From Marinifilum sp. (GTDB lineage: Bacteria; Bacteroidota; Bacteroidia; Bacteroidales; CG2-30-32-10), in contig DYDE01000005.1 of the NCBI GenBank assembly GCA_020718065.1, positions 1-64,000 of the forward strand: a stretch of 64,000 nt of DNA. The letters run 5' to 3'. Numbering within the stretch: position 1 is the first letter of the stretch; every line of letters starts with the position of its first letter. Below the pieces are notes generated by a model. It worked only from the letters and a program-made list of their open reading frames with translations, ran no database searches and was not told the origin of the DNA. This document shows, one piece after another, positions 1 through 64,000 of this stretch. The translations under genes and the position numbers were made by a program.

Positions 1-98
1 ATTTTATTCATATTACAGAAAATGTAAATTATTAAATAATCTATTTTACATGTCTGTAATAATTAACTAAATAAATTATTAACTAAAATTAAATTGAA

Positions 99-1169
99 AT
101 GAAAAGATTATTTTTATTAGCATTTGTTACATTGTTTGCAATTAATTCTTTTGCACAACTAAAAGTTTTATCTAATGGAAATGTAGGTATTGGAACTACT
201 AATCCTGGTAATTTACTTCAATTAGGACATGGGGTGAATTCCGATTTATCCATTTCAACTTCTACCAGTAATAAGGGATTTATTGGAACCTGGTATGATT
301 ACGTTGGCTTTTCAATTAATAGAAGTATTTCCAGTGGTGCATTTACAAATGCAAACCGTACACATGCAGAAATTGGGTTTTTTTCTAACGATGGAGATTC
401 TTATATAAGATTTTTAACTTCTTCGGTTAATAATACCATAGGAACAGAAAGAATGCGCATTGATAAAAATGGAAATGTAGGTATTGCCACAAATTCTCCA
501 GGTAGTTATAAATTATATGTTAATGGTACAACATTTTGCAATGCTGGAGTATGGTCTGGTTCTGACAAAAGGTTTAAGAAAAATATTAAAACTATTGATA
601 ATGCTCTATATAAAATATCAAAATTAAATGGAGTGAATTATGAATTTAAAAAAGAGGAATTTAAAGATTTTAATTTTAATGAAGGTACCAATTTGGGATT
701 TATTGCTCAAGAATTGATTGAAGTTATACCTGAAGCTGTAAAAATAGGAGAAGATGGCTATTATAGTATTAATTATGATGAAATAATACCTGTTTTAGTT
801 GAAGCTATTAAAGAACAACAGAAACAAATAGAAACTTTAAAAGAAGAATCAGTGAATAATAAAACTCTTCAAATTAATTCATATCAGGAGAATAGTAATG
901 CTTTAAACGAAACTAAGTTATTTCAAAATACTCCAAATCCTTTTACGGAAAATACATTTATTAATTGTTATTTGCCTAAAAACGTAGTAAGTGCAAAATT
1001 ATGTATTTATAATTTGCAGGGTATTCAGATAAAATGTTTTAATATTTCGGAGCGTGGTAATACTGCTATAAATATAAAAGGGAATGAATTGAGTGCGGGT
1101 ATATATCCGTACGTTTTAATTACTGATGGAACTGCAAGTGATACCAGACAAATGATTTTAACCAAATAG
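99..1169 (+). CDS. Secreted tail-fiber-like protein: peptidase S74-type intramolecular chaperone domain followed by a T9SS C-terminal sorting domain
   Basis: Signal peptide MKRLFLLAFVTLFAINSFAQ. SDKRFKKNI...GFIAQELIEVIPEAV...YDEIIPVLVEAIKEQQKQIETLKEE resembles the autocleaving chaperone domain of phage tail spikes. The C-terminus NTPNPFTENTFI...GIYPYVLITDG is a Por-secretion-tail pattern. Confidence 0.7.
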   Translation: MKRLFLLAFVTLFAINSFAQLKVLSNGNVGIGTTNPGNLLQLGHGVNSDLSISTSTSNKGFIGTWYDYVGFSINRSISSGAFTNANRTHAEIGFFSNDGDSYIRFLTSSVNNTIGTERMRIDKNGNVGIATNSPGSYKLYVNGTTFCNAGVWSGSDKRFKKNIKTIDNALYKISKLNGVNYEFKKEEFKDFNFNEGTNLGFIAQELIEVIPEAVKIGEDGYYSINYDEIIPVLVEAIKEQQKQIETLKEESVNNKTLQINSYQENSNALNETKLFQNTPNPFTENTFINCYLPKNVVSAKLCIYNLQGIQIKCFNISERGNTAINIKGNELSAGIYPYVLITDGTASDTRQMILTK

Positions 1170-1205
1170 ATTTTAGAAAAGTATTATAGTTTTAAAAATA
1201 TAAAA

Positions 1206-2213
1206 ATGAAAAATATAAAAATAATTTTTATAGTTATGATTATTTTAAATCTATTTGATTTAAAAGCACAAATACCCCCAGATGATCTAAATTATACAGG
1301 GTTTACTGATCATTTCGATACACCTACTCTCAACCCAAGATGGGTTATAGAAACTGGCTGTCAAGGTAAAGCTCCATATTACAATGATCCTGCAAATGTG
1401 GTTAATGATTATACTAATAGTCAATTAATTCTTTCAGCTAAACCATTATTACTTCCCTATGTTTGCGAGGGTACTACTAAATATTATTCTGGATCTACTG
1501 TAAATTCAGGTACTAATACATACGGCTATGGATATTATGAGGTAGGTTGTAAATTTCCATCACAACCTGGTTTTTGGTGCTGTTGGTGGATAAATGCAAG
1601 TCATATTGTTCCAGAAGAACCACCTTGTTGGTATAATGAAATTGATTTTATTGAACCAAGAACAAAGAGTGATAGATATTTATGGAGTTCAAATACTCAT
1701 TCATTATTAGATAAAACACTTTGTAATTGGACCACAAATGACAATGTTGATAATGATAACATTTATCCAAATAGCATTTTTGATAATCATGTTTATACTA
1801 CAACTTGGCAACCTGATTACATAAAATGGTTTCTTGATGGTAATGAGACTCCAAATAGGATTCTAGCTAACGATAATGTTATTGATATTCGGAAGCATCA
1901 AACACTTGTTTTAAATAATTGGATTGACCCTGATAGTATTCCTCGTATACCAAACGAACAAGGAGATTTCATAGTTGATTATGTTAAAGTATATGAATTA
2001 ATTATGACAGATTGTGATGTTAATTATTCTTATACTGGAAATTTTAGTAATTATGTTTGGGGAGTAAAAAATTCGATAACTATTAATAACACAAGTAGTG
2101 TTTCATCAAGCTCTAAAGTTACACTTAGAGCTAGTGATTATACTTTAATTAATGGAGACTTTACCGTTAATCTTGGAGGGGAATTTTGTATAATGCCAAC
2201 TGCTTGTGAATAA
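1206..2213 (+). CDS. Glycoside hydrolase family 16-like secreted protein
   Basis: Signal peptide. GFWCCWW...NEIDFIEP contains the GH16 ExDxxE catalytic motif. The C-terminal ~60 aa (VTLRASDYTLINGDFTVNLGGEFCI) looks like a Bacteroidota accessory tail domain. Confidence 0.6.
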   Translation: MKNIKIIFIVMIILNLFDLKAQIPPDDLNYTGFTDHFDTPTLNPRWVIETGCQGKAPYYNDPANVVNDYTNSQLILSAKPLLLPYVCEGTTKYYSGSTVNSGTNTYGYGYYEVGCKFPSQPGFWCCWWINASHIVPEEPPCWYNEIDFIEPRTKSDRYLWSSNTHSLLDKTLCNWTTNDNVDNDNIYPNSIFDNHVYTTTWQPDYIKWFLDGNETPNRILANDNVIDIRKHQTLVLNNWIDPDSIPRIPNEQGDFIVDYVKVYELIMTDCDVNYSYTGNFSNYVWGVKNSITINNTSSVSSSSKVTLRASDYTLINGDFTVNLGGEFCIMPTACE

Positions 2214-2452
2214 AATATTTTAATATAATTATAAAAATTTGGTATAAATAGATGTTACACAGAACTTTTTAATATATTCTCTAAATTGTATTTACAATAT
2301 AATTATCAGCAATGGCAATGATGTAAAAATAGGAAAAGTTATTATCAATCATTAATTCTGATAATTTTTAAATATAAAAAAGGCTGGGGGTTTCTCTGGC
2401 CTTTTTTTGTATAATCAAAAATTATTATCCGTTTTAATTCTAATATGATATT

Positions 2453-2596
2453 GAAGATTCTTCGCTTCGTTTCACGCTCAGAATGACATGCACATTGGTT
2501 CTGGGAGGAGGGGTTAATGGCGGCGAAGCCGCCATTAACCCCTCCTCCATAAAATCCCAGAAACAAACTGTCATTCTGAGCAAAGCGAAGAATCTC
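2453..2596. repeat. Nested palindromic element (outer imperfect inverted repeat enclosing a perfect 21-bp stem)
   Basis: Outer arms are gaagattcttcgctt..gctcagaatgaca (2453-2488) and tgtcattctgagcaaagcgaagaatctc (2569-2596). Inner arms are ggaggaggggttaatggcggc (2504-2524) and gccgccattaacccctcctcc (2528-2548), separated by a gaa loop. Confidence 0.8.
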
Positions 2597-2661
2597 CTAT
2601 GTTTTACCCAGACACTAATAAATCAAAAACCATAAATAATAATTCACACAGAAATAAGCAT

Positions 2662-2669
2662 TACCTTTG
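2662..2669 (+). promoter_or_regulatory. Candidate Bacteroidota -7 promoter box (TACCTTTG)
   Basis: Matches TAnnTTTG, 22 nt upstream of the ATG at 2692. Confidence 0.4.
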
Positions 2670-2691
2670 CATTATTAAAATTCACTGCGTT

Positions 2692-3237
2692 ATGCACCTT
2701 CTAAATAGAATTATCATTATTACATTTCTTTTTGGCATTAGTTATTCAGCAATGTCGCAAAAGGACAGCATACCCAAAAACCCATTTAAAGACAAATTAT
2801 ATACCGGTGGTGGATTAGGTTTGCAAATTGGCGATTACACATTAATACAGGTTTCCCCAATACTGGGATACAATATTACAGAAAATCTATCAGTAGGTAT
2901 AGGCGCAACTTATCAATATACAAAGTACAGGCAATACAATTATGATTTTGTAAGCAATATGTATGGAGGAAGTATATTTGGTCGCTATATTATTTGGAGA
3001 AGCATATTTGCCTACGCAGAAGACGAATTGCTCAATATCGAATACAGAGAACAAGTAAACAATATTATATATAAGAAAAGAACAAATGTAAATAGCTTGT
3101 TTGTTGGCGGAGGAGTTCGTCAGTTGGTTGGGGAAAACTCAGCCATGGTACTAATGTTATTATGGAATCTTAACGAAACTCCTTACACCCCATATAACAA
3201 TCCTATAATTAGAATAGGATTTGAAATCGGATTATAA
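2692..3237 (+). CDS. Hypothetical secreted / outer-membrane beta-barrel-like protein
   Basis: The internal ATG at 2692 gives signal peptide MHLLNRIIIITFLFGISYSAMSQ. Alternating aromatic/Gly-rich segments follow. The upstream part of the ORF (2599-2691) overlaps the promoter box and the palindromic element. Confidence 0.45.
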   Translation: MHLLNRIIIITFLFGISYSAMSQKDSIPKNPFKDKLYTGGGLGLQIGDYTLIQVSPILGYNITENLSVGIGATYQYTKYRQYNYDFVSNMYGGSIFGRYIIWRSIFAYAEDELLNIEYREQVNNIIYKKRTNVNSLFVGGGVRQLVGENSAMVLMLLWNLNETPYTPYNNPIIRIGFEIGL

Positions 3238-3249
3238 AACATCAATAAA

Positions 3250-3429
3250 TTGACACAGGAAATTATTGTATATATTATTCTATTGGTAGTTTTGACTTTT
3301 GCAGGCTTTCTTATCTATAAATCATTTAAAAAACCAGCAAAATGTTGCAACGAATGTGCGAATAAAAGCTGTGATGGTTGTCCCCTCGATGATCTGAAGA
3401 AAGAAATAGAAAAGAAAAAAGTGCACTAA
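3250..3429 (+). CDS. Small Cys-rich membrane protein (resembles the FeoB-associated Cys-rich family), TTG start
   Basis: Hand translation: (L/M)TQEIIVYIILLVVLTFAGFLIYKSFKKPAKCCNECANKSCDGCPLDDLKKEIEKKKVH, stop at 3427-3429. One TM helix then a CC..C..C..C cluster. Absent from the ORF track because it is 59 aa with a non-ATG start. Confidence 0.4.
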   Translation: MTQEIIVYIILLVVLTFAGFLIYKSFKKPAKCCNECANKSCDGCPLDDLKKEIEKKKVH

Positions 3430-3714
3430 AGTGAACTAGAGTTTGAAGTGCCTAACCTGAATAATTCATGAATATATTTAGAATATTGTATTTCTTCGTG
3501 TTACTTCGTGATGTACTTTGAGTTACTTTGTGGAAAAAAATTATTAACCACAAAGATTCACAAAGGATTGCACAAAGGCACACAAAGTTTATGAATTAAT
3601 CAGGCTAAAGTAATAAACAAAAAACCACAAATTCCAAAATTATTCCTAATCAGTGAATCTGTGGTTATACTTTGAAAAATTGTAAATCGTCAATCCAAAA
3701 TCGTAAATCGTAAA

Positions 3715-5028
<1,314 letters not shown>

Positions 5029-5030
5029 TT

Positions 5031-5061
5031 AAAAAAGGATAAAGCAAATATACTTTATCCT
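5031..5061 (-). terminator. Rho-independent terminator after rplQ
   Basis: 8-bp stem ggataaag/ctttatcc (5037-5044 / 5053-5060). On the minus strand it is followed by a U6 run (plus-strand a31-a36). Confidence 0.55.
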
Positions 5062-5088
5062 AATATTTAAACAATGAAAAAAAGAAAA

Positions 5089-5649
5089 TTATTCTGGAGT
5101 TTCAGTTGATGTATTTTCAGTTTCTTCCTTTTTTGCCTTTGGTTTTTTAGTTGTTTCTTTTTTCTCAGCAACAGGTTTTTCAGTCTTTTCTGTTTTTGCA
5201 ACTACTTCCTCTTTTTTGGTTTTAGTTTTAGAACCACGACGGGTAGTTTTTGCCTTTGCTTTAGATTCTTTAGTAATACCTAACATGTTTTCGTTATAAT
5301 CAACTAATTCTATCATACACATTTCGGCATTATCACCCATACGATTTCCAGTTTTTAAAATTCTGGTGTAACCACCGGGGCGTTGTCCAACTTTAGTAGA
5401 TACTTCTCTGAAAAGTTCAGTAACAGCAGTTTTATCTTGCAAGAAACTAAATACAGTTCTTCTAGAATGTGTTGAGTCTGATTTTGACTTTGTAATTAAA
5501 GGTTCAACAACTGTTCTTAACGCTTTGGCTTTAGCCAGAGTTGTATATATGCGTTTTTTCATTATTAAGGATGATGCCATATTAGCTAGCATAGCCTTTC
5601 TATGAGAGCTTGTTCTTCCTAAATGATTGATTCTTTTTGCGTGTCTCAT
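5089..5649 (-). CDS. rplQ: 50S ribosomal protein L17 with a Lys/Glu-rich C-terminal extension
   Basis: [24 protein letters not shown]... Last gene of the alpha operon. Confidence 0.95.
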
Positions 5650-5654
5650 CTCAA

Positions 5655-6647
5655 TTAATCTTTATCTAATTTATATTTTGTAAGATTCATTCCAAAATGT
5701 AAGCTTTTTGCTTTCACTAATTCTTCTAACTCGGTTAAAGATTTTTTACCAAAGTTTCTGAATTTTAATAAGTCTGCTTTGTTAAAAGCAACAAGTTCTC
5801 CTAAAGTTTCAACTTCAGCAGCTTTTAAACAATTCAATGCTCTAACAGATAAATCCATATCAACCAATTTGGTTTTGAGCAATTGTCTCATATGCAATGA
5901 AGTTTCATCAAACTCTTCGGTAGCAGTTTTTTCTTCGCTATCAAGGGTAATTTTCTCATCAGAAAACAACATAAAATGTTGAATTAAGATTTTAGCTGCT
6001 TCTTTTAAAGCGTCTTTTGGATTTATTGACCCATCAGTAGTAATTTCAAAAATAAGTTTTTCAAAGTCGGTCTTCTGTTCAACGCGGTAATCTTCTATAC
6101 TGTATTTAACATTTTTAATTGGAGTAAAAATAGCATCTACTGGTATAATTCCAATTACAGAACTTGTAGGTTTATTATCTTCAGCAGAAACATAACCTCT
6201 CCCCTTATCAATAGTAATTTCTAATGAAATTTTGATTGAAGGATCCATATTACAGATAACAATATCTGTGTTTAATACCTGAAAACTAGAAAGGAATGCA
6301 TTTATATCACCAGAAGTAAAAGTATTTTTACCAGCTATTGTAATATTTACCTTTTCGTTGTTTACATTATCTATTTGTCTTTTAAAACGAATTTGCTTTA
6401 AATTAAGAACTATTTCTGTAAGATCCTGAACTACTCCTTTAATGGTAGAGAATTCGTGGTCAACACCTTCAATTTTAACAGAAGTAATTGCAAAACCTTC
6501 AAGAGAAGAAAGCAATATTCTTCTTAAAGCATTGCCTATTGTAATACCATAACCGGGTTCCAAAGGACGAAACTCAAATCTTCCCTTGAAATCATCCGAT
6601 TCAAGCATTACCACCTTATCGGGTTTTTGAAAAGCTAATATTGCCAT
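5655..6647 (-). CDS. rpoA: DNA-directed RNA polymerase subunit alpha
   Basis: 330 aa. N-terminal dimerisation domain plus C-terminal HhH domain ([21 protein letters not shown]). Operon position fits. Confidence 0.97.
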
Positions 6648-6686
6648 TTAATATATGTATTTATAAATGATATCAATTAAAAAAAA

Positions 6687-7292
6687 TTATTTAGAATACA
6701 ACTCGACGATAAGTTGTTCTTTAATGTTTTCAGGAATTAAAGATCTTTCTGGGTAGTTCAAAAATTTACCTGTCATTGAATCTTTATCCCATTCTAACCA
6801 GTTAAACTGATTTGTTCTTGAAACTAAAGCTTCTGTAATAACTTCCAATGATTTTGATTTTTCACGAACACCAACTACATCACCTGGTTTAAGTGTAATA
6901 GAAGGAATGCTTGTAACTTTACCATTGAGAGTAATATGCCTGTGATTAACCAACTGACGTGCTGCATCACGAGTAGGTGCAATACCTAAACGGTAAACAA
7001 CATTATCAATACGAGCTTCAATTAGTTGTAATAAAACTTCACCAGTGATACCTTTTTTACTAGCCGCTTTTGTAAATACATTTCTAAATTGTTTTTCCAA
7101 GAAACCATAAGTATATTTTACTTTTTGCTTTTCCTGCAACTGAACACCATATTCAGATAATTTTCTTTTTCTTTTAGAAACACCATGTTGACCAGGAGGA
7201 TAATTTTTCTTTTCAAAATATTTATCTGCACCATAAATGGGTTCTTTGAATTTTCTTGCGATTCTTGTTTTTGGGCCTATATATCTTGCCAT
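6687..7292 (-). CDS. rpsD: 30S ribosomal protein S4
   Basis: [15 protein letters not shown]...; S4 domain; operon position. Confidence 0.97.
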
Positions 7293-7337
7293 ATTGTAAA
7301 ACTATTGTTTTTTATTATTAAAATGCTTCAAAATTAA

Positions 7338-7727
7338 TTATACTCTTCTACGTTTAGGAGGACGACAACCATTATGAGGCAATGGAGTAATGTCAAATAT
7401 TTCAGACACTTCTATTCCTGCCGCATTAAGAGTTCTAATTGCAGATTCGCGACCTGCACCAGGTCCTTTTACATAAACTTTTACTTTACGTAAACCCATA
7501 TCATAAGCAACTTTTGCACAATCGTTTGCGGCAGTTTGAGCTGCGTATGGAGTGTTCTTTTTTGAACCTTTGAAACCCATTTTACCTGCAGATGACCAAG
7601 AAATAACTTGTCCGGTTGAATTAGTTAATGAAATGATTACGTTATTAAATGAAGCAAAAATATGAGCTTCACCTAATGCTTCAACTTTTACAACTTTCTT
7701 TTTTGCGGGTTTTACTGTTTTAGCCAT
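7338..7727 (-). CDS. rpsK: 30S ribosomal protein S11
   Basis: [17 protein letters not shown]..., C-terminal [13 protein letters not shown]. Confidence 0.97.
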
Positions 7728-7773
7728 ATTATTTATTAATTTCTTTTATCTCTAAATGAATTATTTCTATTGA

Positions 7774-8154
7774 TTAACCTTTAACTGCTTTTTTCTTGTT
7801 AGCAACAGTTTTCTTTTTCCCTTTTCTTGTTCTGGCATTGTTCTTAGTATGTTGACCTCTTGTTGGCAAACCAGAACGATGTCTGATACCTCTGTAACAA
7901 CCAATATCCATTAGTCGTTTTATGTTCAACTGAACTTCAGAACGTAAAGAACCTTCAACTTTGAATTTTTCATTAATTATATTACGAATTTTTGTTAATT
8001 CATCATCAGTCCAATCTTGTACTTTCTTATCGTAACTAATTCCTGCTTCCTCTAAAATCTTTCTTGCTGAACTTTTGCCTAATCCAAAAATATAGGTAAG
8101 GCCTATTTCTCCTCTTTTATTTTTTGGTAAATCAATACCTGCAATTCTTGCCAT
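7774..8154 (-). CDS. rpsM: 30S ribosomal protein S13
   Basis: [14 protein letters not shown]...[24 protein letters not shown]. Confidence 0.97.
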
Positions 8155-8184
8155 ATTGTAGTTTTATTTGTTTTTTTAATTAAA

Positions 8185-8301
8185 TTATCCTTGTCTTTGT
8201 TTAAACTTAGGATTCTTTTTGTTAATTACATAAAGGCATCCTTTTCTGCGAACTATCTTGCAGTCAGGGGTTCTTTTCTTTATTGATGTTCTAATTTTCA
8301 T
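8185..8301 (-). CDS. rpmJ: 50S ribosomal protein L36 (zinc-ligand-poor form)
   Basis: Hand translation: [38 protein letters not shown] (38 aa). Lies between infA and rpsM as expected. Too short for the ORF track. Confidence 0.9.
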
Positions 8302-8323
8302 TTCTTAAATAATTTATATGTTA

Positions 8324-8542
8324 TTATTTATATCTAAATGTTATTCTTCCTTTTGTTAAATCATATGGTGACATTTCAATTTTAACTTTATCTCCAGGTA
8401 AAATTTTAATATAATGCATTCTCATCTTACCGGAAATATGAGCTGTTATTACATGTCCATTAGCTAATTCCACTCTAAACATAGCATTTCCTAAAGATTC
8501 TACTACTGTGCCATCTTGTTGAATGGATGTCTGTTTGGTCAT
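8324..8542 (-). CDS. infA: Translation initiation factor IF-1
   Basis: 72-aa S1-fold protein: [25 protein letters not shown]. Confidence 0.96.
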
Positions 8543-8551
8543 ATAATTTAT

Positions 8552-9340
8552 TTAAATTTTTGTTAAATTAACATTATTTATTTGCTCAATATATTCAAAT
8601 GATGATAATATTTCAGTTTTATCTTTACTCAATGCCACTGTATGTTCGTAATGGGCTGAAGGCATTTTATCAATAGTTCTAATAGTCCATCCATCCTTCT
8701 CTTGAATTATTTCTTTTTTCCCCATATTAATCATAGGTTCAATAGCTATAACCAATCCCTCCTGAAGTTTCAATCCGCTTCCCTTCTTTCCATAATTGAA
8801 AACATTTGGTTTTTCGTGTAAATGTTTCCCAATTCCATGTCCCACCAAATCTCTTACAACAGAAAAACCTAACCCCTCAACATAACTTTGAATTTCAAAT
8901 CCTATATCTCCAAGTCTTTTTCCAACAACAGCATTTTCAATTCCTTTGTATAAAGATGTTTTTGTAGCTTTTAGCAACAACAAAACATCTTGTTTTATTT
9001 CTCCAATAGCAAAAGTATAAGCCGAATCACCATAGTATCCGTTTTTTAACACCCCACAATCAATAGAAACTATATCTCCTTCTTTTAATATTCTTTCTCC
9101 AGGTATTCCGTGAACAACTTGCTCATTAATAGAAATGCACAGTGTATTAGGAAACCCATTATAGCCTTTAAAAGCTGGTGTAGATTCATTATCACGAATA
9201 AACTTTTCAGCCATTTTATCAATTGATAATGTACTAATGCCAGGTTTGAGTTGTTTTGCAACTTCCGCCAGTGTTTTTGCAACAAGTAAAGAACTTATTC
9301 TTATTAATTCTATTTCTTCTTTTGACTTATATGTAATCAT
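8552..9340 (-). CDS. map: Type I methionine aminopeptidase
   Basis: DIVSIDCG..GYYGDSAYTF..VGHGIG..IEPM..HYEHTV metal-ligand pattern. Confidence 0.95.
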   Translation of the reverse strand: MITYKSKEEIELIRISSLLVAKTLAEVAKQLKPGISTLSIDKMAEKFIRDNESTPAFKGYNGFPNTLCISINEQVVHGIPGERILKEGDIVSIDCGVLKNGYYGDSAYTFAIGEIKQDVLLLLKATKTSLYKGIENAVVGKRLGDIGFEIQSYVEGLGFSVVRDLVGHGIGKHLHEKPNVFNYGKKGSGLKLQEGLVIAIEPMINMGKKEIIQEKDGWTIRTIDKMPSAHYEHTVALSKDKTEILSSFEYIEQINNVNLTKI

Positions 9341-9360
9341 AATAAATTACGTACTCAAAA

Positions 9361-10722
9361 CTATCCAGTCATTCCCATTGATGTACGTCCTTTTATTCTT
9401 CCTGTCTTTGTTAATCCGTCATAATGACGCATTAATAAATGACTTTCTATTTGTTGTAATGTATCTAAAACAACACCCACTAAAATAAGAAGTGATGTTC
9501 CGCCATAAAATTGTGCAAATTGGGAATTAACACCAAAGTGACGAACAAAAGCTGGCATAATCGCAACAAATGCTAAAAACATTGAACCAGGTAAAGTTAT
9601 TTTAGACATAATTGAGTCTATAAAATCCGCAGTCTTTTTTCCAGGTTTTACACCAGGTATAAAACCACCATTCTTTTTCATATCCTCAGCCATCTGATTT
9701 GGATTTATTGTAATAGCTGTATAAAAATAAGTAAATGCAATAATTAAAAATGCAAATGTAAAATTATACCAAAATCCGTTAAAATCAGAAAATGCAGCAG
9801 CGAAACCTCTTAAAGACTCTGATTGAGAGAATCCAACAATTGTTATAGGAACCAACATAATTGCCTGAGCAAATATAATTGGCATTACACCTGCAGCATT
9901 GACTTTTAAAGGAATGTATTGTCTAACACCACCATATTGCTTGTTACCAACTATTCTTTTGGCAAACTGTACCGGAATTTTTCGAGTACCTTGAACCAAT
10001 AAAATAGAAAGAACAATTACAAGTAATAGAACAACTAATTCGACCACAAATATAACCAAGCCTCCACCTTGTTCTTCCATTCTTGAGAAAAATTCAGCAA
10101 ACAATGCAAAAGGTAAACGTGCAATAATACCTATCATTATAATTAATGAAATTCCATTACCAATTCCTTTATCAGTTATTTTTTCGCCTAGCCACATTAC
10201 AAACATAGTTCCGGCTACAAGAATTGTAATAGATGAAATCCAGAAAAACAAGGGAGGTGATGCAATATTTGCATCAAAAGGATATATACCACCTGCAGGT
10301 ATCTGGGCAACAATATTACTAATATAACCAGGTGCTTGAGCTGCAGTTATAAGAACTGTTAAATATCTTGTAATTTGATTTATTTTCTTTCTTCCGCTTT
10401 CTCCTTCTTTCTGTAATTTTTGGAAATAAGGTATTGCCAAACCTAACAATTGAATAACAATTGAAGCAGATATGTAGGGCATAATACCCAATGCAAAAAT
10501 AGATGCATTAGAAAAAGCACCTCCAGAAAACATGTTTAGCAAACCAAGTAAACCATCTTTTGTTTGAGCATGAAGAGCCCCCAAAGCAGAAGGATTTACA
10601 CCAGGAAGTACCACATAAGAACCAACCCTATAAATAAGAATAATAGCAAGTGTGTATATTATCCTCTTTCTAAGGTCTTCTATTTTGTATATATTCTTTA
10701 TTGTTTGTATAAAACGTTTCAT
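9361..10722 (-). CDS. secY: Preprotein translocase subunit SecY
   Basis: 453 aa, multi-TM. GGAFSNASIFALGIMPYISASIVIQLL signature. Position after rplO. Confidence 0.97.
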   Translation of the reverse strand: MKRFIQTIKNIYKIEDLRKRIIYTLAIILIYRVGSYVVLPGVNPSALGALHAQTKDGLLGLLNMFSGGAFSNASIFALGIMPYISASIVIQLLGLAIPYFQKLQKEGESGRKKINQITRYLTVLITAAQAPGYISNIVAQIPAGGIYPFDANIASPPLFFWISSITILVAGTMFVMWLGEKITDKGIGNGISLIIMIGIIARLPFALFAEFFSRMEEQGGGLVIFVVELVVLLLVIVLSILLVQGTRKIPVQFAKRIVGNKQYGGVRQYIPLKVNAAGVMPIIFAQAIMLVPITIVGFSQSESLRGFAAAFSDFNGFWYNFTFAFLIIAFTYFYTAITINPNQMAEDMKKNGGFIPGVKPGKKTADFIDSIMSKITLPGSMFLAFVAIMPAFVRHFGVNSQFAQFYGGTSLLILVGVVLDTLQQIESHLLMRHYDGLTKTGRIKGRTSMGMTG

Positions 10723-10726
10723 CCAA

Positions 10727-11173
10727 TTATAATTTTATAGCGGTACCACCATTTGATTCAATTGCTTTCTGAGCTGTCTTTGAGAAACTATGGGCTTTAA
10801 CCTCAAGTGCTGCTTTGAGTTCGCCTCTACCTAAAATTTTATATCTGTCTTTTTTAGAAATAATACCATTTAGAATAAGAACATCCAAATCAATAATTTT
10901 GATGCCTTTATTTTCGGCAATTTTCTGTAAAACATCTAAGTTAATACCAACGTATTCAACTCGGTTTATATTTTTAAAACCAAATTTTGGTAATCTTCTA
11001 TAAATTGGCATTTGTCCACCTTCAAAACCTGATTTTGAAGAGTATCCGGAACGAGATTTTGCTCCTTTATGACCTCTTGTAGAAGTACCACCTCTACCAG
11101 AGCCTTGACCTCTACCTAATCTTTTGTTATTTTTTACTGAGCCTTCTGCTGGTTTTAAATTACTTAAATCCAT
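10727..11173 (-). CDS. rplO: 50S ribosomal protein L15
   Basis: GRGQGSGRGGTSTRGHKGAKSRSG. Confidence 0.96.
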   Translation of the reverse strand: MDLSNLKPAEGSVKNNKRLGRGQGSGRGGTSTRGHKGAKSRSGYSSKSGFEGGQMPIYRRLPKFGFKNINRVEYVGINLDVLQKIAENKGIKIIDLDVLILNGIISKKDRYKILGRGELKAALEVKAHSFSKTAQKAIESNGGTAIKL

Positions 11174-11207
11174 ATATTCTTTTCCTTTTTCAATTAATTG
11201 TTCGTAA

Positions 11208-11390
11208 TTAGGATACTTCTTCTACTGATAATAAATGTTGAACTTTATTTATCATTCCAACTATTTGCGGAGTAGCTTCCACCTCAACGGTTTGGTTCAT
11301 TTTTCCAATTCCTAAAGCTTTAATTGTTCTTTTTTGGCGTTCAGGACGGTCAATGGTACTCTTAATTTGCTTAATTCGTAATTTCTTCAT
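11208..11390 (-). CDS. rpmD: 50S ribosomal protein L30
   Basis: IKQIKSTIDRPERQKRTIKALGI. Confidence 0.95.
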   Translation of the reverse strand: MKKLRIKQIKSTIDRPERQKRTIKALGIGKMNQTVEVEATPQIVGMINKVQHLLSVEEVS

Positions 11391-11410
11391 TTTCTTAAAG
11401 CTATAATATA

Positions 11411-11929
11411 TTATCCGTTAAAAACTTTATTAAGACTTATGCCTCTAAGTTGAGCAACTGTAAAAGGATCTTTAAGTTGAATTAAAGCATCAATTGTCGC
11501 TTTAACAACACTATGAGGATTTGAAGAACCTTTTGATTTTGCTAATACATCTGTAACACCAACACTTTCTAAAACTGCACGCATCGCACCACCTGCAATA
11601 ACACCAGTACCATGAGCAGCAGGTTTAATAAATACCAATGCACCACTATATTTACCAAGTTGTTCGTGAGGAACTGTACCTTTAATAATTGGAACTTTGA
11701 TTAAATTTTTCTTTGCATCTTCAATTCCTTTAGAGATGGCAGTAGTTACTTCTTTTGCTTTTCCTAAACCATAACCAACAACACCATTTTCATTTCCAAC
11801 AACTACTATAGCAGAGAAACTAAATGTTCTACCACCTTTAGTAACTTTAGTTACTCTTTGAATGCTTACAAGTCTATCTTTAAACTCGATTTCGCTAGAT
11901 TTTACTCTTTTAACGTTTACGTTTGTCAT
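11411..11929 (-). CDS. rpsE: 30S ribosomal protein S5
   Basis: [21 protein letters not shown]... Confidence 0.97.
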
Positions 11930-11935
11930 AATTTC

Positions 11936-12292
11936 TTAAAATTTTAATCCTCCTTCTCTAGCAGCATCTGCTAAAGATTTAACTCTACCATGATACAAAT
12001 ACCCGTTTCTATCAAAAACTACTGAATTAACACCAGCTTCTTTAGCACGTTCAGCTATTAACTTGCCCACTAATTTAGCCATTTCAGTTTTGTTTACAGT
12101 AGTAGAAACTACATCTTTAAGAATTGATGAAGCAGAAACCAAAGTTTTTCCATTTTTATCATCAATAATCTGTGCATAAATTTGCTTATTGCTTCTGAAA
12201 ACAGTTAATCTTGGAGCTTCTGAAGTTCCTTTAACTATTTTTCGGATTCTTTTTTTAATTCTTTCTCTTCTGAAATTTTTATTTATTGCCAT
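11936..12292 (-). CDS. rplR: 50S ribosomal protein L18
   Basis: [27 protein letters not shown]. Confidence 0.96.
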
Positions 12293-12326
12293 CCTTATAA
12301 GGAATTATTAAAATTTGACATTAAAA

Positions 12327-12884
12327 TTATTTTGCGCTTGCAGATTTTCCTGCTTTTCTTCTTAATACTTCATTAGCAAATTTGATACCTTTGCCTTTGT
12401 ATGGTTCTGGTTTGCGTAAAGAACGTATCTTTGCCGCTACCTGACCTACTAATTGTTTATCTATTGAAGATAAAATAATTGTAGGGTTTTTACCTCTTTC
12501 GGTAATTGTTTCTACTTTTATTTCTTTAGGCAATTCAAACACATAATTATGAGAATAACCTAAAGTAAGTTCTAATAATTGACCATTATTAGATGCTTTG
12601 TATCCAACACCAACAAGTTCCTGAGTTATTTTATATCCAGTTGAAACACCAACTACCATATTATTAACTAAAGATCTATATAAACCATGAAGTGCTTTAT
12701 GTCTTTTATCTTCAGAATGACGCTCAACTGTGAGTATATCTTCTTCGATTTTAAAAGTAATAGATGGGTCAACTGTTTGTTTTAGTTCACCTAAAGCACC
12801 TTTTATTGTTACAATATTTTTGTCGCTCACATTAATTTGAACGCCTTTTGGTATCTGAATTGGTAATTTTCCTATCCTTGACAT
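12327..12884 (-). CDS. rplF: 50S ribosomal protein L6
   Basis: MSRIGKLPIQIPKGV... Confidence 0.96.
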   Translation of the reverse strand: MSRIGKLPIQIPKGVQINVSDKNIVTIKGALGELKQTVDPSITFKIEEDILTVERHSEDKRHKALHGLYRSLVNNMVVGVSTGYKITQELVGVGYKASNNGQLLELTLGYSHNYVFELPKEIKVETITERGKNPTIILSSIDKQLVGQVAAKIRSLRKPEPYKGKGIKFANEVLRRKAGKSASAK

Positions 12885-12900
12885 TTATATATTCCTCCAA

Positions 12901-13299
12901 TTAACTAATATAACATAATACTTCGCCACCAATTTTATGAGTTTTTGCTTCTTTATCAGTCATTACTCCTCTAGAAGTAGATAAAATAGCAATACCTAAA
13001 CCACTCAATACGCGGGGAAGTTTTTCAAAACCTACATATTTTCTTAAACCAGGTTTACTAATTCTTTCTAATTTAGAAATAGCACTTTGTTTAGAAACTG
13101 GATGATATTTTAAAGCAATCTTAATTTTACCCTGAATTACATCATCTTCAAATTTAAAATTCAAAATATATCCTTTGTCAAAAAGAATTTTAGTAATTTC
13201 CTTTTTTATATTTGAAGCAGGAATTTCTACTATTCTATGGTTAGCCATTACTGCATTACGTATTCTAGTTAAATAATCTGAAATTGGATCTGTAGTCAT
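12901..13299 (-). CDS. rpsH: 30S ribosomal protein S8
   Basis: [13 protein letters not shown]...GGEVLCYI. Confidence 0.96.
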
Positions 13300-13332
13300 T
13301 TCTATCTATATATTATTTATTAAACTTTGTAT

Positions 13333-13602
13333 TTACCAACTTGCTTTAGTTACTCCTGGTATTAAACCATTTAATGCCATTTCTCTAAAATTGATACGAG
13401 AAACTCCGAATTGACGCATATAACCTTTAGGTCTTCCGGTAAGTTTACATCTATTGTGCAAACGAACAGGGCTTGCATTTTTAGGGATTTTTTGCAAAGC
13501 TAAATAATCACCTGCTGCTTTTAAAGCTTTACGTTTTACAGCATATCTGGCAACCATTTTTTGCCTTTTTACTTCTCTTGCTTTTATTGATTCTTTTGCC
13601 AT
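13333..13602 (-). CDS. rpsN: 30S ribosomal protein S14 (89 aa)
   Basis: [15 protein letters not shown]...[11 protein letters not shown]. The start was moved to the ATG at 13602. The longer ORF start at 13635 would overlap the end of rplE. Confidence 0.93.
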
Positions 13603-13603
13603 A

Positions 13604-14161
13604 TTAGTTTTTCTGATTTTTAAATGGTAATCCAAATTCTTTTAAAAGTGCCAATGCTTCATTATCATTTGGAGCAGTTGTTACAATCGTTATATCCATT
13701 CCCATTAATTTATTAATTTTATCAATATTTATTTCTGGGAATATAATTTGTTCTGGAACACCAAGAGTATAATTTCCTTTTCCATCGAAACCTTTATCAT
13801 TAATGCCTCTAAAATCTCTAATACGAGGTAAAGCAACAGCTACAAGTCTATCAAGAAATTCATACATTTTATTACCTCTTAATGTAACTCTAACACCAAT
13901 TGGAACACCTTTTCTAAGTTTAAAATTAGAAATATCTTTTTTAGATTTAGTTGCAATGGGTTTTTGTCCACATATTTGGGTCATTTCTACAATAGCTGTA
14001 TCAATAAGTTTTTTATCGGCAGTAGCTAAACCAACGCCTTGATTAAGGCATATTTTTTGAATTTTTGGAACCTGCATAGCACTTTTATAACTAAATTGCT
14101 TTTTTAATGCAGGAATTATTTCGCTCTGATATTTGTCTTTTAATCTAGGTGAATAACTCAT
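13604..14161 (-). CDS. rplE: 50S ribosomal protein L5
   Basis: 185-aa uL5 homolog: [18 protein letters not shown]. Confidence 0.96.
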
Positions 14162-14481
14162 TACTTAATTACCTCCCCTGTTTTTTTTGAATAACGAACT
14201 AATTTATTGTTTTTATCTAATTTTCTACCAATTTTTGTGGGTTTTCCAGTTGCGTCCACAACCATTAAGTTAGAAATATGAATAGGAGATTCTGTTTTAA
14301 TAATTCCTCCCTGAGGTGTTTTTGCTTTTGGCTTACTGTGTTTGGTAACAATATTGATTCCTTCTACAATTGCCTTATTTGCATCAACCAGAACTTCTAA
14401 AACTTTTCCTTGCTGACCTTTAGAATCACCTGCTAACACCTTAACGGTATCACCTTTCTTTACATGTAATTTGGATTGCAT
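14161..14481 (-). CDS. rplX: 50S ribosomal protein L24
   Basis: KOW motif [20 protein letters not shown]. The stop overlaps the rplE start by 1 nt. Confidence 0.96.
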
Positions 14482-14500
14482 AATTCCTTTTTGTTAATCG

Positions 14501-14869
14501 TTATAGCACTTCAGGTGCTAATGAAATAATTTTCATAAATTGTTTTTCTCTTAACTCTCTGGCAACAGGACCAAAAATACGGGTTCCTCTCATTTCATCA
14601 ACCGGAGTTAGAAGTACAACAGCATTGTCATCAAAACGGATATAAGAACCATCGTTTCTTCTAATTTCTTTTGATGTTCTGACAACTACCGCTTTTGTAA
14701 CTGTTCCCTTTTTTATATTACCAGAAGGTAATGCATTTTTAACGGTAACAATAATTTTATCGCCCACTGAAGCGTATCTTTTTCTTGTCCCGCCTAATAC
14801 TTTAATACAAAGTACTTCTTTTGCGCCACTATTATCGGCTACCATCAATCGTGATTCTTGTTGTATCAT
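14501..14869 (-). CDS. rplN: 50S ribosomal protein L14
   Basis: [18 protein letters not shown]... Confidence 0.97.
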
Positions 14870-14871
14870 AA

Positions 14872-15129
14872 TTATTTAGCTCTTTCAATTATTTCAACTA
14901 ATCTCCAGCATTTATTTTTGCTCAATGGTCTGGTTTCCATGATACTTACAGTATCGCCGACATTGCACTCATTCTTTTCGTCGTGAGCCATGAATTTAGA
15001 AGTTCTATTTACAAACTTCCCATATTTCGGGTGTTTAATTTTTCTTTCTACAACAACTAAAATGGACTTATTCATTTTATTGCTGACAACAACACCAGTT
15101 TTTTGTTTTCTTAAGTTTCTACTTTCCAT
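14872..15129 (-). CDS. rpsQ: 30S ribosomal protein S17
   Basis: 85-aa uS17 homolog (KHPKYGKF..., WRLVEI). Confidence 0.95.
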
Positions 15130-15143
15130 AATAAATCTATCAA

Positions 15144-15347
15144 CTATTTAGATTGTTCTTCGATTGTTCTTCTACGAAGTTCTGTATGCATACGTGCAAC
15201 ATTTTTTCTGAAACTCTTAATTTTCATTGGATTTTCAAGAGGAGACACTGCATGGTTAATTTTCATTTTAACCAATTGTTTTTTTTCTTCTTCTAATCTT
15301 TCACGAAGTTCATTCGTAGAAAGTTCTTTAACTATAGATTGTTTCAT
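15144..15347 (-). CDS. rpmC: 50S ribosomal protein L29
   Basis: 67-aa helical protein between rplP and rpsQ ([17 protein letters not shown]). Confidence 0.93.
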
Positions 15348-15355
15348 TTTCTTCT

Positions 15356-15784
15356 TTATATTGTTTCTTCAACATAATCTGTTCTAACTACAAATTTTGT
15401 ATGTACTGGAAGTTTTTGAGCTGCTAATCGTAAAGCTTCCTTTGCAATTTTTATATTAACACCTTCTGCCTCAAATAAAATTCTGCCTGGTGTAATTCTT
15501 GCAACAAAATATTCAGGAGCACCTTTACCTTTTCCCATACGTACTTCAGCTGGCTTTTTAGTAACTGGTTTATCAGGAAATACCCTTATCCATATTTGTC
15601 CTTCACGTTTCATATGACGGGTAAGTGCCTGACGAGCAGCTTCTATCTGTCTGCCAGTAAGCCAACATTGATCTAAAGTTTTTAATCCAAATGTGCCGAA
15701 TGAAAGTTGGCTGCCTCTTTTGGCGTTACCTTTCATTTTGCCTTTCTGCATTTTCCTATATTTGGTCTTTTTGGGCTGTAACAT
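15356..15784 (-). CDS. rplP: 50S ribosomal protein L16
   Basis: [11 protein letters not shown]...MGKGKGAPE. Confidence 0.97.
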
Positions 15785-15819
15785 TATACTTAATTTACTA
15801 ATTTATTATTCTCAATTAA

Positions 15820-16539
15820 TTACTTTCTTTTTTTCCCTTTGTTGAATTTTGGTTGTCCTGTACCAGCTATTGGTTTAAAAGCAGCTACTCCAATATTTGC
15901 AGACAAATCACGTTTTCCGTAAACTTCTCCTTTACAAATCCAAACTTTTACACCAATTCTACCATAAGTAGTATGTGCTTCAGCAGTTGCATAATCAATA
16001 TCAGCTCTTAATGTATGTAAAGGAGTTCTCCCTTCTTTATATTGTTCACTACGAGCCATTTCTGCCCCAGCTAATCTACCTGAAATTAAAACTTTAATAC
16101 CTTCGGCACCCATTCTAATTGTTGAAGCAATTGAAGTTTTTATAGCTCTTCTATATGAAATTCTACCTTCAATTTGTTTTGCAATTGTAGCTGCTACAAG
16201 AACTGCATCAACTTCAGGTCTTTTTATTTCAGAAATATTAATTTGTATTTCTTTACCTGTAATTTTCTTTAATTCTTCTTTTAATTTATCAACTTCTTGA
16301 CCAGCTTTACCAATAATAATACCAGGGCGGGCAGTATTGATAGTTACAGTAACTAATTTAAGTGTTCTTTCAATAATAATTTTTGAAATTCCTGCTTTAA
16401 TTAAACGGGCATTAAGATATTTTCTGATTTTATCATCTTCAACCAGTTTGCTTTCGTAATTTTTTCCACCATACCAACTTGAATCCCAACCTCTGATGAT
16501 ACCTAGCCTATTGCCTATTGGATTTGTTTTTTGTCCCAT
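15820..16539 (-). CDS. rpsC: 30S ribosomal protein S3
   Basis: [13 protein letters not shown]..., KH domain. Confidence 0.97.
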
Positions 16540-16547
16540 TTGGTAAA

Positions 16548-16955
16548 TTAATTTATATTTTGTTTTTTACTATCTAATATTAATGTAACGTGGTTAGAAC
16601 GTTTTCTGATTCTGTAACCTCTACCTTGAGGAGCAGTACGTAAACGTTTCAATTGTCTGCCACTATCTACAAATACTTCTTTTATATAAAGATTGCTATC
16701 TTCAATTCTAACGCCTTCATTTTTAAGTTGCCAATTAGAAATTGCAGATAATAAAAGTTTTTCTAATCTTTTTGAAGATTCTTTAGAACTAAACTTTAAA
16801 ATATTTAATGCTTTATCTACATTAACGCCTCTGATTATATCTGTCATTAACCTCATTTTTCTTGGTGAAGTTGGACAATTATTAAGCTTTGCAAAGTAGG
16901 TTTTCTTGCGAACCTCTTTTAATTCCTCTGCACTATTACGTTTTCTTATTCCCAT
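16548..16955 (-). CDS. rplV: 50S ribosomal protein L22
   Basis: uL22 homolog ([14 protein letters not shown]); operon position. Confidence 0.95.
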
Positions 16956-16968
16956 TTTTCTTAATTAT

Positions 16969-17247
16969 TTATTTTGAAGCTTTATCTTTATTTCCAGCAT
17001 GACTTCTAAAGATTCTAGTTGGAGCAAACTCTCCTAATTTATGTCCTACCATATTTTCAGTTACATAAACAGGAATAAATTTATTTCCATTGTGTACTGC
17101 TATAGTTTGACCCACAAATTCAGGGGAAATCATTGAGTTTCTTGACCAAGTTTTTATAACAGTCTTTTTCTTAGAATCAGCTAGTTGTAAAACTTTTTTT
17201 TCTAATTTGTAATTAATGTATGGTCCTTTTTTTATTGAACGGCTCAT
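16969..17247 (-). CDS. rpsS: 30S ribosomal protein S19
   Basis: [10 protein letters not shown]...[11 protein letters not shown]. Confidence 0.97.
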
Positions 17248-17253
17248 ATTATA

Positions 17254-18078
17254 TTATTTTTTTCTTCTTTCTATTATAAACTTATTGGACATTTTTTTCT
17301 TTGCTCTTGTTTTATATCCTTTAGCTGGTTTTCCTTTTCTGGTTCTAGGGTGACCTCCAGAAGATCTACCTTCTCCACCACCCATTGGATGATCCACAGG
17401 ATTCATAACAACGCCTCTGTTTCTTGGACGACGACCTAACCATCTTGTTCTACCTGCTTTACCAGATACCTCTAATGCATGATCTGGATTAGAAACTGAA
17501 CCTATTGTAGCTTTACATGTTATTAATACCATTCTAGTTTCTCCTGATGGCATCTTTAAAGTAGCATATTTCCCATCTCTAGACATTAATTGCGCGAATG
17601 AACCAGCACTTCTTGCCAAACATGCACCTTCACCTGGGCGAAGTTCAATATTGTGAATTGTAGTACCTAAAGGTATTTCACCTAAATACATGCTGTTTCC
17701 AATTTCTGGAACAATACCTTTTCCTGATAAAACAGTTTGTCCAACTTTTAATCCATGAGGAGCAATAATATACCTCTTCTCACCATCAGTATAACAAACC
17801 AAAGCAATTCTTGCTGTTCTATTGGGATCGTATTCAATTGTTTTAACAATAGCAGGAATACCTTCTTTATTTCTTTTAAAATCAATTATACGATACATTT
17901 GCTTATGACCACCACCTAAATATCGCATAGTCATTTTGCCTGTATTATTTCTACCGCCTGATTTACTTTTTGAAATCAATAAACTCTTTTCTGGTTTTGA
18001 GGCAGTAATCTCATCAAACGCACAAACTATTTTAAAGCGTTGACTAGATGTTGTCGGTTTTAGTTTCTTTAAAGCCAT
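17254..18078 (-). CDS. rplB: 50S ribosomal protein L2
   Basis: [21 protein letters not shown]. Confidence 0.97.
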
Positions 18079-18082
18079 TTAT

Positions 18083-18373
18083 TTAAATATTGCTATAAAA
18101 ATCAATCATTTCACCTTTTGCTAACGTAACAAAAGCTTTCTTTATAGAGTTAGTTTTTCCAGTAACTAGTCCTTTTTTAGTATTTCTGGATTTAAATTTG
18201 CCTGCATAGTTAGTTGTATTTACAGCAACAACATTTACCCCATACATTTCTTCTACAGCCTTTTTTATCTGCAGTTTATTAACCTTTCTATCAACAACAA
18301 ATCCATAACGAGAATATTTCTCGGTCATGCTTGTCATTTTTTCGGTTATAATCGGTTTTACTAGTATGCTCAT
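18083..18373 (-). CDS. rplW: 50S ribosomal protein L23
   Basis: 96-aa uL23 homolog (KPIITEKM...); operon position. Confidence 0.94.
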   Translation of the reverse strand: MSILVKPIITEKMTSMTEKYSRYGFVVDRKVNKLQIKKAVEEMYGVNVVAVNTTNYAGKFKSRNTKKGLVTGKTNSIKKAFVTLAKGEMIDFYSNI

Positions 18374-18428
18374 TTTATATATTTATTGATTTTTCAGTTA
18401 AATTTAATCATTAAACCTCTGAAAATCT

Positions 18429-19061
18429 TTAATTTTCTACAAAAGTTTTCTCTAATTCTTTTATTGAACTCTCCACAAAAATCAAATTCGTTGCGTTTAA
18501 AATGTCGTAAGTATTTATTTTTAAAGCATTTACGACTTTGGAATTTTTTAAATTTCGGGAGGACAAATATACATTTTTATTTGATTCGCAAAGCACTAAT
18601 AATGTTTTTTTATCAGAAAGTTTAAAATTATTAAGCAAATCAATAAAATTCTTTGTTTTAGGAGTATCAAAATTAAAATCTTCAACAACTATAATATTAT
18701 TACCTGTTGCTTTATATGATAATGCAGATTTCCTAGCAAGTCTCTTTAATTTTTTATTTAATTTAAAATTATAATCTCTCGGGCGAGGACCAAAAGCTCT
18801 ACCACCGCCTTTTAACAGAGGAGAATTGATATCACCGATTCTTGCTCCACCTGTACCTTTTTGTTTTTTTAACTTTTTGGTACTACCAGAACTTTCAGAT
18901 CTTTCTTTTGCTTTGTGAGTGCCTTGCCTTTGATTTGCCATATATTGCTTTACATCCAAATATATAGCATGATCATTAGGTTCAACTCCAAAAATGTCAT
19001 CTTGTAACATAACTTTTTTAGCAGTTTTGCTACCATTTATATTATATACTTCTACTTCCAT
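18429..19061 (-). CDS. rplD: 50S ribosomal protein L4
   Basis: [28 protein letters not shown]. Confidence 0.96.
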
Positions 19062-19681
19062 CTTTCTAAAATTAAATATGAACCTTTATGACCTGGAACA
19101 GATCCTTTTACTATAATAATATTTTTTTCGGGTATTATCTTTAATACTTGCAAATTAATAATTTTAATCCTATCAGTACCCATTCTTCCGGCCATACGTA
19201 ATCCTTTAAATACTCTTGATGGGTATGAAGATGCGCCAACAGAACCAGGAGCTCTCAATCTGTTATGTTGTCCATGAGTTTTTTCTCCAACACCTTGAAA
19301 ATTGTGGCGACGAACTACTCCCTGAAACCCTTTACCTTTTGAAATTCCAACTACATCGATATATTCACCTTCAATAAAAACATCAGTTTTAAGAATATCG
19401 CCATAGTTTTTTCTATGATCAGCTTCAAACCTTGTAAATTCTGCTACCATTTTCTTTGGCGTTGTATTAGCTTTTGCAAAATGGCCTTTTAAGGCAGCAG
19501 TAGTATGCTTTTCTTTCTTTTCATCGAAAGAAAGCTGGATGGCTTCGTAGCCATCTTTCTCAATTGTTCTAACTTGTGTTACAACACAAGGACCAGCTTC
19601 TATCACTGTGCATGGTAAATTTTTCCCAGAGGCATCATAAATACTGGTCATTCCGATTTTTTTTCCAATAAGTCCTGACAT
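19052..19681 (-). CDS. rplC: 50S ribosomal protein L3
   Basis: [15 protein letters not shown]...[13 protein letters not shown]. The 3' end overlaps the rplD start by 10 nt. Confidence 0.96.
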
Positions 19682-19722
19682 TTCTTTTTTATTTTATTAT
19701 TAATAGGTATAGATTAAACAAA

Positions 19723-20028
19723 TCAAACTTTGATTTCTACTTCTACCCCACTTGGCAATTCAAGCTTCATTAATGCTTCAACAGTTTTTGCAGTTGAACT
19801 GTAAATATCAATTAACCTTTTATAGGAGCATAATTGAAATTGCTCTCTTGATTTTTTGTTTACAAATGTTGATCTTAAAACAGTAAAAATTTTCTTGTTT
19901 GTTGGTAATGGAATTGGTCCACTTACAACAGCTCCTGTTGATTTAACAGTTTTTACAATTTTTTCTGCTGACTTATCAACTAAATTGTAATCGTAAGATT
20001 TTAATTTAATTCTAATTTTTTGGTTCAC
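19723..20028 (-). CDS. rpsJ: 30S ribosomal protein S10
   Basis: [21 protein letters not shown]. Confidence 0.97.
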
Positions 20029-20059
20029 GATATCACAATTTTGAAATTAAATAATATTT

Positions 20060-22165
20060 TTAATATTGAACTTTTATTCCTTTTATTTTATATAATACTT
20101 CTTCTGTTACATTTTTAGGTGCTTCAGTATAATGCGAAAATTCCATATTTGATGTTGCTCTACCTGAAGAAGACGATCTTAAATCAGTAACATATCCAAA
20201 CATTTCTGATAAAGGTACTTTTGCTTTGATAATTTGAGTATTCATTTTTGCAGTTACACCCTCTAAATGTCCTCTTCTTCTGTTAACATCTCCAATAACC
20301 TCACCCATATATTCTTCTGGTGTTTGAATTTCCAATTTCATAATTGGTTCCAATAAAATTGGTTTTGCCTTCTTACATGCTTCTTTAAAAGCAAGACGTG
20401 CAGCTATTTCAAAAGATAATGAGTCAGAATCAACCGAATGAAAAGAACCGTCAATTAATCTAACTTTCAGTCCTACCATTGGATAACCTGCTAAAACTCC
20501 ATTTTGTATTGCTAATTTAAATCCTTTTTCTACAGATGGGATAAATTCTCTAGGAATATTACCGCCTTTTACCTCATCTAAAAATTGCAAACCAGCTTTA
20601 CCCTCATCATTTGGAGATACAATAACAACTATATCTGCAAATTTACCTCTTCCTCCACTTTGCTTTTTATATACTTCTCTATGTTGAATTGTAGTAGTAA
20701 TTGCTTCATTGTAAGAAACCTGAGGAGCTCCCTGATTGCACTCAACGTTAAATTCACGTCTTAATCTATCAACTAATATCTCAAGATGTAATTCCCCCAT
20801 TCCACTAATAATAGTTTGCCCAGAATCTTCATCAGTTCTTACTTTAAAAGTAGGATCTTCTTCTGATAATTTAATTAAAGCATTTATTAATTTATCAATA
20901 TCAGCTTGTGTTTTAGGTTCTATAGCAACTGAAATTACAGGTTCAGGAAAAGACATTGACTCTAAAACAATTGGATGTTTTTCATCACACAAAGTATCGC
21001 CAGTTCTTATATCTTTAAAACCAATAGCAGCACCTATATCGCCAGCTTCTATTTCTTCTAATGGGTTTTGTTTGTTTGCATGCATTTGCACTATTCGTGA
21101 AATGCGTTCTTTTTTATTAGTATTTGAATTTAAAACATATGATCCAGATTTCAATGTTCCAGAATAAACTCTAAAAAAAGCTATTCTTCCAACATATGGA
21201 TCAGTTGCTATTTTAAATGCTAAAGCAGCAAAATGTTCATTTGATAATGCATTTCTTTCTTCTTCCTTTTCAGTATAAGGATTAATACCTTTTATTGCAG
21301 GAACATCTAATGGATTTGGCAAAAATTCAATGATTACATCTAATAATTTCTGTACTCCTTTATTTTTAAAGGATGCACCACATAAGACAGGCGTAATACG
21401 CATTTCTAATGTAGCTTTTCTTATTGCATATATTATTTCTTCTTCGGAGATAGAAGAAGGATCGTTCATGAATTTTGTTAACAGTTCATCACTTTCTTCA
21501 GCAGTACCTTCAATAAGTTTTGTCCTATATTCATTAACAACCTCTATAAGATCATTTGGAACTGGAATCTCGAAGAACTCCATTCCTGCAGAAGTCATAT
21601 CCCATTCATACGCTTTATTGGCAATAAGATCAACAACACCTCTGAAATTTTCTTCGTAACCAATAGGAATTTGAATAGGAATAGGATTAGCTCCTAATCT
21701 TTGTTTAATTTGAGTAACAACACTAAAAAAATCAGCACCAGCTCTATCCATTTTGTTAATAAAACAAATACGAGGTACACCATATTTATCAGCTTGCCTC
21801 CAAACAGTTTCAGATTGAGGCTCTACACCACCAACAGCACAAAATAATGCCACTGCACCATCAAGTACACGTAAAGATCTTTCAACTTCAACTGTGAAAT
21901 CGACATGACCTGGTGTATCTATTATATTTATTTTATATTGTTCGTTTTTATATTTCCAGTAAGTAGTAGTAGCTGCAGAAGTAATTGTAATACCTCTTTC
22001 CTGCTCTTGAATCATCCAATCCATTGTAGCAGTGCCATCATGTACTTCCCCAATTTTATAATTAATACCAGTATAATATAATATACGCTCAGTAGTTGTG
22101 GTTTTACCCGCATCTATATGAGCCATAATGCCTATATTTCTTGTATATTTTAAATCTCTTGACAT
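20060..22165 (-). CDS. fusA: Elongation factor G
   Basis: 701 aa. GTPase motifs [27 protein letters not shown]. Confidence 0.98.
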
Positions 22166-22192
22166 TAATATTATATTATTTCAAATTATTAA

Positions 22193-22660
22193 TTAAAATC
22201 TAAAATGCGAGAATGCTTTGTTAGCATCAGCCATTCTATGAGTATCTTCTTTTCTTTTAAAAGCAGCACCTTCTTCTTTAGCAGCAGCTAAAATTTCACC
22301 AGCTAACTTTTGACTCATTGATTTTTCGTGACGTTTACGTGCAAAATTTATAAGTGCCTTTATTCCTATTGAGCTTTTACGTTCTGGTCTAATTTCTGAA
22401 GGTATTTGAAAAGTTGCTCCTCCAATTCTTCTACTTCTAACTTCAACAGAAGGTGTAACATTTACAAGTGCTTTTTTCCACAATTCAAGACCATTCTCAC
22501 CTGATTTTTCGGCAACAGTATCAATAGCATCATAAAAAATTTTATATGAAGCATTTTTCTTACCTCTTTCCATCAAGTTGTTTACAAACTTCGTAACCAA
22601 AACATCATTAAATTTTGGGTCTGGAAGAATTATTCTTTTTTTTGGTGTTGATTTCCTCAT
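22193..22660 (-). CDS. rpsG: 30S ribosomal protein S7
   Basis: 155-aa uS7 homolog ([15 protein letters not shown]...). Confidence 0.97.
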
Positions 22661-22707
22661 TGTTTAAATGATTTAAAACCTTATATATTATTATAAAATA
22701 TTATTAA

Positions 22708-23097
22708 TTATTTAGCTGGAGTTTTTGCTTTTGGTTTTTTAGTTCCATATTTCGATCTCCTTTGATTTCTACCATCAACTCCTGAAGTATCAAGAGCCCC
22801 ACGAATTATATGATACCTAACCCCTGGTAAATCTTTTACTCTGCCTCCTCTAATCATAACTATAGAGTGTTCTTGGAGATTATGACCTTCACCTGGTATA
22901 TAAGTATTGACTTCTTTTCCATTTGTTAAACGAACTCTTGCTACTTTTCTCATAGCAGAATTTGGTTTTTTTGGAGTTGTTGTATAAACCCTAACACATA
23001 CCCCACGTCTTTGTGGACAAGAATCTAATGCTGGTGATTTACTTTTGTCTGTTAATTTTGTACGCCCTTTGCGAACCAATTGTTGTATAGTAGGCAT
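22708..23097 (-). CDS. rpsL: 30S ribosomal protein S12
   Basis: [12 protein letters not shown]...[11 protein letters not shown]. Confidence 0.98.
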
Positions 23098-23165
23098 AAT
23101 TATTGTTTTTTTATTAACTACTTAAATTAAAAAAATAAAAAAATCCCTTCATATTTTAGGGAGTG

Positions 23166-23173
23166 CAAAGGTA
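23166..23173 (-). promoter_or_regulatory. Candidate -7 box (TACCTTTG) for the str/S10/spc/alpha cluster
   Basis: Plus-strand caaaggta is TACCTTTG on the minus strand and matches TAnnTTTG. It lies ~70 nt upstream of the rpsL ATG. Confidence 0.45.
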
Positions 23174-23250
23174 AAACTTAATTTCATAATACCAATAAGT
23201 TATTAAAAAAAAATGCATTTTTTTTTAATAATTTTTTAAAAGCATTGATT

Positions 23251-24429
23251 TTAAACAAGTTTTTTGAATTTATAAAATGCAAAATATACTGCAACAAAAA
23301 AAACACCTATACCTGAACAAACGAGAGCAACAATAGGATTGAAAGTAAACCAAAGAAAACCAGTTATACTACTTGCAAATAGGGTAAATAAGCTTGCAAA
23401 ACTTGTATAAAAACCTATTGCTGTTGCTGTATCTTCTTTAGCACAAATATTACTTATCCATGCCTTGGAGATTCCTTCTGTTGACGCAGCATAAACCGCA
23501 TAAAGAGTAAATAAAATCAAAAATACCCAAATATTATCCACAAAACCAAAGGAAATATATACTATTGAAAAAACAAACAATCCAGCAATAAGAACTTTTT
23601 TCATTCCGATTTTATCAGCCACTATTCCTATAGGAAATGAAATTAGAGCATATACAAGATTATAAAAAATGTAAACCGCTATCATTGCAGTATCTGATAA
23701 GCCATTATTTTTCAATGCAAGTAATAGAAAAACATCTGAACTATTAAATAAAGTAAACGCAAGCAATCCTATTATTAGTTGCTTATATAACCTATTGGAT
23801 TTTTTCCAATAATTAATAAAAGAAAAGAAACCTAATTGATTTACTTTAAGTTTAGGGGGATTTATTTTTTCCTTAATTAAAAAAGTGATACTTATAGCAA
23901 TTAGACCTGGAATAAATGCAATAATAAAAAGCAATCTATAGCAACCTGGGTAAAAGTATAGAAAAATCAAGGCAGCTAAAGGACCGATAGCCGCACCTAT
24001 AGTATCCAATGAACGATGAAATCCAAATACTTTTGCTTTATTTTCTTTAGTTGATTCATCACTAAGTATAGCATCTCTTGCACCTGTACGAATGCCTTTT
24101 CCCAAACGATCTATTGTTCTTGCAAAAAATATCCATACCGGAAAAACAAATATTGCCATCATCGGTTTAGAAATTGCACTTAACAAATAACCCCATTGAA
24201 CAAATGGAAGTCGTCTGCCCTTTGCGTCCGATAATTTACCAAAATACCCTTTGCTAAGACCCGCTGTTGCTTCAGCAATTCCCTCGAGAATACCTATAAG
24301 CAAAACTGAAAATCCAATTGATTTCAAAAAAATCGGCATTACGGGATAAAGCATTTCGCTTGCAACATCAGTAAATAAACTTACAAGTGAAATAAGTAAT
24401 ATTGTTTTTGTTATTATTCTTTTCTTCAT
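23251..24429 (-). CDS. MFS transporter
   Basis: 392 aa, ~12 predicted TM helices. GKLSDAKGRR loop typical of MFS motif A. Confidence 0.8.
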   Translation of the reverse strand: MKKRIITKTILLISLVSLFTDVASEMLYPVMPIFLKSIGFSVLLIGILEGIAEATAGLSKGYFGKLSDAKGRRLPFVQWGYLLSAISKPMMAIFVFPVWIFFARTIDRLGKGIRTGARDAILSDESTKENKAKVFGFHRSLDTIGAAIGPLAALIFLYFYPGCYRLLFIIAFIPGLIAISITFLIKEKINPPKLKVNQLGFFSFINYWKKSNRLYKQLIIGLLAFTLFNSSDVFLLLALKNNGLSDTAMIAVYIFYNLVYALISFPIGIVADKIGMKKVLIAGLFVFSIVYISFGFVDNIWVFLILFTLYAVYAASTEGISKAWISNICAKEDTATAIGFYTSFASLFTLFASSITGFLWFTFNPIVALVCSGIGVFFVAVYFAFYKFKKLV

Positions 24430-24446
24430 TTAAAATTATAAAAGTG

Positions 24447-24454
24447 CAAAGATA
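24447..24454 (-). promoter_or_regulatory. Candidate -7 box (TATCTTTG) for the MFS gene
   Basis: Plus-strand caaagata, 18 nt upstream of the ATG at 24429. Confidence 0.4.
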
Positions 24455-24563
24455 ATCTTCTGGAAATTTTAACTCCAATAATATTATTGTATTAAATTTA
24501 TTTTTGATTTGGCATAATAATTGGTTTCATAAAATCAAAGAAAAAATAAAAGGAGGACATACT

Positions 24564-25253
24564 ATGAAAAAGTTAATTTTTACACTTTTGTTAGGACTTA
24601 GTTTAATAAATGCAAAAGCATATTATTATAGCAATTCCAATCTAAATCTTAAGTTATTTGATAACACTATGTTTACTGTACAGTTTGACGACTGCATTTA
24701 TGAAGAATTTTTATCAGAATTTAATATTAATGATATTGAATCTGGTAATCATTATCTCAAAGTAATTAAAAGTGGACCATTGTTATATGGGGGTTATTCT
24801 CAACAGTTGGTTGTTTTTGATGGTTACATTTATATAAAACCAGGAAAGCAGTTATTTGCAATAATTGATAAATACAATCGTTTTAAGGTAATTAAACAAT
24901 ATCCTCTAAATAACAATTATGGTAATAATAATAATAATAATAATTACCCTCCTAGCAATTATAACTATGCCATGAGTGATTATGATTTTGTTCAACTGAA
25001 ACAGGTAATATCAAATGCAAGCTTTGAGAGCTCTAAAATAAAAATTGCAGAACAGGCCATTGCAGGGAATTATTTCTATGCTGAACAGGTAGCTGATCTG
25101 ATGAGTCTGTTCACTTTTGAATCAAGTAAAATAGAAATTGCTAAGCTTGCGTATCAACATACTCTCAACAAAGGCAAATATTATATTGTAAACAATGCTT
25201 TTACTTTTGAGAGCAGTATTGATGAATTGAATGTTTATATTCTGGCTCATTAA
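24564..25253 (+). CDS. DUF4476-like secreted protein with a poly-Asn linker
   Basis: The ATG at 24564 gives signal peptide MKKLIFTLLLGLSLINAKA. Three SFESSKI(K/E)IA-type repeats, as in DUF4476. An (AAT)7 tract at 24924-24944 encodes poly-N. Confidence 0.6.
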   Translation: MKKLIFTLLLGLSLINAKAYYYSNSNLNLKLFDNTMFTVQFDDCIYEEFLSEFNINDIESGNHYLKVIKSGPLLYGGYSQQLVVFDGYIYIKPGKQLFAIIDKYNRFKVIKQYPLNNNYGNNNNNNNYPPSNYNYAMSDYDFVQLKQVISNASFESSKIKIAEQAIAGNYFYAEQVADLMSLFTFESSKIEIAKLAYQHTLNKGKYYIVNNAFTFESSIDELNVYILAH

Positions 25254-25271
25254 TACTTTATTTAAAAAAGG

Positions 25272-25294
25272 AAAACCGGACGATGTCCGGTTTT
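25272..25294. terminator. Bidirectional rho-independent terminator
   Basis: aaaaccggac-gat-gtccggtttt lies between convergent genes, with A-run and T-run flanks. Confidence 0.7.
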
Positions 25295-25299
25295 TTGTT

Positions 25300-26760
25300 T
25301 TAAGAGCTAATACTTTTCTTTTTGTCAATAAACTTCCATATATAATATATAGGTATTCCTATTACAATTATTCCTAAACCCCATCGTGTATATTCAGGTT
25401 GATATATGAGTAAATCAATTATTATAAATAATGCCAGAATAATATAAATAGCTGGCAATATAGGATATCCAAAAGCTTTATATGGTCTTTCAACATCTGG
25501 TCTTTTCTTTCTTAAAACAAATACTCCTAAAATAGTTAAAACATAAAATAAAAGAACAGCAATAACAACATAATTAAGTAAATCATTATATTTCCCAGAA
25601 AGACAAAGTACCGAAGCCCAAATACATTGCAAAAATAAACCAACTGCAGGAACACCTTTGCCATTTAATCTTCCAACAGCCTTAAAAAAAAGTTTATCAT
25701 TTGCCATGGTATGATATACTCTGGCTCCTGCAAGAATAAGTCCATTGTTACATCCAAAAGTAGATATAATAATAAATACAGCCATAATTAATGCAGCGCT
25801 GTTTCCAAAGATATTGCTCATCACAGCAGTCCCAAGACGATCATCAGCAGCAAATTGCATACCACGTTCCACAACAGTTGCCCCTTCGTATGTACCTCTG
25901 AGAGGAAGAACCTGCAAATAAACAATATTGAAAAGTATATAAATAATTGTTACAATTAAAGTTCCTAAGAAAAGACTCAGAGGGATGTTTCGTTTGGGGT
26001 TAATGACTTCTCCTGCAGTGAAAGTAATATTGTTCCATGCATCAGAAGAGAAGATACTACCAACCATAGCAGTACCCAAAGCTGCAATAAGAGCAAATCC
26101 AGTTAACATGTTTAGGGAAGTTCCATTTTTGCTCACCTGCATAGCATCCCAAAAAATGCTTTTGTTAAAGTTTAATGCATTGGAATTGGCTGCAAAAAAT
26201 AATCCTATTATAAGAAAAACGATTACAACTACAACTTTTGTTAAAGTAAAACTATTTTGAACGATTTTTCCTGCTTTAATTCCTCTTGAATTGAGCCATG
26301 TTAGAAAAACAATAGAAGAAATGGCGAGTATCTGGACAGTATTAAATTTAATAAAGCCCAGATCGAGCCAAACATTTTTCTCTGCAAACCAGGGAAACAA
26401 AACACCCATAAATTTAGCAAAAGCCATTGCAACTGCAGCTATAGTTCCTGTTTGAATAACAGTAAATAAAGTCCAGCCATAGAGAAAACCACTCATAGGG
26501 TTATAAGCTTCGCGGAGATAAACATATTGACCACCTGCTTTTGGCATCATCGCAGCAAGTTCGCCATAGCTTAATGCAGCAATAATGGTAAGAAATCCAG
26601 TAATGATCCAGGCAGCTAATAACCAACCAGGCGAACCGAGATTACGTGACATTTCTGCACTCACAATGAATATACCAGATCCTATCATTGAACCAATGAC
26701 AATGGATGTAGAATCTAAAAGCTTGAGGCTTTTGCGAAACTCTTGTGGGTTTTCTGTCAT
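25300..26760 (-). CDS. APC-family amino acid permease
   Basis: 486 aa, 12 TM. N-terminal IGSGIF motif typical of the APC superfamily. Confidence 0.85.
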   Translation of the reverse strand: MTENPQEFRKSLKLLDSTSIVIGSMIGSGIFIVSAEMSRNLGSPGWLLAAWIITGFLTIIAALSYGELAAMMPKAGGQYVYLREAYNPMSGFLYGWTLFTVIQTGTIAAVAMAFAKFMGVLFPWFAEKNVWLDLGFIKFNTVQILAISSIVFLTWLNSRGIKAGKIVQNSFTLTKVVVVIVFLIIGLFFAANSNALNFNKSIFWDAMQVSKNGTSLNMLTGFALIAALGTAMVGSIFSSDAWNNITFTAGEVINPKRNIPLSLFLGTLIVTIIYILFNIVYLQVLPLRGTYEGATVVERGMQFAADDRLGTAVMSNIFGNSAALIMAVFIIISTFGCNNGLILAGARVYHTMANDKLFFKAVGRLNGKGVPAVGLFLQCIWASVLCLSGKYNDLLNYVVIAVLLFYVLTILGVFVLRKKRPDVERPYKAFGYPILPAIYIILALFIIIDLLIYQPEYTRWGLGIIVIGIPIYYIWKFIDKKKSISS

Positions 26761-26781
26761 ATTAAATTGTTGATTAAATGA

Positions 26782-28251
26782 TTATTTATCTTTTAATTTA
26801 CTTTTACGGATACTATAAGTAAAATAAATTACCATTCCTATTGCCATCCATATAATAAGCCTTGACCAATTAGCCCATCCAAGGCCAAATATCATTGCAC
26901 CACAAACTAAAATTCCTAAAATTGGGACAACAGGAACCCAAGGAGTTTTAAACTGCCTTGGTATTTCAGGATTTGTTTTTCTCATTATCATAACACCAAT
27001 ACATACTAGAACAAATGCAAACAAGGTACCTATGCTAGTCATATCTCCAACAATATCCTGTGGAACAAAAGAAGCAAATATTCCAACAAAAACAAAAAAG
27101 AGCATATTAGATTTGTATGGAGTTCTGAATTTTGGATGTATATCAGAGAAGAGTTTTGGAACTAGCCCATCTCTACTCATTGAATAGAAAACACGCGATT
27201 GCCCATAAAGCATAACAAGAATCACAGATGAAAAACCAGCAAGAATAGCAACTGTTACAAGTTTACCAAGCCAACCATAACCAACCATGTATGTTTGAAT
27301 AGCATATGTAACGGATGCCTCTTTTCCTGCATGTCTAAAGTCATCAAGACTAGCAACACCAGTCAAAACATAGGCAAACAGAATATATAAAACAGTGCAT
27401 ATAGCGAGTGACCCTAGTATTCCGATGGGTAATGCTCTTTTTGGATTTTTAGTCTCTTGAGCTGCAGTAGATACTGCATCAAAACCGATAAATGCAAAGA
27501 AAACGACACCAGCAGCACCTAAAATCCCGAGTATTCCACCAAAGTTGTGCGAAACACCTTGACTATCCACATAAATACTGGATTCTGGAATAAAAGGAGT
27601 ATGATTTACAGGATTAATAAAAGACCATCCAAATATTATAAATAGAATTACAATAGCCACCTTGGTGAGAACAATAATACCATTCACTAATGAAGATTCT
27701 TTAGCTCCTTTTATTAAAAGAAGAGATAATAAAAAGACAATAAATAAAGCTGGAATATTCATAACGCCATGTGTTCCTAATGTGCTAACTTCAAAAGGAG
27801 AGTGACAAAACTCATAAGGTATATGCCAGTCGAAATAGCTTAAAAGTTTATTTAGATATTCGCTCCATGCAATACTAACAGTTGCTGCACCTAAAGCATA
27901 CTCCAACACCAAATCCCAACCGATAATCCAAGCCATCATTTCTCCCATTGTTGCATAAGAATAGGTATATGCACTTCCAGAAATAGGGATCATAGAAGCA
28001 AATTCTGCATAACATAAACCTGCAAGTGCACAACCTATTCCGGCAATAATAAATCCGATTGTTACTGCTGATCCAGCATTATTTGCAGCAGCGGCAGCTG
28101 TTCTGACAAACAACCCAGCACCAATAATAGCTCCAATACCTAAAGCAATTAGACTAATAGCCGTTAATGATCTTTTCAGCCCCTTGCCGTCATCAGCAGT
28201 TTCGGCAATTAATAAATGAATTGACTTTTTTCTAAATAAACGATTTCCCAT
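26782..28251 (-). CDS. APC-family amino acid permease (cationic amino acid transporter-like)
   Basis: 489 aa, multi-TM. GIGAIIGAGLFV and FIGFDAVSTAAQETKNPKR motifs. Confidence 0.85.
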   Translation of the reverse strand: MGNRLFRKKSIHLLIAETADDGKGLKRSLTAISLIALGIGAIIGAGLFVRTAAAAANNAGSAVTIGFIIAGIGCALAGLCYAEFASMIPISGSAYTYSYATMGEMMAWIIGWDLVLEYALGAATVSIAWSEYLNKLLSYFDWHIPYEFCHSPFEVSTLGTHGVMNIPALFIVFLLSLLLIKGAKESSLVNGIIVLTKVAIVILFIIFGWSFINPVNHTPFIPESSIYVDSQGVSHNFGGILGILGAAGVVFFAFIGFDAVSTAAQETKNPKRALPIGILGSLAICTVLYILFAYVLTGVASLDDFRHAGKEASVTYAIQTYMVGYGWLGKLVTVAILAGFSSVILVMLYGQSRVFYSMSRDGLVPKLFSDIHPKFRTPYKSNMLFFVFVGIFASFVPQDIVGDMTSIGTLFAFVLVCIGVMIMRKTNPEIPRQFKTPWVPVVPILGILVCGAMIFGLGWANWSRLIIWMAIGMVIYFTYSIRKSKLKDK

Positions 28252-28665
28252 ATTCTTTAGTTATTAATGGATATTTTATTAAAATACACAACAATAATAA
28301 TAAAAAAATTAATATTTCAACAATTTATTTATTAAGGATATAAAATTTAAAATCCTGAATATTTATGCTATCATATATACCGTGATAAATTGTTTTTACA
28401 GCTAAATTGTTAATAACCAGCGTAACATTTTTTAATAATTTGAAAAAACATAGGTTAATAATTAATCATAATTAAATAAAGAACAATGCTTTAATACATT
28501 TTTTTCTAAATATCTTAAACAGTAAGTGATTTTGAACTTTCAAGGATTTAAAAACATTAATATGATATAATTATTGTTAAGATTTTTTATAAAACTTCGT
28601 CTTTTGATAAAAAAAAATTAATTTTATAGAACTTAAAGATAAATAATTAACCAAACCTATCTGTT

Positions 28666-29484
28666 ATGAGCCACGAACATAAAGACAAACACGCATCAAA
28701 TGATAAAGAAAAGCTTGATAAAAAGGTATATGAACATGAGCTTGAAAAGCTTCAACAAGAATTAGTGAAATTACTCGAATGGATTAAGTTTAAAAAGCTT
28801 AAAGTTGTGGTAATATTTGAAGGTCGAGATGCCGCTGGAAAAGGTAGCGTTATAAAAAGAATAACTGAGTATCTGAATCCTCGTTTTTGTAGGGTTGTTG
28901 CTTTGGGTGTGCCAACTGAAAAGGAAAAGACGCAATGGTATTTCCAGAGATATGTTGCCAATTTACCAGCTGGTGGTGAAATGGTTCTGCTCGACAGGAG
29001 TTGGTATAATAGGGCTGGTGTAGAACACGTAATGGGTTTTTGCACACCGGAAGAATATGAAGAATTTTTGCGTTCGTGCCCCGAGTTTGAGCGTATGCTT
29101 ATACGGTCTGGAATAATTCTGATAAAATACTGGTTTTCGGTGAGTGATGAAGAGCAGGAAAAACGTTTTCAGGAGCGTTTGACAAATCCGGCGAAGAGAT
29201 GGAAGATAAGTGCAATGGATGTGGAAAGCCGTTCGCATTGGGTGGAGTATTCTAAGGCAAAGGATGCTATGTTTCAGCATACGGATATAAAACAAGCCCC
29301 CTGGTATGTGGTGAATGCTGATGATAAGATGCGTGCCCGCCTAAATTGTATGCATCATTTGTTAAGTCTTATTCCTTATAAGGAAGTGATACCGGAAAAA
29401 ATCACTCTTCCACCTAAGCAATGCGATATGAGTTATATAAGACCGCCTGTAAGTGATCAGACATTTGTGCCGGAAGTTTTTTGA
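28666..29484 (+). CDS. ppk2: Polyphosphate kinase 2
   Basis: FEGRDAAGKGS Walker A, DRSWYNRAGVE, FWFSVSDEEQEKRF: single-domain PPK2 signature. Confidence 0.9.
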   Translation: MSHEHKDKHASNDKEKLDKKVYEHELEKLQQELVKLLEWIKFKKLKVVVIFEGRDAAGKGSVIKRITEYLNPRFCRVVALGVPTEKEKTQWYFQRYVANLPAGGEMVLLDRSWYNRAGVEHVMGFCTPEEYEEFLRSCPEFERMLIRSGIILIKYWFSVSDEEQEKRFQERLTNPAKRWKISAMDVESRSHWVEYSKAKDAMFQHTDIKQAPWYVVNADDKMRARLNCMHHLLSLIPYKEVIPEKITLPPKQCDMSYIRPPVSDQTFVPEVF

Positions 29485-29585
29485 TTGAAAAGAAATACAC
29501 AGTAATAAAAAATTAGGAATTAGAATTGAAAATCTATTGATTTTCGACAATAACAAGCTGATAAATAAATAACTATGTAATTTTC

Positions 29586-30030
29586 GGGGATGCGTCAGAC
29601 TGCTTCGGGGACGCGTCAGAATGTGTCGGGGATGACTCAGAATGTGTCGGGGATGGATCAGAATGTTTCGGGGACGGGTCAGAATGTATCGGGGATGGGT
29701 CAGAATGTTTCGGGGATGATTCAGAATGTGTCGGGGATGGGTCAGATTGTGTCGGGGATGCTTCAGAATGTGTCGGGGATGGATCAGAATGTTTCGGGGA
29801 CGGGTCAGAATGTATCGGGGATGGGTCAGAATGTTTCGGGGATGATTCAGAATGTGTCGGGGATGGGTCAGATTGTGTCGGGAATGCTTCAGATTGTGTC
29901 GGGGATGCTTCAGATTGTGTCGGGGATGGGTCAGGTTGTTTCGGGGATGGGTCAGATTGAGACAGATACGACTCAGGTTGACAAGGGGACGGGTCGGAAT
30001 GTATTGGAAGCGAGTTAGATTGTTATGGGA
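29586..30030 (+). repeat. 21-bp tandem array, ~21 units (consensus ggggatgggtcagaatgtgtc), with a 126-bp higher-order duplication
   Basis: Units counted by hand from 29586. Units 4-9 (29649-29774) are repeated as units 10-15 (29775-29900) with 2 differences. The plus frame reads as the heptad (S-G-M-x-Q-N-V)n. Confidence 0.9.
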
Positions 30031-30090
30031 ATAGGTTTATATATGACAAGATAATACTTAGTACTGATACTGAGCGAATAGAGGAACTTT

Positions 30091-30425
30091 GGAATGGAAT
30101 ACTGATGACGCTGATTTATTAAGATTTTTATGATTTTGCCACCAAAGCACAATAACACCAAATTTCTCCAAATTCGATCTGAGACTCGTGCGGTTGCAGG
30201 GGAAAACTGTGGAATGGAACGCTGATGACGCTGATTTATTAAGATTTTAATGATTTTGCCACCAAAGCACAAAAACACCAAATTTCTCCAAATTCGATCT
30301 AAGACTCGTGCGGTTGCAAGGGAAAACTGTGGAATGGAACGCTGATGACGCTGATTTATTAAGATTTTAATGATTTTGCCACCAAAGCACAAAAACACCA
30401 AATTTCTCTAAAATTCGATCTGAGA
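30091..30425 (+). repeat. 120-bp tandem repeat, ~2.8 copies
   Basis: Unit: ggaatggaacgctgatgacgctgatttattaagattttaatgattttgccaccaaagcacaaaaacaccaaatttctccaaattcgatct.agactcgtgcggttgca.gggaaaactgt. Copies start at 30091, 30211 and 30331. Confidence 0.9.
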
Positions 30426-30639
30426 AAATTTTATTTTATACTCTAAGACATAGCATATTACCATATTACTACGGTGGAAGAACTGTAGTCAAACTTGCTT
30501 TTTTCTTTTTTAATTAGACTTTGGTGAAAGGAGGTGCTTTTAAAATCAGGCAAAGTCTGATATGATATATTCGACTTAGGCAAAGCTCAATCCGAAAGGG
30601 GCTCCATAGCTTTGTCAAATTTATAAATCATTTTGTTAC

Positions 30640-31640
30640 TTACCACACGAGAGGACTCGTGCGGTAGCAGAGAGAGGACTCGTGCGGTAGCAGTGAATAA
30701 TTTTCTTTAACTTTTTGGCATTGCCCCAAAAAGTTACAAAAAAGTCTAGACAAAACAATCTCTCTCGCTCTCTGCCATATTGCAAAAATTCTAAACAAAG
30801 CATGATAAACTTCTTTGTAAGAATTTTATGCAATATGGCATTCACGCTGGCAAGGCTTCGTGTTTTGTCTTGGCCTTCGCTGCAAGGTGATGTGATTATG
30901 AGGCAGGGATAACAGGCATTGGGTGCTGTCGAAAACTGTAATCATCAATAACAATGCGTACAAACTGGCGACAGATGGGTAGTCTTTTCATAATATCGCC
31001 ACCTACGGGGCTTATTTTTGATTTTTTTTGTTTTATCTACCATAATGTCACCTCTACGAGGTTAATAAACTAGCATTAATTATTAGTTGCAACTCCGCTT
31101 GGTGATGTGTTTATGAGGCAGGGATAATAGGCATTGGTTGTTATCATAGACTTCAACTATCACGGATACATACCACACGAGAGGACTCGTTCGGTAGCAG
31201 GGATATATTCGACTTAGGCATAACCTAAGCCGAACAGGGGCGGAACGGGGAATAATTTTTTTATTAACTTTTTGGCATTGCCCCAAAAAGTTACAAAAAG
31301 GTCTAGACAAAACAATTCCCTGCCCGCTCTCAGAAAAGCCAAGCACATTTACGAAAAGTAGTGCTTAATAAAATATGTATTTTTTGGGTATTTAATTGTT
31401 TTTTTTATTAAGCAAAGGCAAGCCCCTTTTCGAATGTGCTAAGCTTTTCTGATTCACGCATGGGCTGCTCCGTGTTTTATTCGCAGATTTTTTGTTTTAT
31501 AATGAGCTCATGAATGCTTTGCATTTGTCATGGCCTGCGCTGCAAGGTGATGTGTTTATGAGGCAGGGGTAATAAGCATTGATTGTTATTGAAGGCTTCA
31601 ATCATCATTGATACAGATACCACACGAGAGGTTACTCGTT
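30640..31640. repeat. Island of short interspersed repeat modules (at least three families)
   Basis: ccacacgagagg.actcgt.cggtagc at ~30643, 31173 and 31620. ttttggcattgccccaaaaagttacaaaaa.gtctagacaaaaca at ~30712 and 31268 (related copy ~59231). tgcaaggtgatgtg.ttatgaggcaggg at ~30881, 31100 and 31541. No credible CDS. Confidence 0.8.
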
Positions 31641-31841
31641 CGTTAGCGAGGATAATAGGCGCTACTTAGCTGGGAGACAAAGAGTAAAATAATCAGTGGA
31701 TTAGAAAAGCAGTTAGTGCTTTTGAAATAGAAGATACGAGGTATAGCCTCGACTCAACACTTGTAACAAAAGAAAGTTCCGGCTTATACATATGCCAGAA
31801 CTTTCATATTAAGCGGAAATCAAATACGTATTTGAAATCTT

Positions 31842-33692
31842 TTACATAATCACAATTTTTTCAATAACAGTTTCTGTATTTGATTTAATTTTCACAAAGT
31901 AAATTCCTTTGGGTTCCTTGCTTAAATCAATAGAAGTTTTGTTATTATTTATCTTTTTGATAGAATAAATGTTTTGTCCATTAATATTATAAACTTCAAT
32001 CCATTGCAAATCATTCGCTTCTATGGTAAAATTGCCCTCAGTCGGATTAGGATAAACCATATATGACTTATTTACACTATTGCTTTCAATACCTGATGGA
32101 GTCATGTTTTTATTACAAGTTTTAATGAATTCATATGCTCCCATATCGTAATAACATCCTTTTGGTCTTGTTGTGTCAGCATAATCATTTGTAACACATG
32201 CCAGACTTGTCCCCCTGTCTATACAAGGACTTGTCGTTTGCAAATTAAAGTTTCCACCAGCAGCATTTACGAAAAGTGGATTTGATGCCATATTACCTCC
32301 ACCTTCGGGTATTGGAAATCCATTGTTATAAAAATCACAAAAACTATAAGCAAAATTTAATGATTCTAAGCCAAATTTCAAATTTGTTACATCTGAAATA
32401 ATACAATTGATCATTTCATTATTGGCATTTTCTTTTCCAGTATGAAATAAATAATTGGCTTTATAGAAGGTACAATTTACAAATATATTGCTGTCTACAG
32501 GAGAAATTATAGGGTTATAAGGAGGATTTGTATAAAAAGATAAATAAAAATCTATTGCAGTGTCAGAATTTATAAAAATGCAATTTATAAATTTATTATG
32601 TCTTCCGGCATATTGAGCTTCTCCATCTTCCATTCCATCTAGAAATCTTATTGCTGCGCTACAGTCAGTTGATGTGCAATTTTTAAAGAGATTATTACTT
32701 GCACCATTGCTAATTCTAAATCCAACTCCGTCCCCTCCTGAACTTACTTTTCCATCGGATATGCAATTTATAAATGTGTTATTTTTTGCCCCTCTGTGAT
32801 TTACATAAAATCCACCTCCTCTAATATTAACTGCCTTACAATTAATTATTGTATTGCCTTGATAATAGCCTTTAACGCCAATTCCATGACCAGGATGAAG
32901 CAAATTACCAATACGTTCAATATAACATCCGGAAATAGTATTATTATCCCCAGCTACTACTATATAATAATCTGTAGAAGCTCCCTGGGTAGTGCCATTT
33001 TCATTACAATATACTCTAGAGTTATTGACATTGTTATGATTACCATAAATTGATAATGCTTCTGCACAGGAATTTATCACTATACAATTTTTTATGGTAT
33101 TATAATTTGCAAATGATCCTATAAGAATACCTTTACCTGAATATGAAGATGCAGGGTCTCCGGTATTCAAAGTTAGAATGTTATTTAAAGTAAGATGATT
33201 AGCTCCCCATGCATACAAGCCTGCTCTATAATTGGTAATTTGAAAGTTTTTTACAATAACGTATTCACTTGAATGCAGTTTAATACCTGTTTTGCTTGTT
33301 CTGTTACCTCCATTTAAAAGCGGTAGAAGATTTGCATCTAAAGATGGAATAATATCATTATCCAATGATGATTTATATGATACATACAGATTTGGAGCAT
33401 CCCCGGGAGTTAGCTTATATCCGATAAAACTAATAGGAGTGCCTGCAGGACATGCTTTCGAAAGAACAATGGAATCATTTCCATAATTACCGGCTTTAAC
33501 ATATACAATATCTCCAGCATTAACATGATTTGCTGCATAAGCTAATGTTTTCCATGGGGTAGAAAGTGAGGTTCCATTGTTACTATTGCTACCCGTTGTT
33601 GCTACATAATAGGTAGTTGACCACGCATTACCTATTATCACTAAATTCATGCTCAATAGAAGCAAAAATTGTTTTAATATTTTATTTTTCAT
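31842..33692 (-). CDS. Right-handed parallel beta-helix (pectate-lyase-fold) protein with T9SS C-terminal sorting domain
   Basis: Signal peptide. Repetitive N.I..N/C..(I/V) beta-helix rungs (NCIVINS, NCKAVNI, NCISDG, NCTSTD, NCIFINS, NCTFY, NCIISD). C-terminus VYPNPTEGNFTIE...GIYFVKIKS. Confidence 0.7.
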   Translation of the reverse strand: MKNKILKQFLLLLSMNLVIIGNAWSTTYYVATTGSNSNNGTSLSTPWKTLAYAANHVNAGDIVYVKAGNYGNDSIVLSKACPAGTPISFIGYKLTPGDAPNLYVSYKSSLDNDIIPSLDANLLPLLNGGNRTSKTGIKLHSSEYVIVKNFQITNYRAGLYAWGANHLTLNNILTLNTGDPASSYSGKGILIGSFANYNTIKNCIVINSCAEALSIYGNHNNVNNSRVYCNENGTTQGASTDYYIVVAGDNNTISGCYIERIGNLLHPGHGIGVKGYYQGNTIINCKAVNIRGGGFYVNHRGAKNNTFINCISDGKVSSGGDGVGFRISNGASNNLFKNCTSTDCSAAIRFLDGMEDGEAQYAGRHNKFINCIFINSDTAIDFYLSFYTNPPYNPIISPVDSNIFVNCTFYKANYLFHTGKENANNEMINCIISDVTNLKFGLESLNFAYSFCDFYNNGFPIPEGGGNMASNPLFVNAAGGNFNLQTTSPCIDRGTSLACVTNDYADTTRPKGCYYDMGAYEFIKTCNKNMTPSGIESNSVNKSYMVYPNPTEGNFTIEANDLQWIEVYNINGQNIYSIKKINNNKTSIDLSKEPKGIYFVKIKSNTETVIEKIVIM

Positions 33693-33797
33693 TTTTTCTA
33701 ATTTTAAAGTTTTTAATTTATTTATTCGATTTATTCAATAAAAATGGATGATAGGCTCAACTGATTTTAATTTAAAAATCAGCCATATCCTTTCTTT

Positions 33798-34961
33798 TTA
33801 TTGACAAGGTAATGGAGTAGTATTTACTTTAATTACCTTATTGGTAGAAGCAGTCCCAAACCAATTAACAGTTTCCTGCACCATTTTCCATTGAAAATTA
33901 TAAGTGCCACTTGTAGTAGGAGCTTTTACAGTGAAATAGAAAGTAACAGATTCACCTGGTTCAACAGGACTTTTTGGCAAATTAACTCGATGAATACCCC
34001 AAATTAAATTATTTTCTGGATTTTGTGATCCAAGTTTAAATGGAGTACTTCCTCCGGATATCCAGGTGGAGGTGCCAGTGTTTTTAAAAGTCATAAAAAC
34101 TGTAAAATCCTGACCTGGATCCACCTTTGATGGTGCACTCATTCTTACAAAAGAAGCATTATTAACTAAAGTTGGTGCTGTAACTGTAATTACTTTATTT
34201 TCTGTGTGTTCCCCAAACCATTCAATTAATTCCTGTACCATTCTCCACTGAAAGTTGTAGATGCCAGGAGTTGAAGGTGCTATACATTCAAAATTAAAAG
34301 TCGCATTTTCCCCTGGATTTATGGGCGAAGATTGAAGTTCATCTCTTATTGTTGCCCATAGATTCCAAGGATCATTCAGGGTGCCGAGTCTGTGAGGATT
34401 ACTTCCACCGGTAACCCAAGGTTTTGTGCCGTTGTTCTTAAATATAACTTTTGCCTGAAATGTTTGTCCTGCCACAACAGAAGATGGGGCTGTCAACGAA
34501 ATAAATTGGGCATTGTTTTGCTGAGGAACAACTGTAATTACCTTGTTTGCAGATGACTCTCCAAACCATTCAATTAATTCCTGCACCATTCTCCATTTAA
34601 AATTATAGTTACCAGGAGTTGAAGGTGCCACACAGTTGAATGTAAATGTTACACTCTGCCCCTGAATAATGGGTGTCGATGAAAGATCCACCCTGATTGT
34701 TGCCCACAAATTCCAGGGATCATTTTCTGTACCAAGTCTGTAAGGATTTGCACCACTACTTGTCCATGCTGTTGTCCCCGTATTCATAAATGTAATTACT
34801 GTCTGAAAAGTTTCACCAACAACTACCTGGCTGGGTACTGCTATTGAAACAAAATGTGAATTGTTTTGTGCACCCACAAATGCAGTGCTTAAACCTAAAA
34901 AAACTGAGAGCAAAAGAAGTCGCTTCAGCAAAATTGAAAATCTTGTTTTTAATGTTTTCAT
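33798..34961 (-). CDS. Secreted protein with three tandem ~115-aa Ig-like repeats (NBR1/FW-like)
   Basis: Signal peptide. Three copies of F.N.G...W...G.NP.RLGT.NDPWNLWATIR...APSTPG.YNF.WRMVQE.IEWFGE. The family name is from memory of the NBR1 Ig-like domain pattern. Confidence 0.55.
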   Translation of the reverse strand: MKTLKTRFSILLKRLLLLSVFLGLSTAFVGAQNNSHFVSIAVPSQVVVGETFQTVITFMNTGTTAWTSSGANPYRLGTENDPWNLWATIRVDLSSTPIIQGQSVTFTFNCVAPSTPGNYNFKWRMVQELIEWFGESSANKVITVVPQQNNAQFISLTAPSSVVAGQTFQAKVIFKNNGTKPWVTGGSNPHRLGTLNDPWNLWATIRDELQSSPINPGENATFNFECIAPSTPGIYNFQWRMVQELIEWFGEHTENKVITVTAPTLVNNASFVRMSAPSKVDPGQDFTVFMTFKNTGTSTWISGGSTPFKLGSQNPENNLIWGIHRVNLPKSPVEPGESVTFYFTVKAPTTSGTYNFQWKMVQETVNWFGTASTNKVIKVNTTPLPCQ

Positions 34962-34981
34962 GTTTATTTTGATTTAATTAA

Positions 34982-35014
34982 TGCTTACTCTTTAATGGGT
35001 TTTCGGCATCCCCC
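34982..35014 (-). promoter_or_regulatory. Conserved 5'-leader motif (copy 1), 20 nt upstream of the ATG
   Basis: Sense strand GGGGATGCCGAAAACCCATTAAAGAGTAAGCA. About 25/28 aligned positions are identical to the element upstream of the peptide gene at 41328-41360. Confidence 0.5.
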
Positions 35015-35483
35015 TTTTTTAATTTATAATAAAATTGAAATGATAAAAATTATTAAAAAAACTAAATTAAATGAAGAGACAAATAGATACTTTATATAAT
35101 TTTATTTAAACTTTAAAAACACAAATAATTAACATGGCAATTGTTTTTGGCACTATACAGTAAACATCAACAATAAACACAAAACCCGATACAGCAAAAA
35201 TGCAGCTTATTTTAAATAATGGATTAGTAAAACCGGGATTTGATATCAACCCTCTTCGGCTATGAGGCTGTGGCCCTTTGGGTTGAGGCTGTGCCACCTC
35301 TCCACTATCCTGTTGACTTACCTGCACTCTTATTTTATTTTAAACCACAAGCTGGCGCTCTTTTTTAGTGATCGTTGCACAACTTCAGAATCAATTTTTT
35401 TTCTAGAAAGAGAACCCTGCTATGCGGCATGAAAATTATTAACAACATTGGTGGACAGCCAAAACCGAACGTAGTTAGAAAAA

Positions 35484-37142
35484 CTAATTGATCACAATTT
35501 TCTTATTTACCTTTTCATTTTGCATATATATAATTAAATTATAAACTCCTGCTTTTAATCCAGTAGTTTTAATAATTACTTTAGATTCATTGGTATTAGT
35601 GTCATAAACAACTTTCCCTAAAAGGTCACAAATACTGATATGAAGAATTGGAAAGCTTCCAGTAATAGTCAATAATCCTTCAGAAGGATTCGGAAATAAA
35701 GAGATATTGGCAGGTGATAACTTCTCAATCCCACCATTTCCTACTCTAATATATGATAATTTAATCTCAGAGCTGTTTCCCCAAGTGTTAATAATATTTA
35801 AGGTAACATCATAAGTACCAACAATATTATAAGTTACAATAGGATTGGAGGAATTGGATGTACCAGGTGTACCTCCTGGAAAAGTCCAGTTGTATGTGGA
35901 TGTTGAATGACCACCTGATATTATTGAAAAAAGAACCTGTTCTCCCTGGTCAACAGCTGTGTCATTGGCTGTAAAATTTGTTTTAGCAAGTTTACTTGTG
36001 AATTTATACATACCATCATTATTTGGATTATTGTTCCAACTACCAGCAAAAGCAACAGAATCATTTAACCATTTAATAGCAAGAAAATGTTTATTGTCTG
36101 TGGAAGGCATTTTTTGCCATGTATGTCCACCATCAAAGGAATAAGTTACTCCAGAATTAGTATGTTTAATATTATCCGAAGTTTCTTCTGAATGATTAAT
36201 ATTCTGTCTATCATTTATCATAGATGCATTGTGTCCTGTAGATACATATGTGTTGGGAGAACCAGGAATAGCTGCAAGTGCAAAAAGATTTATAGGGCCG
36301 GTACTGTTCACTAAAGTCCAAGTATTACCGCCATCCGAAGTTTCATGAACATTCATAGTAGTTGCTGTAGAAGTTGCAAAACCGATTAATCCATGATTTT
36401 CATCATGAAAGGCAATATTTTTAAACCAACAATTTGGGGGAATTGTAATTCCAGTTGGTTTTCTAATCCAATGGTATCCTCTGTCCGTTGAAATATACAA
36501 ACTAGATGTAGAAGTAATAAAACAAAACATGCTATCACCAACTGTTTCAAAAGCACGAACAAATCCAATTTCTCCGCCTGTTTGAATCGTATCATTAATA
36601 TTTATTTGAGGAATCCGATTCCAAGCAGTTCCACCGTTTGAAGTAGTATAAATTTCAAAATAACCATTTCTGGTATTCCCATAAAAAACACCTTCGTTTG
36701 CGTTCCAAAAATGCAAACCATTAACATATGTGGATGAATTATTTTCTACAAAAAATTGTTGAACCCATGTTGCTCCACCATCTGTAGTTTTATATATACC
36801 ACATACGCTATCCTGGGCTCCATAAGAATGGTAAATACCTGCCCAAGCAATATTTTCATCAAAAGCAGAAATATTTGCTATATCATATATAGCTGTTCCA
36901 GAAATGACCTGACCTACTGTCCATTTTGCTCCTCCATTGGTAGTTCGAGAAAACTCATTAGATATATAAGGAGCATTTAATCCATCTCTGGCACTAATCC
37001 ATGCAATATCTTTACTTACTACACTTATATAGAAAGCTCCAGTAGATTCATTTGGGAAACCTGATACCTGCATTAACCACTGCGCATCAGTAAAAGAGGA
37101 AAACACAAGTATTAATCCTGAAAGTAATAATAATTTTTTCAT
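35484..37142 (-). CDS. BNR/Asp-box (sortilin/Ycf48-like beta-propeller) protein with PKD domain and T9SS C-terminal sorting domain
   Basis: Signal peptide. Asp-box motifs TTNGGAKW, TTDGGATW, TSNGGTAW, STDRGYHW, TSDGGNTW, SFDGGHTW. PKD-like FTANDT...YNWTFPGGTP...GTYDVTL. C-terminus LFPNPSEGLLTI...GVYNLII. Confidence 0.75.
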   Translation of the reverse strand: MKKLLLLSGLILVFSSFTDAQWLMQVSGFPNESTGAFYISVVSKDIAWISARDGLNAPYISNEFSRTTNGGAKWTVGQVISGTAIYDIANISAFDENIAWAGIYHSYGAQDSVCGIYKTTDGGATWVQQFFVENNSSTYVNGLHFWNANEGVFYGNTRNGYFEIYTTSNGGTAWNRIPQININDTIQTGGEIGFVRAFETVGDSMFCFITSTSSLYISTDRGYHWIRKPTGITIPPNCWFKNIAFHDENHGLIGFATSTATTMNVHETSDGGNTWTLVNSTGPINLFALAAIPGSPNTYVSTGHNASMINDRQNINHSEETSDNIKHTNSGVTYSFDGGHTWQKMPSTDNKHFLAIKWLNDSVAFAGSWNNNPNNDGMYKFTSKLAKTNFTANDTAVDQGEQVLFSIISGGHSTSTYNWTFPGGTPGTSNSSNPIVTYNIVGTYDVTLNIINTWGNSSEIKLSYIRVGNGGIEKLSPANISLFPNPSEGLLTITGSFPILHISICDLLGKVVYDTNTNESKVIIKTTGLKAGVYNLIIYMQNEKVNKKIVIN

Positions 37143-37384
37143 AGTTTTACAGATTTAAAAGTTATTTATCAAATGTAATTTCAGTAATTTGATTTGAATC
37201 TTATAAATCTTCAAGAGGTATAAAAAATCGTTAAATGGTCAATTATTTAGATATACTATGAGATGTTAATAATAAATCAATCTAGTGCCATTTAGATTTT
37301 TTTAAGTTTATAATATGAATACAAAATATATAAAACTCTCAAAAAAAAATTATTTGTCTGAAATTGGATCAAAAAAGAGAAGAA

Positions 37385-37418
37385 AATAACCATTTAGCGA
37401 AAATAAAAACCGTTTAAA
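37385..37418 (+). promoter_or_regulatory. Two direct repeats (ATAACCATTTAG / AAAACCGTTTAAAG), candidate LytTR binding sites
   Basis: AACC cores at 37388-37391 and 37408-37411, spacing 20 bp. The 11-mer AACCGTTTAAA is identical to the minus-strand 41488-41478. Confidence 0.5.
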
Positions 37419-37450
37419 GTAAAAACGGAATTTGTATATTAAATAAGTAT

Positions 37451-37458
37451 TATTTTTG
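37451..37458 (+). promoter_or_regulatory. Candidate -7 box (TATTTTTG) with -33 TTTG at 37431-37434, for the kinase/regulator operon
   Basis: Matches TAnnTTTG. It lies 39 nt after the proximal AACC core and 49 nt before the ATG at 37508. Confidence 0.45.
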
Positions 37459-37507
37459 AGTTTGAAATAAAAATGTAAAACATTGTGTAAGTTTAGTTTG
37501 GTAAATT

Positions 37508-38584
37508 ATGTTAAGTGAAATTTATAATAAAAGGACAAATTTTTGGATTTACCAAATTCTGGGGTGGATTGGATTTTATATAATGGTAACAACGAGAGAA
37601 ACCTTACAGATAATACAGGATAAGTCGAATTTAAGCAACATAATTGAGGAATCTCTTTCATACATAATTTATGTCCTTTTGGGATTTTTATTTACTATAT
37701 TACTCAGATACATTTATCAATGGTTCTATCGAAAACAAAATCAAATAATCAAAACTACTGGTTTTATTATACTTATGACCTTTTTAGTTACCTTAATTCA
37801 TACAGTTTTGGTTAATTATATTTATTCTTTACTAATAAAACCGATTAACACACCTAATTTAATATTTCTTTTAATTCATATTATTTGGAATTTGCCTGTT
37901 TATTTTGGGTGGAGCATTCTATATTTCGGTATTAAATACTGGAATCAATCGGTTTTTGAGAAGGAAAAATCAGAAAAAGCAATTTTTTTAGCTCAAACCG
38001 CACAATTACAAATGCTGCGATATCAATTGAATCCACACTTTCTGTTCAATTCACTAAATTCTATTACCGCATTGATCGATGAAGATAAAAAGACTTCAAA
38101 GGATATGATAGCTGAACTGGCGGATTTTTTGCGTTACTCATTAATTAGCAAGAACTATACTGATATTCCTTTGGAAGAAGAACTTAAGGCAATTAGACTT
38201 TATTTTTCGATAGAAAAGAAAAGATTTGAAGAAAAGCTGGAAGTTGAATATGAGATCGCTCCTGAAGCAGAAAAGTTTCCAGTGTTAAGCTTGCTGTTGA
38301 ATCCAATTGTCGAAAATGCGATCAAATATGGTATGCTCACCAGCGTTTTGCCATTGAGAATTGCCATCATTGCTAAGATTGTAAATCAACATCTGATATT
38401 GCAAGTTACAAATACCGGTAAATGGATTGACTCTGTCAAAAATGATAATAATAATGGGACCAGAACTGGTTTAGAAAACATTAAATTACGACTTCTTAAC
38501 GCCTATTCTGACAAAGCATCATTTCATATTGGACAGATTGATGATAAAGTAATTGCTACAATTGAAATACATGGAAAATCATAA
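37508..38584 (+). CDS. Sensor histidine kinase, LytS/YehU type (multi-TM input domain)
   Basis: ~5 N-terminal TM helices. LQMLRYQLNPHFLFNSLNSI (His_kinase region) and N-box LLLNPIVENAIKYG. Confidence 0.85.
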   Translation: MLSEIYNKRTNFWIYQILGWIGFYIMVTTRETLQIIQDKSNLSNIIEESLSYIIYVLLGFLFTILLRYIYQWFYRKQNQIIKTTGFIILMTFLVTLIHTVLVNYIYSLLIKPINTPNLIFLLIHIIWNLPVYFGWSILYFGIKYWNQSVFEKEKSEKAIFLAQTAQLQMLRYQLNPHFLFNSLNSITALIDEDKKTSKDMIAELADFLRYSLISKNYTDIPLEEELKAIRLYFSIEKKRFEEKLEVEYEIAPEAEKFPVLSLLLNPIVENAIKYGMLTSVLPLRIAIIAKIVNQHLILQVTNTGKWIDSVKNDNNNGTRTGLENIKLRLLNAYSDKASFHIGQIDDKVIATIEIHGKS

Positions 38585-39299
38585 ATATACTGCCATCATA
38601 GTTGATGATGAGCGCTTAGCAAGAAACGCCTTAAAAACATTATTGGAAGAAATTGATGAAATTGAATTGACAGGAGAGGCTGATAGTGTGTCTAATGCCA
38701 TATCATTGATTGCTAAAGTGAAGCCAGATATTATCTTTCTTGACATTCAAATGCCTGGAGAATCTGGTTTTGATCTGATTGAAAAAATTTCAACAAATAT
38801 TAAAATCATATTTGTTACTGCTTTTGATGAATTTGCATTGAGGGCATTTGAAGTTAACGCCATTGATTACTTGTTGAAGCCTGTTTCTGTTATACGTTTA
38901 AAAACCAGTATAGCCAGGCTATTCGAAGAAAATAGTATAGATGAAACAGCAAAAAAAAAGTTAGTTGCAGGCGATCGCTTATTTCTTCTCTTTAATAACA
39001 ATTATCTTTTTCTTAAAATTGAAAATATTTTACACATTAGTTCTTCTGGAGATTATTCAGAGCTTCATCTGATTGATGGGAAAAAGGGTTTAACAAATAA
39101 ATCAATGCAAGAATGGGAAGCAAGGCTTCCTATAAATACCTTCTGCCGTATACACCGCTGTACTATCATTAATATGGATTACGTAGTAAAGGTGGATGAA
39201 TGGTTTAATAATGCTTTTCGAATTCATATGAAGGGAATAGAAGAACCTTTTATAATGAGCAGGCGATTTTCATCAGTAATCCGAAACAGGTTCAATTGA
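38571..39299 (+). CDS. LytTR-family response regulator
   Basis: REC domain (IIVDDERLARN...DIIFLDIQMPGESGFDL). C-terminal LytTR domain (ILHISSSGDYSELHL...FCRIHRCTIINMDYV). The start at 38571 overlaps the kinase stop. Confidence 0.88.
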   Translation: MENHKYTAIIVDDERLARNALKTLLEEIDEIELTGEADSVSNAISLIAKVKPDIIFLDIQMPGESGFDLIEKISTNIKIIFVTAFDEFALRAFEVNAIDYLLKPVSVIRLKTSIARLFEENSIDETAKKKLVAGDRLFLLFNNNYLFLKIENILHISSSGDYSELHLIDGKKGLTNKSMQEWEARLPINTFCRIHRCTIINMDYVVKVDEWFNNAFRIHMKGIEEPFIMSRRFSSVIRNRFN

Positions 39300-39339
39300 A
39301 AAATCATTAATCGAATCAGTTAGCATAATACATTTAATT

Positions 39340-39372
39340 CCCTTGTTATTATTCCACTTAAAATAACAAGGG
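39340..39372. terminator. Hairpin between the convergent regulator and rSAM genes
   Basis: 11-bp stem cccttgttatt/aataacaaggg, followed by tttatt on the plus strand. Confidence 0.55.
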
Positions 39373-39376
39373 TTTA

Positions 39377-40867
39377 TTAAATAATATCATATATAAACGC
39401 AGGTGCTTTATTGCATCTGGGATCAGGAAAATCCCAATTTTCATCTCCATACACTTTTAACACATCAGCCCAACATTTGTTAGGATATTTATTACAACAT
39501 TCATCAAGTATTTCGCAATTTTTACATGCACTTTCTTCCCGAAAATCATCTTTTGTTAAATTGACCCATTTTAATGAAGCTGGAGAATTCCATACTTCCT
39601 CAATAGAATTGTTAAGAATATTTCCAATAATAAATTTTTGTTTCCAATACATTTGCTCGCAAATAGTAACATTGCCATCAGGAAGAACATACATATGCGA
39701 ACGATTTGCCGAACAAACAGCTCCCGGAAATGATTTACTTCCTTTTTCAGCTGTAAAATAACCTCGGTCCAAATGAGATTTATCTATATCAATCCTTAAT
39801 TTTTGCAATTTATTAAGTTCATCTATATTCTTAAGAGCTTCTTCACGTTCTTGTTTTTGAAGTTTTATCTTTTCAAAATCATTAGTACTATATAGGGATT
39901 TAAATGCAATTCTAACTTGCCAGCATTTAATTTTTTTTAATGATGATAGATAGTTGAGCATTTCCAATAATTCATTTTTATCAGCATTTAATCTAGTTAA
40001 AATAGAAATAACATGATATGAGATTCCATATTCATCCATCGTTTCTAATGTTTTCTTCATATTTGCAGCATAGTTTCCAGAGACACCAAGAATTTCATAC
40101 AGCTTTTGTGGAGAAAGAGAATCAAAGGAAAATTGAAAAGTTAGATTTGTAAATTGTGTCAATTTAATGATATCCTCTTTCTTAATAGGGATTTTGGTCG
40201 AAATAAATATTTTTTCATATCCATGTTTGTAAAGCTCTTTTAAAAGATCGTACCATCTGTCATAGAGGAAAAACTCTCCACCACCGATTTGTATTTCTTT
40301 TAATTTTATTTTTTTTGATTCTACAATTAAATCTATAATACGATCAAAAGGAATGGTGCACGAAAAATCATTATTTTTGTCAGCATAGCAATAAATACAA
40401 TTTGTTACACAGCGATTGGTTACCATAATGGTTATGGAAGAAGGGCATTTCATTAACCTGGCCGATTCAAAATCTAATTCTGAATAAGTAAAATCTTCGG
40501 GAGTATAAGTATAGTTGATTTTAAGCTGTTTTTTGTATTTAATGACGATCTGTTTAGGGAACCTAAAGGTAGCTCCATTATACTGCGTATATATGGTTTC
40601 TTTATTTTCGATAAAGGGATTAATAAGCGCAATAGTTTCTTTTTTATTTAAACTTAAAAATTCGGTTAAGTTCTCAACCGCCTTATCAATGGTTATAGGA
40701 TTAGAAAAAAAAGACAAGATCATTGCCTGGGCCGGATGAATAAAAGATAACCATTCTTTGTTTGAATTTTCACATTGCGATTCGGAATTAGCAATAATTA
40801 CACTTCTTTTAATATCATTTCTGAAGTTGTAGTCAGGATTAAGGATAAATTTTTCTGAGTTTGTCAT
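39377..40867 (-). CDS. Radical SAM/SPASM-domain peptide maturase with an N-terminal RRE-like domain
   Basis: CVTNCIYC is CX3CX2C. C-terminal auxiliary-cluster motifs are CSANRSHMYVLPDGNVTIC (CX12GX4C) and CKNCEILDECC (CX2CX5C). The ~130-aa N-terminal extension has a PqqD-like pattern (IHPAQAMILSFFSNPITIDKAVENLTEFL). Confidence 0.85.
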   Translation of the reverse strand: MTNSEKFILNPDYNFRNDIKRSVIIANSESQCENSNKEWLSFIHPAQAMILSFFSNPITIDKAVENLTEFLSLNKKETIALINPFIENKETIYTQYNGATFRFPKQIVIKYKKQLKINYTYTPEDFTYSELDFESARLMKCPSSITIMVTNRCVTNCIYCYADKNNDFSCTIPFDRIIDLIVESKKIKLKEIQIGGGEFFLYDRWYDLLKELYKHGYEKIFISTKIPIKKEDIIKLTQFTNLTFQFSFDSLSPQKLYEILGVSGNYAANMKKTLETMDEYGISYHVISILTRLNADKNELLEMLNYLSSLKKIKCWQVRIAFKSLYSTNDFEKIKLQKQEREEALKNIDELNKLQKLRIDIDKSHLDRGYFTAEKGSKSFPGAVCSANRSHMYVLPDGNVTICEQMYWKQKFIIGNILNNSIEEVWNSPASLKWVNLTKDDFREESACKNCEILDECCNKYPNKCWADVLKVYGDENWDFPDPRCNKAPAFIYDII

Positions 40868-40922
40868 AGGTATCGTATAATATTAAATACTAATTATATT
40901 TGTTATTAAAGTAAATTATGAA

Positions 40923-40961
40923 GCAATTCTTCTACCATGTTTTTCTAAGTAGAAGAATTGC
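40923..40961 (-). terminator. Intercistronic 13-bp hairpin between the precursor and maturase genes (candidate leaky terminator or mRNA stabiliser)
   Basis: gcaattcttctac (40923-40935) pairs with gtagaagaattgc (40949-40961). There is no strong U-tract on the minus strand. Confidence 0.5.
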
Positions 40962-41041
40962 ATTTTAAACACTTACAAATATGAATACAATCATGTTTTT
41001 GTAACGACATATTGTAAATTTCTGTAAGTTTTTAGATAAAT

Positions 41042-41305
41042 TTAATACCACTGAATAATTCTATGATTTCGGGTACAATCACCTCCACCAGCACCCCACA
41101 TTCGTCCAGAACACACATTTCCTCCGCAAAAATTATTACTCAAGCCTCCGTCACAAGCTTGATGGGATATACATTCAGCTCCAGTGGTGCAGGTTCCAAC
41201 ATTATCACCGCACTCACCACCATTAATTTCATTTAATTGTTTGGCATTCATTAATTCGCCTAGATTTAACTTTTCATTAGTTAATTCACTTAATTTTTTT
41301 TTCAT
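41042..41305 (-). CDS. RiPP precursor peptide: double-glycine leader plus Cys/Gly-rich core
   Basis: The leader is MKKKLSELTNEKLNLGELMNAKQLNEINGG (30 aa). The core ECGDNVGTCTTGAECISHQACDGGLSNNFCGGNVCSGRMWGAGGGDCTRNHRIIQWY (57 aa) has 7 Cys and 12 Gly. The gene lies directly upstream of, and co-oriented with, the rSAM/SPASM gene. Confidence 0.75.
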   Translation of the reverse strand: MKKKLSELTNEKLNLGELMNAKQLNEINGGECGDNVGTCTTGAECISHQACDGGLSNNFCGGNVCSGRMWGAGGGDCTRNHRIIQWY

Positions 41306-41327
41306 GATTATTTATAATTAATATTTT

Positions 41328-41360
41328 TGCTTACTCTTTATAGGATTTTCAGCTTTCTCC
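41328..41360 (-). promoter_or_regulatory. Conserved 5'-leader motif (copy 2), 22 nt upstream of the ATG
   Basis: Sense strand GGAGAAAGCTGAAAATCCTATAAAGAGTAAGCA. See copy 1 at 34982-35014. Confidence 0.5.
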
Positions 41361-41416
41361 TATTGTTATTGCGCGCAAACAATATCTTTATAAATTCCAT
41401 AGCGTTTTTATTTTTA

Positions 41417-41424
41417 CAAAACTA
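41417..41424 (-). promoter_or_regulatory. Candidate -7 box (TAGTTTTG) for the precursor/maturase transcript
   Basis: Plus-strand caaaacta matches TAnnTTTG. It lies 39 nt downstream of the proximal AACC repeat core, with no good -33 element. Confidence 0.45.
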
Positions 41425-41457
41425 TTTAATAACTAAACTATAATAAAAGGGTTTTCT

Positions 41458-41516
41458 TCTAGTGGTTATTATATAGTTTTAAACGGTTACTTTTAAAGTT
41501 AAGCGGTTAATTATAA
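41458..41516 (-). promoter_or_regulatory. Three direct repeats (TTAACCGCTTAAC / GTAACCGTTTAAA / ATAACCACTAGAA), candidate LytTR binding sites
   Basis: On the minus strand the AACC cores end at 41505, 41485 and 41464, spacing 20 and 21 bp. Confidence 0.5.
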
Positions 41517-42061
41517 TAAACTTATACTTAAAAAAAAAAACGAATATGATGTTTAAAGAATTTACTTTGTTTTTAATCTTTATAGAGAATTGTTTTTAAT
41601 AATTTGTATTATAAATAAATAAAAATAGATAAAATCTATTTTGGCATAATTTTTGTTATTTTAAATTTATTGATTTTTTTTCAATTCGAGTAACTAAATA
41701 TCATCATTCAACGTCATATACAAAAACAGAAATTTATAGATAGAACTTTAACTCTTTACTTAATTTTTTTATTTATAGCTATAGCTTATTATTAGGTAGG
41801 GGAAAAGTTCTTTGACGTACTGAATTGATTTAAAATAGGGATAGTTTGTTTAAGGACTGTATCTCTTTTTTAATTATTCGAGAGTAAATACCTGAACTTA
41901 TTTAATTAAACATGTCTTAATGTTTTTAATGCATAACTTGTATAGTTTGCAGGGAGCATGTTTTGGAAATTTATTTTTCTGAAATGGCAAAATATATCGC
42001 CTTTACAGGGTTTATTTATACAACATTAAGACTTAAATATTAATTTCTAAAAAAAACAAAA

Positions 42062-43009
42062 ATGTTACAAAAACAGAATAATTGGCTGAACATGGCAACA
42101 ACTAGCTTATTGGTGCTGGACACAGAACCTCTAGTTGTAAATAGCATTGTGGAACTAGGGGAATCGGTAAGTGGTTTGAGAAGCTGTGTTAAAAGTATTC
42201 GTGCAACTGCAACTGAGCAGGTGCAGAATATAAAAGGTGTAGCTCAGGAAAAGCTACTAAATAAAACTAATCTGGCTCATTCTGCAGCTTTGGTAGCAGC
42301 AGGGCTTAAAACTTTTGCTCATAAAAACAAGATGTATGATCTTGAAACAAGGGTTAAGTGTAAAGAAAAATCATTGTTAAAGCTGAATGATAATATGTTG
42401 ATAGAAAAGGCAGATTTTATTTTACAGAAAGTGAAAGAACATCAAACTGCATTAATGCCATATGGTATTGTAGTTGCTGACACTACAAACTTGTCGGATT
42501 ATTTAACAATTTATTTAGAAAAATATAATAATCCAACTTTGGCTATTGAAAAACGCAAGTTCTATACTAAAAAACTTAGTGTTCAATTTTCGATATTATC
42601 GGATATACTTCGCAATGAAATTGATGAATTGATGATAATTATTGCTAATACGCATCCAGATCTGTATAAACTTTATAAAAATGCAAGGGTTATAATTGAT
42701 CGCCATGGTAAGACTAAGGAGGATAAGGTGGTTGAAGGTATTGGTGATATTTCAACAACTGTTTGTGCTGCTTTTGATGGTAGTGTGATAGAAGGAGTTG
42801 AATTAGAATTAATAGACAGTAAGGATAAAGTAGTTTTAACTGTTGAAACAGATGAAATGGGAGTAGGTTATTTTGAAAAAGTTGTTGCAGGAACTTACAG
42901 GATAAGAGCAAAACAGGATACTTACATTGATAAATTGTCGGAAGAAATAATTGTTAATCCGGGTGATGAGCTTGAAATTGATATGATGCTTGAGGCTTTG
43001 ATTGAATAA
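42062..43009 (+). CDS. Hypothetical protein: helical N-terminal region plus a C-terminal carboxypeptidase-regulatory-like (prealbumin fold) domain
   Basis: No signal peptide or TM helix. The C-terminus GSVIEGVELELIDSKDKVVLTVETDEMGVGYFEKVVAGTYRIRAKQDTYI resembles CarboxypepD_reg-type beta-sandwiches. Confidence 0.4.
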   Translation: MLQKQNNWLNMATTSLLVLDTEPLVVNSIVELGESVSGLRSCVKSIRATATEQVQNIKGVAQEKLLNKTNLAHSAALVAAGLKTFAHKNKMYDLETRVKCKEKSLLKLNDNMLIEKADFILQKVKEHQTALMPYGIVVADTTNLSDYLTIYLEKYNNPTLAIEKRKFYTKKLSVQFSILSDILRNEIDELMIIIANTHPDLYKLYKNARVIIDRHGKTKEDKVVEGIGDISTTVCAAFDGSVIEGVELELIDSKDKVVLTVETDEMGVGYFEKVVAGTYRIRAKQDTYIDKLSEEIIVNPGDELEIDMMLEALIE

Positions 43010-43074
43010 TGAGAATAAATAATTATTGGATTGAGGAACCCTCTGTGGAAACAGGGGGTTTTTTATTGGCCTCT

Positions 43075-43440
43075 CCACTTCGGAAGAACGGGGGATGGAA
43101 CGCTGATGACGCTGATTGATCTGATTTTCGTTGATATTTTCTCGCAAAGGCGCTAAGACGCATATCTTTAGAGTTGGAAGAACGGAGGATGGAACGTTGA
43201 TGACGCTGATTTATTATGATTATTATGATTTTGCCACCAAAGCTCAAAAACACCAAATTTCTCCAAACTTTATCTATAATTAAGAAATTGAACGCTGATG
43301 ACGCTGATTGAGCTGATTTTCGCTGATATTTTCTCGCAAAGGCGCTAAGACGCATATCTTTAGAGTCGGAAAAACGGAGGATGGAACGCTAATGACACCG
43401 ATTTATTATGATTATTATGATTTTGCAACCAAAGCACAGA
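43075..43440 (+). repeat. Interspersed-repeat cluster, same family and orientation as 30091-30425
   Basis: ggaacg.tgatgacgctgat modules at ~43097, 43190, 43291 and 43386. Around 43190-43270 the element reproduces ~85 nt of the 120-bp unit (..tgattttgccaccaaagc.caaaaacaccaaatttctccaaa). Confidence 0.8.
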
Positions 43441-43696
43441 AGCAAGATATCTAAACTAAAGTTTTAATGAAGGCATGAGATTGACCTCTCCCCTAGCCCT
43501 TATCCAATTGGAGAGGGGAATTGCATTTGTGGTGATTATTGAGTTTCTAGAAATAAAGAAAGAGATAGATGCTATCGTTTGCAGACGATAAATATACCTT
43601 GAAAGATTTTGTTTTTATAGACCTCAATATTACGGATGCTTTGGAATGAATCGGAGATTTATCGGAGATGAATTTGACTGGAATTGGAACAATTAA

Positions 43697-43725
43697 AAAA
43701 CGACCTCTGAAAAGGAGGTCGTTTT
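43697..43725. terminator. Bidirectional hairpin terminator
   Basis: aaaacgacctc-tgaaaag-gaggtcgtttt with A-run and T-run flanks, ~185 nt downstream of the GWxTD gene stop. Confidence 0.5.
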
Positions 43726-43908
43726 CTATAATATTCAAAAGTTATACTTTACAATGCTTTGGTAATCCAAATTAATAAAGCCACTTAGGCGCAAAGACAT
43801 AAAGAGTTCACAAAGAAAGAAACAAAAAAATCGTATATTCTTGGTGTATTGTGGTCAATAAGTACTCTACAATTTCTTATATCATAACTTATTTAAATAA
43901 GGTTAAAA

Positions 43909-45384
43909 TTAATAATTTTTGAAGTTTTCAATTAGTTTGCCACCATAGATACCATCTTCATCTGGTTGTTTTTCATAATTGAGCACGTTATTGTAATCAC
44001 CTTTTTTGATTTTATTCATCCAACCTAAATCAGAAACTTCTCCATTAACATCAGAATTAATAAGTTCATAATTATTAGCGGCTTCATCACGACTACAGAA
44101 AACAAACTTTTTATTTGATTGACTTCCTACTCTATAGTAATGCCATATTTCGTAAGGGTATGATCCTTGATCAAAAGGAGCTTGCAGGATACTATTTGGT
44201 GGTCCATACTGAAGATATACTCTGCCCATATCGGTTAGATAACCTTTTTGATATCCTGTGGAGAAACTAGCATTTACTTTTAGAACTTCCATGTGGTAAG
44301 TATTCCATGCTTGTTCGGGATTGGTGTAATTTCTATCCATCCAAAATTTTAATATATATTTCTGAAGTTTATCGATACTAACATCCTTTTGTGCTACCAA
44401 AGCATCTGCAAGTGCAACTTCGATCTGGGTTGAAATAGGATAAAGACATCTAACATATTCAATAAGAGAATCGCGGTTAATAATTTTTTCAACAAAGCTG
44501 TTTTTTACAGCCAATAATTCAAAATCGATTTTATTAATTAATTTAGGATTGCTGCGTTGAAAAAACATTTTATTTAAAGAAATCACTTTATTTTCTTTGT
44601 CTCTTATTTCAATCACTAAATTATAATTACCAGAAGGCAACTTATCTATTGGAATCTCTTGAAGAATAACATTAACTGGTTTGGTTGTTTGTGTTTTAAC
44701 ATTCCCTAAATCCTGGATTTCGGCTTTACTTTCAAATGCTTCTATATAAGATTTGGTTATATATTTTTCATTTACTCCAAATAATTTCTCAGTATTGTAA
44801 ACTTCGGAATAAAATGTGATTTTATTTACAGATTCGGGGTAGAAATTAATAACCATAGGAGATAAATCGTAGCCACTTTTAGAAAAAACAGTTGGAGTGG
44901 TAGTTGCTTTATAGGTCTCTATGGGTTGAATACCTGAAAGTAAAATCTTATCTGTAGGAAAATCGATATAAATAGAATCTTTTCCCTTCATGGTTTTATT
45001 TAATGAGTTTTTATCAGTAATTTCAATTTCGAGCCCATACGCTCCATTGGGAAGGGCAAAACGATGCTGGTCAATAAAATTAGTAATGCTTAAGGTATCG
45101 TCTTGTTCGGGAATATTAACTATATACTTGTCAAAAGCTTTAATAGTTTTATTTTGCGAAAAGATTAAAGTAACTTCAATGTTAGAAGTAAATTTGTTTT
45201 TTTCGTTTTTAACAAAATGAATGCTTTTGCCAGCAATAGCAAGATAGGTTTCGATATACGGTCCATCTTTAGGAGAATAAAAAGAAACATACGAAATGTA
45301 TGTTTGAAGCTTTTTAGCAAAGGTTTGATTGGAAAAACCAGCTATAAAAAGCGACATAATAATAAATGTACGAATTGTTTTCAT
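43909..45384 (-). CDS. GWxTD-domain protein (variant GYLTD motif)
   Basis: Signal peptide. C-terminal KGYLTDMGRVYLQYGPPNSI...YPYEIWHYY matches the GWxTD...YG.P....E.W.Y domain pattern. Confidence 0.65.
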   Translation of the reverse strand: MKTIRTFIIMSLFIAGFSNQTFAKKLQTYISYVSFYSPKDGPYIETYLAIAGKSIHFVKNEKNKFTSNIEVTLIFSQNKTIKAFDKYIVNIPEQDDTLSITNFIDQHRFALPNGAYGLEIEITDKNSLNKTMKGKDSIYIDFPTDKILLSGIQPIETYKATTTPTVFSKSGYDLSPMVINFYPESVNKITFYSEVYNTEKLFGVNEKYITKSYIEAFESKAEIQDLGNVKTQTTKPVNVILQEIPIDKLPSGNYNLVIEIRDKENKVISLNKMFFQRSNPKLINKIDFELLAVKNSFVEKIINRDSLIEYVRCLYPISTQIEVALADALVAQKDVSIDKLQKYILKFWMDRNYTNPEQAWNTYHMEVLKVNASFSTGYQKGYLTDMGRVYLQYGPPNSILQAPFDQGSYPYEIWHYYRVGSQSNKKFVFCSRDEAANNYELINSDVNGEVSDLGWMNKIKKGDYNNVLNYEKQPDEDGIYGGKLIENFKNY

Positions 45385-45596
45385 GATTTTTAATTGTTAA
45401 GTTCAATAAAAAGTTTTTTTTCTAAAGATAAAAAAAAAAGGGATTGTTTTTTGAAAAATTTATAAACGGTATCCTAAATTAATTAAACGGTAAAATTGAA
45501 GCAAAATTAGTTAATTCAAATTTAATAAATGTAGTTTATTATGGTCAAAAAGCGAAGCTAAATAAAAGAATGATTTCTTAATTAATATTTTTTTTG

Positions 45597-45604
45597 TAGG
45601 TTTG
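45597..45604 (+). promoter_or_regulatory. Candidate -7 box (TAGGTTTG)
   Basis: Matches TAnnTTTG, 32 nt upstream of the ATG at 45637. Confidence 0.4.
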
Positions 45605-45636
45605 CTTAGTTTTACTACAAAATATAATACTGGATA

Positions 45637-46719
45637 ATGATCAGATTCATTATAAAACGACTTATATATGGCTTAGCGGTTATGCTTGGAGTAGTTACCC
45701 TTGTTTTTATTTTATTTAATGTGCTTCCTGGTGATCCAGCAAGAATGATGCTGGGACAGAGAGCAGATATGGCATCAGTTGAGGCTATAAACAAAGATTT
45801 AGGGAGAGACAAACCATTATTGACACAATATTTTAATTACTTAAACGATTTATCTCCTATTTCTGTCCATAATGTGAATGATAACGAAAGTTATTGGTAT
45901 CTAAACCCTGAAAAATATAGCCCAAGTACTGTTCTTTTTAAAATATCGAAAGACAATGCAGTGGTTTTAAAATATCCATATATGCGCAGGTCTTACCAAT
46001 CTAAACGTAATGTTACAGAAATACTTGCAAGTGCTTTTCCAGCAACAGCTCTACTTGCAATAACAGCTATGATTTTTGCTTTTGTGGTGGGGACAGGGTT
46101 AGGAACCTTAGCAGCTATATATAAAAACAGCATTTTTGATAGAATATCATTGGTTATATCTGTATTAGGTATGTCGGTACCATCTTTTTTTGCAGCAATA
46201 ATTATAGCATGGGTATTTGCATTTGTTTTAGCAAATTATACAGGATTAAATATGTTTGGGAGTATGTACACCATTGATGATTTTGGAGATGGTGAATATA
46301 TAGATTTGAAAAATTTAATTCTTCCAGCCATCACATTAGGCATAAGGCCATTGGCTGTTATTGTTCAATTGATGCGAAGTTCTATGATAGATGTATTGTC
46401 GCAAGATTATATCAGGACAGCAAGAGCAAAAGGATTAAGTTTTTACAAAGTAATTACCAGACATGCGTTTAAAAACGCCCTGAATCCTGTAATAACAGCA
46501 GCATCAGGTTGGCTTGCATCTCTTTTAGCAGGAGCAGTATTTATAGAATATGTATTTGACTGGAAAGGAATTGGGGTAGCGATGGTTGAAGCATTAGAAA
46601 AATATGATTTTCCTGTAGTAATGGGAGGAGTATTGTTTATTTCAATTATTTTAATAGTAATAAACATCCTGGTTGATATTTCTTATGCATTGATAGACCC
46701 TAGAGTGAAGTTGCAATAA
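45637..46719 (+). CDS. ABC transporter permease (DppB/OppB-like), without partner genes in the window
   Basis: 360 aa, 6 TM. EAA-like loop DYIRTARAKGLSFYKVITRHAFKNAL. N-terminus MIRFIIKRLIYGLAVMLGV is typical of the family. Confidence 0.8.
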   Translation: MIRFIIKRLIYGLAVMLGVVTLVFILFNVLPGDPARMMLGQRADMASVEAINKDLGRDKPLLTQYFNYLNDLSPISVHNVNDNESYWYLNPEKYSPSTVLFKISKDNAVVLKYPYMRRSYQSKRNVTEILASAFPATALLAITAMIFAFVVGTGLGTLAAIYKNSIFDRISLVISVLGMSVPSFFAAIIIAWVFAFVLANYTGLNMFGSMYTIDDFGDGEYIDLKNLILPAITLGIRPLAVIVQLMRSSMIDVLSQDYIRTARAKGLSFYKVITRHAFKNALNPVITAASGWLASLLAGAVFIEYVFDWKGIGVAMVEALEKYDFPVVMGGVLFISIILIVINILVDISYALIDPRVKLQ

Positions 46720-46721
46720 TT

Positions 46722-46761
46722 GGTTGACAAGTAGACAAGTTAACTTGTCTACTTGTCAACC
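46722..46761. repeat. Perfect 40-bp palindrome built from four GACAAGT/ACTTGTC half-sites
   Basis: ggTTGACAAGTAGACAAGTT|AACTTGTCTACTTGTCAAcc. It begins 3 nt after the permease stop and ends 47 nt before a -7 box. Confidence 0.85.
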
Positions 46762-46807
46762 CACAAAGGAAGTATCCATTTTCAACTATCTAATTAATAA
46801 TAAAAAT

Positions 46808-46815
46808 TACTTTTG
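46808..46815 (+). promoter_or_regulatory. Candidate -7 box (TACTTTTG) for the membrane LytTR gene
   Basis: Matches TAnnTTTG, 10 nt upstream of the ATG at 46826, which implies a very short leader. Confidence 0.4.
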
Positions 46816-46825
46816 GTTTGAAATT

Positions 46826-47692
46826 ATGAAAATAAAGGAATATTTTAAACAGCCTTACCCTGCAAATGATAATGCATGGAAAAATATTGCATTTATAAGT
46901 GTTTTTATACCTGTTTTCCTTATTATGTTCCAACCTTTTGGAATGAGTTTATATGAAAATAAATACAAAGCATTAAAAATACTGGGTTATGGCGGTGTTA
47001 CATTTGTAGTTGCAGCAATCAATCAAATACTTCTACAGTATATTTTTAAAAAGACATTTTCAGAAAGTAATTGGACAATAGGAAAAAACATGCTCGGTAT
47101 GTTATATACTATTTTTACTATCGGTCTTGGCAATTATATTTATACCAGTCTGGTCTTTTCATTTCTTCAATTTGATATATCACAAATTGTTATCTTTCAA
47201 ATAGTAACATTGATGGTTGCTGTAATTCCTGTAGGTTTAATCACAACTTTGCGCTATAATACTTTATTAGCAAAAAATCTTAAAATAGCAAGAGAGATAA
47301 ACATACAATTACCAAATCAAAAATTGGTACCAGACATACGAATGATCCGTTTTTCTTCTGAAAATGAAAAAGATATTATTGAAATAGCTGCTAATGATTT
47401 TCTATATATTGAATCAAATGGTAATTATTTAGAAATAAATTACATTGAAGAAGGAAAACTAAAAACATCCTCAGTTCGTAGTACCCTAAAAAGAGCTGAA
47501 GCATCTATGTCTGTTTCCACATCTATTGTGAAATGTCATCGGGCATTTTATGTAAATATCAATAAAATTAAAAAGGTTAATGGAAATTCCCAAGGTTATA
47601 AACTTTGTATAGAACATACTGAAAAAGAAATTCCGGTTGCCAGAAACTATTCCAAAACTATTAAGGAATTATTGAGCCCATCTTCAAAATAA
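46826..47692 (+). CDS. Membrane-anchored LytTR-domain DNA-binding protein (one-component)
   Basis: ~4-5 TM helices then a LytTR domain (FLYIESNGNYLEINYIEEGK...IVKCHRAFYVNINKIKKV). There is no receiver domain. The track's TTG start at 46724 lies inside the palindrome, so the ATG at 46826 is preferred. Confidence 0.75.
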   Translation: MKIKEYFKQPYPANDNAWKNIAFISVFIPVFLIMFQPFGMSLYENKYKALKILGYGGVTFVVAAINQILLQYIFKKTFSESNWTIGKNMLGMLYTIFTIGLGNYIYTSLVFSFLQFDISQIVIFQIVTLMVAVIPVGLITTLRYNTLLAKNLKIAREINIQLPNQKLVPDIRMIRFSSENEKDIIEIAANDFLYIESNGNYLEINYIEEGKLKTSSVRSTLKRAEASMSVSTSIVKCHRAFYVNINKIKKVNGNSQGYKLCIEHTEKEIPVARNYSKTIKELLSPSSK

Positions 47693-47828
47693 TTTTTCTA
47701 TCGGGAAATTGAAGAGTATACAAAATTTGAAATTTTACTATTATTATTTTTTACAAACTAATTTGTGCTGACATTTTTGGATATTAATCTGTTTTGATAA
47801 ATTAAAGCATTTCATAAAAAAAGCAAAC

Positions 47829-47883
47829 CATTCGTCACAAGATTTTGCTATTTGTCCCAAAATCATTCATTCTGTCCCAAACA
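47829..47883 (+). promoter_or_regulatory. Three direct repeats ATT.GTC(A/C)CAA with an exact 20-bp period
   Basis: The three copies are ttcGTCACAAg (47832-), tttGTCCCAAa (47852-) and tctGTCCCAAa (47872-). The last copy ends 27 nt before the -7 box at 47908. Confidence 0.5.
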
Positions 47884-47907
47884 CACCTAAGTTAGTGAAT
47901 ATAGGTT

Positions 47908-47915
47908 TATGTTTG
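47908..47915 (+). promoter_or_regulatory. Candidate -7 box (TATGTTTG) for the 48004-51139 operon
   Basis: Matches TAnnTTTG, 88 nt upstream of the ATG at 48004. Confidence 0.4.
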
Positions 47916-48003
47916 CAGAAAGTTTCACTTCTGATGTAGGTGAAAGAAAGCAATTGCATCCTTAGAAAAATAAAAATTTTACTAATTTATTAATTTAAAA
48001 AAA

Positions 48004-49095
48004 ATGAAAAAAACAATCAACATGATCATTTTGCTCGTCTTATTAGGCTTGAGTAATAATTTAAATTCACAAACGATCACTTCTGTTGCCAATGGTAATT
48101 GGACAAATCCAGCAACCTGGGGTGGAGCAATTCCACAACCTGGAAGTAATATTGTTATTAATCATACTGTAACGTTAAATACAGATTGGGGTTATACAAC
48201 TGGATCTATAACAATTAATGCTTCTGGTTCTTTAAACGGAAATTCTAGTATGAGGGGAATAGCTATAGGTAATAAACTAACAGTTTATGGAATATTCAAT
48301 GTGGCAAGAGTGATTTTATATTCGGGAAGTATAACCAATAGTGGCACTATCCAGATTGATAGTCTGATGAATACAACAAAATTAACAAATTTGAGTGGTG
48401 CAACAATAAACGCTTCACAATTTCAAATAGGTAGTGGTGGAACATTTAATAACTATGGTTCACTTGTATCATCATATATTGTCAATTTAGATTCATTAAA
48501 AAACAATGGAATGATATCAACAAATAATCTTATAAATTCTAAAACTTTTATCAACTCTACAACAGGTTTGATAAACCTTAACAATAATTTTCTTAACACT
48601 GATTCTCTGACTAGTCCTGGAGTTTTTACTAATAATGGAAGAGTTGTTGTAAATAATAACTGGTGTAATAAAGATGAGGTAAATGGAATTGGAAAGTTTT
48701 GTGTTCAAAATAACAGCAGTAATTCAGGTACGATGTCTGGAACTTTTGATTTTTGCGATTTAACCGGAGGTAGTATAGACATAAATACAGGAAATATCGC
48801 AGGAACCATTACCTATTGTTTATATTCTTGCGTTACTGGTATTAATGAAAACACAAACAATATTATTATCAATGTTTATCCAAACCCATGTAATGGAATA
48901 TTCTCGATTCTTGCTAGAAATAGTGCATCAACTTTAAATTTAGAAATATTTAATATGCTTGGAGAAAGCATTTATACAAGTCAGTTAACAGATAAAATTG
49001 ACATTGATCTAAGCAAACATACCAAAGGTTTATATTTGATTCAAATAAAAAGTGAAAAAGGGATTATAAATACTGGCAAAATTATTATTGAATAA
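48004..49095 (+). CDS. T9SS-sorted secreted repeat protein (adhesin-like)
   Basis: Signal peptide. Repetitive N/S/T/G-rich beta-strand-like segments. C-terminus VYPNPCNGIFSI...GLYLIQIKS. Confidence 0.65.
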   Translation: MKKTINMIILLVLLGLSNNLNSQTITSVANGNWTNPATWGGAIPQPGSNIVINHTVTLNTDWGYTTGSITINASGSLNGNSSMRGIAIGNKLTVYGIFNVARVILYSGSITNSGTIQIDSLMNTTKLTNLSGATINASQFQIGSGGTFNNYGSLVSSYIVNLDSLKNNGMISTNNLINSKTFINSTTGLINLNNNFLNTDSLTSPGVFTNNGRVVVNNNWCNKDEVNGIGKFCVQNNSSNSGTMSGTFDFCDLTGGSIDINTGNIAGTITYCLYSCVTGINENTNNIIINVYPNPCNGIFSILARNSASTLNLEIFNMLGESIYTSQLTDKIDIDLSKHTKGLYLIQIKSEKGIINTGKIIIE

Positions 49096-49115
49096 GACTT
49101 TAAACATAAAATAAC

Positions 49116-50372
49116 ATGAAGAAAGTAACTTTTATCGTAATCTTTTTTATATCACTTCTGTTTTGTCAAACCTCTATTGGTCAGAGACCAATTCATCGCA
49201 AGACATATCTTAATACTAATAAGGAAGTATTAAATCACAATCAACAAGAAGATTTTAAACTATTATTGAACGAAAACTCGCAAATTATTCTTTTGGGTGA
49301 AATGCACGGTTATAAAGAACCACAGAAAATAGATTTTGCTTTGTTAAAATATCTCAACAAAACAAAGGGATTCAGATATTACCTTGCTGAATTGGATTAT
49401 TTTGAAACATATTACTTCAATAAATTTTTAGAAAAAGGAAATGATAGCTTGTTGATGATCGTATTTTCAGTTTGGGATGAGCAAATTTCGCAATGGGCAA
49501 ACAAAGATTTTTTAGGAAAAATAAAACAAATAAGAGAACTCAATCAATCACTGCCTGATGACAAAAAGATTCAATTTCTTGGAGTTGATCAAATTCAGAG
49601 CAGTATTATATTAAAATCATATATGATTGAATTATTGAAAGAAGTCAGCTATAAAGAAGGTACAAATCCAGTTTTAGATACCTTGCTTTACCTTGCAAGA
49701 TTTCCAAATAAAAATCTTAAACAAATAAAGGCTTTTGCTCCTATTTTACAATCAGACTTTAACAATAATAGCGTTTTTTATAAAAATTTATTTGTGGAAC
49801 GTTATTTTGACTTTGCATACATGATTAAAAATCTATTAGTAAAGTCTGTCAATAGAGACAGCATTATTAATGAAAACTTCAAATTGTTAATGAATCAAAA
49901 TCATCTTGAGAATGAAAAATTTTATGGTTTGTGGGGTTATTACCATATCAATCAGAATGAAATAAATGGAGAGATGCCTTTGGCTCAACTTTTAAAAAAC
50001 ACATATACTGTAAGTTCAATTGCTATTGTAACCAGCAAAAGTGAGAATATGTGTCCTTCAACTTCATTACCAAGGTTTATAAGAGTGGAAGGAAAAAAAT
50101 TCGGAAGTACAAAAGCAGTAAATAATGATGGTTTTTTGTTTTCAACAAAAGGAATCAATAATCTGAAAAAAGTTAGTCAATCCAATACCTCCACCCTATT
50201 CAAACTTAATGGACTAAATTCTCCATATAATAAAGGTTTACTTCTATGCAAAACGAAAGGAAAATTTGGAGGAGGAATTATACCAACAAACAAAAAGGCT
50301 TCAACTATAGATTACTTTCAATACATCATATTGGTGAGAGATTCTAGAGCGGTAGATTCGTTTGAAGAATAA
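49116..50372 (+). CDS. Secreted protein resembling the erythromycin esterase / ChaN / Tiki-TraB-PrgY superfamily
   Basis: Signal peptide. IILLGEMHGYKEPQ resembles the GE.HG motif of that superfamily. The assignment rests on motif memory only. Confidence 0.4.
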   Translation: MKKVTFIVIFFISLLFCQTSIGQRPIHRKTYLNTNKEVLNHNQQEDFKLLLNENSQIILLGEMHGYKEPQKIDFALLKYLNKTKGFRYYLAELDYFETYYFNKFLEKGNDSLLMIVFSVWDEQISQWANKDFLGKIKQIRELNQSLPDDKKIQFLGVDQIQSSIILKSYMIELLKEVSYKEGTNPVLDTLLYLARFPNKNLKQIKAFAPILQSDFNNNSVFYKNLFVERYFDFAYMIKNLLVKSVNRDSIINENFKLLMNQNHLENEKFYGLWGYYHINQNEINGEMPLAQLLKNTYTVSSIAIVTSKSENMCPSTSLPRFIRVEGKKFGSTKAVNNDGFLFSTKGINNLKKVSQSNTSTLFKLNGLNSPYNKGLLLCKTKGKFGGGIIPTNKKASTIDYFQYIILVRDSRAVDSFEE

Positions 50373-50377
50373 TTGTA

Positions 50378-51139
50378 ATGTATAAAATGAGTGTTCGCTT
50401 CTTATACATCAAAGCTGAAATTAAGAAAGTCAAGTGGTTAAATATATTCATCTTTTATCTGCTTGCTTTTCTAATTGCAGCACCCTTTAATTCTGGATTT
50501 TTAGTGGAAGCATACCGAAACATAACTAAAAACTATTTAATTAGTAGTTGGGGTTATTTGCCTGCAGGTTTTGGGACTTTAGTTGGAACTTTAATTGTTT
50601 TATGGCTTGACAAAAAACATGAGAAAACTATTACTTTACTGGGAAATGCTCCATTCAAAAATATTACCATTGCAATAATTCCATTGATTGTGTTTACTAT
50701 AATCGGTTTAAAAAACGAATTACTTAAAAACGAACACTATTATGCGTTTATTTTTATGGTAATTAATTTAGCTTATGCTCTTGCAGAAGAGATCGGTTGG
50801 CGAGGTTATTTACAAGATGCTTTAAGACCAATTTCTTCAAACTTTCGTTATATATTTATAGGAATATTTTGGTGGGTATGGCATTTTCGTTTTTGTTCCA
50901 CCTTTGAAATAACACTTTTTCCTGTAATATGCATAACAAGTGCTTTTATATTAGGGAAATTTGTTGAACAAACAAAATCGTCCTTTACTGTTGCAGGTTT
51001 ACATTCTTTGATAATAATACTGACGAACACAGGAAAATTAAGTATTTCAAAAATAACTGGTGCATTTATAACAATTCTTATTTGGTTTGCTATTGGATAT
51101 TTTTTCAAATTGAACGAAAATAAAAAACCTGCTAAATAA
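50378..51139 (+). CDS. CPBP-family intramembrane metalloprotease (CAAX protease / Abi)
   Basis: Multi-TM protein. Motif 1 is AEEIGWRGYLQ (EExxxR). FWWVWHF and GLHSLIII provide the conserved His residues. Confidence 0.75.
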   Translation: MYKMSVRFLYIKAEIKKVKWLNIFIFYLLAFLIAAPFNSGFLVEAYRNITKNYLISSWGYLPAGFGTLVGTLIVLWLDKKHEKTITLLGNAPFKNITIAIIPLIVFTIIGLKNELLKNEHYYAFIFMVINLAYALAEEIGWRGYLQDALRPISSNFRYIFIGIFWWVWHFRFCSTFEITLFPVICITSAFILGKFVEQTKSSFTVAGLHSLIIILTNTGKLSISKITGAFITILIWFAIGYFFKLNENKKPAK

Positions 51140-51176
51140 TACAATTAGCAGGTTCATTTTATAAGAATAAAAAAGA

Positions 51177-51923
51177 TTAGGTTTTCATACCGCCACAAAC
51201 ATTAATTACTTGCCCGGTAATGTACGAAGATAAATCAGAACCAAGGAAGATACAACAATTAGCTACATCATCAGGAGTACCACCTCTTCTTAATGGAATT
51301 GATTTTGCCCATTCTTGTTTAACTTCATCCGAAAGTTTTGCAGTCATTTCGGTTTCAATAAAACCAGGAGCAATTGCGTTGCACCTGATGTTTCTTGAAC
51401 CTAGTTCCTGAGCAATTGACTTGGTAAAACCAAGAATACCTGCTTTAGAAGCAGAATAGTTTGATTGACCAGCATTACCAGCAACGCCAACAACAGAACT
51501 CATATTTATAATGGAACCACTGCGTTGTTTGAGCATCACTTTCTGAACGGCTTTGGTTAAATTAAAAACAGATTTTAAGTTAACGTTTATAATAATGTCC
51601 CATTCAGCTTCAGACATTCGCATCAAAAGATTATCGCGGGTGATACCAGCATTGTTAACTAAAATATCAATCGTGCCGAAATCGGCCATCACATCATTAA
51701 CAAGTTTATCAGCATCAGCAAAAGAACTAGCATCAGAAGCATAGCCTTTAGCTTTAACTCCAAAAGCAGAAAGTTCTTTTTCTAAAGAAATAGCGATGTC
51801 GTCATATTTAATATCAGAAAAAGCAACATTAGCTCCTTCCTGTGCATATTTTAAAGCAATGGCTTTTCCGATTCCTCTGGAACCGCCGGTTACTAATGCA
51901 GTTTTACCTTTTAAAAGATTCAT
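51177..51923 (-). CDS. fabG: 3-oxoacyl-ACP reductase
   Basis: TGGSRGIG, NNAGITRDNLLMRMSEAEWD, and YSASKAG as the SDR catalytic motif. Confidence 0.9.
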   Translation of the reverse strand: MNLLKGKTALVTGGSRGIGKAIALKYAQEGANVAFSDIKYDDIAISLEKELSAFGVKAKGYASDASSFADADKLVNDVMADFGTIDILVNNAGITRDNLLMRMSEAEWDIIINVNLKSVFNLTKAVQKVMLKQRSGSIINMSSVVGVAGNAGQSNYSASKAGILGFTKSIAQELGSRNIRCNAIAPGFIETEMTAKLSDEVKQEWAKSIPLRRGGTPDDVANCCIFLGSDLSSYITGQVINVCGGMKT

Positions 51924-51961
51924 ATGTATAATTTTTAAGGTTAATTTATGTTTTTAATAAT

Positions 51962-51993
51962 AAAAGCGTTTTCAAAAAGATGAAAACGCTTTT
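51962..51993 (-). terminator. Hairpin terminator after korB
   Basis: 13-bp stem aaaagcgttttca/tgaaaacgctttt with a 6-nt loop, then a U-rich tract on the minus strand. Confidence 0.6.
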
Positions 51994-52012
51994 CCTGATT
52001 CTAATTAAGAAA

Positions 52013-53050
52013 TTATTTTATCTCCCAAGTATCTCCACTGTTAAGCAAATCATCCACAGATTTAATAGTAGCAGATTTCTTAGCATTTAAAATTTGTTCT
52101 TCAACCATATCGTCATAAGTAGGAAACATAGCAGAACGGATAACACCAAGTGCAATAGGGAATGCAGGAGGTTGCATTTTAGCAAGCATCAAGTGTATAC
52201 CAGGATCTTGAGAATATTGGTCATGAACCAAAATGTCATTTTCAGTGATCCCATTTTCCCCAATTTTAACAATCTCTAATCCAGCTGTAGCCAATCTAAT
52301 ACCTTTTTCTTTATTTTTACCAAAAAGCATTGGTTCTCCATTTTTCAGATGTAACTGATGATCGTCTCTTAAATCTTTAGAAGTAATCAACTCATGAGTT
52401 TTATCAGCAAAAATCACACAATTTTCGAGGATTTCAATAACAGAAGTCCCATCATGACGAGCTGCTTCAAACATGACATCTGTCATCATTTTAATATTGT
52501 TGTCAACTACTCTAGCAAAGAAAGTTCCCTGAGCACCCAAAACAAGTTCACCTGGGTTAAAAGGATGTTCAATAGTACCCTGAGGAGAAGTTTTAGTTAT
52601 ACTACCCATTGGGGTAGTTGGGGAATATTGACCTTTTGTTAACCCATAAATCTGGTTATTAAATAACAATATATTTAAGTCAACATTTCTACGAATAATG
52701 TGAATAAAGTGGTTACCACCAATTGCCATTGAGTCGCCATCACCAGTAGCAATCCAAACACTAAGATGTGGATTAGCTATTTTAACACCGGTAGCAATAG
52801 CGTTTGCTCTACCATGGATTCCATGAAAACCATAGGTGTTAACATAATAAGGGAAACGAGAAGAACAACCAATACCAGAAACAACACAAAAATTTTCTTT
52901 TTTGTAGCCTATTTTAGGAAAAACATTGGCAACAGAACTAAGAATAGCATGACCACCACAACCGGGGCACCATTTTACCATTTGATCGCTAACAAAATCT
53001 TCTTTGGTTAACGGAACTCTTGACCTTTCAACGGTTAAATTTTCATCCAT
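52013..53050 (-). CDS. korB: 2-oxoglutarate:ferredoxin oxidoreductase, beta (TPP-binding) subunit
   Basis: WCPGCGGHAIL and GDGDSMAIGGNHFIH, the TPP-binding motif. Confidence 0.88.
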   Translation of the reverse strand: MDENLTVERSRVPLTKEDFVSDQMVKWCPGCGGHAILSSVANVFPKIGYKKENFCVVSGIGCSSRFPYYVNTYGFHGIHGRANAIATGVKIANPHLSVWIATGDGDSMAIGGNHFIHIIRRNVDLNILLFNNQIYGLTKGQYSPTTPMGSITKTSPQGTIEHPFNPGELVLGAQGTFFARVVDNNIKMMTDVMFEAARHDGTSVIEILENCVIFADKTHELITSKDLRDDHQLHLKNGEPMLFGKNKEKGIRLATAGLEIVKIGENGITENDILVHDQYSQDPGIHLMLAKMQPPAFPIALGVIRSAMFPTYDDMVEEQILNAKKSATIKSVDDLLNSGDTWEIK

Positions 53051-53053
53051 TAC

Positions 53054-54904
53054 TTATTTCTCCTTTAAAATTTGGTTAAACTTTTCTTTTAATTCTGAAA
53101 CCACAAATGGCAATCCCTGAACTTTATTATATTGTGTGAATTGGTATTGTGGGAATTTCATACGTAAATAATTTACCAATTGACCACTATTCAATTCACA
53201 TACGATGATTTTCTTGAATCCTTTAAAGATCTTATCCGTATTTTTTGGAAAGGGCATTATATAGTTAAAGTGAGTCTGGCTGATTTTCTTGCCTTGTTTT
53301 TGCAATTCATCAACTGCAGAGAAGATAGCACCATGAGTACTTCCCCAACCAACAACCAATAAATCTCCTTCTTTTTCTCCAAATAATTCCTGATTAGGAA
53401 TAAAGTCAGCGATTTTTTCAACCTTCTCCGCTCTTAAATCTGTCATGATCTGGTGGTTCATTGGATCGGTACAAACATTACCGACAATGTTTTCTTTTTC
53501 TAAACCACCAATGCGATGACGTAATCCTTCAGTTCCCGGCAAAGCCCATTGTCTTACCAATGTTTTATCGTTTCTGCGGTAAGGTTTAAAATTTTTGTCA
53601 TTTGCTTCAGCAATAGGAGGATTGATAGCAGGTAAATCTTTTACTTTAGGTATTTTAAATAATTCAGATCCAAAACCAAGACAACCTTCAGTTAATAAAA
53701 TAACAGGTGTCATATGTTCCATAGATAATTTTGCAGCCTCATAAGCATAATAGAAACAATTAACGGAAGTTGATGCAGCAATAACTATAACAGGAGCTTC
53801 ACCATTTCTTCCAAATAATGCCTGCATTAAATCAGATTGTTCAGATTTAGTTGGCAAACCGGTAGATGGGCCACCACGTTGTACGTTAACAATAACCAAA
53901 GGTAATTCAGTGATAACAGCAAGACCTATAGCTTCACTTTTCAGAGAAAGACCAGGACCAGATGTTGTGGTTACAGCAAGAGAACCTGTAAAACTAGCAC
54001 CAATAGCAGAACAAATACCAGCAATTTCATCTTCCGCTTGAAAAACTTTTGCACCTAATGATTTATGTTTGGCAAGTTCCATTAAAATTTCGGTAGCAGG
54101 AGTGATAGGATAAGAACCAAGAAATATAGGTCTTCCAGAACGTTCGGATGCAGCGAGTAAACCCCATGCAACTGCTAAATTTCCTGTAATATTTCTGTAT
54201 GTTCCTTTTTCCATCTTGGCAGCAGAAACATTAAAAGTAGTTTTAATAGCTTCTAAAGTTTCAGCATAATTATAACCTGCCTGAAGAACAGTTTTGTTAA
54301 CATTTATAAATACGGGTTTCTTTTTAAATTTCACTTCAAAAAATTTGAAAGTTTGTTCAAGCGATCTGTTAAAAAGAAAATTTATAATACCAAGCGCAAA
54401 CATGTTTTTACTTTTGTCTGCTGTTTTTGGGTCAACATTTAATTCAGTTAAAGCACCTTTTGTCATAGATGTTATAGGAGCAGCAATCAGGTTATAATTA
54501 TCCAGACTACCATCTGTAAGTGGATTGGATTTGTAACCTGCTTTTTCGTTTGCTTTGTCTTCAAAAACATCTGCATCAACAATAATATTGGCGCCTGGTT
54601 TAGCCCATTTAAGGTTTGATTTGAGGGAAGCAGGATTCATTGCGACAAGGACATCACACAAATCGCCAGGAGTATGAATTTTTATTTTACCTAAATGCAC
54701 CTGAAAACCAGATACACCTGCAATGGTATTATGAGGTGCTCTAATTTCGGCTGGATAATCGGGAAATGTAGCAATATCATTTCCTAATATTGCAGCAGCA
54801 TCAGAAAAAAGTGTGCCAGTAAGTTGCATTCCGTCACCAGAATCACCAACAAATTTAACCACAACCTCATCTTTTTCTACAACATTATTTTTTTTCTTTG
54901 TCAT
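53054..54904 (-). CDS. korA: 2-oxoglutarate:ferredoxin oxidoreductase, alpha subunit (fused gamma/alpha type)
   Basis: 616 aa, full-length similarity pattern to KorA (GYPITPATEIL...). Lies immediately upstream of korB. Confidence 0.88.
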   Translation of the reverse strand: MTKKKNNVVEKDEVVVKFVGDSGDGMQLTGTLFSDAAAILGNDIATFPDYPAEIRAPHNTIAGVSGFQVHLGKIKIHTPGDLCDVLVAMNPASLKSNLKWAKPGANIIVDADVFEDKANEKAGYKSNPLTDGSLDNYNLIAAPITSMTKGALTELNVDPKTADKSKNMFALGIINFLFNRSLEQTFKFFEVKFKKKPVFINVNKTVLQAGYNYAETLEAIKTTFNVSAAKMEKGTYRNITGNLAVAWGLLAASERSGRPIFLGSYPITPATEILMELAKHKSLGAKVFQAEDEIAGICSAIGASFTGSLAVTTTSGPGLSLKSEAIGLAVITELPLVIVNVQRGGPSTGLPTKSEQSDLMQALFGRNGEAPVIVIAASTSVNCFYYAYEAAKLSMEHMTPVILLTEGCLGFGSELFKIPKVKDLPAINPPIAEANDKNFKPYRRNDKTLVRQWALPGTEGLRHRIGGLEKENIVGNVCTDPMNHQIMTDLRAEKVEKIADFIPNQELFGEKEGDLLVVGWGSTHGAIFSAVDELQKQGKKISQTHFNYIMPFPKNTDKIFKGFKKIIVCELNSGQLVNYLRMKFPQYQFTQYNKVQGLPFVVSELKEKFNQILKEK

Positions 54905-55090
54905 ATAAATAGTTTAGGATTATACGTTTGTTGCTGCGAAATTACATCAAATATTTTTAAACTATAGGAAGTTTTTAAGCTTTTTTTATAAAGAAAAATT
55001 TAAATGTATATTTTATTATAGTAAATAAATTAGTAATGAATGAATTAATAAATATTTTTATTTTTATTTTTTGATTTTGTTGCTAAATAT

Positions 55091-55098
55091 TATCTTTG
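55091..55098 (+). promoter_or_regulatory. Candidate -7 box (TATCTTTG) for the ferredoxin gene
   Basis: Matches TAnnTTTG, 30 nt upstream of the ATG at 55129. Confidence 0.45.
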
Positions 55099-55128
55099 CA
55101 AACAAATATTAAAATAAAAATTAAAGTT

Positions 55129-55296
55129 ATGTCATACAAAATTTCCGAAGATTGTACAGCTTGTGGTACTTGCATTGATGAATGTCCAGTAGATGCTATC
55201 TCTGAAGGTGATATCTATGTAATTGATCCAGATGTATGCACAGATTGTGGTTCTTGTGCTGATGTTTGTCCAGTTGAAGCAATTCACCCTGAATAA
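55129..55296 (+). CDS. 2x[4Fe-4S] ferredoxin (55 aa)
   Basis: MSYKISEDCTACGTCIDECP...CTDCGSCADVCP contains two CxxCxxCxxxCP motifs. The track's upstream start overlaps the promoter box. Confidence 0.9.
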   Translation: MSYKISEDCTACGTCIDECPVDAISEGDIYVIDPDVCTDCGSCADVCPVEAIHPE

Positions 55297-55347
55297 TTCA
55301 TCGAGCAACTATCTATTATAAAATAGTTGTAAAAAATTAAAGATTTT

Positions 55348-55373
55348 AAAGCTCACTTAGGTGGGCTTTTTTT
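55348..55373 (+). terminator. Rho-independent terminator after the ferredoxin gene
   Basis: aaagctcac-ttag-gtgggcttt (one G-U pair) followed by a T-run. Confidence 0.6.
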
Positions 55374-55478
55374 GTTGGTTGAATTTTAAAATGTGTTATT
55401 TTGTTGATTTCAATTTAAAAGTCAACATTATGGACTGTATGTAATCAAACAAAAGAAAACCTCCTGAAAAAGGTGTTA

Positions 55479-56402
55479 TTAGGATTTAAATAAATTTGCT
55501 ATTTTCCCAATTGTTTTAATTCCAATCAAAATCTTTACAAATAAAACAAACTCTTTTATCCTAAACCCATTAGTAGCTGTTCCTTTTTTTAGAAAACGCA
55601 TGGCTTTTCTTCTGTTATTATCAATATATGAATGAATTGCACAGAAATAATAGGAATTAGCAACTAAAATATTCTTTTCTTTACTTGTTAATGGAATATT
55701 TTGTAATATCCAATCTCTGGCAAGAAGGTTCTTATTAATTATTATTGAGTTATCGCCTCGCATAGATCGATCATCGTGATCATTAATACTTATTGTTATT
55801 TTATCAATAACATATATTTTATCTTTAACTAAATTTTGCATCAGAAAAAGCCAATCTTCCATTATTGCATATTGTCTATCTTCTATAAATAAATGTAAAT
55901 CAGGATTATCTCTTTTTATACAAAAATGACAAGCAAATACATTTCCATTTAATAGTATTTCTTTGGTGTACCAAGATTCTGATAGTCTTTGAATAGATGA
56001 TGGTTTGCTTATATTATTACGTGTTAGTTCATATTTAGTAGCAATAAAATTAACATTCCCATCAAAAGAAGAAATTGCATTGTGCAATGTTGATAAATGA
56101 AAGGAGTACATTAAATCATCTGAATCGAAAAACAAAACATAATCCCCATTTGCTTTTTTAAATCCGAAATTTCTTGCAACACCACGCTCTTCATTTATTT
56201 TTTTAAAATAAAATAAATGCTTGCTTTTAACAGAACATACAATTTCTTCAGTATTATCGGTGCTGCCATCATCAACTACAATTATTTCAAAATTAGAATA
56301 ATCCTGATGCAGAACAGATTCGATGGTATCTATTATAAACCCAGCCCTGTTATAGGTAGGAATCACTATAGAGAATTTAATATTTTCGTTCAGTTTTTCC
56401 AT
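55479..56402 (-). CDS. Family 2 glycosyltransferase
   Basis: SIVIPTYNRAGFI...VVDDGSTDNT...DSDD. Confidence 0.85.
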   Translation of the reverse strand: MEKLNENIKFSIVIPTYNRAGFIIDTIESVLHQDYSNFEIIVVDDGSTDNTEEIVCSVKSKHLFYFKKINEERGVARNFGFKKANGDYVLFFDSDDLMYSFHLSTLHNAISSFDGNVNFIATKYELTRNNISKPSSIQRLSESWYTKEILLNGNVFACHFCIKRDNPDLHLFIEDRQYAIMEDWLFLMQNLVKDKIYVIDKITISINDHDDRSMRGDNSIIINKNLLARDWILQNIPLTSKEKNILVANSYYFCAIHSYIDNNRRKAMRFLKKGTATNGFRIKEFVLFVKILIGIKTIGKIANLFKS

Positions 56403-57355
56403 TTATTCTTTAAAAACCCAACTCCTAAATTGTTTTTAATGAGTAATAAAAGGTTATTTTTTATTTTTAAAGGGCTTTGCTTATGAAATATCAATTGGTT
56501 GACTCTTTTTGTGTTTCCCCAAGTATATTCCTGAATAATACAATTACGAATATAATTAATAAAAGCCTTATTTAAAATATCTTCTGGTAATTGTTGTTTA
56601 TAAGTATAATGAATGTCTCTTTCGTTATCATAAATACGAAGTATTTTGAGAATTTCTATATTTTGATTGTAAGGATATGAATTAATGAAACGACTAAACA
56701 CTTTACGATAATCAAGATATAGACCAGGTGCTTTGTTATTTGTTTTAGATTTAGAGTGAATTCTAAAGCGAGATAACAATTTATCTATTTTAAATGTTTT
56801 ATAGTTAAAGAAAATACGCATCCAAAGATCATAATCCATAAGATAATGCAAATTCTCATCTAGCAAACCCACCTCTTCCAATACTTTTCTTCTCCAAAAA
56901 ACAGAAGGTTGGTGAATAGAAACTCTTGATAGAAAATCTAAAGGTTCAAAATCATTTACTTTATAATACTCTGTTTTACCAGTTTCGTAGAATTGCTCTA
57001 CATCGCCATAAATCAGGTCAAGTTCGGGATTGTTAAGGAAAATATGTGCAACTGTTTGTATGGTATCTGGAAAATAAACATCATCGCTGTTAAGCCAGGC
57101 AATAATTTCACCAGTAGCTTTGCGAAAACCTTTATTAATGGCATCACTCTGGCCTTTGTCTTTTTCTGAAACAGAATATGTTATCTGCTTCTCATACTTT
57201 TTAATAATATCTTTAGAATTATCAGTACTTCCACCGTCAATAACAATATATTCAAGTGCAGGATAGTTTTGTGAAATTATAGAATGAATAGTTTCTTCAA
57301 GATAGATGCCTTGATTGAATGAAGGAGTTATTATACTTATTAAAGGAAGTGCCAT
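56390..57355 (-). CDS. Family 2 glycosyltransferase
   Basis: SIITPSFNQGIYLEETIHSI...VIDGGSTDNS...NSDD. The 3' end overlaps the next GT2 gene by 13 nt. Confidence 0.85.
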   Translation of the reverse strand: MALPLISIITPSFNQGIYLEETIHSIISQNYPALEYIVIDGGSTDNSKDIIKKYEKQITYSVSEKDKGQSDAINKGFRKATGEIIAWLNSDDVYFPDTIQTVAHIFLNNPELDLIYGDVEQFYETGKTEYYKVNDFEPLDFLSRVSIHQPSVFWRRKVLEEVGLLDENLHYLMDYDLWMRIFFNYKTFKIDKLLSRFRIHSKSKTNNKAPGLYLDYRKVFSRFINSYPYNQNIEILKILRIYDNERDIHYTYKQQLPEDILNKAFINYIRNCIIQEYTWGNTKRVNQLIFHKQSPLKIKNNLLLLIKNNLGVGFLKNKWKN

Positions 57356-57364
57356 TTAAAAAAC

Positions 57365-59044
57365 CTATTCAAATCCGATTTTATTGAAATAAAAGACATT
57401 CCGTGTTGTTTTATGGGTTGGATTGTTATCGGGGTTTCTTATTTCCTGAACACCGTAAGCCACAAAATAGTTATTGTACCAATAATCTATATCCCCACTG
57501 GAATTGCTTTTAACTTTATCTTCAGGGTATAAAGTTTCTATAGGTGTTCTGTCTTTTTCATCAATGGTAATGCTTCCATTTATTTGTTTTGAATATAATG
57601 TACTATTATAATTGTATAAAACAATCATATTGTTTTCTTTATCAATAACAAAACTTATTCTTTTTTTAAGATTAAAAGAAAGTATATCCCAAATTTCCAT
57701 TGTATTGTCCCACATTAGTGCTCCATCTTTATCGAAAGCGGCAACAATGGCATGTGTATAACGATAACCATCGAAAACAGTGTATGAATTGGTTTGAGGA
57801 TATCCATTATAGTAAGTAGTATAATATTCAGTATGATATTCCGGATAATACGCTTCGGAAGCAAGGATAAAGTTGCCATTGTAAACAAAAATATCATGAA
57901 CCAACAACTGATAATTCAATTCGGTTTCTCCCCCTTTGTTCTTGTTTTTGGCATTTCTCTTTAAAACTTTGTTTTTGGTCTTAAAACTCAAGTAATTATA
58001 AAAGTTTTTAAACTCATTGAAGCTATAAAACTTACAATATTCCTGAATATTATTGCTAATTCTCAGAATATAATAACCCTGTGTGTTAGAAGATGCGTCA
58101 GGGTTTTTATTAAGATTGCTATTTAATGAATAAGTCCCCAGGATCATTTTATCGGATTGGTTAACGGCAATGATCTTTGCTGTTTCCAAATAGTTTTTTT
58201 GATTTCCTGAAGCGATGTTTGTAGTATTTATTTTTTCGGCAGTGAGAGCATATTCGTTTAAACAAAAAGTGTATTCGGATGATTTTTTGTCTTTTAAAGC
58301 AATTACTGCTTCAATTGTTTGAGAAATTTTATTAATTGAAATGTTCAACAATGTTCCTACAAGACAACTCTCATTAAATGAAATTGTTTTTGTTTCATTT
58401 GTTGAAAAATTAGTAAAATATAATATTGGTTTTGACTTATATGAAGCAGTTTTAAATGAAAGGAAGCAACCTTTAGATGTTTTTTTCTTAGAAAGGGTGT
58501 TGCCACCCCAAACACAAATATCGTTTAAAACAATAAATTCAGATACAGCAATGTTTTCATTTACATATCCTGATTTAACAGAAAGAGAATTCTCTTTTAT
58601 ATTAATTTTAAGTATTTGATAGTCCACTTTATCTTCAGTGAAATCTGTTTTTTGAGTGTAAAGTAAATAAACATTATTATGAAATGCATCGAAGTATGTA
58701 GAAGAAAGCGTTAAAAGCACAGGCATTTCAATTTTTTTTGACCAAATGAAACTCAAGTCGGTTGTATAGCTAGCTAAACTTATAGTTCTTGAAGTTACTC
58801 CTTTTTTAAGGACAGGTTCTCCCATAATTAACAAACCGTTAGATGAAAGAGGAAGAAGAGAGTAGTTGGTATCTTTTTTATCGATATTCATTTCAACCCT
58901 TAAAGGAGCCTGAGCCTGAATATAATAACTTAAGAAGAAAAGGAATATAACAATGAAATTAATAAATTTATTATTTAAACATTTTTTTTGTCTAAAACCC
59001 TCAATAAATGAATAAAGACTATTGCGAATAATGTGTTGGTTCAT
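57365..59044 (-). CDS. Hypothetical membrane-anchored/secreted protein
   Basis: 559-aa ORF. N-terminal hydrophobic segment FINFIVIFLFFLSYYIQAQA. No recognisable motifs. Co-directional with the GT2 pair at a 9-nt gap. Confidence 0.5.
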   Translation of the reverse strand: MNQHIIRNSLYSFIEGFRQKKCLNNKFINFIVIFLFFLSYYIQAQAPLRVEMNIDKKDTNYSLLPLSSNGLLIMGEPVLKKGVTSRTISLASYTTDLSFIWSKKIEMPVLLTLSSTYFDAFHNNVYLLYTQKTDFTEDKVDYQILKINIKENSLSVKSGYVNENIAVSEFIVLNDICVWGGNTLSKKKTSKGCFLSFKTASYKSKPILYFTNFSTNETKTISFNESCLVGTLLNISINKISQTIEAVIALKDKKSSEYTFCLNEYALTAEKINTTNIASGNQKNYLETAKIIAVNQSDKMILGTYSLNSNLNKNPDASSNTQGYYILRISNNIQEYCKFYSFNEFKNFYNYLSFKTKNKVLKRNAKNKNKGGETELNYQLLVHDIFVYNGNFILASEAYYPEYHTEYYTTYYNGYPQTNSYTVFDGYRYTHAIVAAFDKDGALMWDNTMEIWDILSFNLKKRISFVIDKENNMIVLYNYNSTLYSKQINGSITIDEKDRTPIETLYPEDKVKSNSSGDIDYWYNNYFVAYGVQEIRNPDNNPTHKTTRNVFYFNKIGFE

Positions 59045-59716
59045 AAACTTTATTTTTGGTTAGCTGATATTATTTACAAAACTATGTATTTTTTCAAAAT
59101 CTTTTAGAAAATAAAAATTGAATTAGAGATTCTTCATCAATTTTTACTTCGTAACCTATCAGTGATTTTTAATTTTCTGAATACCAATCTTGTTGTTTAA
59201 GTTAAATATTGTTAACTTACTTTTTGCCATTGCCGCAAAAAGTAACAAAAAGGTCTAGCTGCATCAATAGGCAACCGCACAAGCATCGGTGCTTGGTGAT
59301 GCAGCCCGGCCACCGCCGCCAGAAATTAGATTGGTTGGTAATTTACATAGAATACATCGCTTATATGGAATTTTATAAAGCATTTATCACTAAAATCAAA
59401 CAACAAAACAAACATCTATTATAACTTGCGCTCAGATTCAATTAACAAGCAAGTTTACCTTTGCAGGAAATTCATATTTATAGAAATTTCATTAAAGAAT
59501 ATGTTTTGGAAAAAAATTCAGAAATCAAGATCTAATTATCATTGAGTACTTAGTTATAAATATTTTAAGCTTTTCCAAGTATTAGCGATTTTTTGTATAA
59601 AAAACTAATTGTGCAATAGATTTTAAGATAAGAGGTATTTGAAAGGTGGAAAAAACCAAATTGCAGATAAAATTAGCTTATATGTATATTGCTTTTTAAA
59701 TAACTTATACATTGAT

Positions 59717-59724
59717 TATATTTG
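59717..59724 (+). promoter_or_regulatory. Candidate -7 box (TATATTTG)
   Basis: Matches TAnnTTTG, 60 nt upstream of the ATG at 59785. Confidence 0.35.
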
Positions 59725-59784
59725 CATTATAAAATGGGGTAAGACGAAAAACCATAAAACAGAGTAGTCGAATTAATAAATATA

Positions 59785-60507
59785 TTGTATATGAAACCAG
59801 CAATTGTTATATTATTTGCTTTATTGGTAATTGTAGCAGGTATGTTTTTGCTTGCTAAATCTAAAAAAGAAGAACTCGGCAAGTTCTTTAAATTTATATC
59901 TTATACTGTGGTGATTTCGGGATTTGTAATAATTTTTATTGTAATTCAAATAAGTATTATCAGAACTCTGGGAGAATGCAGGAATAAGTTTATGTATTTT
60001 GGAATGCACAAGGGGTTTAACAAAGAAATGCCCTGTCCTATGCCTGATCATAAAATGATAATGATGAATGAAGATATTATGAACGATGGTAATAATATAA
60101 TTAAGAAAATTGAAATAGTTGGTGATGATAAATGTGGTATGATGAAAATAGGAAGTGGAAACGGATGTGGAATGAGTACTAATTGTATAATGAAAATGGG
60201 AAATGATAAAGGTTGTGGTTCGGGAACATCTTGTCAATTGAAATGCTTATCACCAGAAGAAAGGGCAATGGTAATTACTAAACGTATTTCTGATAAAGTT
60301 ACTTTAACTACAGAACAATTTACAAAAGTACAAGCATTGTTAATTGAAATTTCAAAGAAAAAAGAAATTTTAATGAAAGAGGGTGGCGAAGATCCGATAA
60401 AAATAGAAGGTCTAATGAAGAAACATGAACAAGAGCGTATTGATGCTATTAAAAAATTGTTAACACCAGCCCAGATAAAACTATTGCCTGAGGATTTACC
60501 AATGTAA
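59785..60507 (+). CDS. Membrane-anchored Met/Cys-rich protein with C-terminal LTXXQ (Spy/CpxP-like) motifs
   Basis: Two TM helices. MPCPMPDHKMIMMNEDIM and CGMMKIGSGNGCGMSTNCIMKMGNDKGCGSGTSCQLKC. Then LTTEQFTKVQ and LTPAQIKLL. Confidence 0.55.
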   Translation: MYMKPAIVILFALLVIVAGMFLLAKSKKEELGKFFKFISYTVVISGFVIIFIVIQISIIRTLGECRNKFMYFGMHKGFNKEMPCPMPDHKMIMMNEDIMNDGNNIIKKIEIVGDDKCGMMKIGSGNGCGMSTNCIMKMGNDKGCGSGTSCQLKCLSPEERAMVITKRISDKVTLTTEQFTKVQALLIEISKKKEILMKEGGEDPIKIEGLMKKHEQERIDAIKKLLTPAQIKLLPEDLPM

Positions 60508-60542
60508 TAATTATTTTAAAAACTAAATTTCTTTGAAAGTGG

Positions 60543-60575
60543 AAGCCCTGCTAAATTATAGCGGGGCTTTTATTT
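60543..60575 (+). terminator. Rho-independent terminator
   Basis: aagccctgc-(9 nt)-gcggggctt followed by ttatttgg. Confidence 0.6.
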
Positions 60576-60699
60576 GGTAACCTTAATGAAATGAATTTTT
60601 AATAATTGTTTGTTCTATTTTTATTTGTGTTTAGAGGGATGAAAAATGGAGAAAAGCAATTGACTGGAAGAAGAGTTTGTTTTAATTTTATGTTTTGAG

Positions 60700-61285
60700 G
60701 ATCGATAGGTTCCGGAGCGCGTCGGAAGAGGGGGAAATAGGTTCGGAACATGAGGAAATCGATCCGAAAGGAGAAGAAATAGGTTCGGAACATGAGGAAA
60801 TAGGTTCGGAAGAGGAGGAAATCGATCCGGAAGGAGAAGAAATAGGTTCGGAAGAGGAGGAAATAGGTTCGGAACATGAGGAAATCAATCCGGAAGGAGA
60901 GGAAATGGGATCGGAAGAGGAGGAAATCGATTCGAAAGGAGAGGAAATGGGATCGGAAGAGGAGGAAATCGATTCGAAAGGAGAAGAAATAGGATCGGAA
61001 CATGAGGAAATAGGTTCGGAAGAGGAGGAAATCGATCCGGAAGGAGAGGAAATGGGATCGGAAGAGGAGGAAATAGGTTCGGAAGGAGAGGAAATCGATC
61101 CGGAAGGAGAGGAAATGGGTTCGGAAGAGGAGGAAATAGGATCGGAAGGAGAGGAAATTGATTCGAAAGGAGAGGAAATTGATCCAGAGCATGAAGAAAT
61201 TAATTTGGAAGGAGAAGAAGTTGATTCGGAACAAGAGGAAATTTGATTGGAGCATGAGGTAATAGAGTTGAAAGAAGGAGATTTT
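60700..61285 (+). repeat. Second 21-bp tandem array, ~28 units (e.g. ggttcggaagaggaggaaata / gatccggaaggagaagaaatc)
   Basis: Purine-rich on the plus strand. It is open in several frames on both strands. The plus frame reads (E-I-[GD]-[SP]-[EK]-x-E)n. Confidence 0.9.
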
Positions 61286-61289
61286 AGTT

Positions 61290-61870
61290 TTGACCTCTAT
61301 CCTAAATCCTTTCTCCCATCGGCTTAGGGACCAAAAGGAGAAAGGACTTTTGCAGTTGTTATGGTTTTAGTGGTTTGTTTGTTAATTTGTATGAGGATGT
61401 TAAAAGAGAAACATTTTGGAAATGTTTCTCTTTTTTGTAAAATATTGATTTAAGAACAAAGATTAACGATTTACGATTTTGGACATTTTGTCCCCTATCC
61501 TAAATCCTTTCCCCTGAAATGGGCAAGGACTTTGTCGGTAGTTGTGGTTTGTGGGGTTTGTTTTGCTAATATGGTTTGTAATATAATGATTTGAGAACAG
61601 GGATTGAGGATAGTTCGACTATGCTCACTGCAAGTTTTTGATTTGAGATTTAACCTCAGTTGGTTGTAGCATTTAGTGTATTGTTTGGGTTTAAATTATA
61701 CGACAGAGAAGTTGTGCGAAGATTGTATCTTCGCACTAAATAAAGGTTAGGTTTTGTGTAACAAAAGAAAAAATAACAGATTCGGTATAAATGTTTTGAA
61801 AATTTTACAATATATGTAGTTGCAAACTACAGATGATAAAGTGCGAAGTTACAAACTTAGCACAACTGGG
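61290..61870. repeat. Island of short interspersed repeats and hairpins
   Basis: ctatcctaaatcctttc at ~61297 and ~61496. gtgcgaag..cttcgcac hairpins at 61714-61736 and ~61841-61864. A perfect 12-bp-stem hairpin plus T-run at 61402-61436. Confidence 0.7.
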
Positions 61871-62011
61871 TGTAAGAGGTTCTCCGATGGGCTTTCAGCT
61901 CATCGGCTTCCCACTCGATTGTGTGTAGTTGTTTTTTTAATAAAACTTGACAGGTATATGTATCTTTTAAATTTATATCAGGATTGATTCATACAATAAT
62001 CATTCTCAAAA

Positions 62012-63127
62012 TTACAGTTTCAAATATTGTATGCGCAAATTTATTGAAAGGTATGGCTTAGTATAGTATTCACTATTTATTCTATCGGTATTTCTTTGTA
62101 AATAAAGTTTTTCTTTAAAATTATAACCCAATCCTATATTAATTCCAATATAATTTGTAGTTAGAAAGCCAATTTCTGCTGATAATTGACTGTTCGTTAA
62201 AGAAATATTATTGAAAGAGATAGTATTATTGTTATTTGAGATGATAGTATTAGTTTTAAAATAGGTATCATCATTAATTTCTTTATTATAAAGAATTGAA
62301 AAATTTACTCTTTTTGTGATTCTTTGTTGAATAAAAGATGAAATACCACCTGTTACAAAATATTGAAAACCCAAATCAGTGTTTTTAAGTGCTGACCATT
62401 CAAATGCAAAAATCGTGGGTACTCCAAAAAGTATTTTTAATTTTTCTGAAGGCTGATATCGAGCTTCAATAGCAATTAATGGTTTTTCTTCGATTTTGTT
62501 TTCCATCTCCTGTCTATCGTAACCCCCCATAAGTATTATATTCCATTTGGAATTCAATTCATAACCACAATAAAATACTGTAAAAAATTTATTTCCGGTT
62601 TTATCGTAAAGGCCAATTTCATCGCCTTTTAAATAATTTTCAGTTGTAAGAATAAAATTCCATCTTTTTAGTTTATATTCTAATGCCGTCCACAACCAAA
62701 TATGTTGAATTGTTTTGTTTAAGTTTTCATTATCTGATAATATATCATATTTGCTATATCGTGTTCCAATCATAGAAGAGATTGTTTTCGACTTGATAAT
62801 TGGTAAATAATTGGTAATTTGAATTTTGTTTAACCTGTTATTGGTTATGTCTGTTTCACTTTGAAGAATAGTTTGGGTGCCATCAATGGATAATTTTTGT
62901 CTTAACAACCACAAAGAGAAACCATCCATTAGCGGACAATTAGGTTGCCAAAATACATCATCTTTCGTATTCAATTTCCAATATGCAGAATCTTCTTGTG
63001 AGAATGATTTGATGGATACTAACAGGAATAGGAGTAATTGTAATGCTGAAAGTTTCGGTAATACTTGACATATTGAATAGATAAAAAATCGAAATAATCT
63101 GTTTGACTGGTTGAAAGTATTTTGCAT
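62012..63127 (-). CDS. Hypothetical outer-membrane beta-barrel-like protein
   Basis: The internal ATG at 63127 gives a signal-like segment LSALQLLLFLLVSIKSFSQ. Alternating beta-strand pattern, Asn/Tyr-rich. Confidence 0.45.
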   Translation of the reverse strand: MQNTFNQSNRLFRFFIYSICQVLPKLSALQLLLFLLVSIKSFSQEDSAYWKLNTKDDVFWQPNCPLMDGFSLWLLRQKLSIDGTQTILQSETDITNNRLNKIQITNYLPIIKSKTISSMIGTRYSKYDILSDNENLNKTIQHIWLWTALEYKLKRWNFILTTENYLKGDEIGLYDKTGNKFFTVFYCGYELNSKWNIILMGGYDRQEMENKIEEKPLIAIEARYQPSEKLKILFGVPTIFAFEWSALKNTDLGFQYFVTGGISSFIQQRITKRVNFSILYNKEINDDTYFKTNTIISNNNNTISFNNISLTNSQLSAEIGFLTTNYIGINIGLGYNFKEKLYLQRNTDRINSEYYTKPYLSINLRIQYLKL

Positions 63128-63205
63128 ATCCAAAGAATTTAAATTTGATGATGCAAAGAAAAGCAAACCGTAGATGTTTTATCTTGCCAAATGACAAGAA
63201 TTGTA

Positions 63206-63796
63206 TCAATGTGGTTTTTTAAAAGCATTTTTTCTAATCCGGCTGAATGAAGTATCTGTAATACCGAGATATGAGGCAATATTTTTTAATGATGAATACT
63301 GAAAAATATCCGGATTATTTTGAATTAAAGTAAGATATCTTTCTTCTGCTGTTTCTGTCAAAGCCGATAACATTCGTTCTTTAAGCGTGCAAAATTCTTT
63401 CACCAGCATTAAACGACCAAATTCTCGAAATTCTGGTATTGAATGAAACAAATTATTTATAGTATCATAGCTTAGTATCCAACCTTTGCAGTCAGTCAAT
63501 GCCTGTATATTTTCTTTTGAAGTGCTTCTGAAAAAAAAAGATGAGGCATCGAATACTGGTTGATTTTTAAAGTAAAAATTGGTTGTTACATCGCATCCAT
63601 TATAATCATAAATATACGTTCTTATGTAACCTTCTTCTAAAAACATATACTCATTGCATATTTTCCCGGCTGAAAGAATAAAATCATCTTTGCGAACATT
63701 TTTTACTTCAAAATGCTTTACAATTTCATTAATAATTGCTTCGGAAATAACAGCGTTTGATTGAATGAATTTAAATAATGATTCTTTGTCTTTCAT
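63206..63796 (-). CDS. Crp/Fnr-family transcriptional regulator
   Basis: The N-terminal cNMP-binding-like beta-roll (KDDFILSAGKICNEYMFLEEGYIRTY) is followed by a C-terminal HTH (LKNIASYLGITDTSFSRIRK). Confidence 0.8.
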   Translation of the reverse strand: MKDKESLFKFIQSNAVISEAIINEIVKHFEVKNVRKDDFILSAGKICNEYMFLEEGYIRTYIYDYNGCDVTTNFYFKNQPVFDASSFFFRSTSKENIQALTDCKGWILSYDTINNLFHSIPEFREFGRLMLVKEFCTLKERMLSALTETAEERYLTLIQNNPDIFQYSSLKNIASYLGITDTSFSRIRKNAFKKPH

Positions 63797-64000
63797 TTGA
63801 AATAGTTATTCTTTTATTCTCGACTGTTACAAGGTAGCAACTTACAATTACACACAACGTTTACGTATATGAAACGTTTGGCATTTCGAAGCACTTACCT
63901 GTCAAGGTACAACAACTTTTGATACGGGCTGAAACCTTCGATAACCCACTGACTGCCAAATGTTTTATACACGCTGTGTGCGCCCTGCATGAGCAGAGCA

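Follow-up and report, generated by a model that had tools for sequence, protein, structure and literature searches.

The window, which is the whole 64-kb stretch of DNA analysed, was found to contain two convergent operons. The plus-strand operon contained a membrane histidine kinase of the LytS/YesM type at 37508..38584 (358 aa; PF06580 His_kinase, 3.9e-26, 91.6 bits), in which a hydrophobic N-terminal region of about 150 aa was followed by the NPHFLFN histidine motif within PF06580. The response regulator at 38571..39299 (+) contained a REC domain (PF00072 Response_reg, 1.8e-22) and a LytTR DNA-binding domain (PF04397, 1.2e-19), and its start overlapped the kinase stop by 14 nt. The regulator scored below the NCBIfam equivalog cut-offs, with 147.8 versus 246 bits for BtsR and 145 versus 375 bits for LytR. 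The minus strand, outside the kinase operon, was found to contain an 87-aa precursor peptide gene at 41042..41305, recognised by its ORF, a leader HMM and a core alignment, followed after 174 nt by a peptide maturase at 39377..40867 (496 aa) with an RRE-like N-terminal domain, a radical SAM domain (Radical_SAM, 3e-15) and a SPASM domain (4.5e-14). The peptide contained a 30-aa leader with the GG at residues 29-30 and a Cys/Gly-rich core of 57 aa that held all seven Cys residues. The first-pass annotation had named these four genes as LytS-type kinase, LytTR regulator, rSAM/SPASM enzyme and GG-leader peptide, and the ORF calls and Pfam searches bore out their identities, domains and coordinates together with the 174-nt gap.

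Two hairpins were found on either side of the maturase gene. The hairpin between the convergent operons (39340..39372; 11-bp stem; z = -2.5 in a shuffle comparison) is likely a bidirectional terminator. The hairpin that separates the peptide gene from the enzyme gene (40923..40961, minus strand; 14-bp stem; z = -4.4, 0 of 200 shuffles) was kept in sequence in two related cassette loci, L001 and L165, and is likely an attenuator that sets the peptide to enzyme transcript ratio. The surroundings of the cassette showed neither insertion scars nor flanking inverted repeats, and no anomaly in GC content.

The maturase was found to belong to a family of more than 600 homologues, present in Bacteroides, Phocaeicola, Parabacteroides, Segatella and others and widespread in Bacteroidales, in which the CxxxCxxC cysteines (C153/C157/C160) and the SPASM cysteines were invariant. 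Its AlphaFold2 model (pLDDT 91) had its best fold matches in SuiB and in SkfB and CteB (6efn and 5wgg). Of the NCBIfam models, the enzyme passed the generic SPASM domain TIGR04085 only, the top model being the mycofactocin maturase at 57.6 bits versus a cut-off of 265. The partner maturase model named in the first-pass annotation, TIGR04148, was not among the matches listed, whether for the window enzyme or for any of 27 family members. The precursor model named with it, TIGR04149, does exist as an 'rSAM-modified RiPP' model (GG_sam_targ_CFB), but the window peptide was without a match to it even at E <= 10; distant peptides of the family scored 24-24.8 bits, the cut-off being 25 bits.

The leader HMM recovered the window peptide and six relatives (E 2e-15 to 3e-19), five of these peptides being encoded no more than about 210 nt ahead of an rSAM gene. 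The reach of this HMM is the close clade only, and distant precursors were located by position and GG motif; in most of 80 loci the rSAM gene was preceded by GG-leader peptide ORFs. Judged by its CxxxCxxC and SPASM enzyme and the Cys-containing GG peptide directly upstream, the window cassette is of the Bacteroidales GG-leader rSAM/SPASM type. The neighbours of its close relatives were varied and included an NtrC/sigma-54 system, an ECF sigma/anti-sigma pair, a C39 exporter cluster, or no regulator. The conserved leader, the upstream GG peptides and these varied neighbours mark the cassette as genuine and portable. The region upstream of the L001 peptide contained TGGCAC and no clear -12 GC element, and no sigma-54 promoter could be assigned there. 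The CarboxypepD_reg flanking gene shared 26% identity with that of L165 over just 93 aa, and this synteny was set aside. A metagenome scan gained L172 as the sole informative locus.

The kinase promoter was found to contain 9-bp direct repeats ACCATTTAG and ACCGTTTAA with an 11-bp spacer at 37388..37417 (+), recognised by motif statistics and by a matrix of foreign sites, with AACCA at 37388 and AACCG at 37408 (period 20), followed by a TAnnTTTG box of the Bacteroidota -7 type at 37451..37458 (+; pattern match). The peptide promoter was found to contain three 9-bp direct repeats, ACCGCTTAA-11-ACCGTTTAA-12-ACCACTAGA, at 41458..41508 (-; motif statistics and matrix), with AACCG at 41508, AACCG at 41488 and AACCA at 41467 on the minus strand (periods 20 and 21), followed by a TAnnTTTG box at 41417..41424 (-; pattern match). 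The AACCR direct repeats of 20-21 bp period, claimed in the first-pass annotation for both promoters, were thus present, and above chance: AACCR-N15/16-AACCR gave five matches in the window versus 0.62 expected, three of the five in the two promoters, and the composite of repeats and TAnnTTTG box gave two matches in the window and none in 100 shuffles. In both promoters the TAnnTTTG box starts 43 nt from the start of the proximal AACCR, so that the equal spacing noted earlier was confirmed, its figure of 39 nt being corrected to 38 intervening bases. A scan for sigma-70-type promoters was uninformative, with 36 matches versus 31.8 expected.

The operator matrix was built solely from sites in other genomes and was run over 128,000 positions in the window; all four best matches fell in the locus, and ranks 1-3 were the two promoters. 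The kinase-promoter operator was the top match at 29.5 (null maximum 18.7). The pairs of the peptide promoter ranked second and third at 17.7 and 17.3, within the null extreme (maximum 18.7), whereas its triple site scored 30.2 versus a null maximum of 17.4; it is the combination of three repeats and the geometry common to both promoters, not the single pair scores, that makes the peptide-promoter sites compelling. The fourth match, GACCATTTA...TACCTCTTG at 37209..37240 (-), points at the divergent gene of a T9SS-secreted Sortilin/PKD protein (35484-37142) and is a tentative third operator, since its score of 15.7 falls within the null range. A LytTR-type operator, as a set of predicted binding sites, is thus shared by the two promoters, implying that the two-component operon regulates itself and that the GG-leader peptide is regulated together with it.

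Upstream of kinase homologues in other genomes, AACCR pairs were enriched within 600 nt (9 versus 1.35 expected, P = 1.2e-5), the enriched unit being the 9-bp ACCRYTTnA with 11-12 bp spacers. The closest kinase orthologues on long contigs (L167 and L168/L169; 55-56% identity) contained AACCG-N15-AACCG in their promoters followed by TAnnTTTG at 42 nt, against 43 nt in the window, and the whole promoter architecture was retained at three Bacteroidota orthologue loci. In distant homologues the motif was mostly oriented to a divergent gene, and autoregulation is therefore not universal in the family. Strong matrix matches in L051 and L070 were rejected as promoters, because they fell on tandemly repeated stretches of coding or GC-rich DNA. 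The repeat unit and spacing in the window agree with published LytTR operators, among them the experimentally verified ACCACTTAT-12-ACCGCTTAT (PMC6193735). With this agreement and the motif and geometry conserved at orthologous kinase promoters, the proposal that sensor operon and peptide share one operator was strengthened.

The adjacency of the two operons may nevertheless be a coincidence, the peptide-promoter repeats being bound by another LytTR protein or non-functional while the two-component system regulates only itself and its T9SS neighbour. LytS/LytTR pairs are so numerous (more than 6000 kinase homologues at E <= 1e-20) that one is a priori likely to lie beside such a cassette by chance; a second, membrane-anchored LytTR protein, a candidate for binding these repeats, is encoded in the window at 46724-47692 and a homologue of it was found 4 kb from the L001 cassette, and the half-sites at the peptide promoter match the matrix less well than those of the kinase promoter. 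Against this, a matrix derived from sites beside kinase orthologues still selects the peptide promoter, the same 43-nt geometry was found at both window promoters with 42 nt at the orthologue promoters, and the L001 peptide promoter is without the repeats despite the membrane LytTR homologue nearby. Coincidence is for these reasons held to be improbable.

The pairing of cassette and sensor was found to be confined to a single uncultured groundwater Bacteroidales genome (two assemblies of the same genome), and could therefore be recent and untested by selection. This two-component system was found near the cassette in none of the 80 loci of the rSAM family, the cassette peptide or enzyme was found near the kinase in none of the 80 loci of the kinase family, and the pairing was also absent in the closest relatives on both sides. 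The orthologous two-component systems adjoin genes for T9SS beta-propeller proteins or TonB-dependent receptors and, with no peptide in their vicinity, contain the same operator, so that the ancestral input was not this peptide.

These distributions bear directly on the circuit that the first-pass annotation had named autoinduced, in which the matured and exported rSAM-cross-linked peptide would be the ligand of the kinase in a density-dependent positive loop like agr, com, pln and blp. Known peptide-pheromone loops have the topology seen here, with one operator shared by sensor operon and peptide gene, and nisin is both bacteriocin and inducer. The sensor region of the kinase (residues 1-150) shared 29-46% identity with orthologues versus 54-70% in the catalytic part, which makes a lineage-specific ligand possible, although the sensor region is more diverged than the core in most kinases. 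Close relatives of the cassette were repeatedly found beside membrane-linked sensory systems (NtrC two-component; ECF sigma/anti-sigma), and quorum-controlled rSAM RiPPs are known in streptococci (PMC9389541). The expected co-conservation of the two-component system with the peptide/rSAM pair, however, failed in both directions across the 160 loci and among close relatives, the orthologous systems carry the operator without a peptide, the kinase is of the PF06580 type and not HPK10, the peptide gene stands apart from the kinase operon, known pheromones are far smaller than the 57-aa core, and the locus is without an exporter or processing gene. The name was therefore not supported, nothing shows that the neighbouring sensor responds to this peptide as its signal, and full autoinduction is considered unlikely. 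Slightly less credence still is given to a reading in which the cross-linked Cys-rich peptide is exported and also induces the LytS-type kinase, a mobile RiPP cassette having been captured into an existing LytTR regulon; if true, it would be the first peptide-based, quorum-sensing-like two-component autoinduction loop described in Bacteroidota.

The 5′ leader of the peptide was found to contain a DUF805b RNA motif (Rfam RF02914) at 41328..41362 (-; 40.3 bits, gathering score 35.6), which also precedes the peptide genes of L001, L165 (two copies) and the exporter-bearing locus L002; a second match in the window, at 34982-35016 (-), scored 42.6 bits, likewise above the gathering threshold. A palindrome or hairpin, TATTGTTTGCGCGCAATAACAATA, was found in the leader at 41361..41384 (-) from the sequence and the comparison with L165, whose copies carry the palindrome-preserving variants GTGCAC and GCGTGC. 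The 5′ leader is conserved with L165, whereas the L165 promoters are without the repeats, which indicates promoter rewiring; LytTR-type repeats were absent from the peptide promoters of all cassette relatives examined.

No C39 ABC exporter was found to be encoded in the 64-kb window by phmmer with a C39 ABC exporter query, and Pfam scans of the neighbours agreed, in line with the earlier remark that the module has none. A full-length C39 ABC exporter, the usual partner of this enzyme family, was present within 10 kb in 49 of the 80 maturase-family loci. The MAG Cfx3-06 contained both the bare cassette L001, without exporter, and the C39-exporter cluster L002, with leaders of the same family, and by analogy with this coexistence export in trans plausibly explains the missing exporter.

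The explanation favoured, with moderate confidence, is a portable two-gene, bacteriocin-like RiPP cassette whose promoter was rewired into the adjacent LytS/LytTR regulon and whose product is exported in trans. The predicted activation would begin with a membrane-sensed cue acting on the kinase. The phosphorylated regulator would then bind tandem ACCRYTTnA sites, of which there are two at its own promoter, giving positive autoregulation, and three at that of the peptide; two more may face the divergent T9SS gene. As the repeats are identically placed upstream of TAnnTTTG in both main promoters, the regulator is predicted to activate transcription. The peptide transcript would carry the DUF805b leader, and the strong hairpin after the peptide gene may restrict read-through into the maturase gene. 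The maturase would cross-link the core, probably via Cys-derived thioethers, and a C39 exporter encoded elsewhere would remove the GG leader and export the product, most likely a bacteriocin-like antagonist.

If the wiring is real, the locus would be a concrete example of how promoter replacement plugs a portable RiPP cassette into different sensory systems (LytTR, NtrC/sigma-54, ECF sigma). It would then allow regulated antagonism or signalling by peptides to be studied in a tractable case, within a phylum for which peptide communication is essentially undocumented. It would also provide the first sequence-level operator/promoter architecture, ACCRYTTnA-11/12-ACCRYTTnA followed after 33-34 nt by TAnnTTTG, for a very large uncharacterised LytS/LytTR family of Bacteroidota and Ignavibacteriota.

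The regulatory logic itself is classical in Firmicutes, where agr, comCDE, plnABCD, blp and the S. mutans HdrRM/BrsRM systems share the LytTR DNA-binding output found here. The LytTR regulatory systems HdrRM and BrsRM of S. mutans control bacteriocins. As in the Firmicutes circuits, 9-bp direct repeats with 11-12 bp spacers, inside the 11-13 bp range taken for such circuits, were found a short way upstream of the promoter at the regulator operon and at the GG-leader peptide gene, and in sequence the repeats differ little from the published sites ACCACTTAT / ACCGCTTAT (PMC6193735). The match to agr/comCDE/pln/blp proposed in the first-pass annotation thus held for the LytTR output and the operators at both promoters and not for the kinase type, co-conservation or a processing/export gene. 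The kinase is of the PF06580 LytS/YesM type and not of the polytopic HPK10 AgrC/ComD/PlnB type (HATPase_c_5 only), HATPase_c_5 being listed for quorum-sensing LytTR-family kinases (PMC8895600). Unlike in those circuits, the peptide lies outside the sensor operon in a pairing that is not conserved, no AgrB or ComAB-like processing gene was found in the window locus, the promoter contains the Bacteroidota TAnnTTTG box, and the peptide has a 57-aa core that is predicted to be rSAM-modified. Literature searches found no characterised Bacteroidota example of such a LytTR-wired, rSAM-modified peptide circuit, as the first-pass annotation had also said.

Bacteroidales GG-leader rSAM/SPASM RiPP clusters have been predicted in silico (PMC4573289; PMC10352776), and the window cassette shares with them a GG-leader, Cys-containing precursor immediately upstream of an rSAM/SPASM maturase. 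One published cluster of this group, BGC5, contains a kinase and a regulator and is without a transporter. The window locus differs from these clusters in having no exporter, pseudo-rSAM or membrane-fusion genes and in its predicted LytTR operator, absent from the relatives examined, and from the TIGR04149 clusters in that its peptide does not match the model and its enzyme falls below the NCBIfam equivalog cut-offs.

Streptide (StrA/StrB/StrC under shp/rgg) provides a precursor and enzyme with a dedicated adjacent signalling system (PMC9389541), and its rSAM/SPASM maturase likewise has an N-terminal peptide-recognition domain, the closest solved fold to the window model being the streptide-type SuiB. 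Streptide differs in its cytoplasmic Rgg receptor and separate SHP pheromone in place of a two-component system, in a cassette that includes its own peptidase/transporter, and in a Lys-Trp cross-link where the window core is Cys/Gly-rich. CteB and SkfB (sactipeptide/ranthipeptide, SCIFF-type) share only 13-16% sequence identity with the window maturase, which passed no family model, but in the modelled structure they appear to share its RRE, rSAM and SPASM/twitch architecture, with a Cys-rich substrate. The fold similarity to SkfB, CteB and SuiB, together with the Cys-rich core, suggests that the chemistry of the window maturase is probably thioether formation.

The four open reading frames of the locus were confirmed at the positions proposed in the first-pass annotation. 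On the plus strand, the histidine kinase (37508-38584) was found to contain PF06580 His_kinase (3.9e-26) as its sole match, with a hydrophobic N-terminal region of ~150 aa, followed by the response regulator (38571-39299), which contained Response_reg and LytTR domains and whose best NCBIfam matches, BtsR and LytR, were both far under the cut-offs. On the minus strand, the 87-aa precursor peptide (41042-41305) contained GG at residues 29-30 followed by a 57-aa core with all seven Cys, and the 496-aa maturase (39377-40867), encoded 174 nt from the peptide gene, contained Radical_SAM and SPASM domains. Two assemblies of this organism, which comes from a groundwater metagenome, both contained the locus, and no composition anomalies or insertion scars were found at the cassette of peptide and maturase genes.

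The direct repeats reported earlier were present at both promoters. The kinase promoter contained AACCA at 37388 and AACCG at 37408 on the plus strand, and the peptide promoter contained AACCG at 41508, AACCG at 41488 and AACCA at 41467 on the minus strand. In both, the TAnnTTTG promoter box started exactly 43 nt past the proximal repeat. The AACCR-N15/16-AACCR pattern was observed five times in the window against 0.62 expected, with three of the five within these two promoters, and the composite of repeat and box occurred twice in the window and in none of 100 shuffles. The repeat arrangement at both promoters is not due to chance.

The same motif was found to accompany the kinase family. In 80 loci fetched around kinase homologues, a LytTR regulator followed the kinase in 78, and AACCR pairs were over-represented within 600 nt before the kinase (9 observed, 1.35 expected, P = 1.2e-5), with the repeat unit extending to about AACCRYTnnnCGA. 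The closest kinase orthologues on long contigs, L167 and L168/L169 (55-56% identity), contained AACCGTTTGCCGTTGCATTGAACCGTTTAAAGG and AACCGCTTGCCGGAATTTTAAACCGCTTAAAGG immediately 5′ of the kinase gene, and the proximal repeat was 42 nt from TAnnTTTG, a box with a frequency of ~0.0009 per position. A weight matrix trained on sites outside the window alone ranked the kinase promoter first among window positions with a score of 29.5 (null maxima: mean 11.3, sd 2.4, highest 18.7). The second and third ranks were occupied by the overlapping peptide-promoter pairs (17.7 and 17.3) and the fourth by a site pointing at the divergent T9SS gene (15.7), all three within the range of the null maxima, which reach 18.7, whereas the three-repeat peptide-promoter site as a whole scored 30.2 (null maximum 17.4). 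Neither of the two remaining AACCR pairs in the window reached the top 15, and the flanking positions therefore carry independent information.

As 9-mers, the kinase-promoter site reads ACCATTTAG-11-ACCGTTTAA and the peptide-promoter site ACCGCTTAA-11-ACCGTTTAA-12-ACCACTAGA, next to the experimentally verified LytTR operators ACCACTTAT-12-ACCGCTTAT and ACCGCTTGT-12-ACCGCTTAT (PMC6193735), which are likewise situated just upstream of the promoter. Because of the motif enrichment, the orthologue promoters, the matrix ranking and the match to verified operators, direct control of both promoters by the regulator is well supported bioinformatically, and the promoter geometry suggests that it would act as an activator and not as a repressor. 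The transcriptional wiring is supported, and better than the first-pass annotation could know.

Co-conservation of the sensor with the peptide, on which that annotation had staked its circuit, failed: no kinase or regulator was found near the enzyme in 80 rSAM-family loci, and no enzyme or peptide near the kinase in the 80 kinase-family loci. Among close relatives, the cassettes of L001/L171 were found beside a divergent NtrC/sigma-54 two-component system (regulator 5948-7315, kinase 4615-5961) and a MacB/FtsX permease, that of L172 directly downstream of an ECF sigma and anti-sigma pair (3175-5110), and that of L165/L166 beside a signal peptidase with no regulator; the cassettes of L170, L174, L175 and L176 also had no regulator. 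Locus L002 contained tandem peptide/enzyme pairs next to a bacteroidetocin-like peptide, a thioredoxin-like protein and a C39 exporter. The regulators are shuffled around a constant core of peptide and enzyme. No repeats were found at the peptide promoters of the close relatives (matrix scores ≤7.4).

Beside the closest kinase orthologues, the place of the cassette was occupied by a gene for a T9SS-secreted Vgb_lyase/SGL-type beta-propeller (L167, 9950-11116; L168, 9901-11064). In remoter kinase relatives the motif pointed at TonB-dependent-receptor-like or secreted-protein genes, and across L167, L168 and the upstream regions of L097, L106, L111, L155 and L156 the orthologous systems were situated next to beta-propeller or TonB-dependent-receptor-like genes, often with the motif directed at them. 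T9SS-secreted beta-propeller and TonB-dependent-receptor-like genes are probably the usual targets of this LytS/LytTR family. Between the window and L165, conservation covered the peptide gene's 5′ leader but not the DNA further upstream. From these comparisons, the simplest reading is that this lineage already had a LytTR regulon, and that the promoter of a portable cassette would have been recruited into it or exchanged for one belonging to it.

Peptide feedback on the kinase was not shown by any of the tests here, and the quorum-sensing interpretation remained unproven. The kinase was found to be of the LytS/YesM type and not of the HATPase_c_5-only type of quorum-sensing LytTR kinases, and two-component systems of the same family with the same operator occurred without any peptide nearby. 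The sensor region was more diverged (29-46% identity) than the catalytic core (54-70%), which would permit a new ligand and does not indicate one. Close cassettes repeatedly lie beside membrane-linked sensory systems, of three different kinds, which would fit self-sensing as well as cue-dependent antagonism. A closed loop, in which the peptide acts back on the kinase, is unlikely.

Other features were also found in the window. A 322-aa protein (46724-47692, plus strand) contained a hydrophobic N-terminal region followed by a C-terminal LytTR domain, as in a one-component, membrane-anchored regulator; its gene lies downstream of a lone ABC permease gene (45637-46719), and a homologue was present at L001 2343-3227, 4 kb from the cassette. 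The peptide operator is separated from the divergent 42062-43009 gene, which encodes a CarboxypepD_reg domain, by ~540 nt of non-coding, very AT-rich DNA (41520-42061, ~21% GC). In the non-coding stretch past that gene, a 158-nt sequence without an Rfam match is directly repeated (43095-43252 and 43287-43444, 92% identical). A CAAX/Rce1-like intramembrane protease (PF02517; 50378-51139, plus strand) was encoded ~9 kb from the peptide gene; such proteases frequently carry a bacteriocin self-immunity annotation, and no link of this one to the locus was established.

The peptide-gene leader contained a DUF805b motif (Rfam RF02914; 41328-41362, minus strand; 40.3 bits, gathering score 35.6) 22 nt before the start codon, with the palindrome TATTGTTTGCGCGCAATAACAATA just upstream, of which L165 has variants that remain palindromic. 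A second motif (34982-35016, minus strand; 42.6 bits) was present 20 nt upstream of the gene for a 387-aa secreted protein (33798-34961) with three N_BRCA1_IG Ig-like repeats. In relatives the motif directly preceded GG-leader peptide genes at L001 7556-7590, L165 1036-1070 and 1581-1615, and L002 2223-2261, the last before a 51-aa bacteroidetocin-like peptide without an rSAM partner; weaker copies, found with a model built here, preceded distant GG peptides in L057, L061, L040 and L012. Because it also precedes the secreted-protein gene and distant GG peptides, DUF805b is not specific to this circuit but a general leader element. A 14-bp hairpin (z = -4.4) was found between the peptide and enzyme genes and an 11-bp hairpin between the convergent operons. 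Another conserved leader of ~70 nt (…AATCAGGAAACYCCAAACAGTAAYGGGGAAAGGTTACTGTAAAA) before two peptide genes of L002 (~6455-6530 and ~7545-7615), with no Rfam match reported, may be a structured RNA. In L165 (9058-10210, minus strand), three Acido-Lenti-1 RNA matches (RF01687), one over the gathering score, adjoined a Y1 transposase gene.

More than 600 enzyme homologues were found across Bacteroidales, including cultured Bacteroides, Phocaeicola, Parabacteroides and Segatella, and most cassette-family loci contained small GG-leader, Cys-containing ORFs ≤900 nt upstream of the rSAM gene. In the close clade the peptide leaders were conserved, followed by cores of 33 to 71 aa keeping only the Cys/Gly pattern. 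A full-length C39-peptidase ABC exporter was present ≤10 kb away in 49/80 rSAM-family loci, and none was found in the 64-kb window. Since bare cassettes without an exporter are common in the close clade, and since bare L001 coexists in MAG Cfx3-06 with the exporter cluster L002, whose peptides share its leader family, processing and export of the peptide would likely proceed in trans.

The literature searched contained no characterised RiPP system of Bacteroidota under LytTR control. The window peptide had no match to TIGR04149, certain distant family peptides scored 24-24.8 bits against its cut-off of 25 bits, and no NCBIfam equivalog covered the enzyme. Clusters of GG-leader peptide, rSAM enzyme and C39 exporter have been described in silico (PMC4573289; PMC10352776). 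The AlphaFold2 model of the enzyme was confident (pLDDT 91), and the closest solved structures, in agreement with a sequence-profile search, were SuiB, SkfB and CteB, RiPP maturases with an N-terminal recognition domain.

Follow-up and report, generated by a model that had tools for sequence, protein, structure and literature searches.

Upstream of a two-component operon in a Marinifilum sp. genome lies a pair of short direct repeats at a fixed distance from a promoter box, and the question that this locus raises is which protein reads these repeats, at which promoters, and with what effect. The sequence-only reading had noticed the same motif in front of a peptide operon about 4 kb away and argued for a single regulator controlling both units, and thus for positive autoregulation. 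The window, by which we mean the whole stretch of 64,000 nucleotides that was analysed, has a G+C content of 31.7% and belongs to a genome of Bacteroidota type. It encodes several T9SS sorting domains as well as one GWxTD protein, and the nearest homologs of its proteins were found in Bacteroidales/Bacteroidota MAGs.

The operon itself begins with a histidine kinase gene (37508..38584, plus strand), whose product of 358 aa has a membrane sensor N-terminus and a single Pfam match, to the His_kinase domain PF06580 of LytS/YehU type (E=3.9e-26). Its translation has both an intact H-box (NPHFLFN) and an intact N-box (ENAIKYG). The kinase gene is followed by a response regulator gene on the same strand (38571..39299, with an ATG start codon at 38571), which combines a receiver domain (Response_reg, 1.9e-22) with a LytTR DNA-binding domain (PF04397, 9e-20) and carries its receiver Asp within FLDIQMP. 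The top NCBIfam models for this regulator were BtsR and LytR, although neither reached its cut-off; the score against the BtsR equivalog model NF008677 was 147.7 bits for a cut-off of 246 bits.

The genes around the operon lie on the minus strand. Divergent from it is a gene for a 552-aa secreted protein (35484..37142), identified by domain hits as T9SS cargo with Sortilin/BNR and PKD domains and a T9SS C-terminal sorting domain. Convergent with it is a radical SAM/SPASM peptide maturase gene (39377..40867; Radical_SAM 3e-15, SPASM 4.5e-14), beyond which lies a gene for an 87-aa, Cys-rich precursor peptide (41042..41305) whose translation shows a leader of GG type (…LNEINGG/E…) and which found no family match in Pfam and NCBIfam searches. 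The 5' leader of the peptide gene holds a DUF805b RNA motif (RF02914; 41328..41362, 40.3 bits for a gathering score of 35.6), with a hairpin, TATTGTT..AACAATA, just 5' of the motif. A gene for a 315-aa CarboxypepD_reg protein separates the peptide gene from the gene of the GWxTD-domain protein (43909..45384, assigned by domain hits). Finally, a second LytTR-domain protein, of membrane type and 322 aa, is encoded 5 kb away (46724-47692).

The repeat unit, (A)ACC(G/A)(T/C)TT(A/G)A(A/C)G, measures 12 bp and recurs in direct orientation with a period of 20-21 bp. In front of the kinase gene, a distal repeat, AACCATTTAGCG (37388..37399, plus strand), and a proximal repeat, AACCGTTTAAAG (37408..37419), precede a -7 box, TATTTTTG (37451..37458), which is the sole TAnnTTTG on this intergenic strand. 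Coordinates verified in the sequence place the ends of the two AACC cores at 37391 and 37411, a distance of 20 bp. The peptide promoter, on the minus strand, holds three such sites recovered by motif scan: a distal site 1, AACCGCTTAACT (41497..41508); site 2, AACCGTTTAAAA (41477..41488), 20 bp from site 1; and a proximal site 3, AACCACTAGAAG (41456..41467), 21 bp from site 2. Its box, TAGTTTTG (41417..41424), is again the sole TAnnTTTG on the intergenic strand and lies 39 nt after the core of site 3, whose AACC occupies 41467-41464.

Every coordinate and spacing that had been given for the two promoters proved correct. The 11-mer AACCGTTTAAA is common to 37408-37418 on the plus strand and 41488-41478 on the minus strand, where it falls in site 2, and has no other exact copy in the window; by estimate, a given 11-mer of this composition is expected about 0.09 times in 128 kb. 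The shorter string ATAACCA is likewise found at both the kinase distal site and the peptide proximal site, and the identical phasing, 39 nt from the proximal AACC to the -7 box, is present at both. The claim that needed qualification concerns the -33 element. TAnnTTTG at -7 together with TTTG near -33 is the consensus of the main Bacteroidota sigma factor (PMC2483708, PMC7366714), and a TTTG does occur upstream of the kinase box at 37431-37434 (plus strand), as had been pointed out. It is doubtful, however, that this TTTG serves as a -33 element, since it stands only 16 nt from the -7 box, compared with the 19 nt of the Bacteroides promoters listed in Table 3 of PMC6193735. A sigma-70 promoter scan is uninformative for Bacteroidota.

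A scan of the window, going beyond the earlier reading, recovered a third promoter of this architecture, in front of the divergent gene for the T9SS-secreted 552-aa protein. Here, on the minus strand, a distal repeat, GACCATTTAACG (37229..37240), and a proximal repeat, TACCTCTTGAAG (37209..37220), stand 20 bp apart, and the box TACATTTG (37170..37177), once more the only TAnnTTTG on its intergenic strand, follows 39 nt after the proximal core. A fourth, candidate arrangement precedes the GWxTD gene, where the scan found TACCGTTTAATT and TACCGTTTATAA 21 bp apart (45460..45492, minus strand). At this promoter the box found 37 nt downstream of the repeats, TATCTTTA, is imperfect, and perfect TAnnTTTG boxes are located upstream of them, at 45524 and 45509 (minus strand). 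The binder and the sign of regulation are ambiguous there, and the GWxTD gene is possibly, but only possibly, a target.

These features agree with what is known of LytTR operators. Regulators of this class bind imperfect direct or inverted repeats of 9-11 nt, separated by spacers of 11-13 nt whose exact length matters (PMC4847170, PMC4064291), and across many species their repeats sit just upstream of the -35 element, typically at about 10 bp (PMC6193735). All nine sites of the window share (A)ACC(G/A)(T/C)TT.. as imperfect direct repeats of the expected kind, and the period of 20 or 21 bp at all four promoters corresponds to a spacer within the LytTR range. Moreover, with a core-to-box gap of 38-39 nt, a 9-bp repeat falls about 10 bp 5' of the canonical -33 position, the location described for LytTR sites (PMC6193735).

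The full arrangement is far from what base composition would produce. Three occurrences of the pattern ACC-N17-18-ACC-N38-39-TAnnTTT[GA] were counted in the window, all of them at this locus, for 0.1 expected from a first-order Markov simulation (200 runs, maximum 2), and the excess of two repeats plus box is about 30-fold. One ACC..T site with a box at 38-39 nt was encountered 15 times in 1.115 Mb of control loci, and none of these 15 matches had a second ACC 20-21 bp upstream. Matches to the 11-mer with two mismatches number 60 for 51 expected, which is chance level, and a scan of species-representative genomes with AACCRYTT-N12-AACCRYTTRAAG returned 70 matches, about the chance number, none of which lay directly upstream of a kinase/regulator operon as checked by tblastn. 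A strict scan for the full architecture in the JGI metagenome collection gave two matches, both directly 5' of orthologous kinase/regulator operons and identical in sequence to two of the ortholog loci described below, L087 and L084.

Phylogenetic footprinting, the check that had been suggested with loss of the repeats from orthologous loci as the outcome that would count against a shared regulator, was carried out on the closest relatives available. The kinase has diverged considerably, its closest counterparts among 5.8 billion proteins being just 53-59% identical, and four independent ortholog loci were recovered (L083, L084/L085, L087, and L088). Regulator identity is 70-74% in L083, L084, and L087, where the gene is complete; L088 was left out of this range, as its contig ends inside the regulator gene. 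In all four loci two AACC repeats, 20 bp apart, stand 5' of the kinase gene, and a -7 box (TACTTTTG or TATTTTTG) follows 38 nt after the proximal core, so that both repeats and box are retained throughout and the outcome that would have spoken against a shared regulator did not occur. An alignment of five sequences (A1) shows invariant columns that amount essentially to AACC..T...CG, AACC..TT...G.AAA, and TA.TA.TTTTGA, with a single 1-nt indel between proximal repeat and box and the remainder diverged. The AACC, T, and CG of the distal repeat are thus invariant in all five loci, while the proximal repeat is kept as AACCG[TC]TT[AG]AAG in L083, L084, and L087. The orthologs also carry further sites: a divergent hydrolase promoter in L083 and L084 holds one site with a phasing of 39-40 nt, and in L084 a repeat pair precedes a T9SS gene downstream of the regulator.

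With growing divergence the architecture disappears, and retention of the motif follows the identity of the response regulator. No repeats were found in the 160 bp of upstream sequence of L086 (kinase 58% identical), which is a partial upstream region, nor upstream of the kinase in L089 (kinase 53% and regulator 62% identical), nor in L164 (kinase 49% identical), where the kinase begins 33 bp after another gene. Among 80 loci with regulator paralogs of at most 65% identity, a kinase ORF was located in 59, and the ACC pair before the kinase is missing from nearly all of these, with a weak version of the repeats in L032 and L033 only. The closest paralog locus, L003 (65%), begins within the kinase gene, which places its promoter outside the comparison.

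A complementary set of comparisons is provided by the peptide cassette. Radical SAM enzymes 63-78% identical to that of the window occur in cassettes with nearly the same leader peptide and 5' leader; in L161 and L001 the peptide leader is nearly identical to that of the window, the 5' leader is conserved, and TA-rich, imperfect -7-like sequences (TATTTTTA in L161B) align with the window box. The cassettes of L001 and L160 adjoin an NtrC-type two-component system, and those of L002 and L161 have no neighbouring regulator. None of the four stands next to this LytTR regulator, and the ACC repeats are absent from all of them, which indicates that the repeats go together with the LytTR regulator rather than with the cassette. 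In the Marinifilum genome, the cassette seems to have joined the regulon through the addition of sites 5' of a core promoter that is itself conserved. Repeats were found at no orthologous peptide promoter, and the case for co-regulation of the peptide therefore comes from one genome.

Taken together, the LytTR domain of the regulator, the retention of the repeats in its orthologs, and their absence from cassettes lacking this regulator support one regulator for both promoters, together with positive autoregulation, as the sequence-only reading had proposed, and every computational test that was run is in agreement. We consider it probable that the regulator encoded at this locus binds the repeats and activates its own operon, the peptide/radical SAM operon, the 552-aa protein gene, and possibly the GWxTD gene. 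The predicted regulon would in that case be larger than was first seen, by the 552-aa gene and possibly by the GWxTD gene. That this protein does the binding, that its effect is activation, and where transcription starts are what we infer from these arrangements.

Three other explanations of the repeats deserve consideration. That the arrangement reflects chance in AT-rich intergenic DNA, or that the hairpin CCGTTT-N7-AAACGG at 37410-37428 acts as a terminator or an inverted-repeat operator, might be suggested by the low G+C content (31.7%), by the chance-level number of two-mismatch matches (60 for 51), and by a scan that flagged 37410-37428 as terminator-like on both strands. Yet the full architecture exceeds expectation about 30-fold and is absent from 1.1 Mb of controls, and in the orthologs the repeats are, together with the -7 box, the only conserved parts. 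We accordingly give chance and the hairpin together hardly any probability. We rejected the terminator or inverted-repeat reading of 37410-37428, as L083, L084, L087, and L088 have not conserved the inverted repeat and no gene ends there on either strand.

The remaining two accept the repeats as binding sites and differ from activation by the response regulator in the sign of regulation or in the protein. The regulator might bind the repeats but repress, through negative autoregulation or in a mixed regulon. At the GWxTD promoter, where perfect boxes at 45524 and 45509 (minus strand) precede the repeats, a bound protein would indeed be placed immediately 3' of the start. At the other three promoters (kinase, peptide, and 552-aa), however, the repeats lie upstream of the sole -7 box with a conserved offset of 38-39 nt, where LytTR proteins that activate transcription are located (PMC6193735), and these promoters are without a well-spaced -33, as is typical of activator-dependent promoters. 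Repression fits the GWxTD arrangement only, and as an account of the locus we regard it as unlikely. Slightly less credit still is due to the membrane-tethered 322-aa LytTR protein (46724-47692) as the binder in place of the response regulator. Its gene is in the window and adjoins the GWxTD repeats, and direct repeats 5' of -33/-7 promoters have been proposed as the sites of Bacteroides LytTR proteins of membrane type (PMC6193735), but the B. thetaiotaomicron sites of that type differ in sequence and have a 22-bp period (PMC6193735 Table 3), and conservation of the motif follows the identity of the response regulator. Moreover, L083, L084, and L087 have retained the repeats although their gene tables list no other LytTR gene within 6-8 kb, which makes the 322-aa protein an unlikely binder at the kinase promoter.

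Activation by the response regulator can be laid out as a sequence of events, each of them a prediction. A signal would act on the membrane sensor of the PF06580 kinase (37508-38584), which would phosphorylate the response regulator, and the phosphorylated regulator would then bind the direct repeats cooperatively as tandem protomers. With a spacing of 20-21 bp, the sites would be presented on one face of the helix. For a 9-bp repeat, the proximal copy would end about 10 bp upstream of a canonical -33 (6 + 10 + 4 + 19 = 39 nt from core to -7 box), where the 19 nt between -33 and -7 is the spacing listed for B. thetaiotaomicron (PMC6193735). Bound in this position, the regulator could recruit RNA polymerase to promoters that have no properly spaced -33 TTTG. 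With its own operon among the targets, positive feedback would result, and the peptide/radical SAM operon, with three sites, and the divergent 552-aa gene would be co-induced, as possibly would the GWxTD gene.

Whether the peptide is itself the signal is a separate matter. The GG-leader, radical-SAM-modified peptide may be what the PF06580 kinase senses, which would make the locus a RiPP-based autoinduction (quorum-sensing) loop of agr/com type in Bacteroidota, built on a different kinase family. The peptide and kinase operons have repeats in common, and the peptide promoter has the most sites (three), the latter being consistent with such a loop. So is the kinase sensor domain, which is only 32-44% identical to that of orthologs at loci without the peptide, compared with about 70% for the catalytic part. 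The location of the related cassettes L001 and L160 beside another type of two-component system further suggests that regulated or signal-linked production may be common in this peptide family. Against this, no peptide gene was found at the orthologous kinase/regulator loci, so that orthologous pairs work without any peptide, and no exporter was found nearby, the scanned ORFs of the window including no C39-peptidase ABC exporter for a GG leader; by its sequence features, the L002 cassette does have a C39 ABC transporter. On balance we hold the signalling role to be unlikely, though less so than the alternative readings of the repeats.

PF06580/LytTR two-component systems are abundant in Bacteroidota, and in the literature searched we found none from this phylum with a defined operator or regulon. 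The locus offers a precise, conserved operator with a fixed phasing to a phylum-specific -7 box, a small predicted regulon (its own operon, a RiPP operon, and a T9SS cargo gene), and natural controls in which the same peptide cassette stands under other regulators in related genomes. These properties recommend it as a convenient system in which to study how LytTR activators cooperate with the sigma factor of Bacteroidota and how RiPP production is controlled in this phylum.

Comparison with characterised LytTR systems places the locus within a familiar design. With the three-component peptide-pheromone circuits known from Gram-positive bacteria (AgrCA of agr, ComDE of com, and PlnBCD of pln) it shares a LytTR response regulator and, as predicted here, the logic of positive feedback (PMC4847170, PMC4064291), as well as repeats with a period of about 21 bp before both the regulatory operon and an operon for a GG-leader or modified peptide. 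Unlike in these systems, the window kinase belongs to family PF06580, the peptide gene lies outside the regulatory operon, in a separate operon 4 kb away, and a radical SAM/SPASM maturase accompanies the peptide.

The HdrRM and BrsRM systems of S. mutans resemble it in the layout of the operator. HdrR sites read ACCTCTTAG-12-ACCACTTAA and BrsR sites ACCACTTAT-12-ACCGCTTAT (PMC6193735), and these ACCxCTTAx-12 bp-ACCxCTTAx repeats, about 10 bp upstream of the -35 element, resemble those of the window in core, period, and position. Positive autoregulation has been demonstrated for HdrR by EMSA and reporters and was extended to BrsR and other LRS operons by analogy, and bacteriocin genes are co-regulated (PMC6193735). 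The S. mutans regulators, however, have no receiver domain and are paired with a membrane inhibitor protein, whereas the window has a kinase and a phosphorylatable receiver; with its receiver domain and its co-transcription with the kinase, the window regulator falls outside the LRS class of HdrRM type. The LRS-like operons of B. thetaiotaomicron and B. ovatus also have LytTR repeats at a fixed distance from a Bacteroides-type promoter, in the order repeat, 11 bp, 4-nt -33, 19 bp, TATCTTTG (PMC6193735 Table 3). Their repeats consist of 11 bp with an 11-bp spacer (a 22-bp period) and differ in sequence from those of the window, and their regulator is membrane-tethered and without a receiver domain; the function of these operons, too, is only predicted.

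A parallel with experimentally proven sites comes from the pyruvate-sensing system BtsS/BtsR (YehU/YehT) of E. coli, which likewise combines a LytS-family PF06580 kinase with a REC-LytTR regulator. BtsS is larger than the 358-aa window kinase, with extra sensor domains. The yjiY probe used for YehT/BtsR contains GCCGCTCA / ACCGCTTA / ACCACTCA in steps of 20 and 21 bp (PMC4847170), with a spacer of 13 bp (PMC4222967), and the window peptide promoter reads ACCGCTTA, ACCGTTTA, and ACCACTAG in the same steps of 20 and 21 bp. The core ACC(G/A)(C/T)T(C/T)A is common to both, with peptide site 1 holding ACCGCTTA exactly and the other sites showing one to three differences. The two systems differ in that the window regulator, although BtsR is its best-scoring model, stays below the BtsR equivalog cut-off, that no gene for a CstA-type transporter (yjiY/btsT) is present among the scanned neighbours, that the window repeats precede the system's own operon, and that its promoter is of the Bacteroidota -33/-7 type. 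LytTR repeats, positive feedback, and co-control of a peptide are textbook matter in Gram-positive bacteria and E. coli, and a specialist would therefore not be surprised by them here. In this Bacteroidota genome, a well-known regulatory design takes a clean but unexceptional form.

Repeats resembling the predicted operators of the window were also identified at L012, a locus whose kinase/LytTR pair is more distant, its regulator being 46% identical to that of the window. Two pairs of ACC(A/G)CTTATC repeats, spaced 20 bp apart, lie there on the plus strand (12118-12150 and 14658-14690), upstream of two downstream genes, one for a 205-aa secreted protein and the other for a zinc-type dehydrogenase. 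A TATCTTTG box accompanies one of these pairs at a distance of 38 nt. On the basis of these repeat pairs and the box, other regulators of this LytTR family may thus use the same architecture.

At the kinase promoter of the window, the proximal site is overlapped by an inverted repeat, CCGTTT-N7-AAACGG (37410-37428), which was flagged as terminator-like on both strands and showed no conservation among the orthologous kinase promoters.

In its 5' leader, the gene for the precursor peptide carries a DUF805b motif (41328-41362, minus strand; Rfam RF02914, class cis-regulatory) scoring above the Rfam gathering threshold. A second copy in the window (34982-35016, minus strand) lies upstream of the gene for a 387-aa secreted protein with Ig repeats, and the motif was also found in L001, in the peptide leader of a related cassette (9556-9590), and in L002 (3934-3972). 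Just 5' of the motif, a TATTGTT..AACAATA hairpin is shared by the window and the related cassette locus L161, where one copy of the hairpin bears a G-U change.

The long intergenic region flanked by the 315-aa and GWxTD genes contains two copies of a 158-nt direct repeat (43095-43444, plus strand; 92% identity, 192 bp apart), through which spurious ORFs read; adjoining it is a weak, sub-threshold Rfam match to BSnc120 (43016-43087). A few kb past the locus, the plus strand encodes a further T9SS-tailed protein (48004-49095) and a CAAX/Rce1-like intramembrane protease (50378-51139), a protease type frequently linked to bacteriocin immunity or maturation. The ACC repeat architecture was not seen upstream of either gene.

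The related GG-leader peptide/rSAM cassettes of L001, L160, and L002 have regulatory and export surroundings that differ from those of the window. In L001 (precursor peptide at 9612-9848) and L160, the cassette is accompanied by a MacB/FtsX permease and by a two-component system of the NtrC type (sigma-54 activator), encoded divergently. In L002 (8260-13479), the rSAM genes number two and the CxxxC-rich precursor genes at least three, and an ABC exporter of the C39 type is present.

A membrane-type LytTR protein is also encoded in L001 and L160, approximately 4-5 kb from the peptide cassette, though with only 24% identity to its 322-aa counterpart in the window. The latter is encoded after an ABC permease gene, the pair (45637-47692, plus strand) being divergent from the GWxTD gene and having its own TAnnTTTG box at 45597. 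With its N-terminal membrane region and C-terminal LytTR domain, this 322-aa protein is of the type called 'LRS-like' in Bacteroides.

Follow-up and report, generated by a model that had tools for sequence, protein, structure and literature searches.

Bacteroidales dominate the gut and many anaerobic communities, and the literature we searched apparently contains no chemically characterised peptide from this order that is modified by a radical SAM (rSAM) enzyme. In the ACGX-repeat peptide/TIGR04340 system, which to our knowledge is also uncharacterised, tandem short Cys-Gly-containing repeats adjoin an rSAM/SPASM enzyme. A 'sactipeptide-like' five-gene cluster was described, in silico only, in Bacteroides dorei DSM 17855 and Bacteroides sp. 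9_1_42FAA; alongside a GG-leader peptide, it encodes HlyD, a C39 peptidase, an ABC exporter, and an rSAM enzyme for which TIGR03962, at a weak score, is the only domain match (Walsh et al. 2015, PMC4573289). The chemistry of several other systems has been reported. Streptosactin (GggA/GggB), a type II 'unnested' sactipeptide of streptococci, carries Cys25-Ser28 and Cys31-Gly34 S-C-alpha rings side by side, made by an rSAM/SPASM enzyme that acts on Cys-x-x-Ser/Gly (PMC8172795). Freyrasin (PapA/PapB) contains six Cys-Asp C-beta thioethers, and an open site on the CteB auxiliary cluster is in contact with a Cys of the substrate (PMC8326336). Seven SPASM Cys residues have been reported for CteB, Tte1186, and QhpD (PMC10352776).

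Here we analyse a precursor peptide gene and the rSAM gene beside it in a 64-kb stretch of DNA (the window). The peptide belongs to a rare, chemically uncharacterised family of Bacteroidales peptides, and we regard it as a genome-mining lead rather than a new kind of system. Its Cys residues are spread evenly from position 2 to position 47 of a 57-aa core and do not follow the nested type I sactipeptide layout, in which donor Cys residues occupy the N-terminal half and their acceptors the C-terminal half. Judged from the sequence, the arrangement appears closer to that of unnested type II sactipeptides.

A precursor gene and its neighbouring maturase

The features of the cassette are as follows.

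41042..41305, minus strand: precursor peptide gene, 87 aa plus stop
41305-41303 and 41044-41042, minus strand: ATG start codon and stop codon of the precursor gene
41216-41305, minus strand: leader codons 1-30, double-glycine-type, MKKKLSELTNEKLNLGELMNAKQLNEINGG
41045-41215, minus strand: core codons 31-87, 57 aa with 7 Cys and 12 Gly
39377..40867, minus strand (40867->39377): radical SAM/SPASM peptide maturase, 496 aa

The initial annotation had proposed an ORF at 41042-41305 with a GG leader and a 57-aa core holding 7 Cys and 12 Gly. Translation confirmed this, yielding the leader MKKKLSELTNEKLNLGELMNAKQLNEINGG followed by the core ECGDNVGTCTTGAECISHQACDGGLSNNFCGGNVCSGRMWGAGGGDCTRNHRIIQWY, and the recomputed core positions of Cys (2, 9, 15, 21, 30, 35, 47) agree with those it gave. 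The plus-strand reading of the same interval was rejected because it contains stops throughout. The Cys and Gly content of the core exceeds chance: measured against the long ORFs of the window (1.0% Cys, 6.8% Gly), the probability of at least 7 Cys in 57 residues is 2e-6 and that of at least 12 Gly is 4e-4. Among the 86 six-frame window ORFs of at least 60 aa, no other packs at least 7 Cys into a 57-aa stretch, and its GGN-rich stretch is made more notable by the 31.7% G+C content of the window. In independent assemblies, an equivalent rSAM gene is immediately preceded by a small ORF with the same leader; on this comparison of homologous ORFs, the precursor gene is genuine.

Cleavage of the leader is predicted after G30. 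The window leader places GG at -2/-1, I at -4, L at -7, Q at -8, and M at -12, in keeping with the double-glycine pattern (GG at -2/-1, Glu as the usual residue at -8, and hydrophobic side chains at -4, -7, and -12). The curated leader model TIGR01847 reached 11.3 bits on this leader (cutoff 15.7, E = 0.48) and is thus sub-threshold, and PF10439 did not match the peptide. A leader HMM built for the family scored 57.4 bits on the window precursor and picked out no other such ORF; the same scan found no second precursor in the 64-kb window.

The maturase gene begins 174 nt downstream of the precursor ORF. The adjacent SPASM enzyme in the original description is real: the SPASM and Radical_SAM models both score above their curated cutoffs (PF04055 57.2 bits, cutoff 29.5; PF13186 52.9, cutoff 21.5; TIGR04085 36.1, cutoff 27), which together with the CX3CX2C motif at C153/C157/C160 places the protein in the superfamily. 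Seven SPASM Cys residues (385, 403, 448, 451, 457, 465, 485) are invariant in 30 family members. This is the count associated with the open auxiliary site of ranthipeptides/SCIFF, and a similarly open site may be present here. In the AF2 model (pLDDT 90.4), an RRE-like N-domain of approximately residues 1-110 includes E13-17, E22-26, E40-43, H45-54, H60-71, and H75-85, the beta3-alpha3 topology of an RRE. Foldseek placed SuiB (E = 1e-18), SkfB (2e-15), and CteB (4e-13) among the top matches, along with PqqE. As modelled, the maturase has the RRE + rSAM + SPASM layout of RiPP maturases.

Assignment to a characterised subfamily was not obtained. No NCBIfam family scored above cutoff for the maturase, and the best matches, MftC, NirJ2, and PqqE, fell far below. 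The models of characterised sactisynthases behaved likewise (AlbA 34.5 against a cutoff of 850 bits, SkfB 35.3 against 300), as did the PapB model NF047865 (27.5 against 340), and the StsB model gave a weak match in 3 of 30 rSAM relatives. In both sequence (14-16% identity) and fold, the enzyme is about as distant from the thioether formers SkfB and CteB as from the C-C formers SuiB and PqqE.

RNA elements and a two-component pair flank the cassette.

41361..41384, minus strand: 24-nt imperfect palindrome of the TATTGTT-TGCGCGCA-AACAATA type, directly upstream of the DUF805b motif
41328..41362, minus strand: DUF805b RNA motif (Rfam RF02914), a 5'-UTR element separated from the ATG by 22 nt
40923..40961, minus strand: 13-14-bp hairpin, GCAAUUCUUCUAC / GUAGAAGAAUUGC, between precursor and maturase
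37508-38584, plus strand: LytS-type histidine kinase (PF06580)
38553-39299, plus strand: LytTR response regulator (PF00072, PF04397)

The DUF805b covariance model matched over its full length with 40.3 bits, above the gathering score of 35.6. The motif here consists of a 4-bp stem closing a 12-nt loop, and the loop xCC covaries with the tail GGx, so that the loop probably pairs with the tail as a pseudoknot. DUF805b also lies upstream of the precursors in four related loci (L001, twice, L004, L084, and L087). Since it is found before unrelated genes too, it is not specific to this type of cassette. The palindrome, kept only upstream of both L001 precursors, is a possible operator or 5' hairpin.

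The intergenic region between precursor and maturase folds at -41 kcal/mol (z = -5.0). The same stem occurs 3' of the precursors in L001 (twice), L004, and L087, with three compensatory pairs and variable loops, and it lacks a clear U-tract; we predict that it acts as an attenuator or transcript stabiliser. A dispersed genomic repeat was considered as a source of the stem and rejected when checked. Scans for sigma-70 promoters and intrinsic terminators returned counts close to shuffle expectation, with Bacteroidota promoters lying outside the scan models.

The LytS/LytTR pair (37508..39299) is convergent with the maturase gene, and its link to the cassette is uncertain. It was rejected as a conserved partner because it is not kept beside close-clade cassettes. 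LytTR ORFs occur in 5 of about 85 loci and lie directly upstream of precursors in a few distant ones (L008, L018, L078, L080). The composition profile of the window shows no island-like anomaly.

Precursor family and core grammar

A homology search from the precursor sequence alone returned only two relatives, and the family was assembled via the enzyme and via profiles. In this way we collected 26 distinct precursors with the window-type leader. The initial annotation had assigned the window leader to the double-glycine type and had named loss of the GG site in homologues as evidence against its reading; the canonical positions are in fact kept across these 26 members: GG is invariant (26/26), -4 is I/V/L in 25, and -7 (L/M), -12 (M/L), and -13 (L) hold in all 26. 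Position -8, which is Q in the window, is E in 22 of the 26. The leader subfamily is rare, with 1.8 billion representative proteins yielding 23 sequence clusters, and a metagenome scan with the rSAM enzyme yielded only two loci.

Every locus with this leader that extends far enough has an rSAM enzyme 66-77% identical to that of the window, and pairing of precursor and rSAM-SPASM gene is kept across more than 50 loci. ORFs positive for the leader HMM (at least 47 bits) were found only beside these 66-77% identical enzymes, whereas loci whose rSAM is at most 47% identical gave leader scores of at most 12 bits. This confinement points to co-evolution of leader and enzyme.

The cores are hypervariable (27-72 aa, 3-10 Cys). 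The window core had been called unusually long; this is so by comparison with characterised sactipeptides and ranthipeptides, but within its own family it ranks sixth longest of 26. Column-wise alignment with the nearest relatives is confined to core positions 2 and 9 and the segment CSG[RQ][MI]xGAGGG(D)C, and the window tail DCTRNHRIIQWY aligns with DCWSSNAIAY and PCWSNRAIEI. What the cores have in common is a local motif, C-[T/S]-x-G, in modules spaced by 4 or 6 residues. Conservation of Cys spacing, proposed as a check on the first reading, is borne out as a local motif and not as fixed alignment columns.

Gly occupies Cys+3 at 96 of 157 sites (61%), compared with 28.7 +/- 4.5 (~18%) in shuffles, and Thr occupies Cys+1 at 40% of sites. 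The +3 enrichment is offset-specific and can still be seen in 49 distant cores (26%, against an expected ~9%), although CxxG is absent from 17 of these. Cys is the sole residue class common to all cores, at 2-10 per peptide. In the window the Cys contexts are CGDN, CTTG, CISH, CDGG, CGGN, CSGR, and CTRN, with Gly at +3 in two of seven and Asn in three of seven.

The wider rSAM family (31-47% identical to the window enzyme) is widespread in Bacteroidales, and the rSAM enzyme family is present in 161 species-level genomes. Our literature search found in silico surveys only, with no experimental study of any family member. Wider-family loci usually include a C39-ABC exporter (PCAT), HlyD, and an outer-membrane barrel (51, 29, and 51 of 82 family loci, respectively), and the close relative L005 encodes a PCAT in cis with a true Peptidase_C39 domain (119.9 bits). 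By tblastn, the 64-kb window contains no homologue of the C39 protease, the ABC ATPase, HlyD, or the barrel, which leaves leader removal and export unaccounted for; the L001 and L087 cassettes likewise lack a nearby exporter. Among 50 wider-family precursors, 11 matched TIGR04149 (E <= 0.05) and 10 matched PF10439.

Proposed chemistry and competing explanations

The neighbouring rSAM enzyme most likely cross-links the precursor peptide. Thioether chemistry is plausible for the cassette, and we lean, by a modest margin over even chances, towards a minimal two-gene cassette whose RiPP product would carry several thioethers, perhaps as unnested Cys(i)-Gly(i+3) rings of the kind present in streptosactin. 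Under this proposal, a transcript beginning upstream of the DUF805b 5'-UTR element would encode the 87-aa prepeptide and, 81 nt past its stop codon, meet the strong conserved hairpin. This structure probably acts on the short precursor transcript, by stabilising it or by partial termination, so that peptide would outnumber enzyme, whose gene would be expressed by read-through. The RRE-like N-terminal domain would bind the 30-aa double-glycine leader, as the enzyme architecture and the co-variation suggest. The CX3CX2C [4Fe-4S] cluster would then cleave SAM, and the resulting 5'-deoxyadenosyl radical would take a hydrogen atom from the acceptor carbon. The C-S thioether would form with the thiolate of a core Cys, which may be bound at the open iron of the SPASM auxiliary cluster as in CteB, and the reaction would iterate from one C-[T/S]-x-G module of the core to the next.

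At our most specific, we would guess at a series of small S-C-alpha rings, not nested in one another, from Cys(i) to residue(i+3), in line with the Cys31-Gly34 ring of streptosactin. The usual acceptor in the family would be Gly; the +3 residues of the window are Gly twice and Asn three times. Leader removal after G30 would fall to a C39 peptidase-ABC exporter whose gene would lie at another genomic site, paralleling the in-cis exporter of L005 and of most of the wider family. The released product would be a 57-aa secreted peptide, probably for competition or signalling. A more ambitious extension, which we consider doubtful, is a new structural type of RiPP: a peptide of up to ~70 aa in which one rSAM enzyme would read successive C-T-x-G-x modules and set up to 7-10 small rings as 'beads on a string'. 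The acceptor would be the C-alpha of glycine, or the crosslink would be of a novel kind, and DUF805b would control precursor translation or stability.

Several competing explanations were weighed against the thioether proposal. It is unlikely, if worth keeping in view, that the enzyme installs a non-thioether modification (epimerisation, or a crosslink of the C-C or C-O type at aromatic or aliphatic residues) and that Cys goes to disulfides or metal. The best structural match is indeed SuiB, a Lys-Trp C-C cyclase; the WgkB, PqqE, and MftC models score at least as high as the sactisynthase models; and the window core offers W40, W56, Y57, F29, and two His. However, it is Cys and its +1/+3 context that are conserved, whereas aromatic residues show no conservation across the 26 cores or the wider family, and the SPASM domain has seven Cys, not eight. 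Odd Cys counts also speak against disulfides. This argument, made in the initial annotation, is weak alone, but odd counts do occur in 15 of the 26 members.

Conversion of the Cys side chains themselves, to formylglycine or dehydroalanine (anSME-like) or to thio-oxazole (SbtM-like), or a metal-binding product, seems very unlikely. The weak matches do include the anSME structure 4k36 and the SbtM model TIGR04082, and evenly spaced Cys-Gly-rich repeats may recall metal-binding peptides; these matches nonetheless fall far under the family cutoffs (SbtM 43.7 against 350 bits), no MNIO or YcaO partner lies near the cassette, and the combination of leader, RRE, and PCAT is the context of secreted cross-linked RiPPs.

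The absence of PCAT, HlyD, and barrel genes from the 64 kb, and of an exporter near the L001 and L087 cassettes, would be explained if the product were an intracellular redox cofactor or carrier (mycofactocin- or PQQ-like), and the top NCBIfam match is the mycofactocin maturase. We find this improbable: that match (57.6 bits) is far under its 265-bit cutoff, precursors of such cofactors are highly conserved whereas the cores here vary widely in length and Cys number, the leader keeps the full PCAT-type cleavage signature, and a PCAT does lie in cis in L005 and in 51 wider-family loci.

Finally, a spurious ORF or pseudogene remnant beside an unrelated rSAM gene is effectively refuted. Although the peptide matches nothing in Pfam or NCBIfam and an AT-rich genome gives many short ORFs, homologues fall in more than 20 sequence clusters with conserved start, GG site, and place upstream of the rSAM gene; synonymous and nonsynonymous codon changes in the leader relative to its relatives keep the reading frame; and the composition is highly non-random.

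Relation to known systems

The cassette is a solid lead without conceptual surprise. It anchors a coherent enzyme family and leader subfamily with a clear substrate grammar, C-[T/S]-x-G, and offers the simplest test case, in which one precursor and one enzyme should suffice to establish the chemistry by co-expression. Such a result would permit annotation of hundreds of clusters, including those of Phocaeicola vulgatus, Segatella copri, and Parabacteroides distasonis. If DUF805b does control precursor genes, this would be the first functional context for an orphan motif.

The ACGX-repeat system differs in leader and in repeat period (4, against 5 or 7 in the window family), and TIGR04340 gave a weak match, far below cutoff, in 4 of 30 rSAM family members. 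The TIGR04149 'GG-Bacteroidales' peptides (partners TIGR04148/TIGR04150) and those of PF10439/PF14406 are also Bacteroidales GG-leader peptides beside rSAM genes. Haft's GG-Bacteroidales system (TIGR04148/49/50) was rejected for this cassette: the window peptide matches none of these families, PF10439 and PF14406 included; the window lacks the pseudo-rSAM partner, and neither TIGR04148 nor any other curated family scored above cutoff in the 30 rSAM family members. By description, the gene set of the B. dorei-type cluster is that of the wider rSAM family; relative to that cluster, the window clade has a distinct leader, longer Cys/Gly-rich cores, and no exporter nearby.

The freyrasin and SCIFF (CteA/CteB, Tte1186) systems differ in their module (CxxxD in freyrasin, C-T-x-G-x here); CteB is only ~15% identical to the maturase, and the window peptide has no SCIFF-type match in NCBIfam. 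Their enzymes nevertheless share with the maturase the RRE + rSAM + SPASM layout and seven SPASM Cys, and in each case a single rSAM/SPASM enzyme modifies, or is here proposed to modify, a repeated short Cys module iteratively. Streptosactin itself is a 14-mer with two rings from a Firmicute, under Rgg/SHP control and with a different leader, whereas the present peptide has a 57-aa core, 7 Cys, and a GG-type leader and comes from Bacteroidota. The likeness lies in the enrichment of Gly at Cys+3 in the window family and in Cys residues that are spread along the core rather than gathered at one end.

The precursor, its leader and its core

The cassette consists of two genes on one strand:
41042-41305, minus: precursor ORF of 87 codons (ATG at 41305, stop at 41044-41042)
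40867 to 39377, minus: 496-aa maturase ORF, 174 nt downstream of the precursor

The initial annotation had read the precursor as a 30-aa leader ending in GG followed by a 57-aa core with 12 Gly and with Cys at core positions 2, 9, 15, 21, 30, 35, and 47, and our translation matched it exactly. The plus strand over 41042-41305 is closed by stops and provides no reading there. Given that the long ORFs of the window (31.7% G+C) average 1.0% Cys and 6.8% Gly, the chance of encountering 7 Cys (P = 2e-6) or 12 Gly (P = 4e-4) in 57 residues is low. No other six-frame ORF of at least 60 aa in the window (86 total) reached 7 Cys within 57 residues. The SPASM enzyme placed beside the precursor was likewise recovered, with both its Radical_SAM and SPASM domains exceeding curated cutoffs.

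A search with the single precursor sequence returned only two relatives, located in tandem before a 77%-identical 496-aa radical SAM enzyme (rSAM) in a groundwater MAG. The family was extended via the enzyme, via a precursor profile, and via HMMER over 1.84 billion representative proteins, giving 26 distinct precursors. Judged from these sequences, the precursor gene is real and is one of a family. The HMMER search yielded only 23 clusters at E <= 1e-3, and the leader subfamily is therefore rare.

Conserved leader positions among the 26 precursors
-1 and -2: G, G (26/26)
-4: I/V/L (25/26)
-7: L/M (26/26)
-8: E (22/26); Q in the window peptide
-12: M/L (26/26)
-13: L (26/26)

By alignment, this pattern is the classical double-glycine signature, and the invariant GG pair upholds the proposed bacteriocin-type leader. 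The window peptide fell below the TIGR01847 cutoff (11.3 vs 15.7 bits) and had no match among Pfam or NCBIfam precursor families. A leader HMM scored at least 47 bits only for ORFs adjoining rSAMs 66–77% identical to that of the window (the close clade) and at most 12 bits where the rSAM of the locus was at most 47% identical, as would be expected if the leader co-evolved with the recognition domain of the enzyme. The window contains a single leader-HMM-positive precursor.

Core lengths range from 27 to 72 aa, with the 57-aa core of the window ranking sixth longest, and each core carries 3–10 Cys, an odd number in 15 of the 26 precursors. Conservation of the Cys positions, on which the initial annotation had staked its reading, held in part: local Cys context is strongly constrained, but fixed alignment columns are few. 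These comprise core positions 2 and 9, the segment CSG[RQ][MI]xGAGGG(D)C, and the tail C[WT][SR]N..I common to the nearest relatives. Across the 26 cores, Gly occupies the Cys+3 position in 96/157 cases (61%; shuffle 28.7 +/- 4.5, 18%), Thr occupies Cys+1 in 40% (shuffle about 10%), and the next Cys lies at +5 in 40% (shuffle about 11%). Among the 13 closest cores, 56 of 79 gaps between successive Cys span 4 or 6 residues, and several members consist almost entirely of (C-T-x-G-x)n repeats. The window contexts are CGDN, CTTG, CISH, CDGG, CGGN, CSGR, and CTRN; thus, the +3 residue is Gly or Asn in five of seven. In 49 distant cores, Gly at Cys+3 reaches 26% vs about 9% expected, other offsets are flat, and CxxG is present in 32 cores vs 14.6 expected.

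Wider family and neighbouring genes

We found 628 rSAM relatives at E <= 1e-10 and relatives at 161 places in species-representative genomes, almost all Bacteroidales, with hosts including Phocaeicola vulgatus, Bacteroides cellulosilyticus, Segatella copri, and Parabacteroides distasonis. Directly upstream of the rSAM in most loci is a small GG-leader ORF containing Cys. Neighbour clustering across 82 loci identified a C39-peptidase ABC exporter (PCAT; 51/82), a CarboxypepD_reg/OMP_b-brl_3 outer-membrane barrel directly downstream of the rSAM (51/82), and HlyD (29/82). Homologues of the exporter, HlyD, and the barrel are all absent from the 64-kb window.

Within the close clade, a PCAT occurs only in L005 (Peptidase_C39, 119.9 bits), a full cluster with the same leader family in Bacteroidales MAG Cfx3-06 (JACABB010000021.1, 1720-9765). 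This locus encodes the C39 PCAT, two paralogous rSAM maturases (69% and 66% identity to the window enzyme), and four precursors with 4–9 Cys per core, two of the cores consisting of CxGGx repeats that are nearly perfect. Export and enzyme/substrate specificity would be better studied there than in the window. The remaining neighbours differ among loci: L004 has a sigma-54 two-component system and a MacB/FtsX permease, L087 an ECF sigma factor, and the window a LytS/LytTR pair. The conserved unit is thus precursor(s) plus rSAM alone.

Several further window genes were noted:
46724-47692, plus: 322-aa protein with a C-terminal LytTR domain
49116-50372, plus: 418-aa protein weakly similar to a ChaN/Tiki-superfamily protein (PF04187; 24–29% over about 130–160 aa, E = 1e-5)
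50378-51139, plus: Rce1-like CPBP intramembrane protease, following the 418-aa ORF
52013-54904, minus: 2-oxoacid:ferredoxin oxidoreductase pair (345 and 616 aa)
5000-23000, minus: block at about 5–23 kb whose ORF sizes and order suggest ribosomal-protein genes

The LytTR protein is the sole window neighbour that recurs near a close-relative cassette (L004, 346-1233; 24% identity, E = 2e-16), and small stand-alone LytTR proteins lie directly upstream of precursors in four distant loci (L008, L018, L078, L080). The ChaN/Tiki-superfamily protein directly adjoins the rSAM gene in seven Prevotellaceae-type loci (L010-L012, L016, and others). CPBP intramembrane proteases are often linked to bacteriocin immunity. 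The 418-aa protein and the protease, some 8 kb away from the precursor, may together form a distant module for processing or immunity, or their position may be coincidental. Immediately downstream of the L087 cassette are ORFs of 345 and 617 aa, which match the oxidoreductase pair in size; if they are the same genes, they would indicate partial synteny with local rearrangement.

RNA elements and repeats

The following non-coding elements were located:
41328-41362, minus: DUF805b motif (RF02914) in the precursor 5' UTR, 40.3 bits vs a gathering score of 35.6, ending 22 nt before the ATG
34982-35016, minus: second DUF805b, 42.6 bits (Rfam), ending 21 nt before the ATG of ORF 33798-34961 (minus)
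59730-59774, plus: weak DUF805b-like motif from our covariance model, just before ORF 59785-60507 (plus)
40923-40961: 13-14-bp 3' hairpin, 81 nt after the precursor stop (intergenic fold z = -5.0)
41361-41384: 24-nt imperfect palindrome (TATTGTTATTGCGCGCAAACAATA, plus strand), immediately upstream of the precursor's DUF805b
43095-43252 and 43287-43444: 158-nt direct repeat, 92% identical, spaced 192 nt apart

DUF805b also precedes precursors in L001 (twice), L004, L084, and L087, and our covariance model located lower-scoring copies in L016, L064, L067, and L076/77. DUF805b is not confined to precursors: the second window copy precedes a gene for a 387-aa Ig-like/CARDB secreted protein, and the motif has the look of a 5'-leader element general to Bacteroidales, some 20 nt ahead of start codons. 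Covariation links xCC, a triplet in the loop, to GGx in the 3' tail (A-U, U-A, G-C, G-U; GAC/GUC in one copy), which suggests an H-type pseudoknot joining loop to tail that is absent from the Rfam hairpin. In L084, DUF805b (6175-6208) precedes a 45-aa ORF (6235-6372) just upstream of the precursor. The palindrome, kept before both L001 precursors and absent in other relatives, could be an operator or 5' hairpin.

The 3' stem sequence recurs downstream of both L001 precursors and of precursors in L004 and L087; its loops vary, and three base pairs show compensatory changes. A dispersed repeat was tested and ruled out, and we infer an attenuator or stabiliser setting the precursor:enzyme ratio. 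The direct repeat lies in about 900 nt of non-coding DNA (43040-43900) with G+C of 0.37–0.38, above its surroundings, and without an Rfam match or tRNA; the 110-aa ORF translating it (43023-43355, minus; MRLSAFARKYQRKS... twice) is probably spurious.

The maturase, its proposed chemistry and known systems

Invariant across 30 family members are C153/C157/C160 (CX3CX2C) and seven C-terminal Cys, in a pattern including C385-x12-G398-x4-C403 and C448-x2-C451-x5-C457. Seven SPASM Cys is also the number given for CteB, Tte1186, and QhpD (PMC10352776), and in CteB the resulting open iron site contacts the substrate Cys (PMC8326336). The AlphaFold model (pLDDT 90.4) comprises a three-strand, three-helix N-domain of RRE topology, an rSAM barrel, and SPASM. 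Foldseek ranked SuiB, SkfB, CteB, and PqqE highest at 14–16% identity, and a PDB sequence search returned the same set.

An iterative, Cys-dependent crosslinking RiPP is the best-supported reading of these sequences, because Cys alone among residue classes occurs in all cores, whether its number is odd or even does not matter, and the residue at +3 is constrained. One rSAM enzyme would crosslink the core Cys iteratively, and a PCAT encoded elsewhere may then remove the leader after G30, as the leader signature and L005 suggest. An intracellular cofactor as product appears improbable; the maturase reached no NCBIfam family, its best match being the mycofactocin maturase (57.6 vs 265 bits). Its scores against the PapB (27.5 vs 340 bits) and AlbA (34.5 vs 850 bits) models were also low, and TIGR04148 was matched by 0/30 rSAM family members. 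As matches are remote on all sides, enzyme relationships favour neither thioether nor C-C chemistry. Another crosslink type, with Cys serving as structural disulfides, is unlikely, and conversion of the Cys residues is more doubtful still.

For iterative crosslinking, two precedents apply by analogy. Streptosactin, with unnested Cys25-Ser28 and Cys31-Gly34 S-C-alpha rings (PMC8172795), is the nearest for Cys-x-x-Gly, and freyrasin, in which a single rSAM enzyme acts on six repeats of a Cys module (PMC8326336), is one for iterative action. Our literature search found no experimental characterisation of these Bacteroidales rSAM clusters. One in-silico survey described a 'sactipeptide-like' B. 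dorei cluster with a GG peptide, an rSAM weakly matching TIGR03962, an ABC exporter, HlyD, and C39 (PMC4573289), and another reported many single-rSAM loci in Bacteroidales (PMC10352776). The window cassette belongs among the rSAM/SPASM-modified GG-leader RiPPs, a kind already known. Its clade is distinct among the surveyed clusters, with a leader of its own, long cores rich in C-[T/S]-x-G, a minimal two-gene layout, and no curated model.

Follow-up and report, generated by a model that had tools for sequence, protein, structure and literature searches.

A predicted LytTR operator of three direct repeats upstream of a peptide and radical SAM operon in Bacteroidota

Three direct repeats precede the promoter of an operon encoding a precursor peptide and a radical SAM maturase in the 64-kb stretch of DNA analyzed here (hereafter the window). 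These repeats are predicted to be the operator of the LytTR response regulator encoded next to the operon, which would bind them and activate expression of the peptide genes; we give this reading a probability of about 0.78. To our knowledge, little is known about the control of RiPP or bacteriocin-like operons in Bacteroidota. A 2023 survey of RiPP clusters in Bacteroidales lists regulators, kinase/regulator pairs among them, and no operators (PMC10352776).

Results

The peptide operon is encoded on the minus strand. The product of its first gene, an open reading frame at 41042..41305, is a Cys-rich precursor of 87 aa whose double-glycine leader (…LNEINGG) would end at the slash in …NEINGG/ECG…. 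The second gene (39377..40867) encodes a radical SAM/SPASM peptide maturase with domains PF04055 and PF13186. Converging on this operon from the plus strand is a kinase/regulator operon, encoded ca. 2 kb from the repeats. It consists of a sensor histidine kinase of 358 aa (37508..38584), built of a membrane N-terminus and a PF06580 core, the latter being the only domain assigned to it by Pfam, and of a response regulator (38553..39299) that combines a receiver (PF00072) with a LytTR domain (PF04397). The phospho-acceptor of the regulator, Asp64 in FLDIQMP, is conserved. A sequence search of the PDB gave, among the best 60 matches, receiver-domain matches only. A second LytTR-domain protein, which is membrane-anchored, is encoded ca. 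5 kb away (46724-47692).

Read on the minus strand, the sequence upstream of the peptide gene is …ataaTTAACCGCTTAACtttaaaaGTAACCGTTTAAAactatataATAACCACTAGAAgaaaacccttttattatagtttagttattaaaTAGTTTTGtaaaaa…, in which the three repeats appear as tTTAACCGCTTAAC, aGTAACCGTTTAAA and aATAACCACTAGAA. The last letters of their AACC cores are at 41505, 41485 and 41464, so that the offsets are 20 and 21 bp, and TAACC[G/A][C/T]T is common to all three in direct orientation. Taken as 13-nt sites on the minus strand, they are the distal site 1, TAACCGCTTAACT (41497..41509; core ACCGCTTA, 41507-41500), the middle site 2, TAACCGTTTAAAA (41477..41489; core ACCGTTTA, 41487-41480), which lies 20 nt further on, and the proximal site 3, TAACCACTAGAAG (41456..41468; core ACCACTAG, 41466-41459), after another 21 nt. 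The spacers between the 8-nt cores measure 12 nt for sites 1 and 2 and 13 nt for sites 2 and 3. An earlier sequence-only reading of this DNA had given the coordinates of the repeats, the AACC ends and both spacings, all of which proved right when the minus strand was read again. Sites 1 and 2 were also returned by a repeat finder as an 18-nt direct repeat with copies 20 nt apart (direct-repeat family D2). The region is AT-rich and contains many low-complexity repeats. An inverted repeat matching at 15 of 16 positions pairs the flank of site 3 (41465-41480) with the -7 box described below (41418-41433), and was reproduced in just 4 of 300 shuffles.

Downstream of the repeats, a predicted sigma-A -7 box, TAGTTTTG (41417..41424, minus strand), matches TAnnTTTG. 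Counted from the second C of the proximal site, the box begins at 40 nt, which leaves 39 nt between its TA and the last AACC, and it is identified by consensus match alone, TAnnTTTG having 114 matches on both strands of the window. According to Bayley et al. 2000, the -33 TTTG of Bacteroidota promoters reportedly lies ca. 19–21 nt upstream of the -7 box. No TTTG is found between site 3 and the -7 box, where the sole -33-like candidate is TTTT (41445..41448, minus strand), a match at three of four positions that precedes the -7 box by 20 nt and follows the end of site 3 by ca. 10 nt. The box, its distance of 39 nt from the last AACC and the lack of a -33 TTTG, all proposed in the sequence-only reading, were thereby confirmed. 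The absence of this element is consistent with a promoter that depends on an activator. Since flavobacterial start-site maps place TAnnTTTG at -12 to -5 (PMC9723704), transcription is predicted to start near 41412 and to generate a leader of ca. 107 nt, with the sites located near -51, -72 and -92 (predicted centres ca. -50.5, -71.5 and -91.5 for sites 3, 2 and 1, respectively). A scan for sigma-70 promoters returned a TTTAAA-18-TATAAT combination inside the repeats, which was disregarded because the total count of that scan equalled the shuffle expectation and because the sigma-A consensus of Bacteroidota is different.

The pattern TAACCRYTWRA, derived from the three peptide-promoter sites, has 29 matches with at most one mismatch on both strands of the window. 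Among these matches, a spacing of 19–22 nt is found only in the peptide triple and in a pair at 37387 and 37407, upstream of the kinase. Dinucleotide shuffles (1000) contained a mean of 0.026 such pairs, against three observed, and three were reached in none of them. Single matches, by contrast, were not enriched: TAACCNNTWRA occurred 7 times against 5.3 expected, and a search allowing two mismatches stayed at chance level. Counts of single sites are therefore uninformative, and only statistics of paired spacing discriminate.

To avoid circularity, a 13-nt position weight matrix was built from other genomes only, using 54 sites located upstream of homologous kinase genes (consensus TAACCGCTTATCG). 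The whole window was scanned with it on both strands (128 kb) for pairs at 20 or 21 nt. The three top pairs were the one preceding the kinase (12.2 bits) and the two of the peptide promoter (10.2 bits each), where sites 1, 2 and 3 individually scored 14.9, 10.2 and 11.1 bits, each at least 10. Pairs reaching 10 bits were rare in shuffled sequence, with 1 of 300 shuffles of the whole window and 2 of 1000 of its intergenic DNA containing one. Scores of at least 10 bits are found at 24 of the 128,000 positions, six of them in the intergenic regions on the two sides of the cluster. Pattern and matrix pair statistics thus single out the triple at the peptide promoter and the pair at the kinase promoter, indicating that the five sites counted in the sequence-only reading are real.

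The two sites preceding the kinase operon, TAACCATTTAGCG and AAACCGTTTAAAG (37387..37419, plus strand), are 20 nt apart and constitute the best pair of the window. A predicted -7 box, TATTTTTG (37451..37458, plus strand), follows 40 nt past the proximal one, and the start of transcription is predicted near 37463. This pair appears to represent putative autoregulatory sites. A further candidate pair, TGACCATTTAACG / ATACCTCTTGAAG (37209..37241, minus strand; 20 nt apart, pair score 5.9 bits), faces the divergent gene of a T9SS-sorted protein (35484-37142, minus strand), in whose promoter the box TACATTTG (37177-37170, minus strand) is found at offset 40 from the proximal site. A weaker candidate, the pair TTACCGTTTAATT / ATACCGTTTATAA (45460..45493, minus strand; 21 nt apart), ranks fourth with 6.65 bits and is located upstream of a gene encoding a GWxTD-domain protein (43909-45384, minus strand), with TATCTTTA following at offset 38; for comparison, 0.157 pairs scoring 6.5 bits or more are expected per window from shuffles. 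Other pairs were set aside. The one at 53034/53014 (6.5 bits) falls inside the start of the gene for the beta subunit of a 2-oxoacid:ferredoxin oxidoreductase and was taken as a probable chance match, and those at 34218 and 34566 are copies of a coding repeat. No promoter of the window other than that of the peptide has a distal third site; triples are also found in E. coli and in locus L025. The third site may increase affinity or make the response sharper, which is conjecture given that the other promoters of the window use two sites.

A scan of the genome collection with the kinase yielded 80 loci from Bacteroidota, Ignavibacteriota and other phyla. A homologue of the regulator was present in 78 of the loci searched, in most of them directly downstream of the kinase. 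In 26 of 75 loci, a CC[GA][CT]T pair at 20–22 nt was found no more than 250 nt upstream of the kinase, compared with 2.5% of 2864 control chunks. The histogram of offsets upstream of homologous kinases shows a single sharp peak at 20 (30 observed versus ca. 1 expected). In the 51 loci outside the matrix set, pairs of at least 8 bits had a density of 0.27 per kb in the region up to 1.5 kb upstream of the kinase, versus 0.006 per kb elsewhere. Several of the homologous loci carry CCGCTCGTC or CCGTTCGTC sites. As in the window, many loci have a second pair, in the opposite orientation, directed toward the divergent gene of a large T9SS-sorted protein. An alignment with the closest metagenomic relative, L086, whose kinase and divergent protein are 57 and 62% identical to those of the window, respectively, showed conservation of both T9SS-side sites, including the unusual CCTCT core of the proximal one, and of the -7 box. 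In L087, a site pair is located just downstream of the regulator gene, ahead of another gene for a T9SS-sorted protein. Across genomes, the motif appears tied to the kinase/regulator family and is typically placed directly upstream of its operon. Judging from gene neighbourhoods, T9SS-secreted proteins are the usual neighbours and the probable targets of this family.

The distance between sites and core promoter is also a recurrent feature. In the peptide, kinase and divergent T9SS promoters alike, TAnnTTTG starts exactly 40 nt past the proximal CC. Among 29 site pairs from homologous loci, TAnnTTT[GA] was found once at offset 39, six times at offset 40 and once at offset 41, and only two other occurrences lie anywhere within 90 nt.

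For the radical SAM/SPASM gene, 628 homologues were found, and homologous peptides adjoin homologous radical-SAM genes. The predicted 5′ leader of the peptide operon contains a DUF805b RNA motif (Rfam RF02914; 41328..41362, minus strand; 40.3 bits versus a gathering threshold of 35.6), ahead of which there is a conserved hairpin, ATTGTT...AACAAT, at ca. 41385-41364. The loci of the three closest radical-SAM homologues (L001–L003; 69–78% identity) have kept the precursor peptide and the conserved leader. The DUF805b motif recurs in the peptide leaders of L001 and, twice, of L002, and L003 has one copy at 223-261, ahead of a small gene called at 283-438 (Bacteriocin_IIc, weak). In an alignment of the leaders, conservation extends from ATATTGTTTG onward, and the sequences further upstream are unrelated to the window. 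The kinase/regulator two-component system is absent from the three loci, and the matrix scan detected no strong site pairs before their peptide genes; a single pair exceeded 2 bits (6.1 bits, L001), and it falls within the peptide coding region. Being unrelated upstream and devoid of sites, these loci serve as negative controls rather than as footprints. L001 carries instead a divergent sigma-54-type regulator with a kinase, and has in addition a 287-aa LytTR protein nearby. As for the kinase, no peptide or radical-SAM gene was found at any of ca. 160 sampled homologous loci, and the best homologues from the genome-collection and metagenome scans (57–58% identical) are not accompanied by the peptide operon, so that these scans yielded no relative suited to footprinting the peptide promoter itself. 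With both the sites and the two-component system missing from L001–L003, and the operon missing from the ca. 160 kinase loci, the peptide promoter appears to have been recruited locally into the kinase/regulator regulon; the repeats, it would follow, travel with the regulator and not with the peptide module.

Described LytTR operators consist of repeats of 8–13 nt with spacers of ca. 11–13 nt, are located just upstream of the core promoter and are often autoregulatory (PMC4847170, PMC4064291, PMC6193735), the repeats ending ca. 10 bp upstream of the -35 element (PMC6193735). The locus studied here likewise has at least two direct repeats, a spacer of that length and a LytTR regulator encoded at the same locus with sites at its own promoter. 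Thus, the interpretation of the repeats as LytTR sites, already advanced from the sequence alone, is supported by their architecture, by the adjacent regulator and by other genomes. The models invoked for it, AgrA, ComE and PlnC, were not the closest ones, the nearest operator being that of BtsR/YehT at btsT, and the GTT read as an echo of the LytTR consensus was a weak argument that is unnecessary.

The operator of E. coli btsT (yjiY) is GCCGCTCA-12-ACCGCTTA-13-ACCACTCA, to be compared with ACCGCTTA-12-ACCGTTTA-13-ACCACTAG in the window: three copies in the same direct orientation at offsets of 20 and 21. The core of site 1 is identical to the middle site of E. coli, and ACCACTCA occupies the proximal position after a 13-nt spacer, as site 3 does. 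A YehT-binding oligonucleotide of btsT (PMC4847170) shows the E. coli sites, with which the genomic sequence agrees, and the direct repeat bound by YehT has a 13-bp spacer (PMC4222967). The 13-nt spacer of the window is the one between sites 2 and 3. Kraxenberger et al. 2012 are said to have defined the BtsR motif as ACC[G/A]CT[C/T]A, to which site 1 conforms exactly, site 2 with one mismatch and site 3 with two.

The similarity is more limited at the protein level. The regulator of the window and BtsR have the same receiver-plus-LytTR architecture and are 34% identical over the full length. The best NCBIfam model for the regulator is BtsR (NF008677), with a score of 147.7 bits that is below the equivalog cutoff of 246. 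The kinase aligns with E. coli BtsS in the kinase core only (32% identity, BtsS residues 360-535). The sensor part of BtsS, which comprises a seven-helix pyruvate-binding membrane domain and, C-terminal to it, a GAF domain (also PMC10653868), has no counterpart in the kinase of the window. Targets differ as well: that of BtsR is a CstA-family pyruvate transporter, whereas those predicted here are the RiPP operon and T9SS-secreted proteins. The window promoter is of the Bacteroidota sigma-A type, with TAnnTTTG at +40, and that of btsT is a sigma-70 promoter, in which the nearest -10-like hexamer, TAACTC, starts ca. 32 nt past the proximal site according to our reading of the sequence. By these comparisons the locus is classed as BtsR-like at the DNA level and not as a BtsSR orthologue, on account of its regulator score, its kinase sensor domain and its target gene.

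Discussion

The organization of the locus suggests how the switch would work. The kinase (37508-38584) would detect its signal and phosphorylate the regulator at Asp64. The regulator would then bind head-to-tail and cooperatively to the three sites, which their 20/21-bp periodicity would place on one face of the helix. Once bound, it would recruit or stabilize sigma-A RNA polymerase, the promoter having a good -7 box, TAGTTTTG, and no consensus -33 element. The operon that encodes the double-glycine precursor and the radical SAM/SPASM maturase would thereby be switched on. Through two-site operators placed at an identical distance from the -7 box, the regulator would also activate its own operon, generating positive feedback, and co-activate the divergent gene for a T9SS-secreted protein.

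Several LytTR systems share traits with this arrangement. In Streptococcus mutans, HdrRM and BrsRM act on direct repeats with 11–13-nt spacers located ca. 10 bp before the -35 element, with positive autoregulation and with bacteriocin genes as targets (PMC6193735). Site 3 of the window is analogous in ending ca. 10 nt ahead of the predicted -33 position. The HdrRM and BrsRM regulators, however, have no receiver domain, and it is a membrane inhibitor that controls them, in contrast to the classical phospho-relay kinase/regulator pair of the window. Sites for AlgR of Pseudomonas aeruginosa (CCGTTCGTC) share the CCGTT/CCGCT core with the family of the window, but are often single, far upstream or inverted, and lack a fixed 20-nt pairing (PMC4064291). 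AgrA, ComE, PlnC/PlnD, FsrA and VirR recognize imperfect direct repeats ca. 12 nt apart and directly upstream of the core promoter (PMC4064291), which is also the layout predicted here. The Gram-positive pheromone loci and the window further coincide in their targets, predicted ones in our case, namely an operon for a double-glycine-leader peptide and the regulator's own operon. The repeat sequences of the Gram-positive pheromone regulators are nevertheless unlike those of the window, whose promoter grammar is that of Bacteroidota.

These parallels raise the question of whether the locus is a peptide-pheromone quorum-sensing loop, in which the modified and exported peptide would be sensed by the adjacent kinase, as in the Agr, Com and Pln systems. 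Such a loop extends the activation model rather than excluding it. The precursor has a double-glycine leader and its gene lies under the operator, the genes are adjacent, and an operator at both the peptide and the kinase/regulator promoters would provide the double positive feedback typical of these loops. We nonetheless consider a pheromone loop unlikely. The kinase core is of the LytS type (PF06580), whereas the kinases of Agr, Com and Pln belong to a different class, HPK10. No exporter with a C39 peptidase was found among the open reading frames inspected. Homologous peptide operons adjoin other regulators, such as the sigma-54 activator of L001. In addition, the ca. 160 kinase/regulator loci sampled, which come from several phyla, lack a peptide or radical-SAM gene nearby, so that peptide and kinase are not co-inherited, and the usual neighbours of the kinase family, probably its targets, are T9SS-secreted proteins. 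An Agr/Com-like loop is thus not supported, since the two-component family is conserved in many genomes that have no peptide gene, unlike the Agr, Com and Pln systems. That the capture of a RiPP operon into a widespread BtsR-like regulon has built an autoinducing peptide quorum-sensing circuit in Bacteroidota is, in the same measure, unlikely.

Activation by the adjacent regulator also has to be weighed against a negative or dual action of the same protein, which would bind the repeats and occlude an upstream promoter element or loop the DNA. BtsR is called a 'DNA-binding transcriptional dual regulator' in the RefSeq annotation of E. coli K-12, and the inverted repeat linking the flank of site 3 with the -7 box hints at additional control. 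The sites, however, are situated wholly upstream of the predicted core promoter (ca. -51 to -92), their phasing and the missing -33 element are typical of activator-dependent promoters, and the characterized LytTR operators at such a position that are reviewed in PMC4064291 and PMC6193735 activate transcription. A negative or dual role therefore seems quite improbable.

That the repeats are recognized by another LytTR protein, either the one encoded at 46724-47692, only 5 kb away, or one encoded outside the contig, is very improbable. LytTR specificities are unreadable from protein sequence, which leaves room for such a partner, but across genomes the motif accompanies the kinase/regulator operon and usually lies immediately before it, and peptide loci that lack this two-component system also lack the motif, even L001 with its 287-aa LytTR protein. 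Finally, a functionless product of AT-rich intergenic DNA is strongly disfavoured and hardly deserves consideration: the region is indeed full of low-complexity repeats and the loose 11-mer occurs singly at chance frequency, but pairs at 20/21 nt far exceed the levels of both whole-window and intergenic shuffles, an independent matrix selects exactly the peptide-promoter sites, and the geometry of the -7 box recurs at three promoters of the window as well as in other genomes.

Activation by the adjacent regulator, to which we return, would make this locus a well-supported but ordinary case of a known bacterial gene switch, which will not surprise specialists. It provides a concrete promoter model for a RiPP operon, composed of three sites, a distance of 40 nt and a TAnnTTTG box with no -33 element. 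The motif and spacing rule (TAACCGCTTATCG, a 20-nt period and 40 nt to the -7 box) is usable for regulon prediction in a kinase/regulator family that spans Bacteroidota, Ignavibacteriota and neighbouring phyla, and for which the targets predicted so far comprise its own operon and T9SS-secreted proteins. That the layout is nearly identical to that of BtsR, despite 34% identity between the regulators and a different sensor, suggests that the grammar of LytTR operators can be conserved over very long distances.

Elements preceding the peptide gene

The 5′ leader of the gene encoding the double-glycine precursor peptide contains a DUF805b RNA motif (RF02914; window 41328-41362, minus strand), and a second copy (34982-35016, minus strand) precedes the gene of an Ig-like/CARDB-domain protein (33798-34961). 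The motif was also found in the leaders of homologous peptide genes elsewhere, with one copy in L001 (5563-5597), two in L002 (1036-1070 and 1581-1615) and one in L003 (223-261), the loci carrying the closest homologues of the peptide/radical SAM operon; all of these matches exceeded the Rfam gathering threshold. Because it lies before both the peptide genes and the Ig-like/CARDB-domain gene, DUF805b does not look specific to DUF805 genes but like an element that is general to the leaders of genes for small peptides and secreted proteins in these Bacteroidales.

Immediately 5′ of this motif, where the conserved leader block begins, a conserved inverted repeat, ATTGTT-N10-AACAAT, is present (41364-41385, minus strand), and both peptide leaders of L002 retain the hairpin with a G-U change. 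It could be a stem-loop at the 5′ end of the mRNA or a DNA operator. The full-length peptide leader folded better than its shuffles (z = −2.5).

Further upstream, an inverted repeat of 16 nt, whose arms (41465-41480 and 41418-41433) are complementary at 15 of 16 positions and enclose a 31-nt loop, joins the 5′ flank of site 3, the promoter-proximal LytTR repeat proposed in the sequence-only reading, with the −7 box. Shuffling the 600-bp region 300 times produced such a repeat in only 4 cases. Owing to this symmetry, the plus strand reads TAGTTTTA at 41473-41480, possibly a divergent −7-like box.

Further candidate operators and repeats

Two further candidate operators of the LytTR regulator were located on the minus strand. 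One (37209-37241, with 37170-37177) stands before the divergent gene of a T9SS-sorted BNR/PKD protein and is conserved in L086, the closest metagenomic relative; a weaker one (45460-45493, with 45423-45430) precedes a gene encoding a GWxTD-domain protein. The site pair TAACCGTTGAAAG / GTTCCGTTAACCA (53014-53046, minus strand), scoring 6.5 bits and located where the alpha-subunit gene of a 2-oxoacid:ferredoxin oxidoreductase meets the beta-subunit gene, is probably due to chance. Its position at oxidoreductase genes is curious, as pyruvate is what the regulator's E. coli relative senses.

A second LytTR-domain protein (46724-47692, plus strand), encoded immediately after an ABC permease gene, lacks a receiver domain and has a membrane N-terminus of several helices. 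Elsewhere in the window, a 158-nt sequence occurs twice (43095-43444; 92% identity, 192 nt apart) within a long intergenic region devoid of annotated features (43009-43909), and had no Rfam match at the gathering score. Near-identical copies of the 33-nt segment AAACCATTCAATTAATTCCTG(T/C)ACCATTCTCCA (34218-34250 and 34566-34598, plus strand, 348 nt apart) both fall within the Ig-like repeat protein gene 33798-34961, and their repetition reflects an internal domain duplication.

Regulatory modules around the peptide operon

In L001, from another Bacteroidales genome, the peptide/radical SAM operon is 78% identical to that of the window. It adjoins divergent genes for a sigma-54-activator response regulator and a kinase (3956-5323 and 2623-3969), whereas the window has the LytTR pair (37508-39299) in their place, and a TGGCAC element lies ca. 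150 nt upstream of the L001 peptide gene. The leader and operon are conserved, and it appears that the regulatory modules around them have been exchanged.
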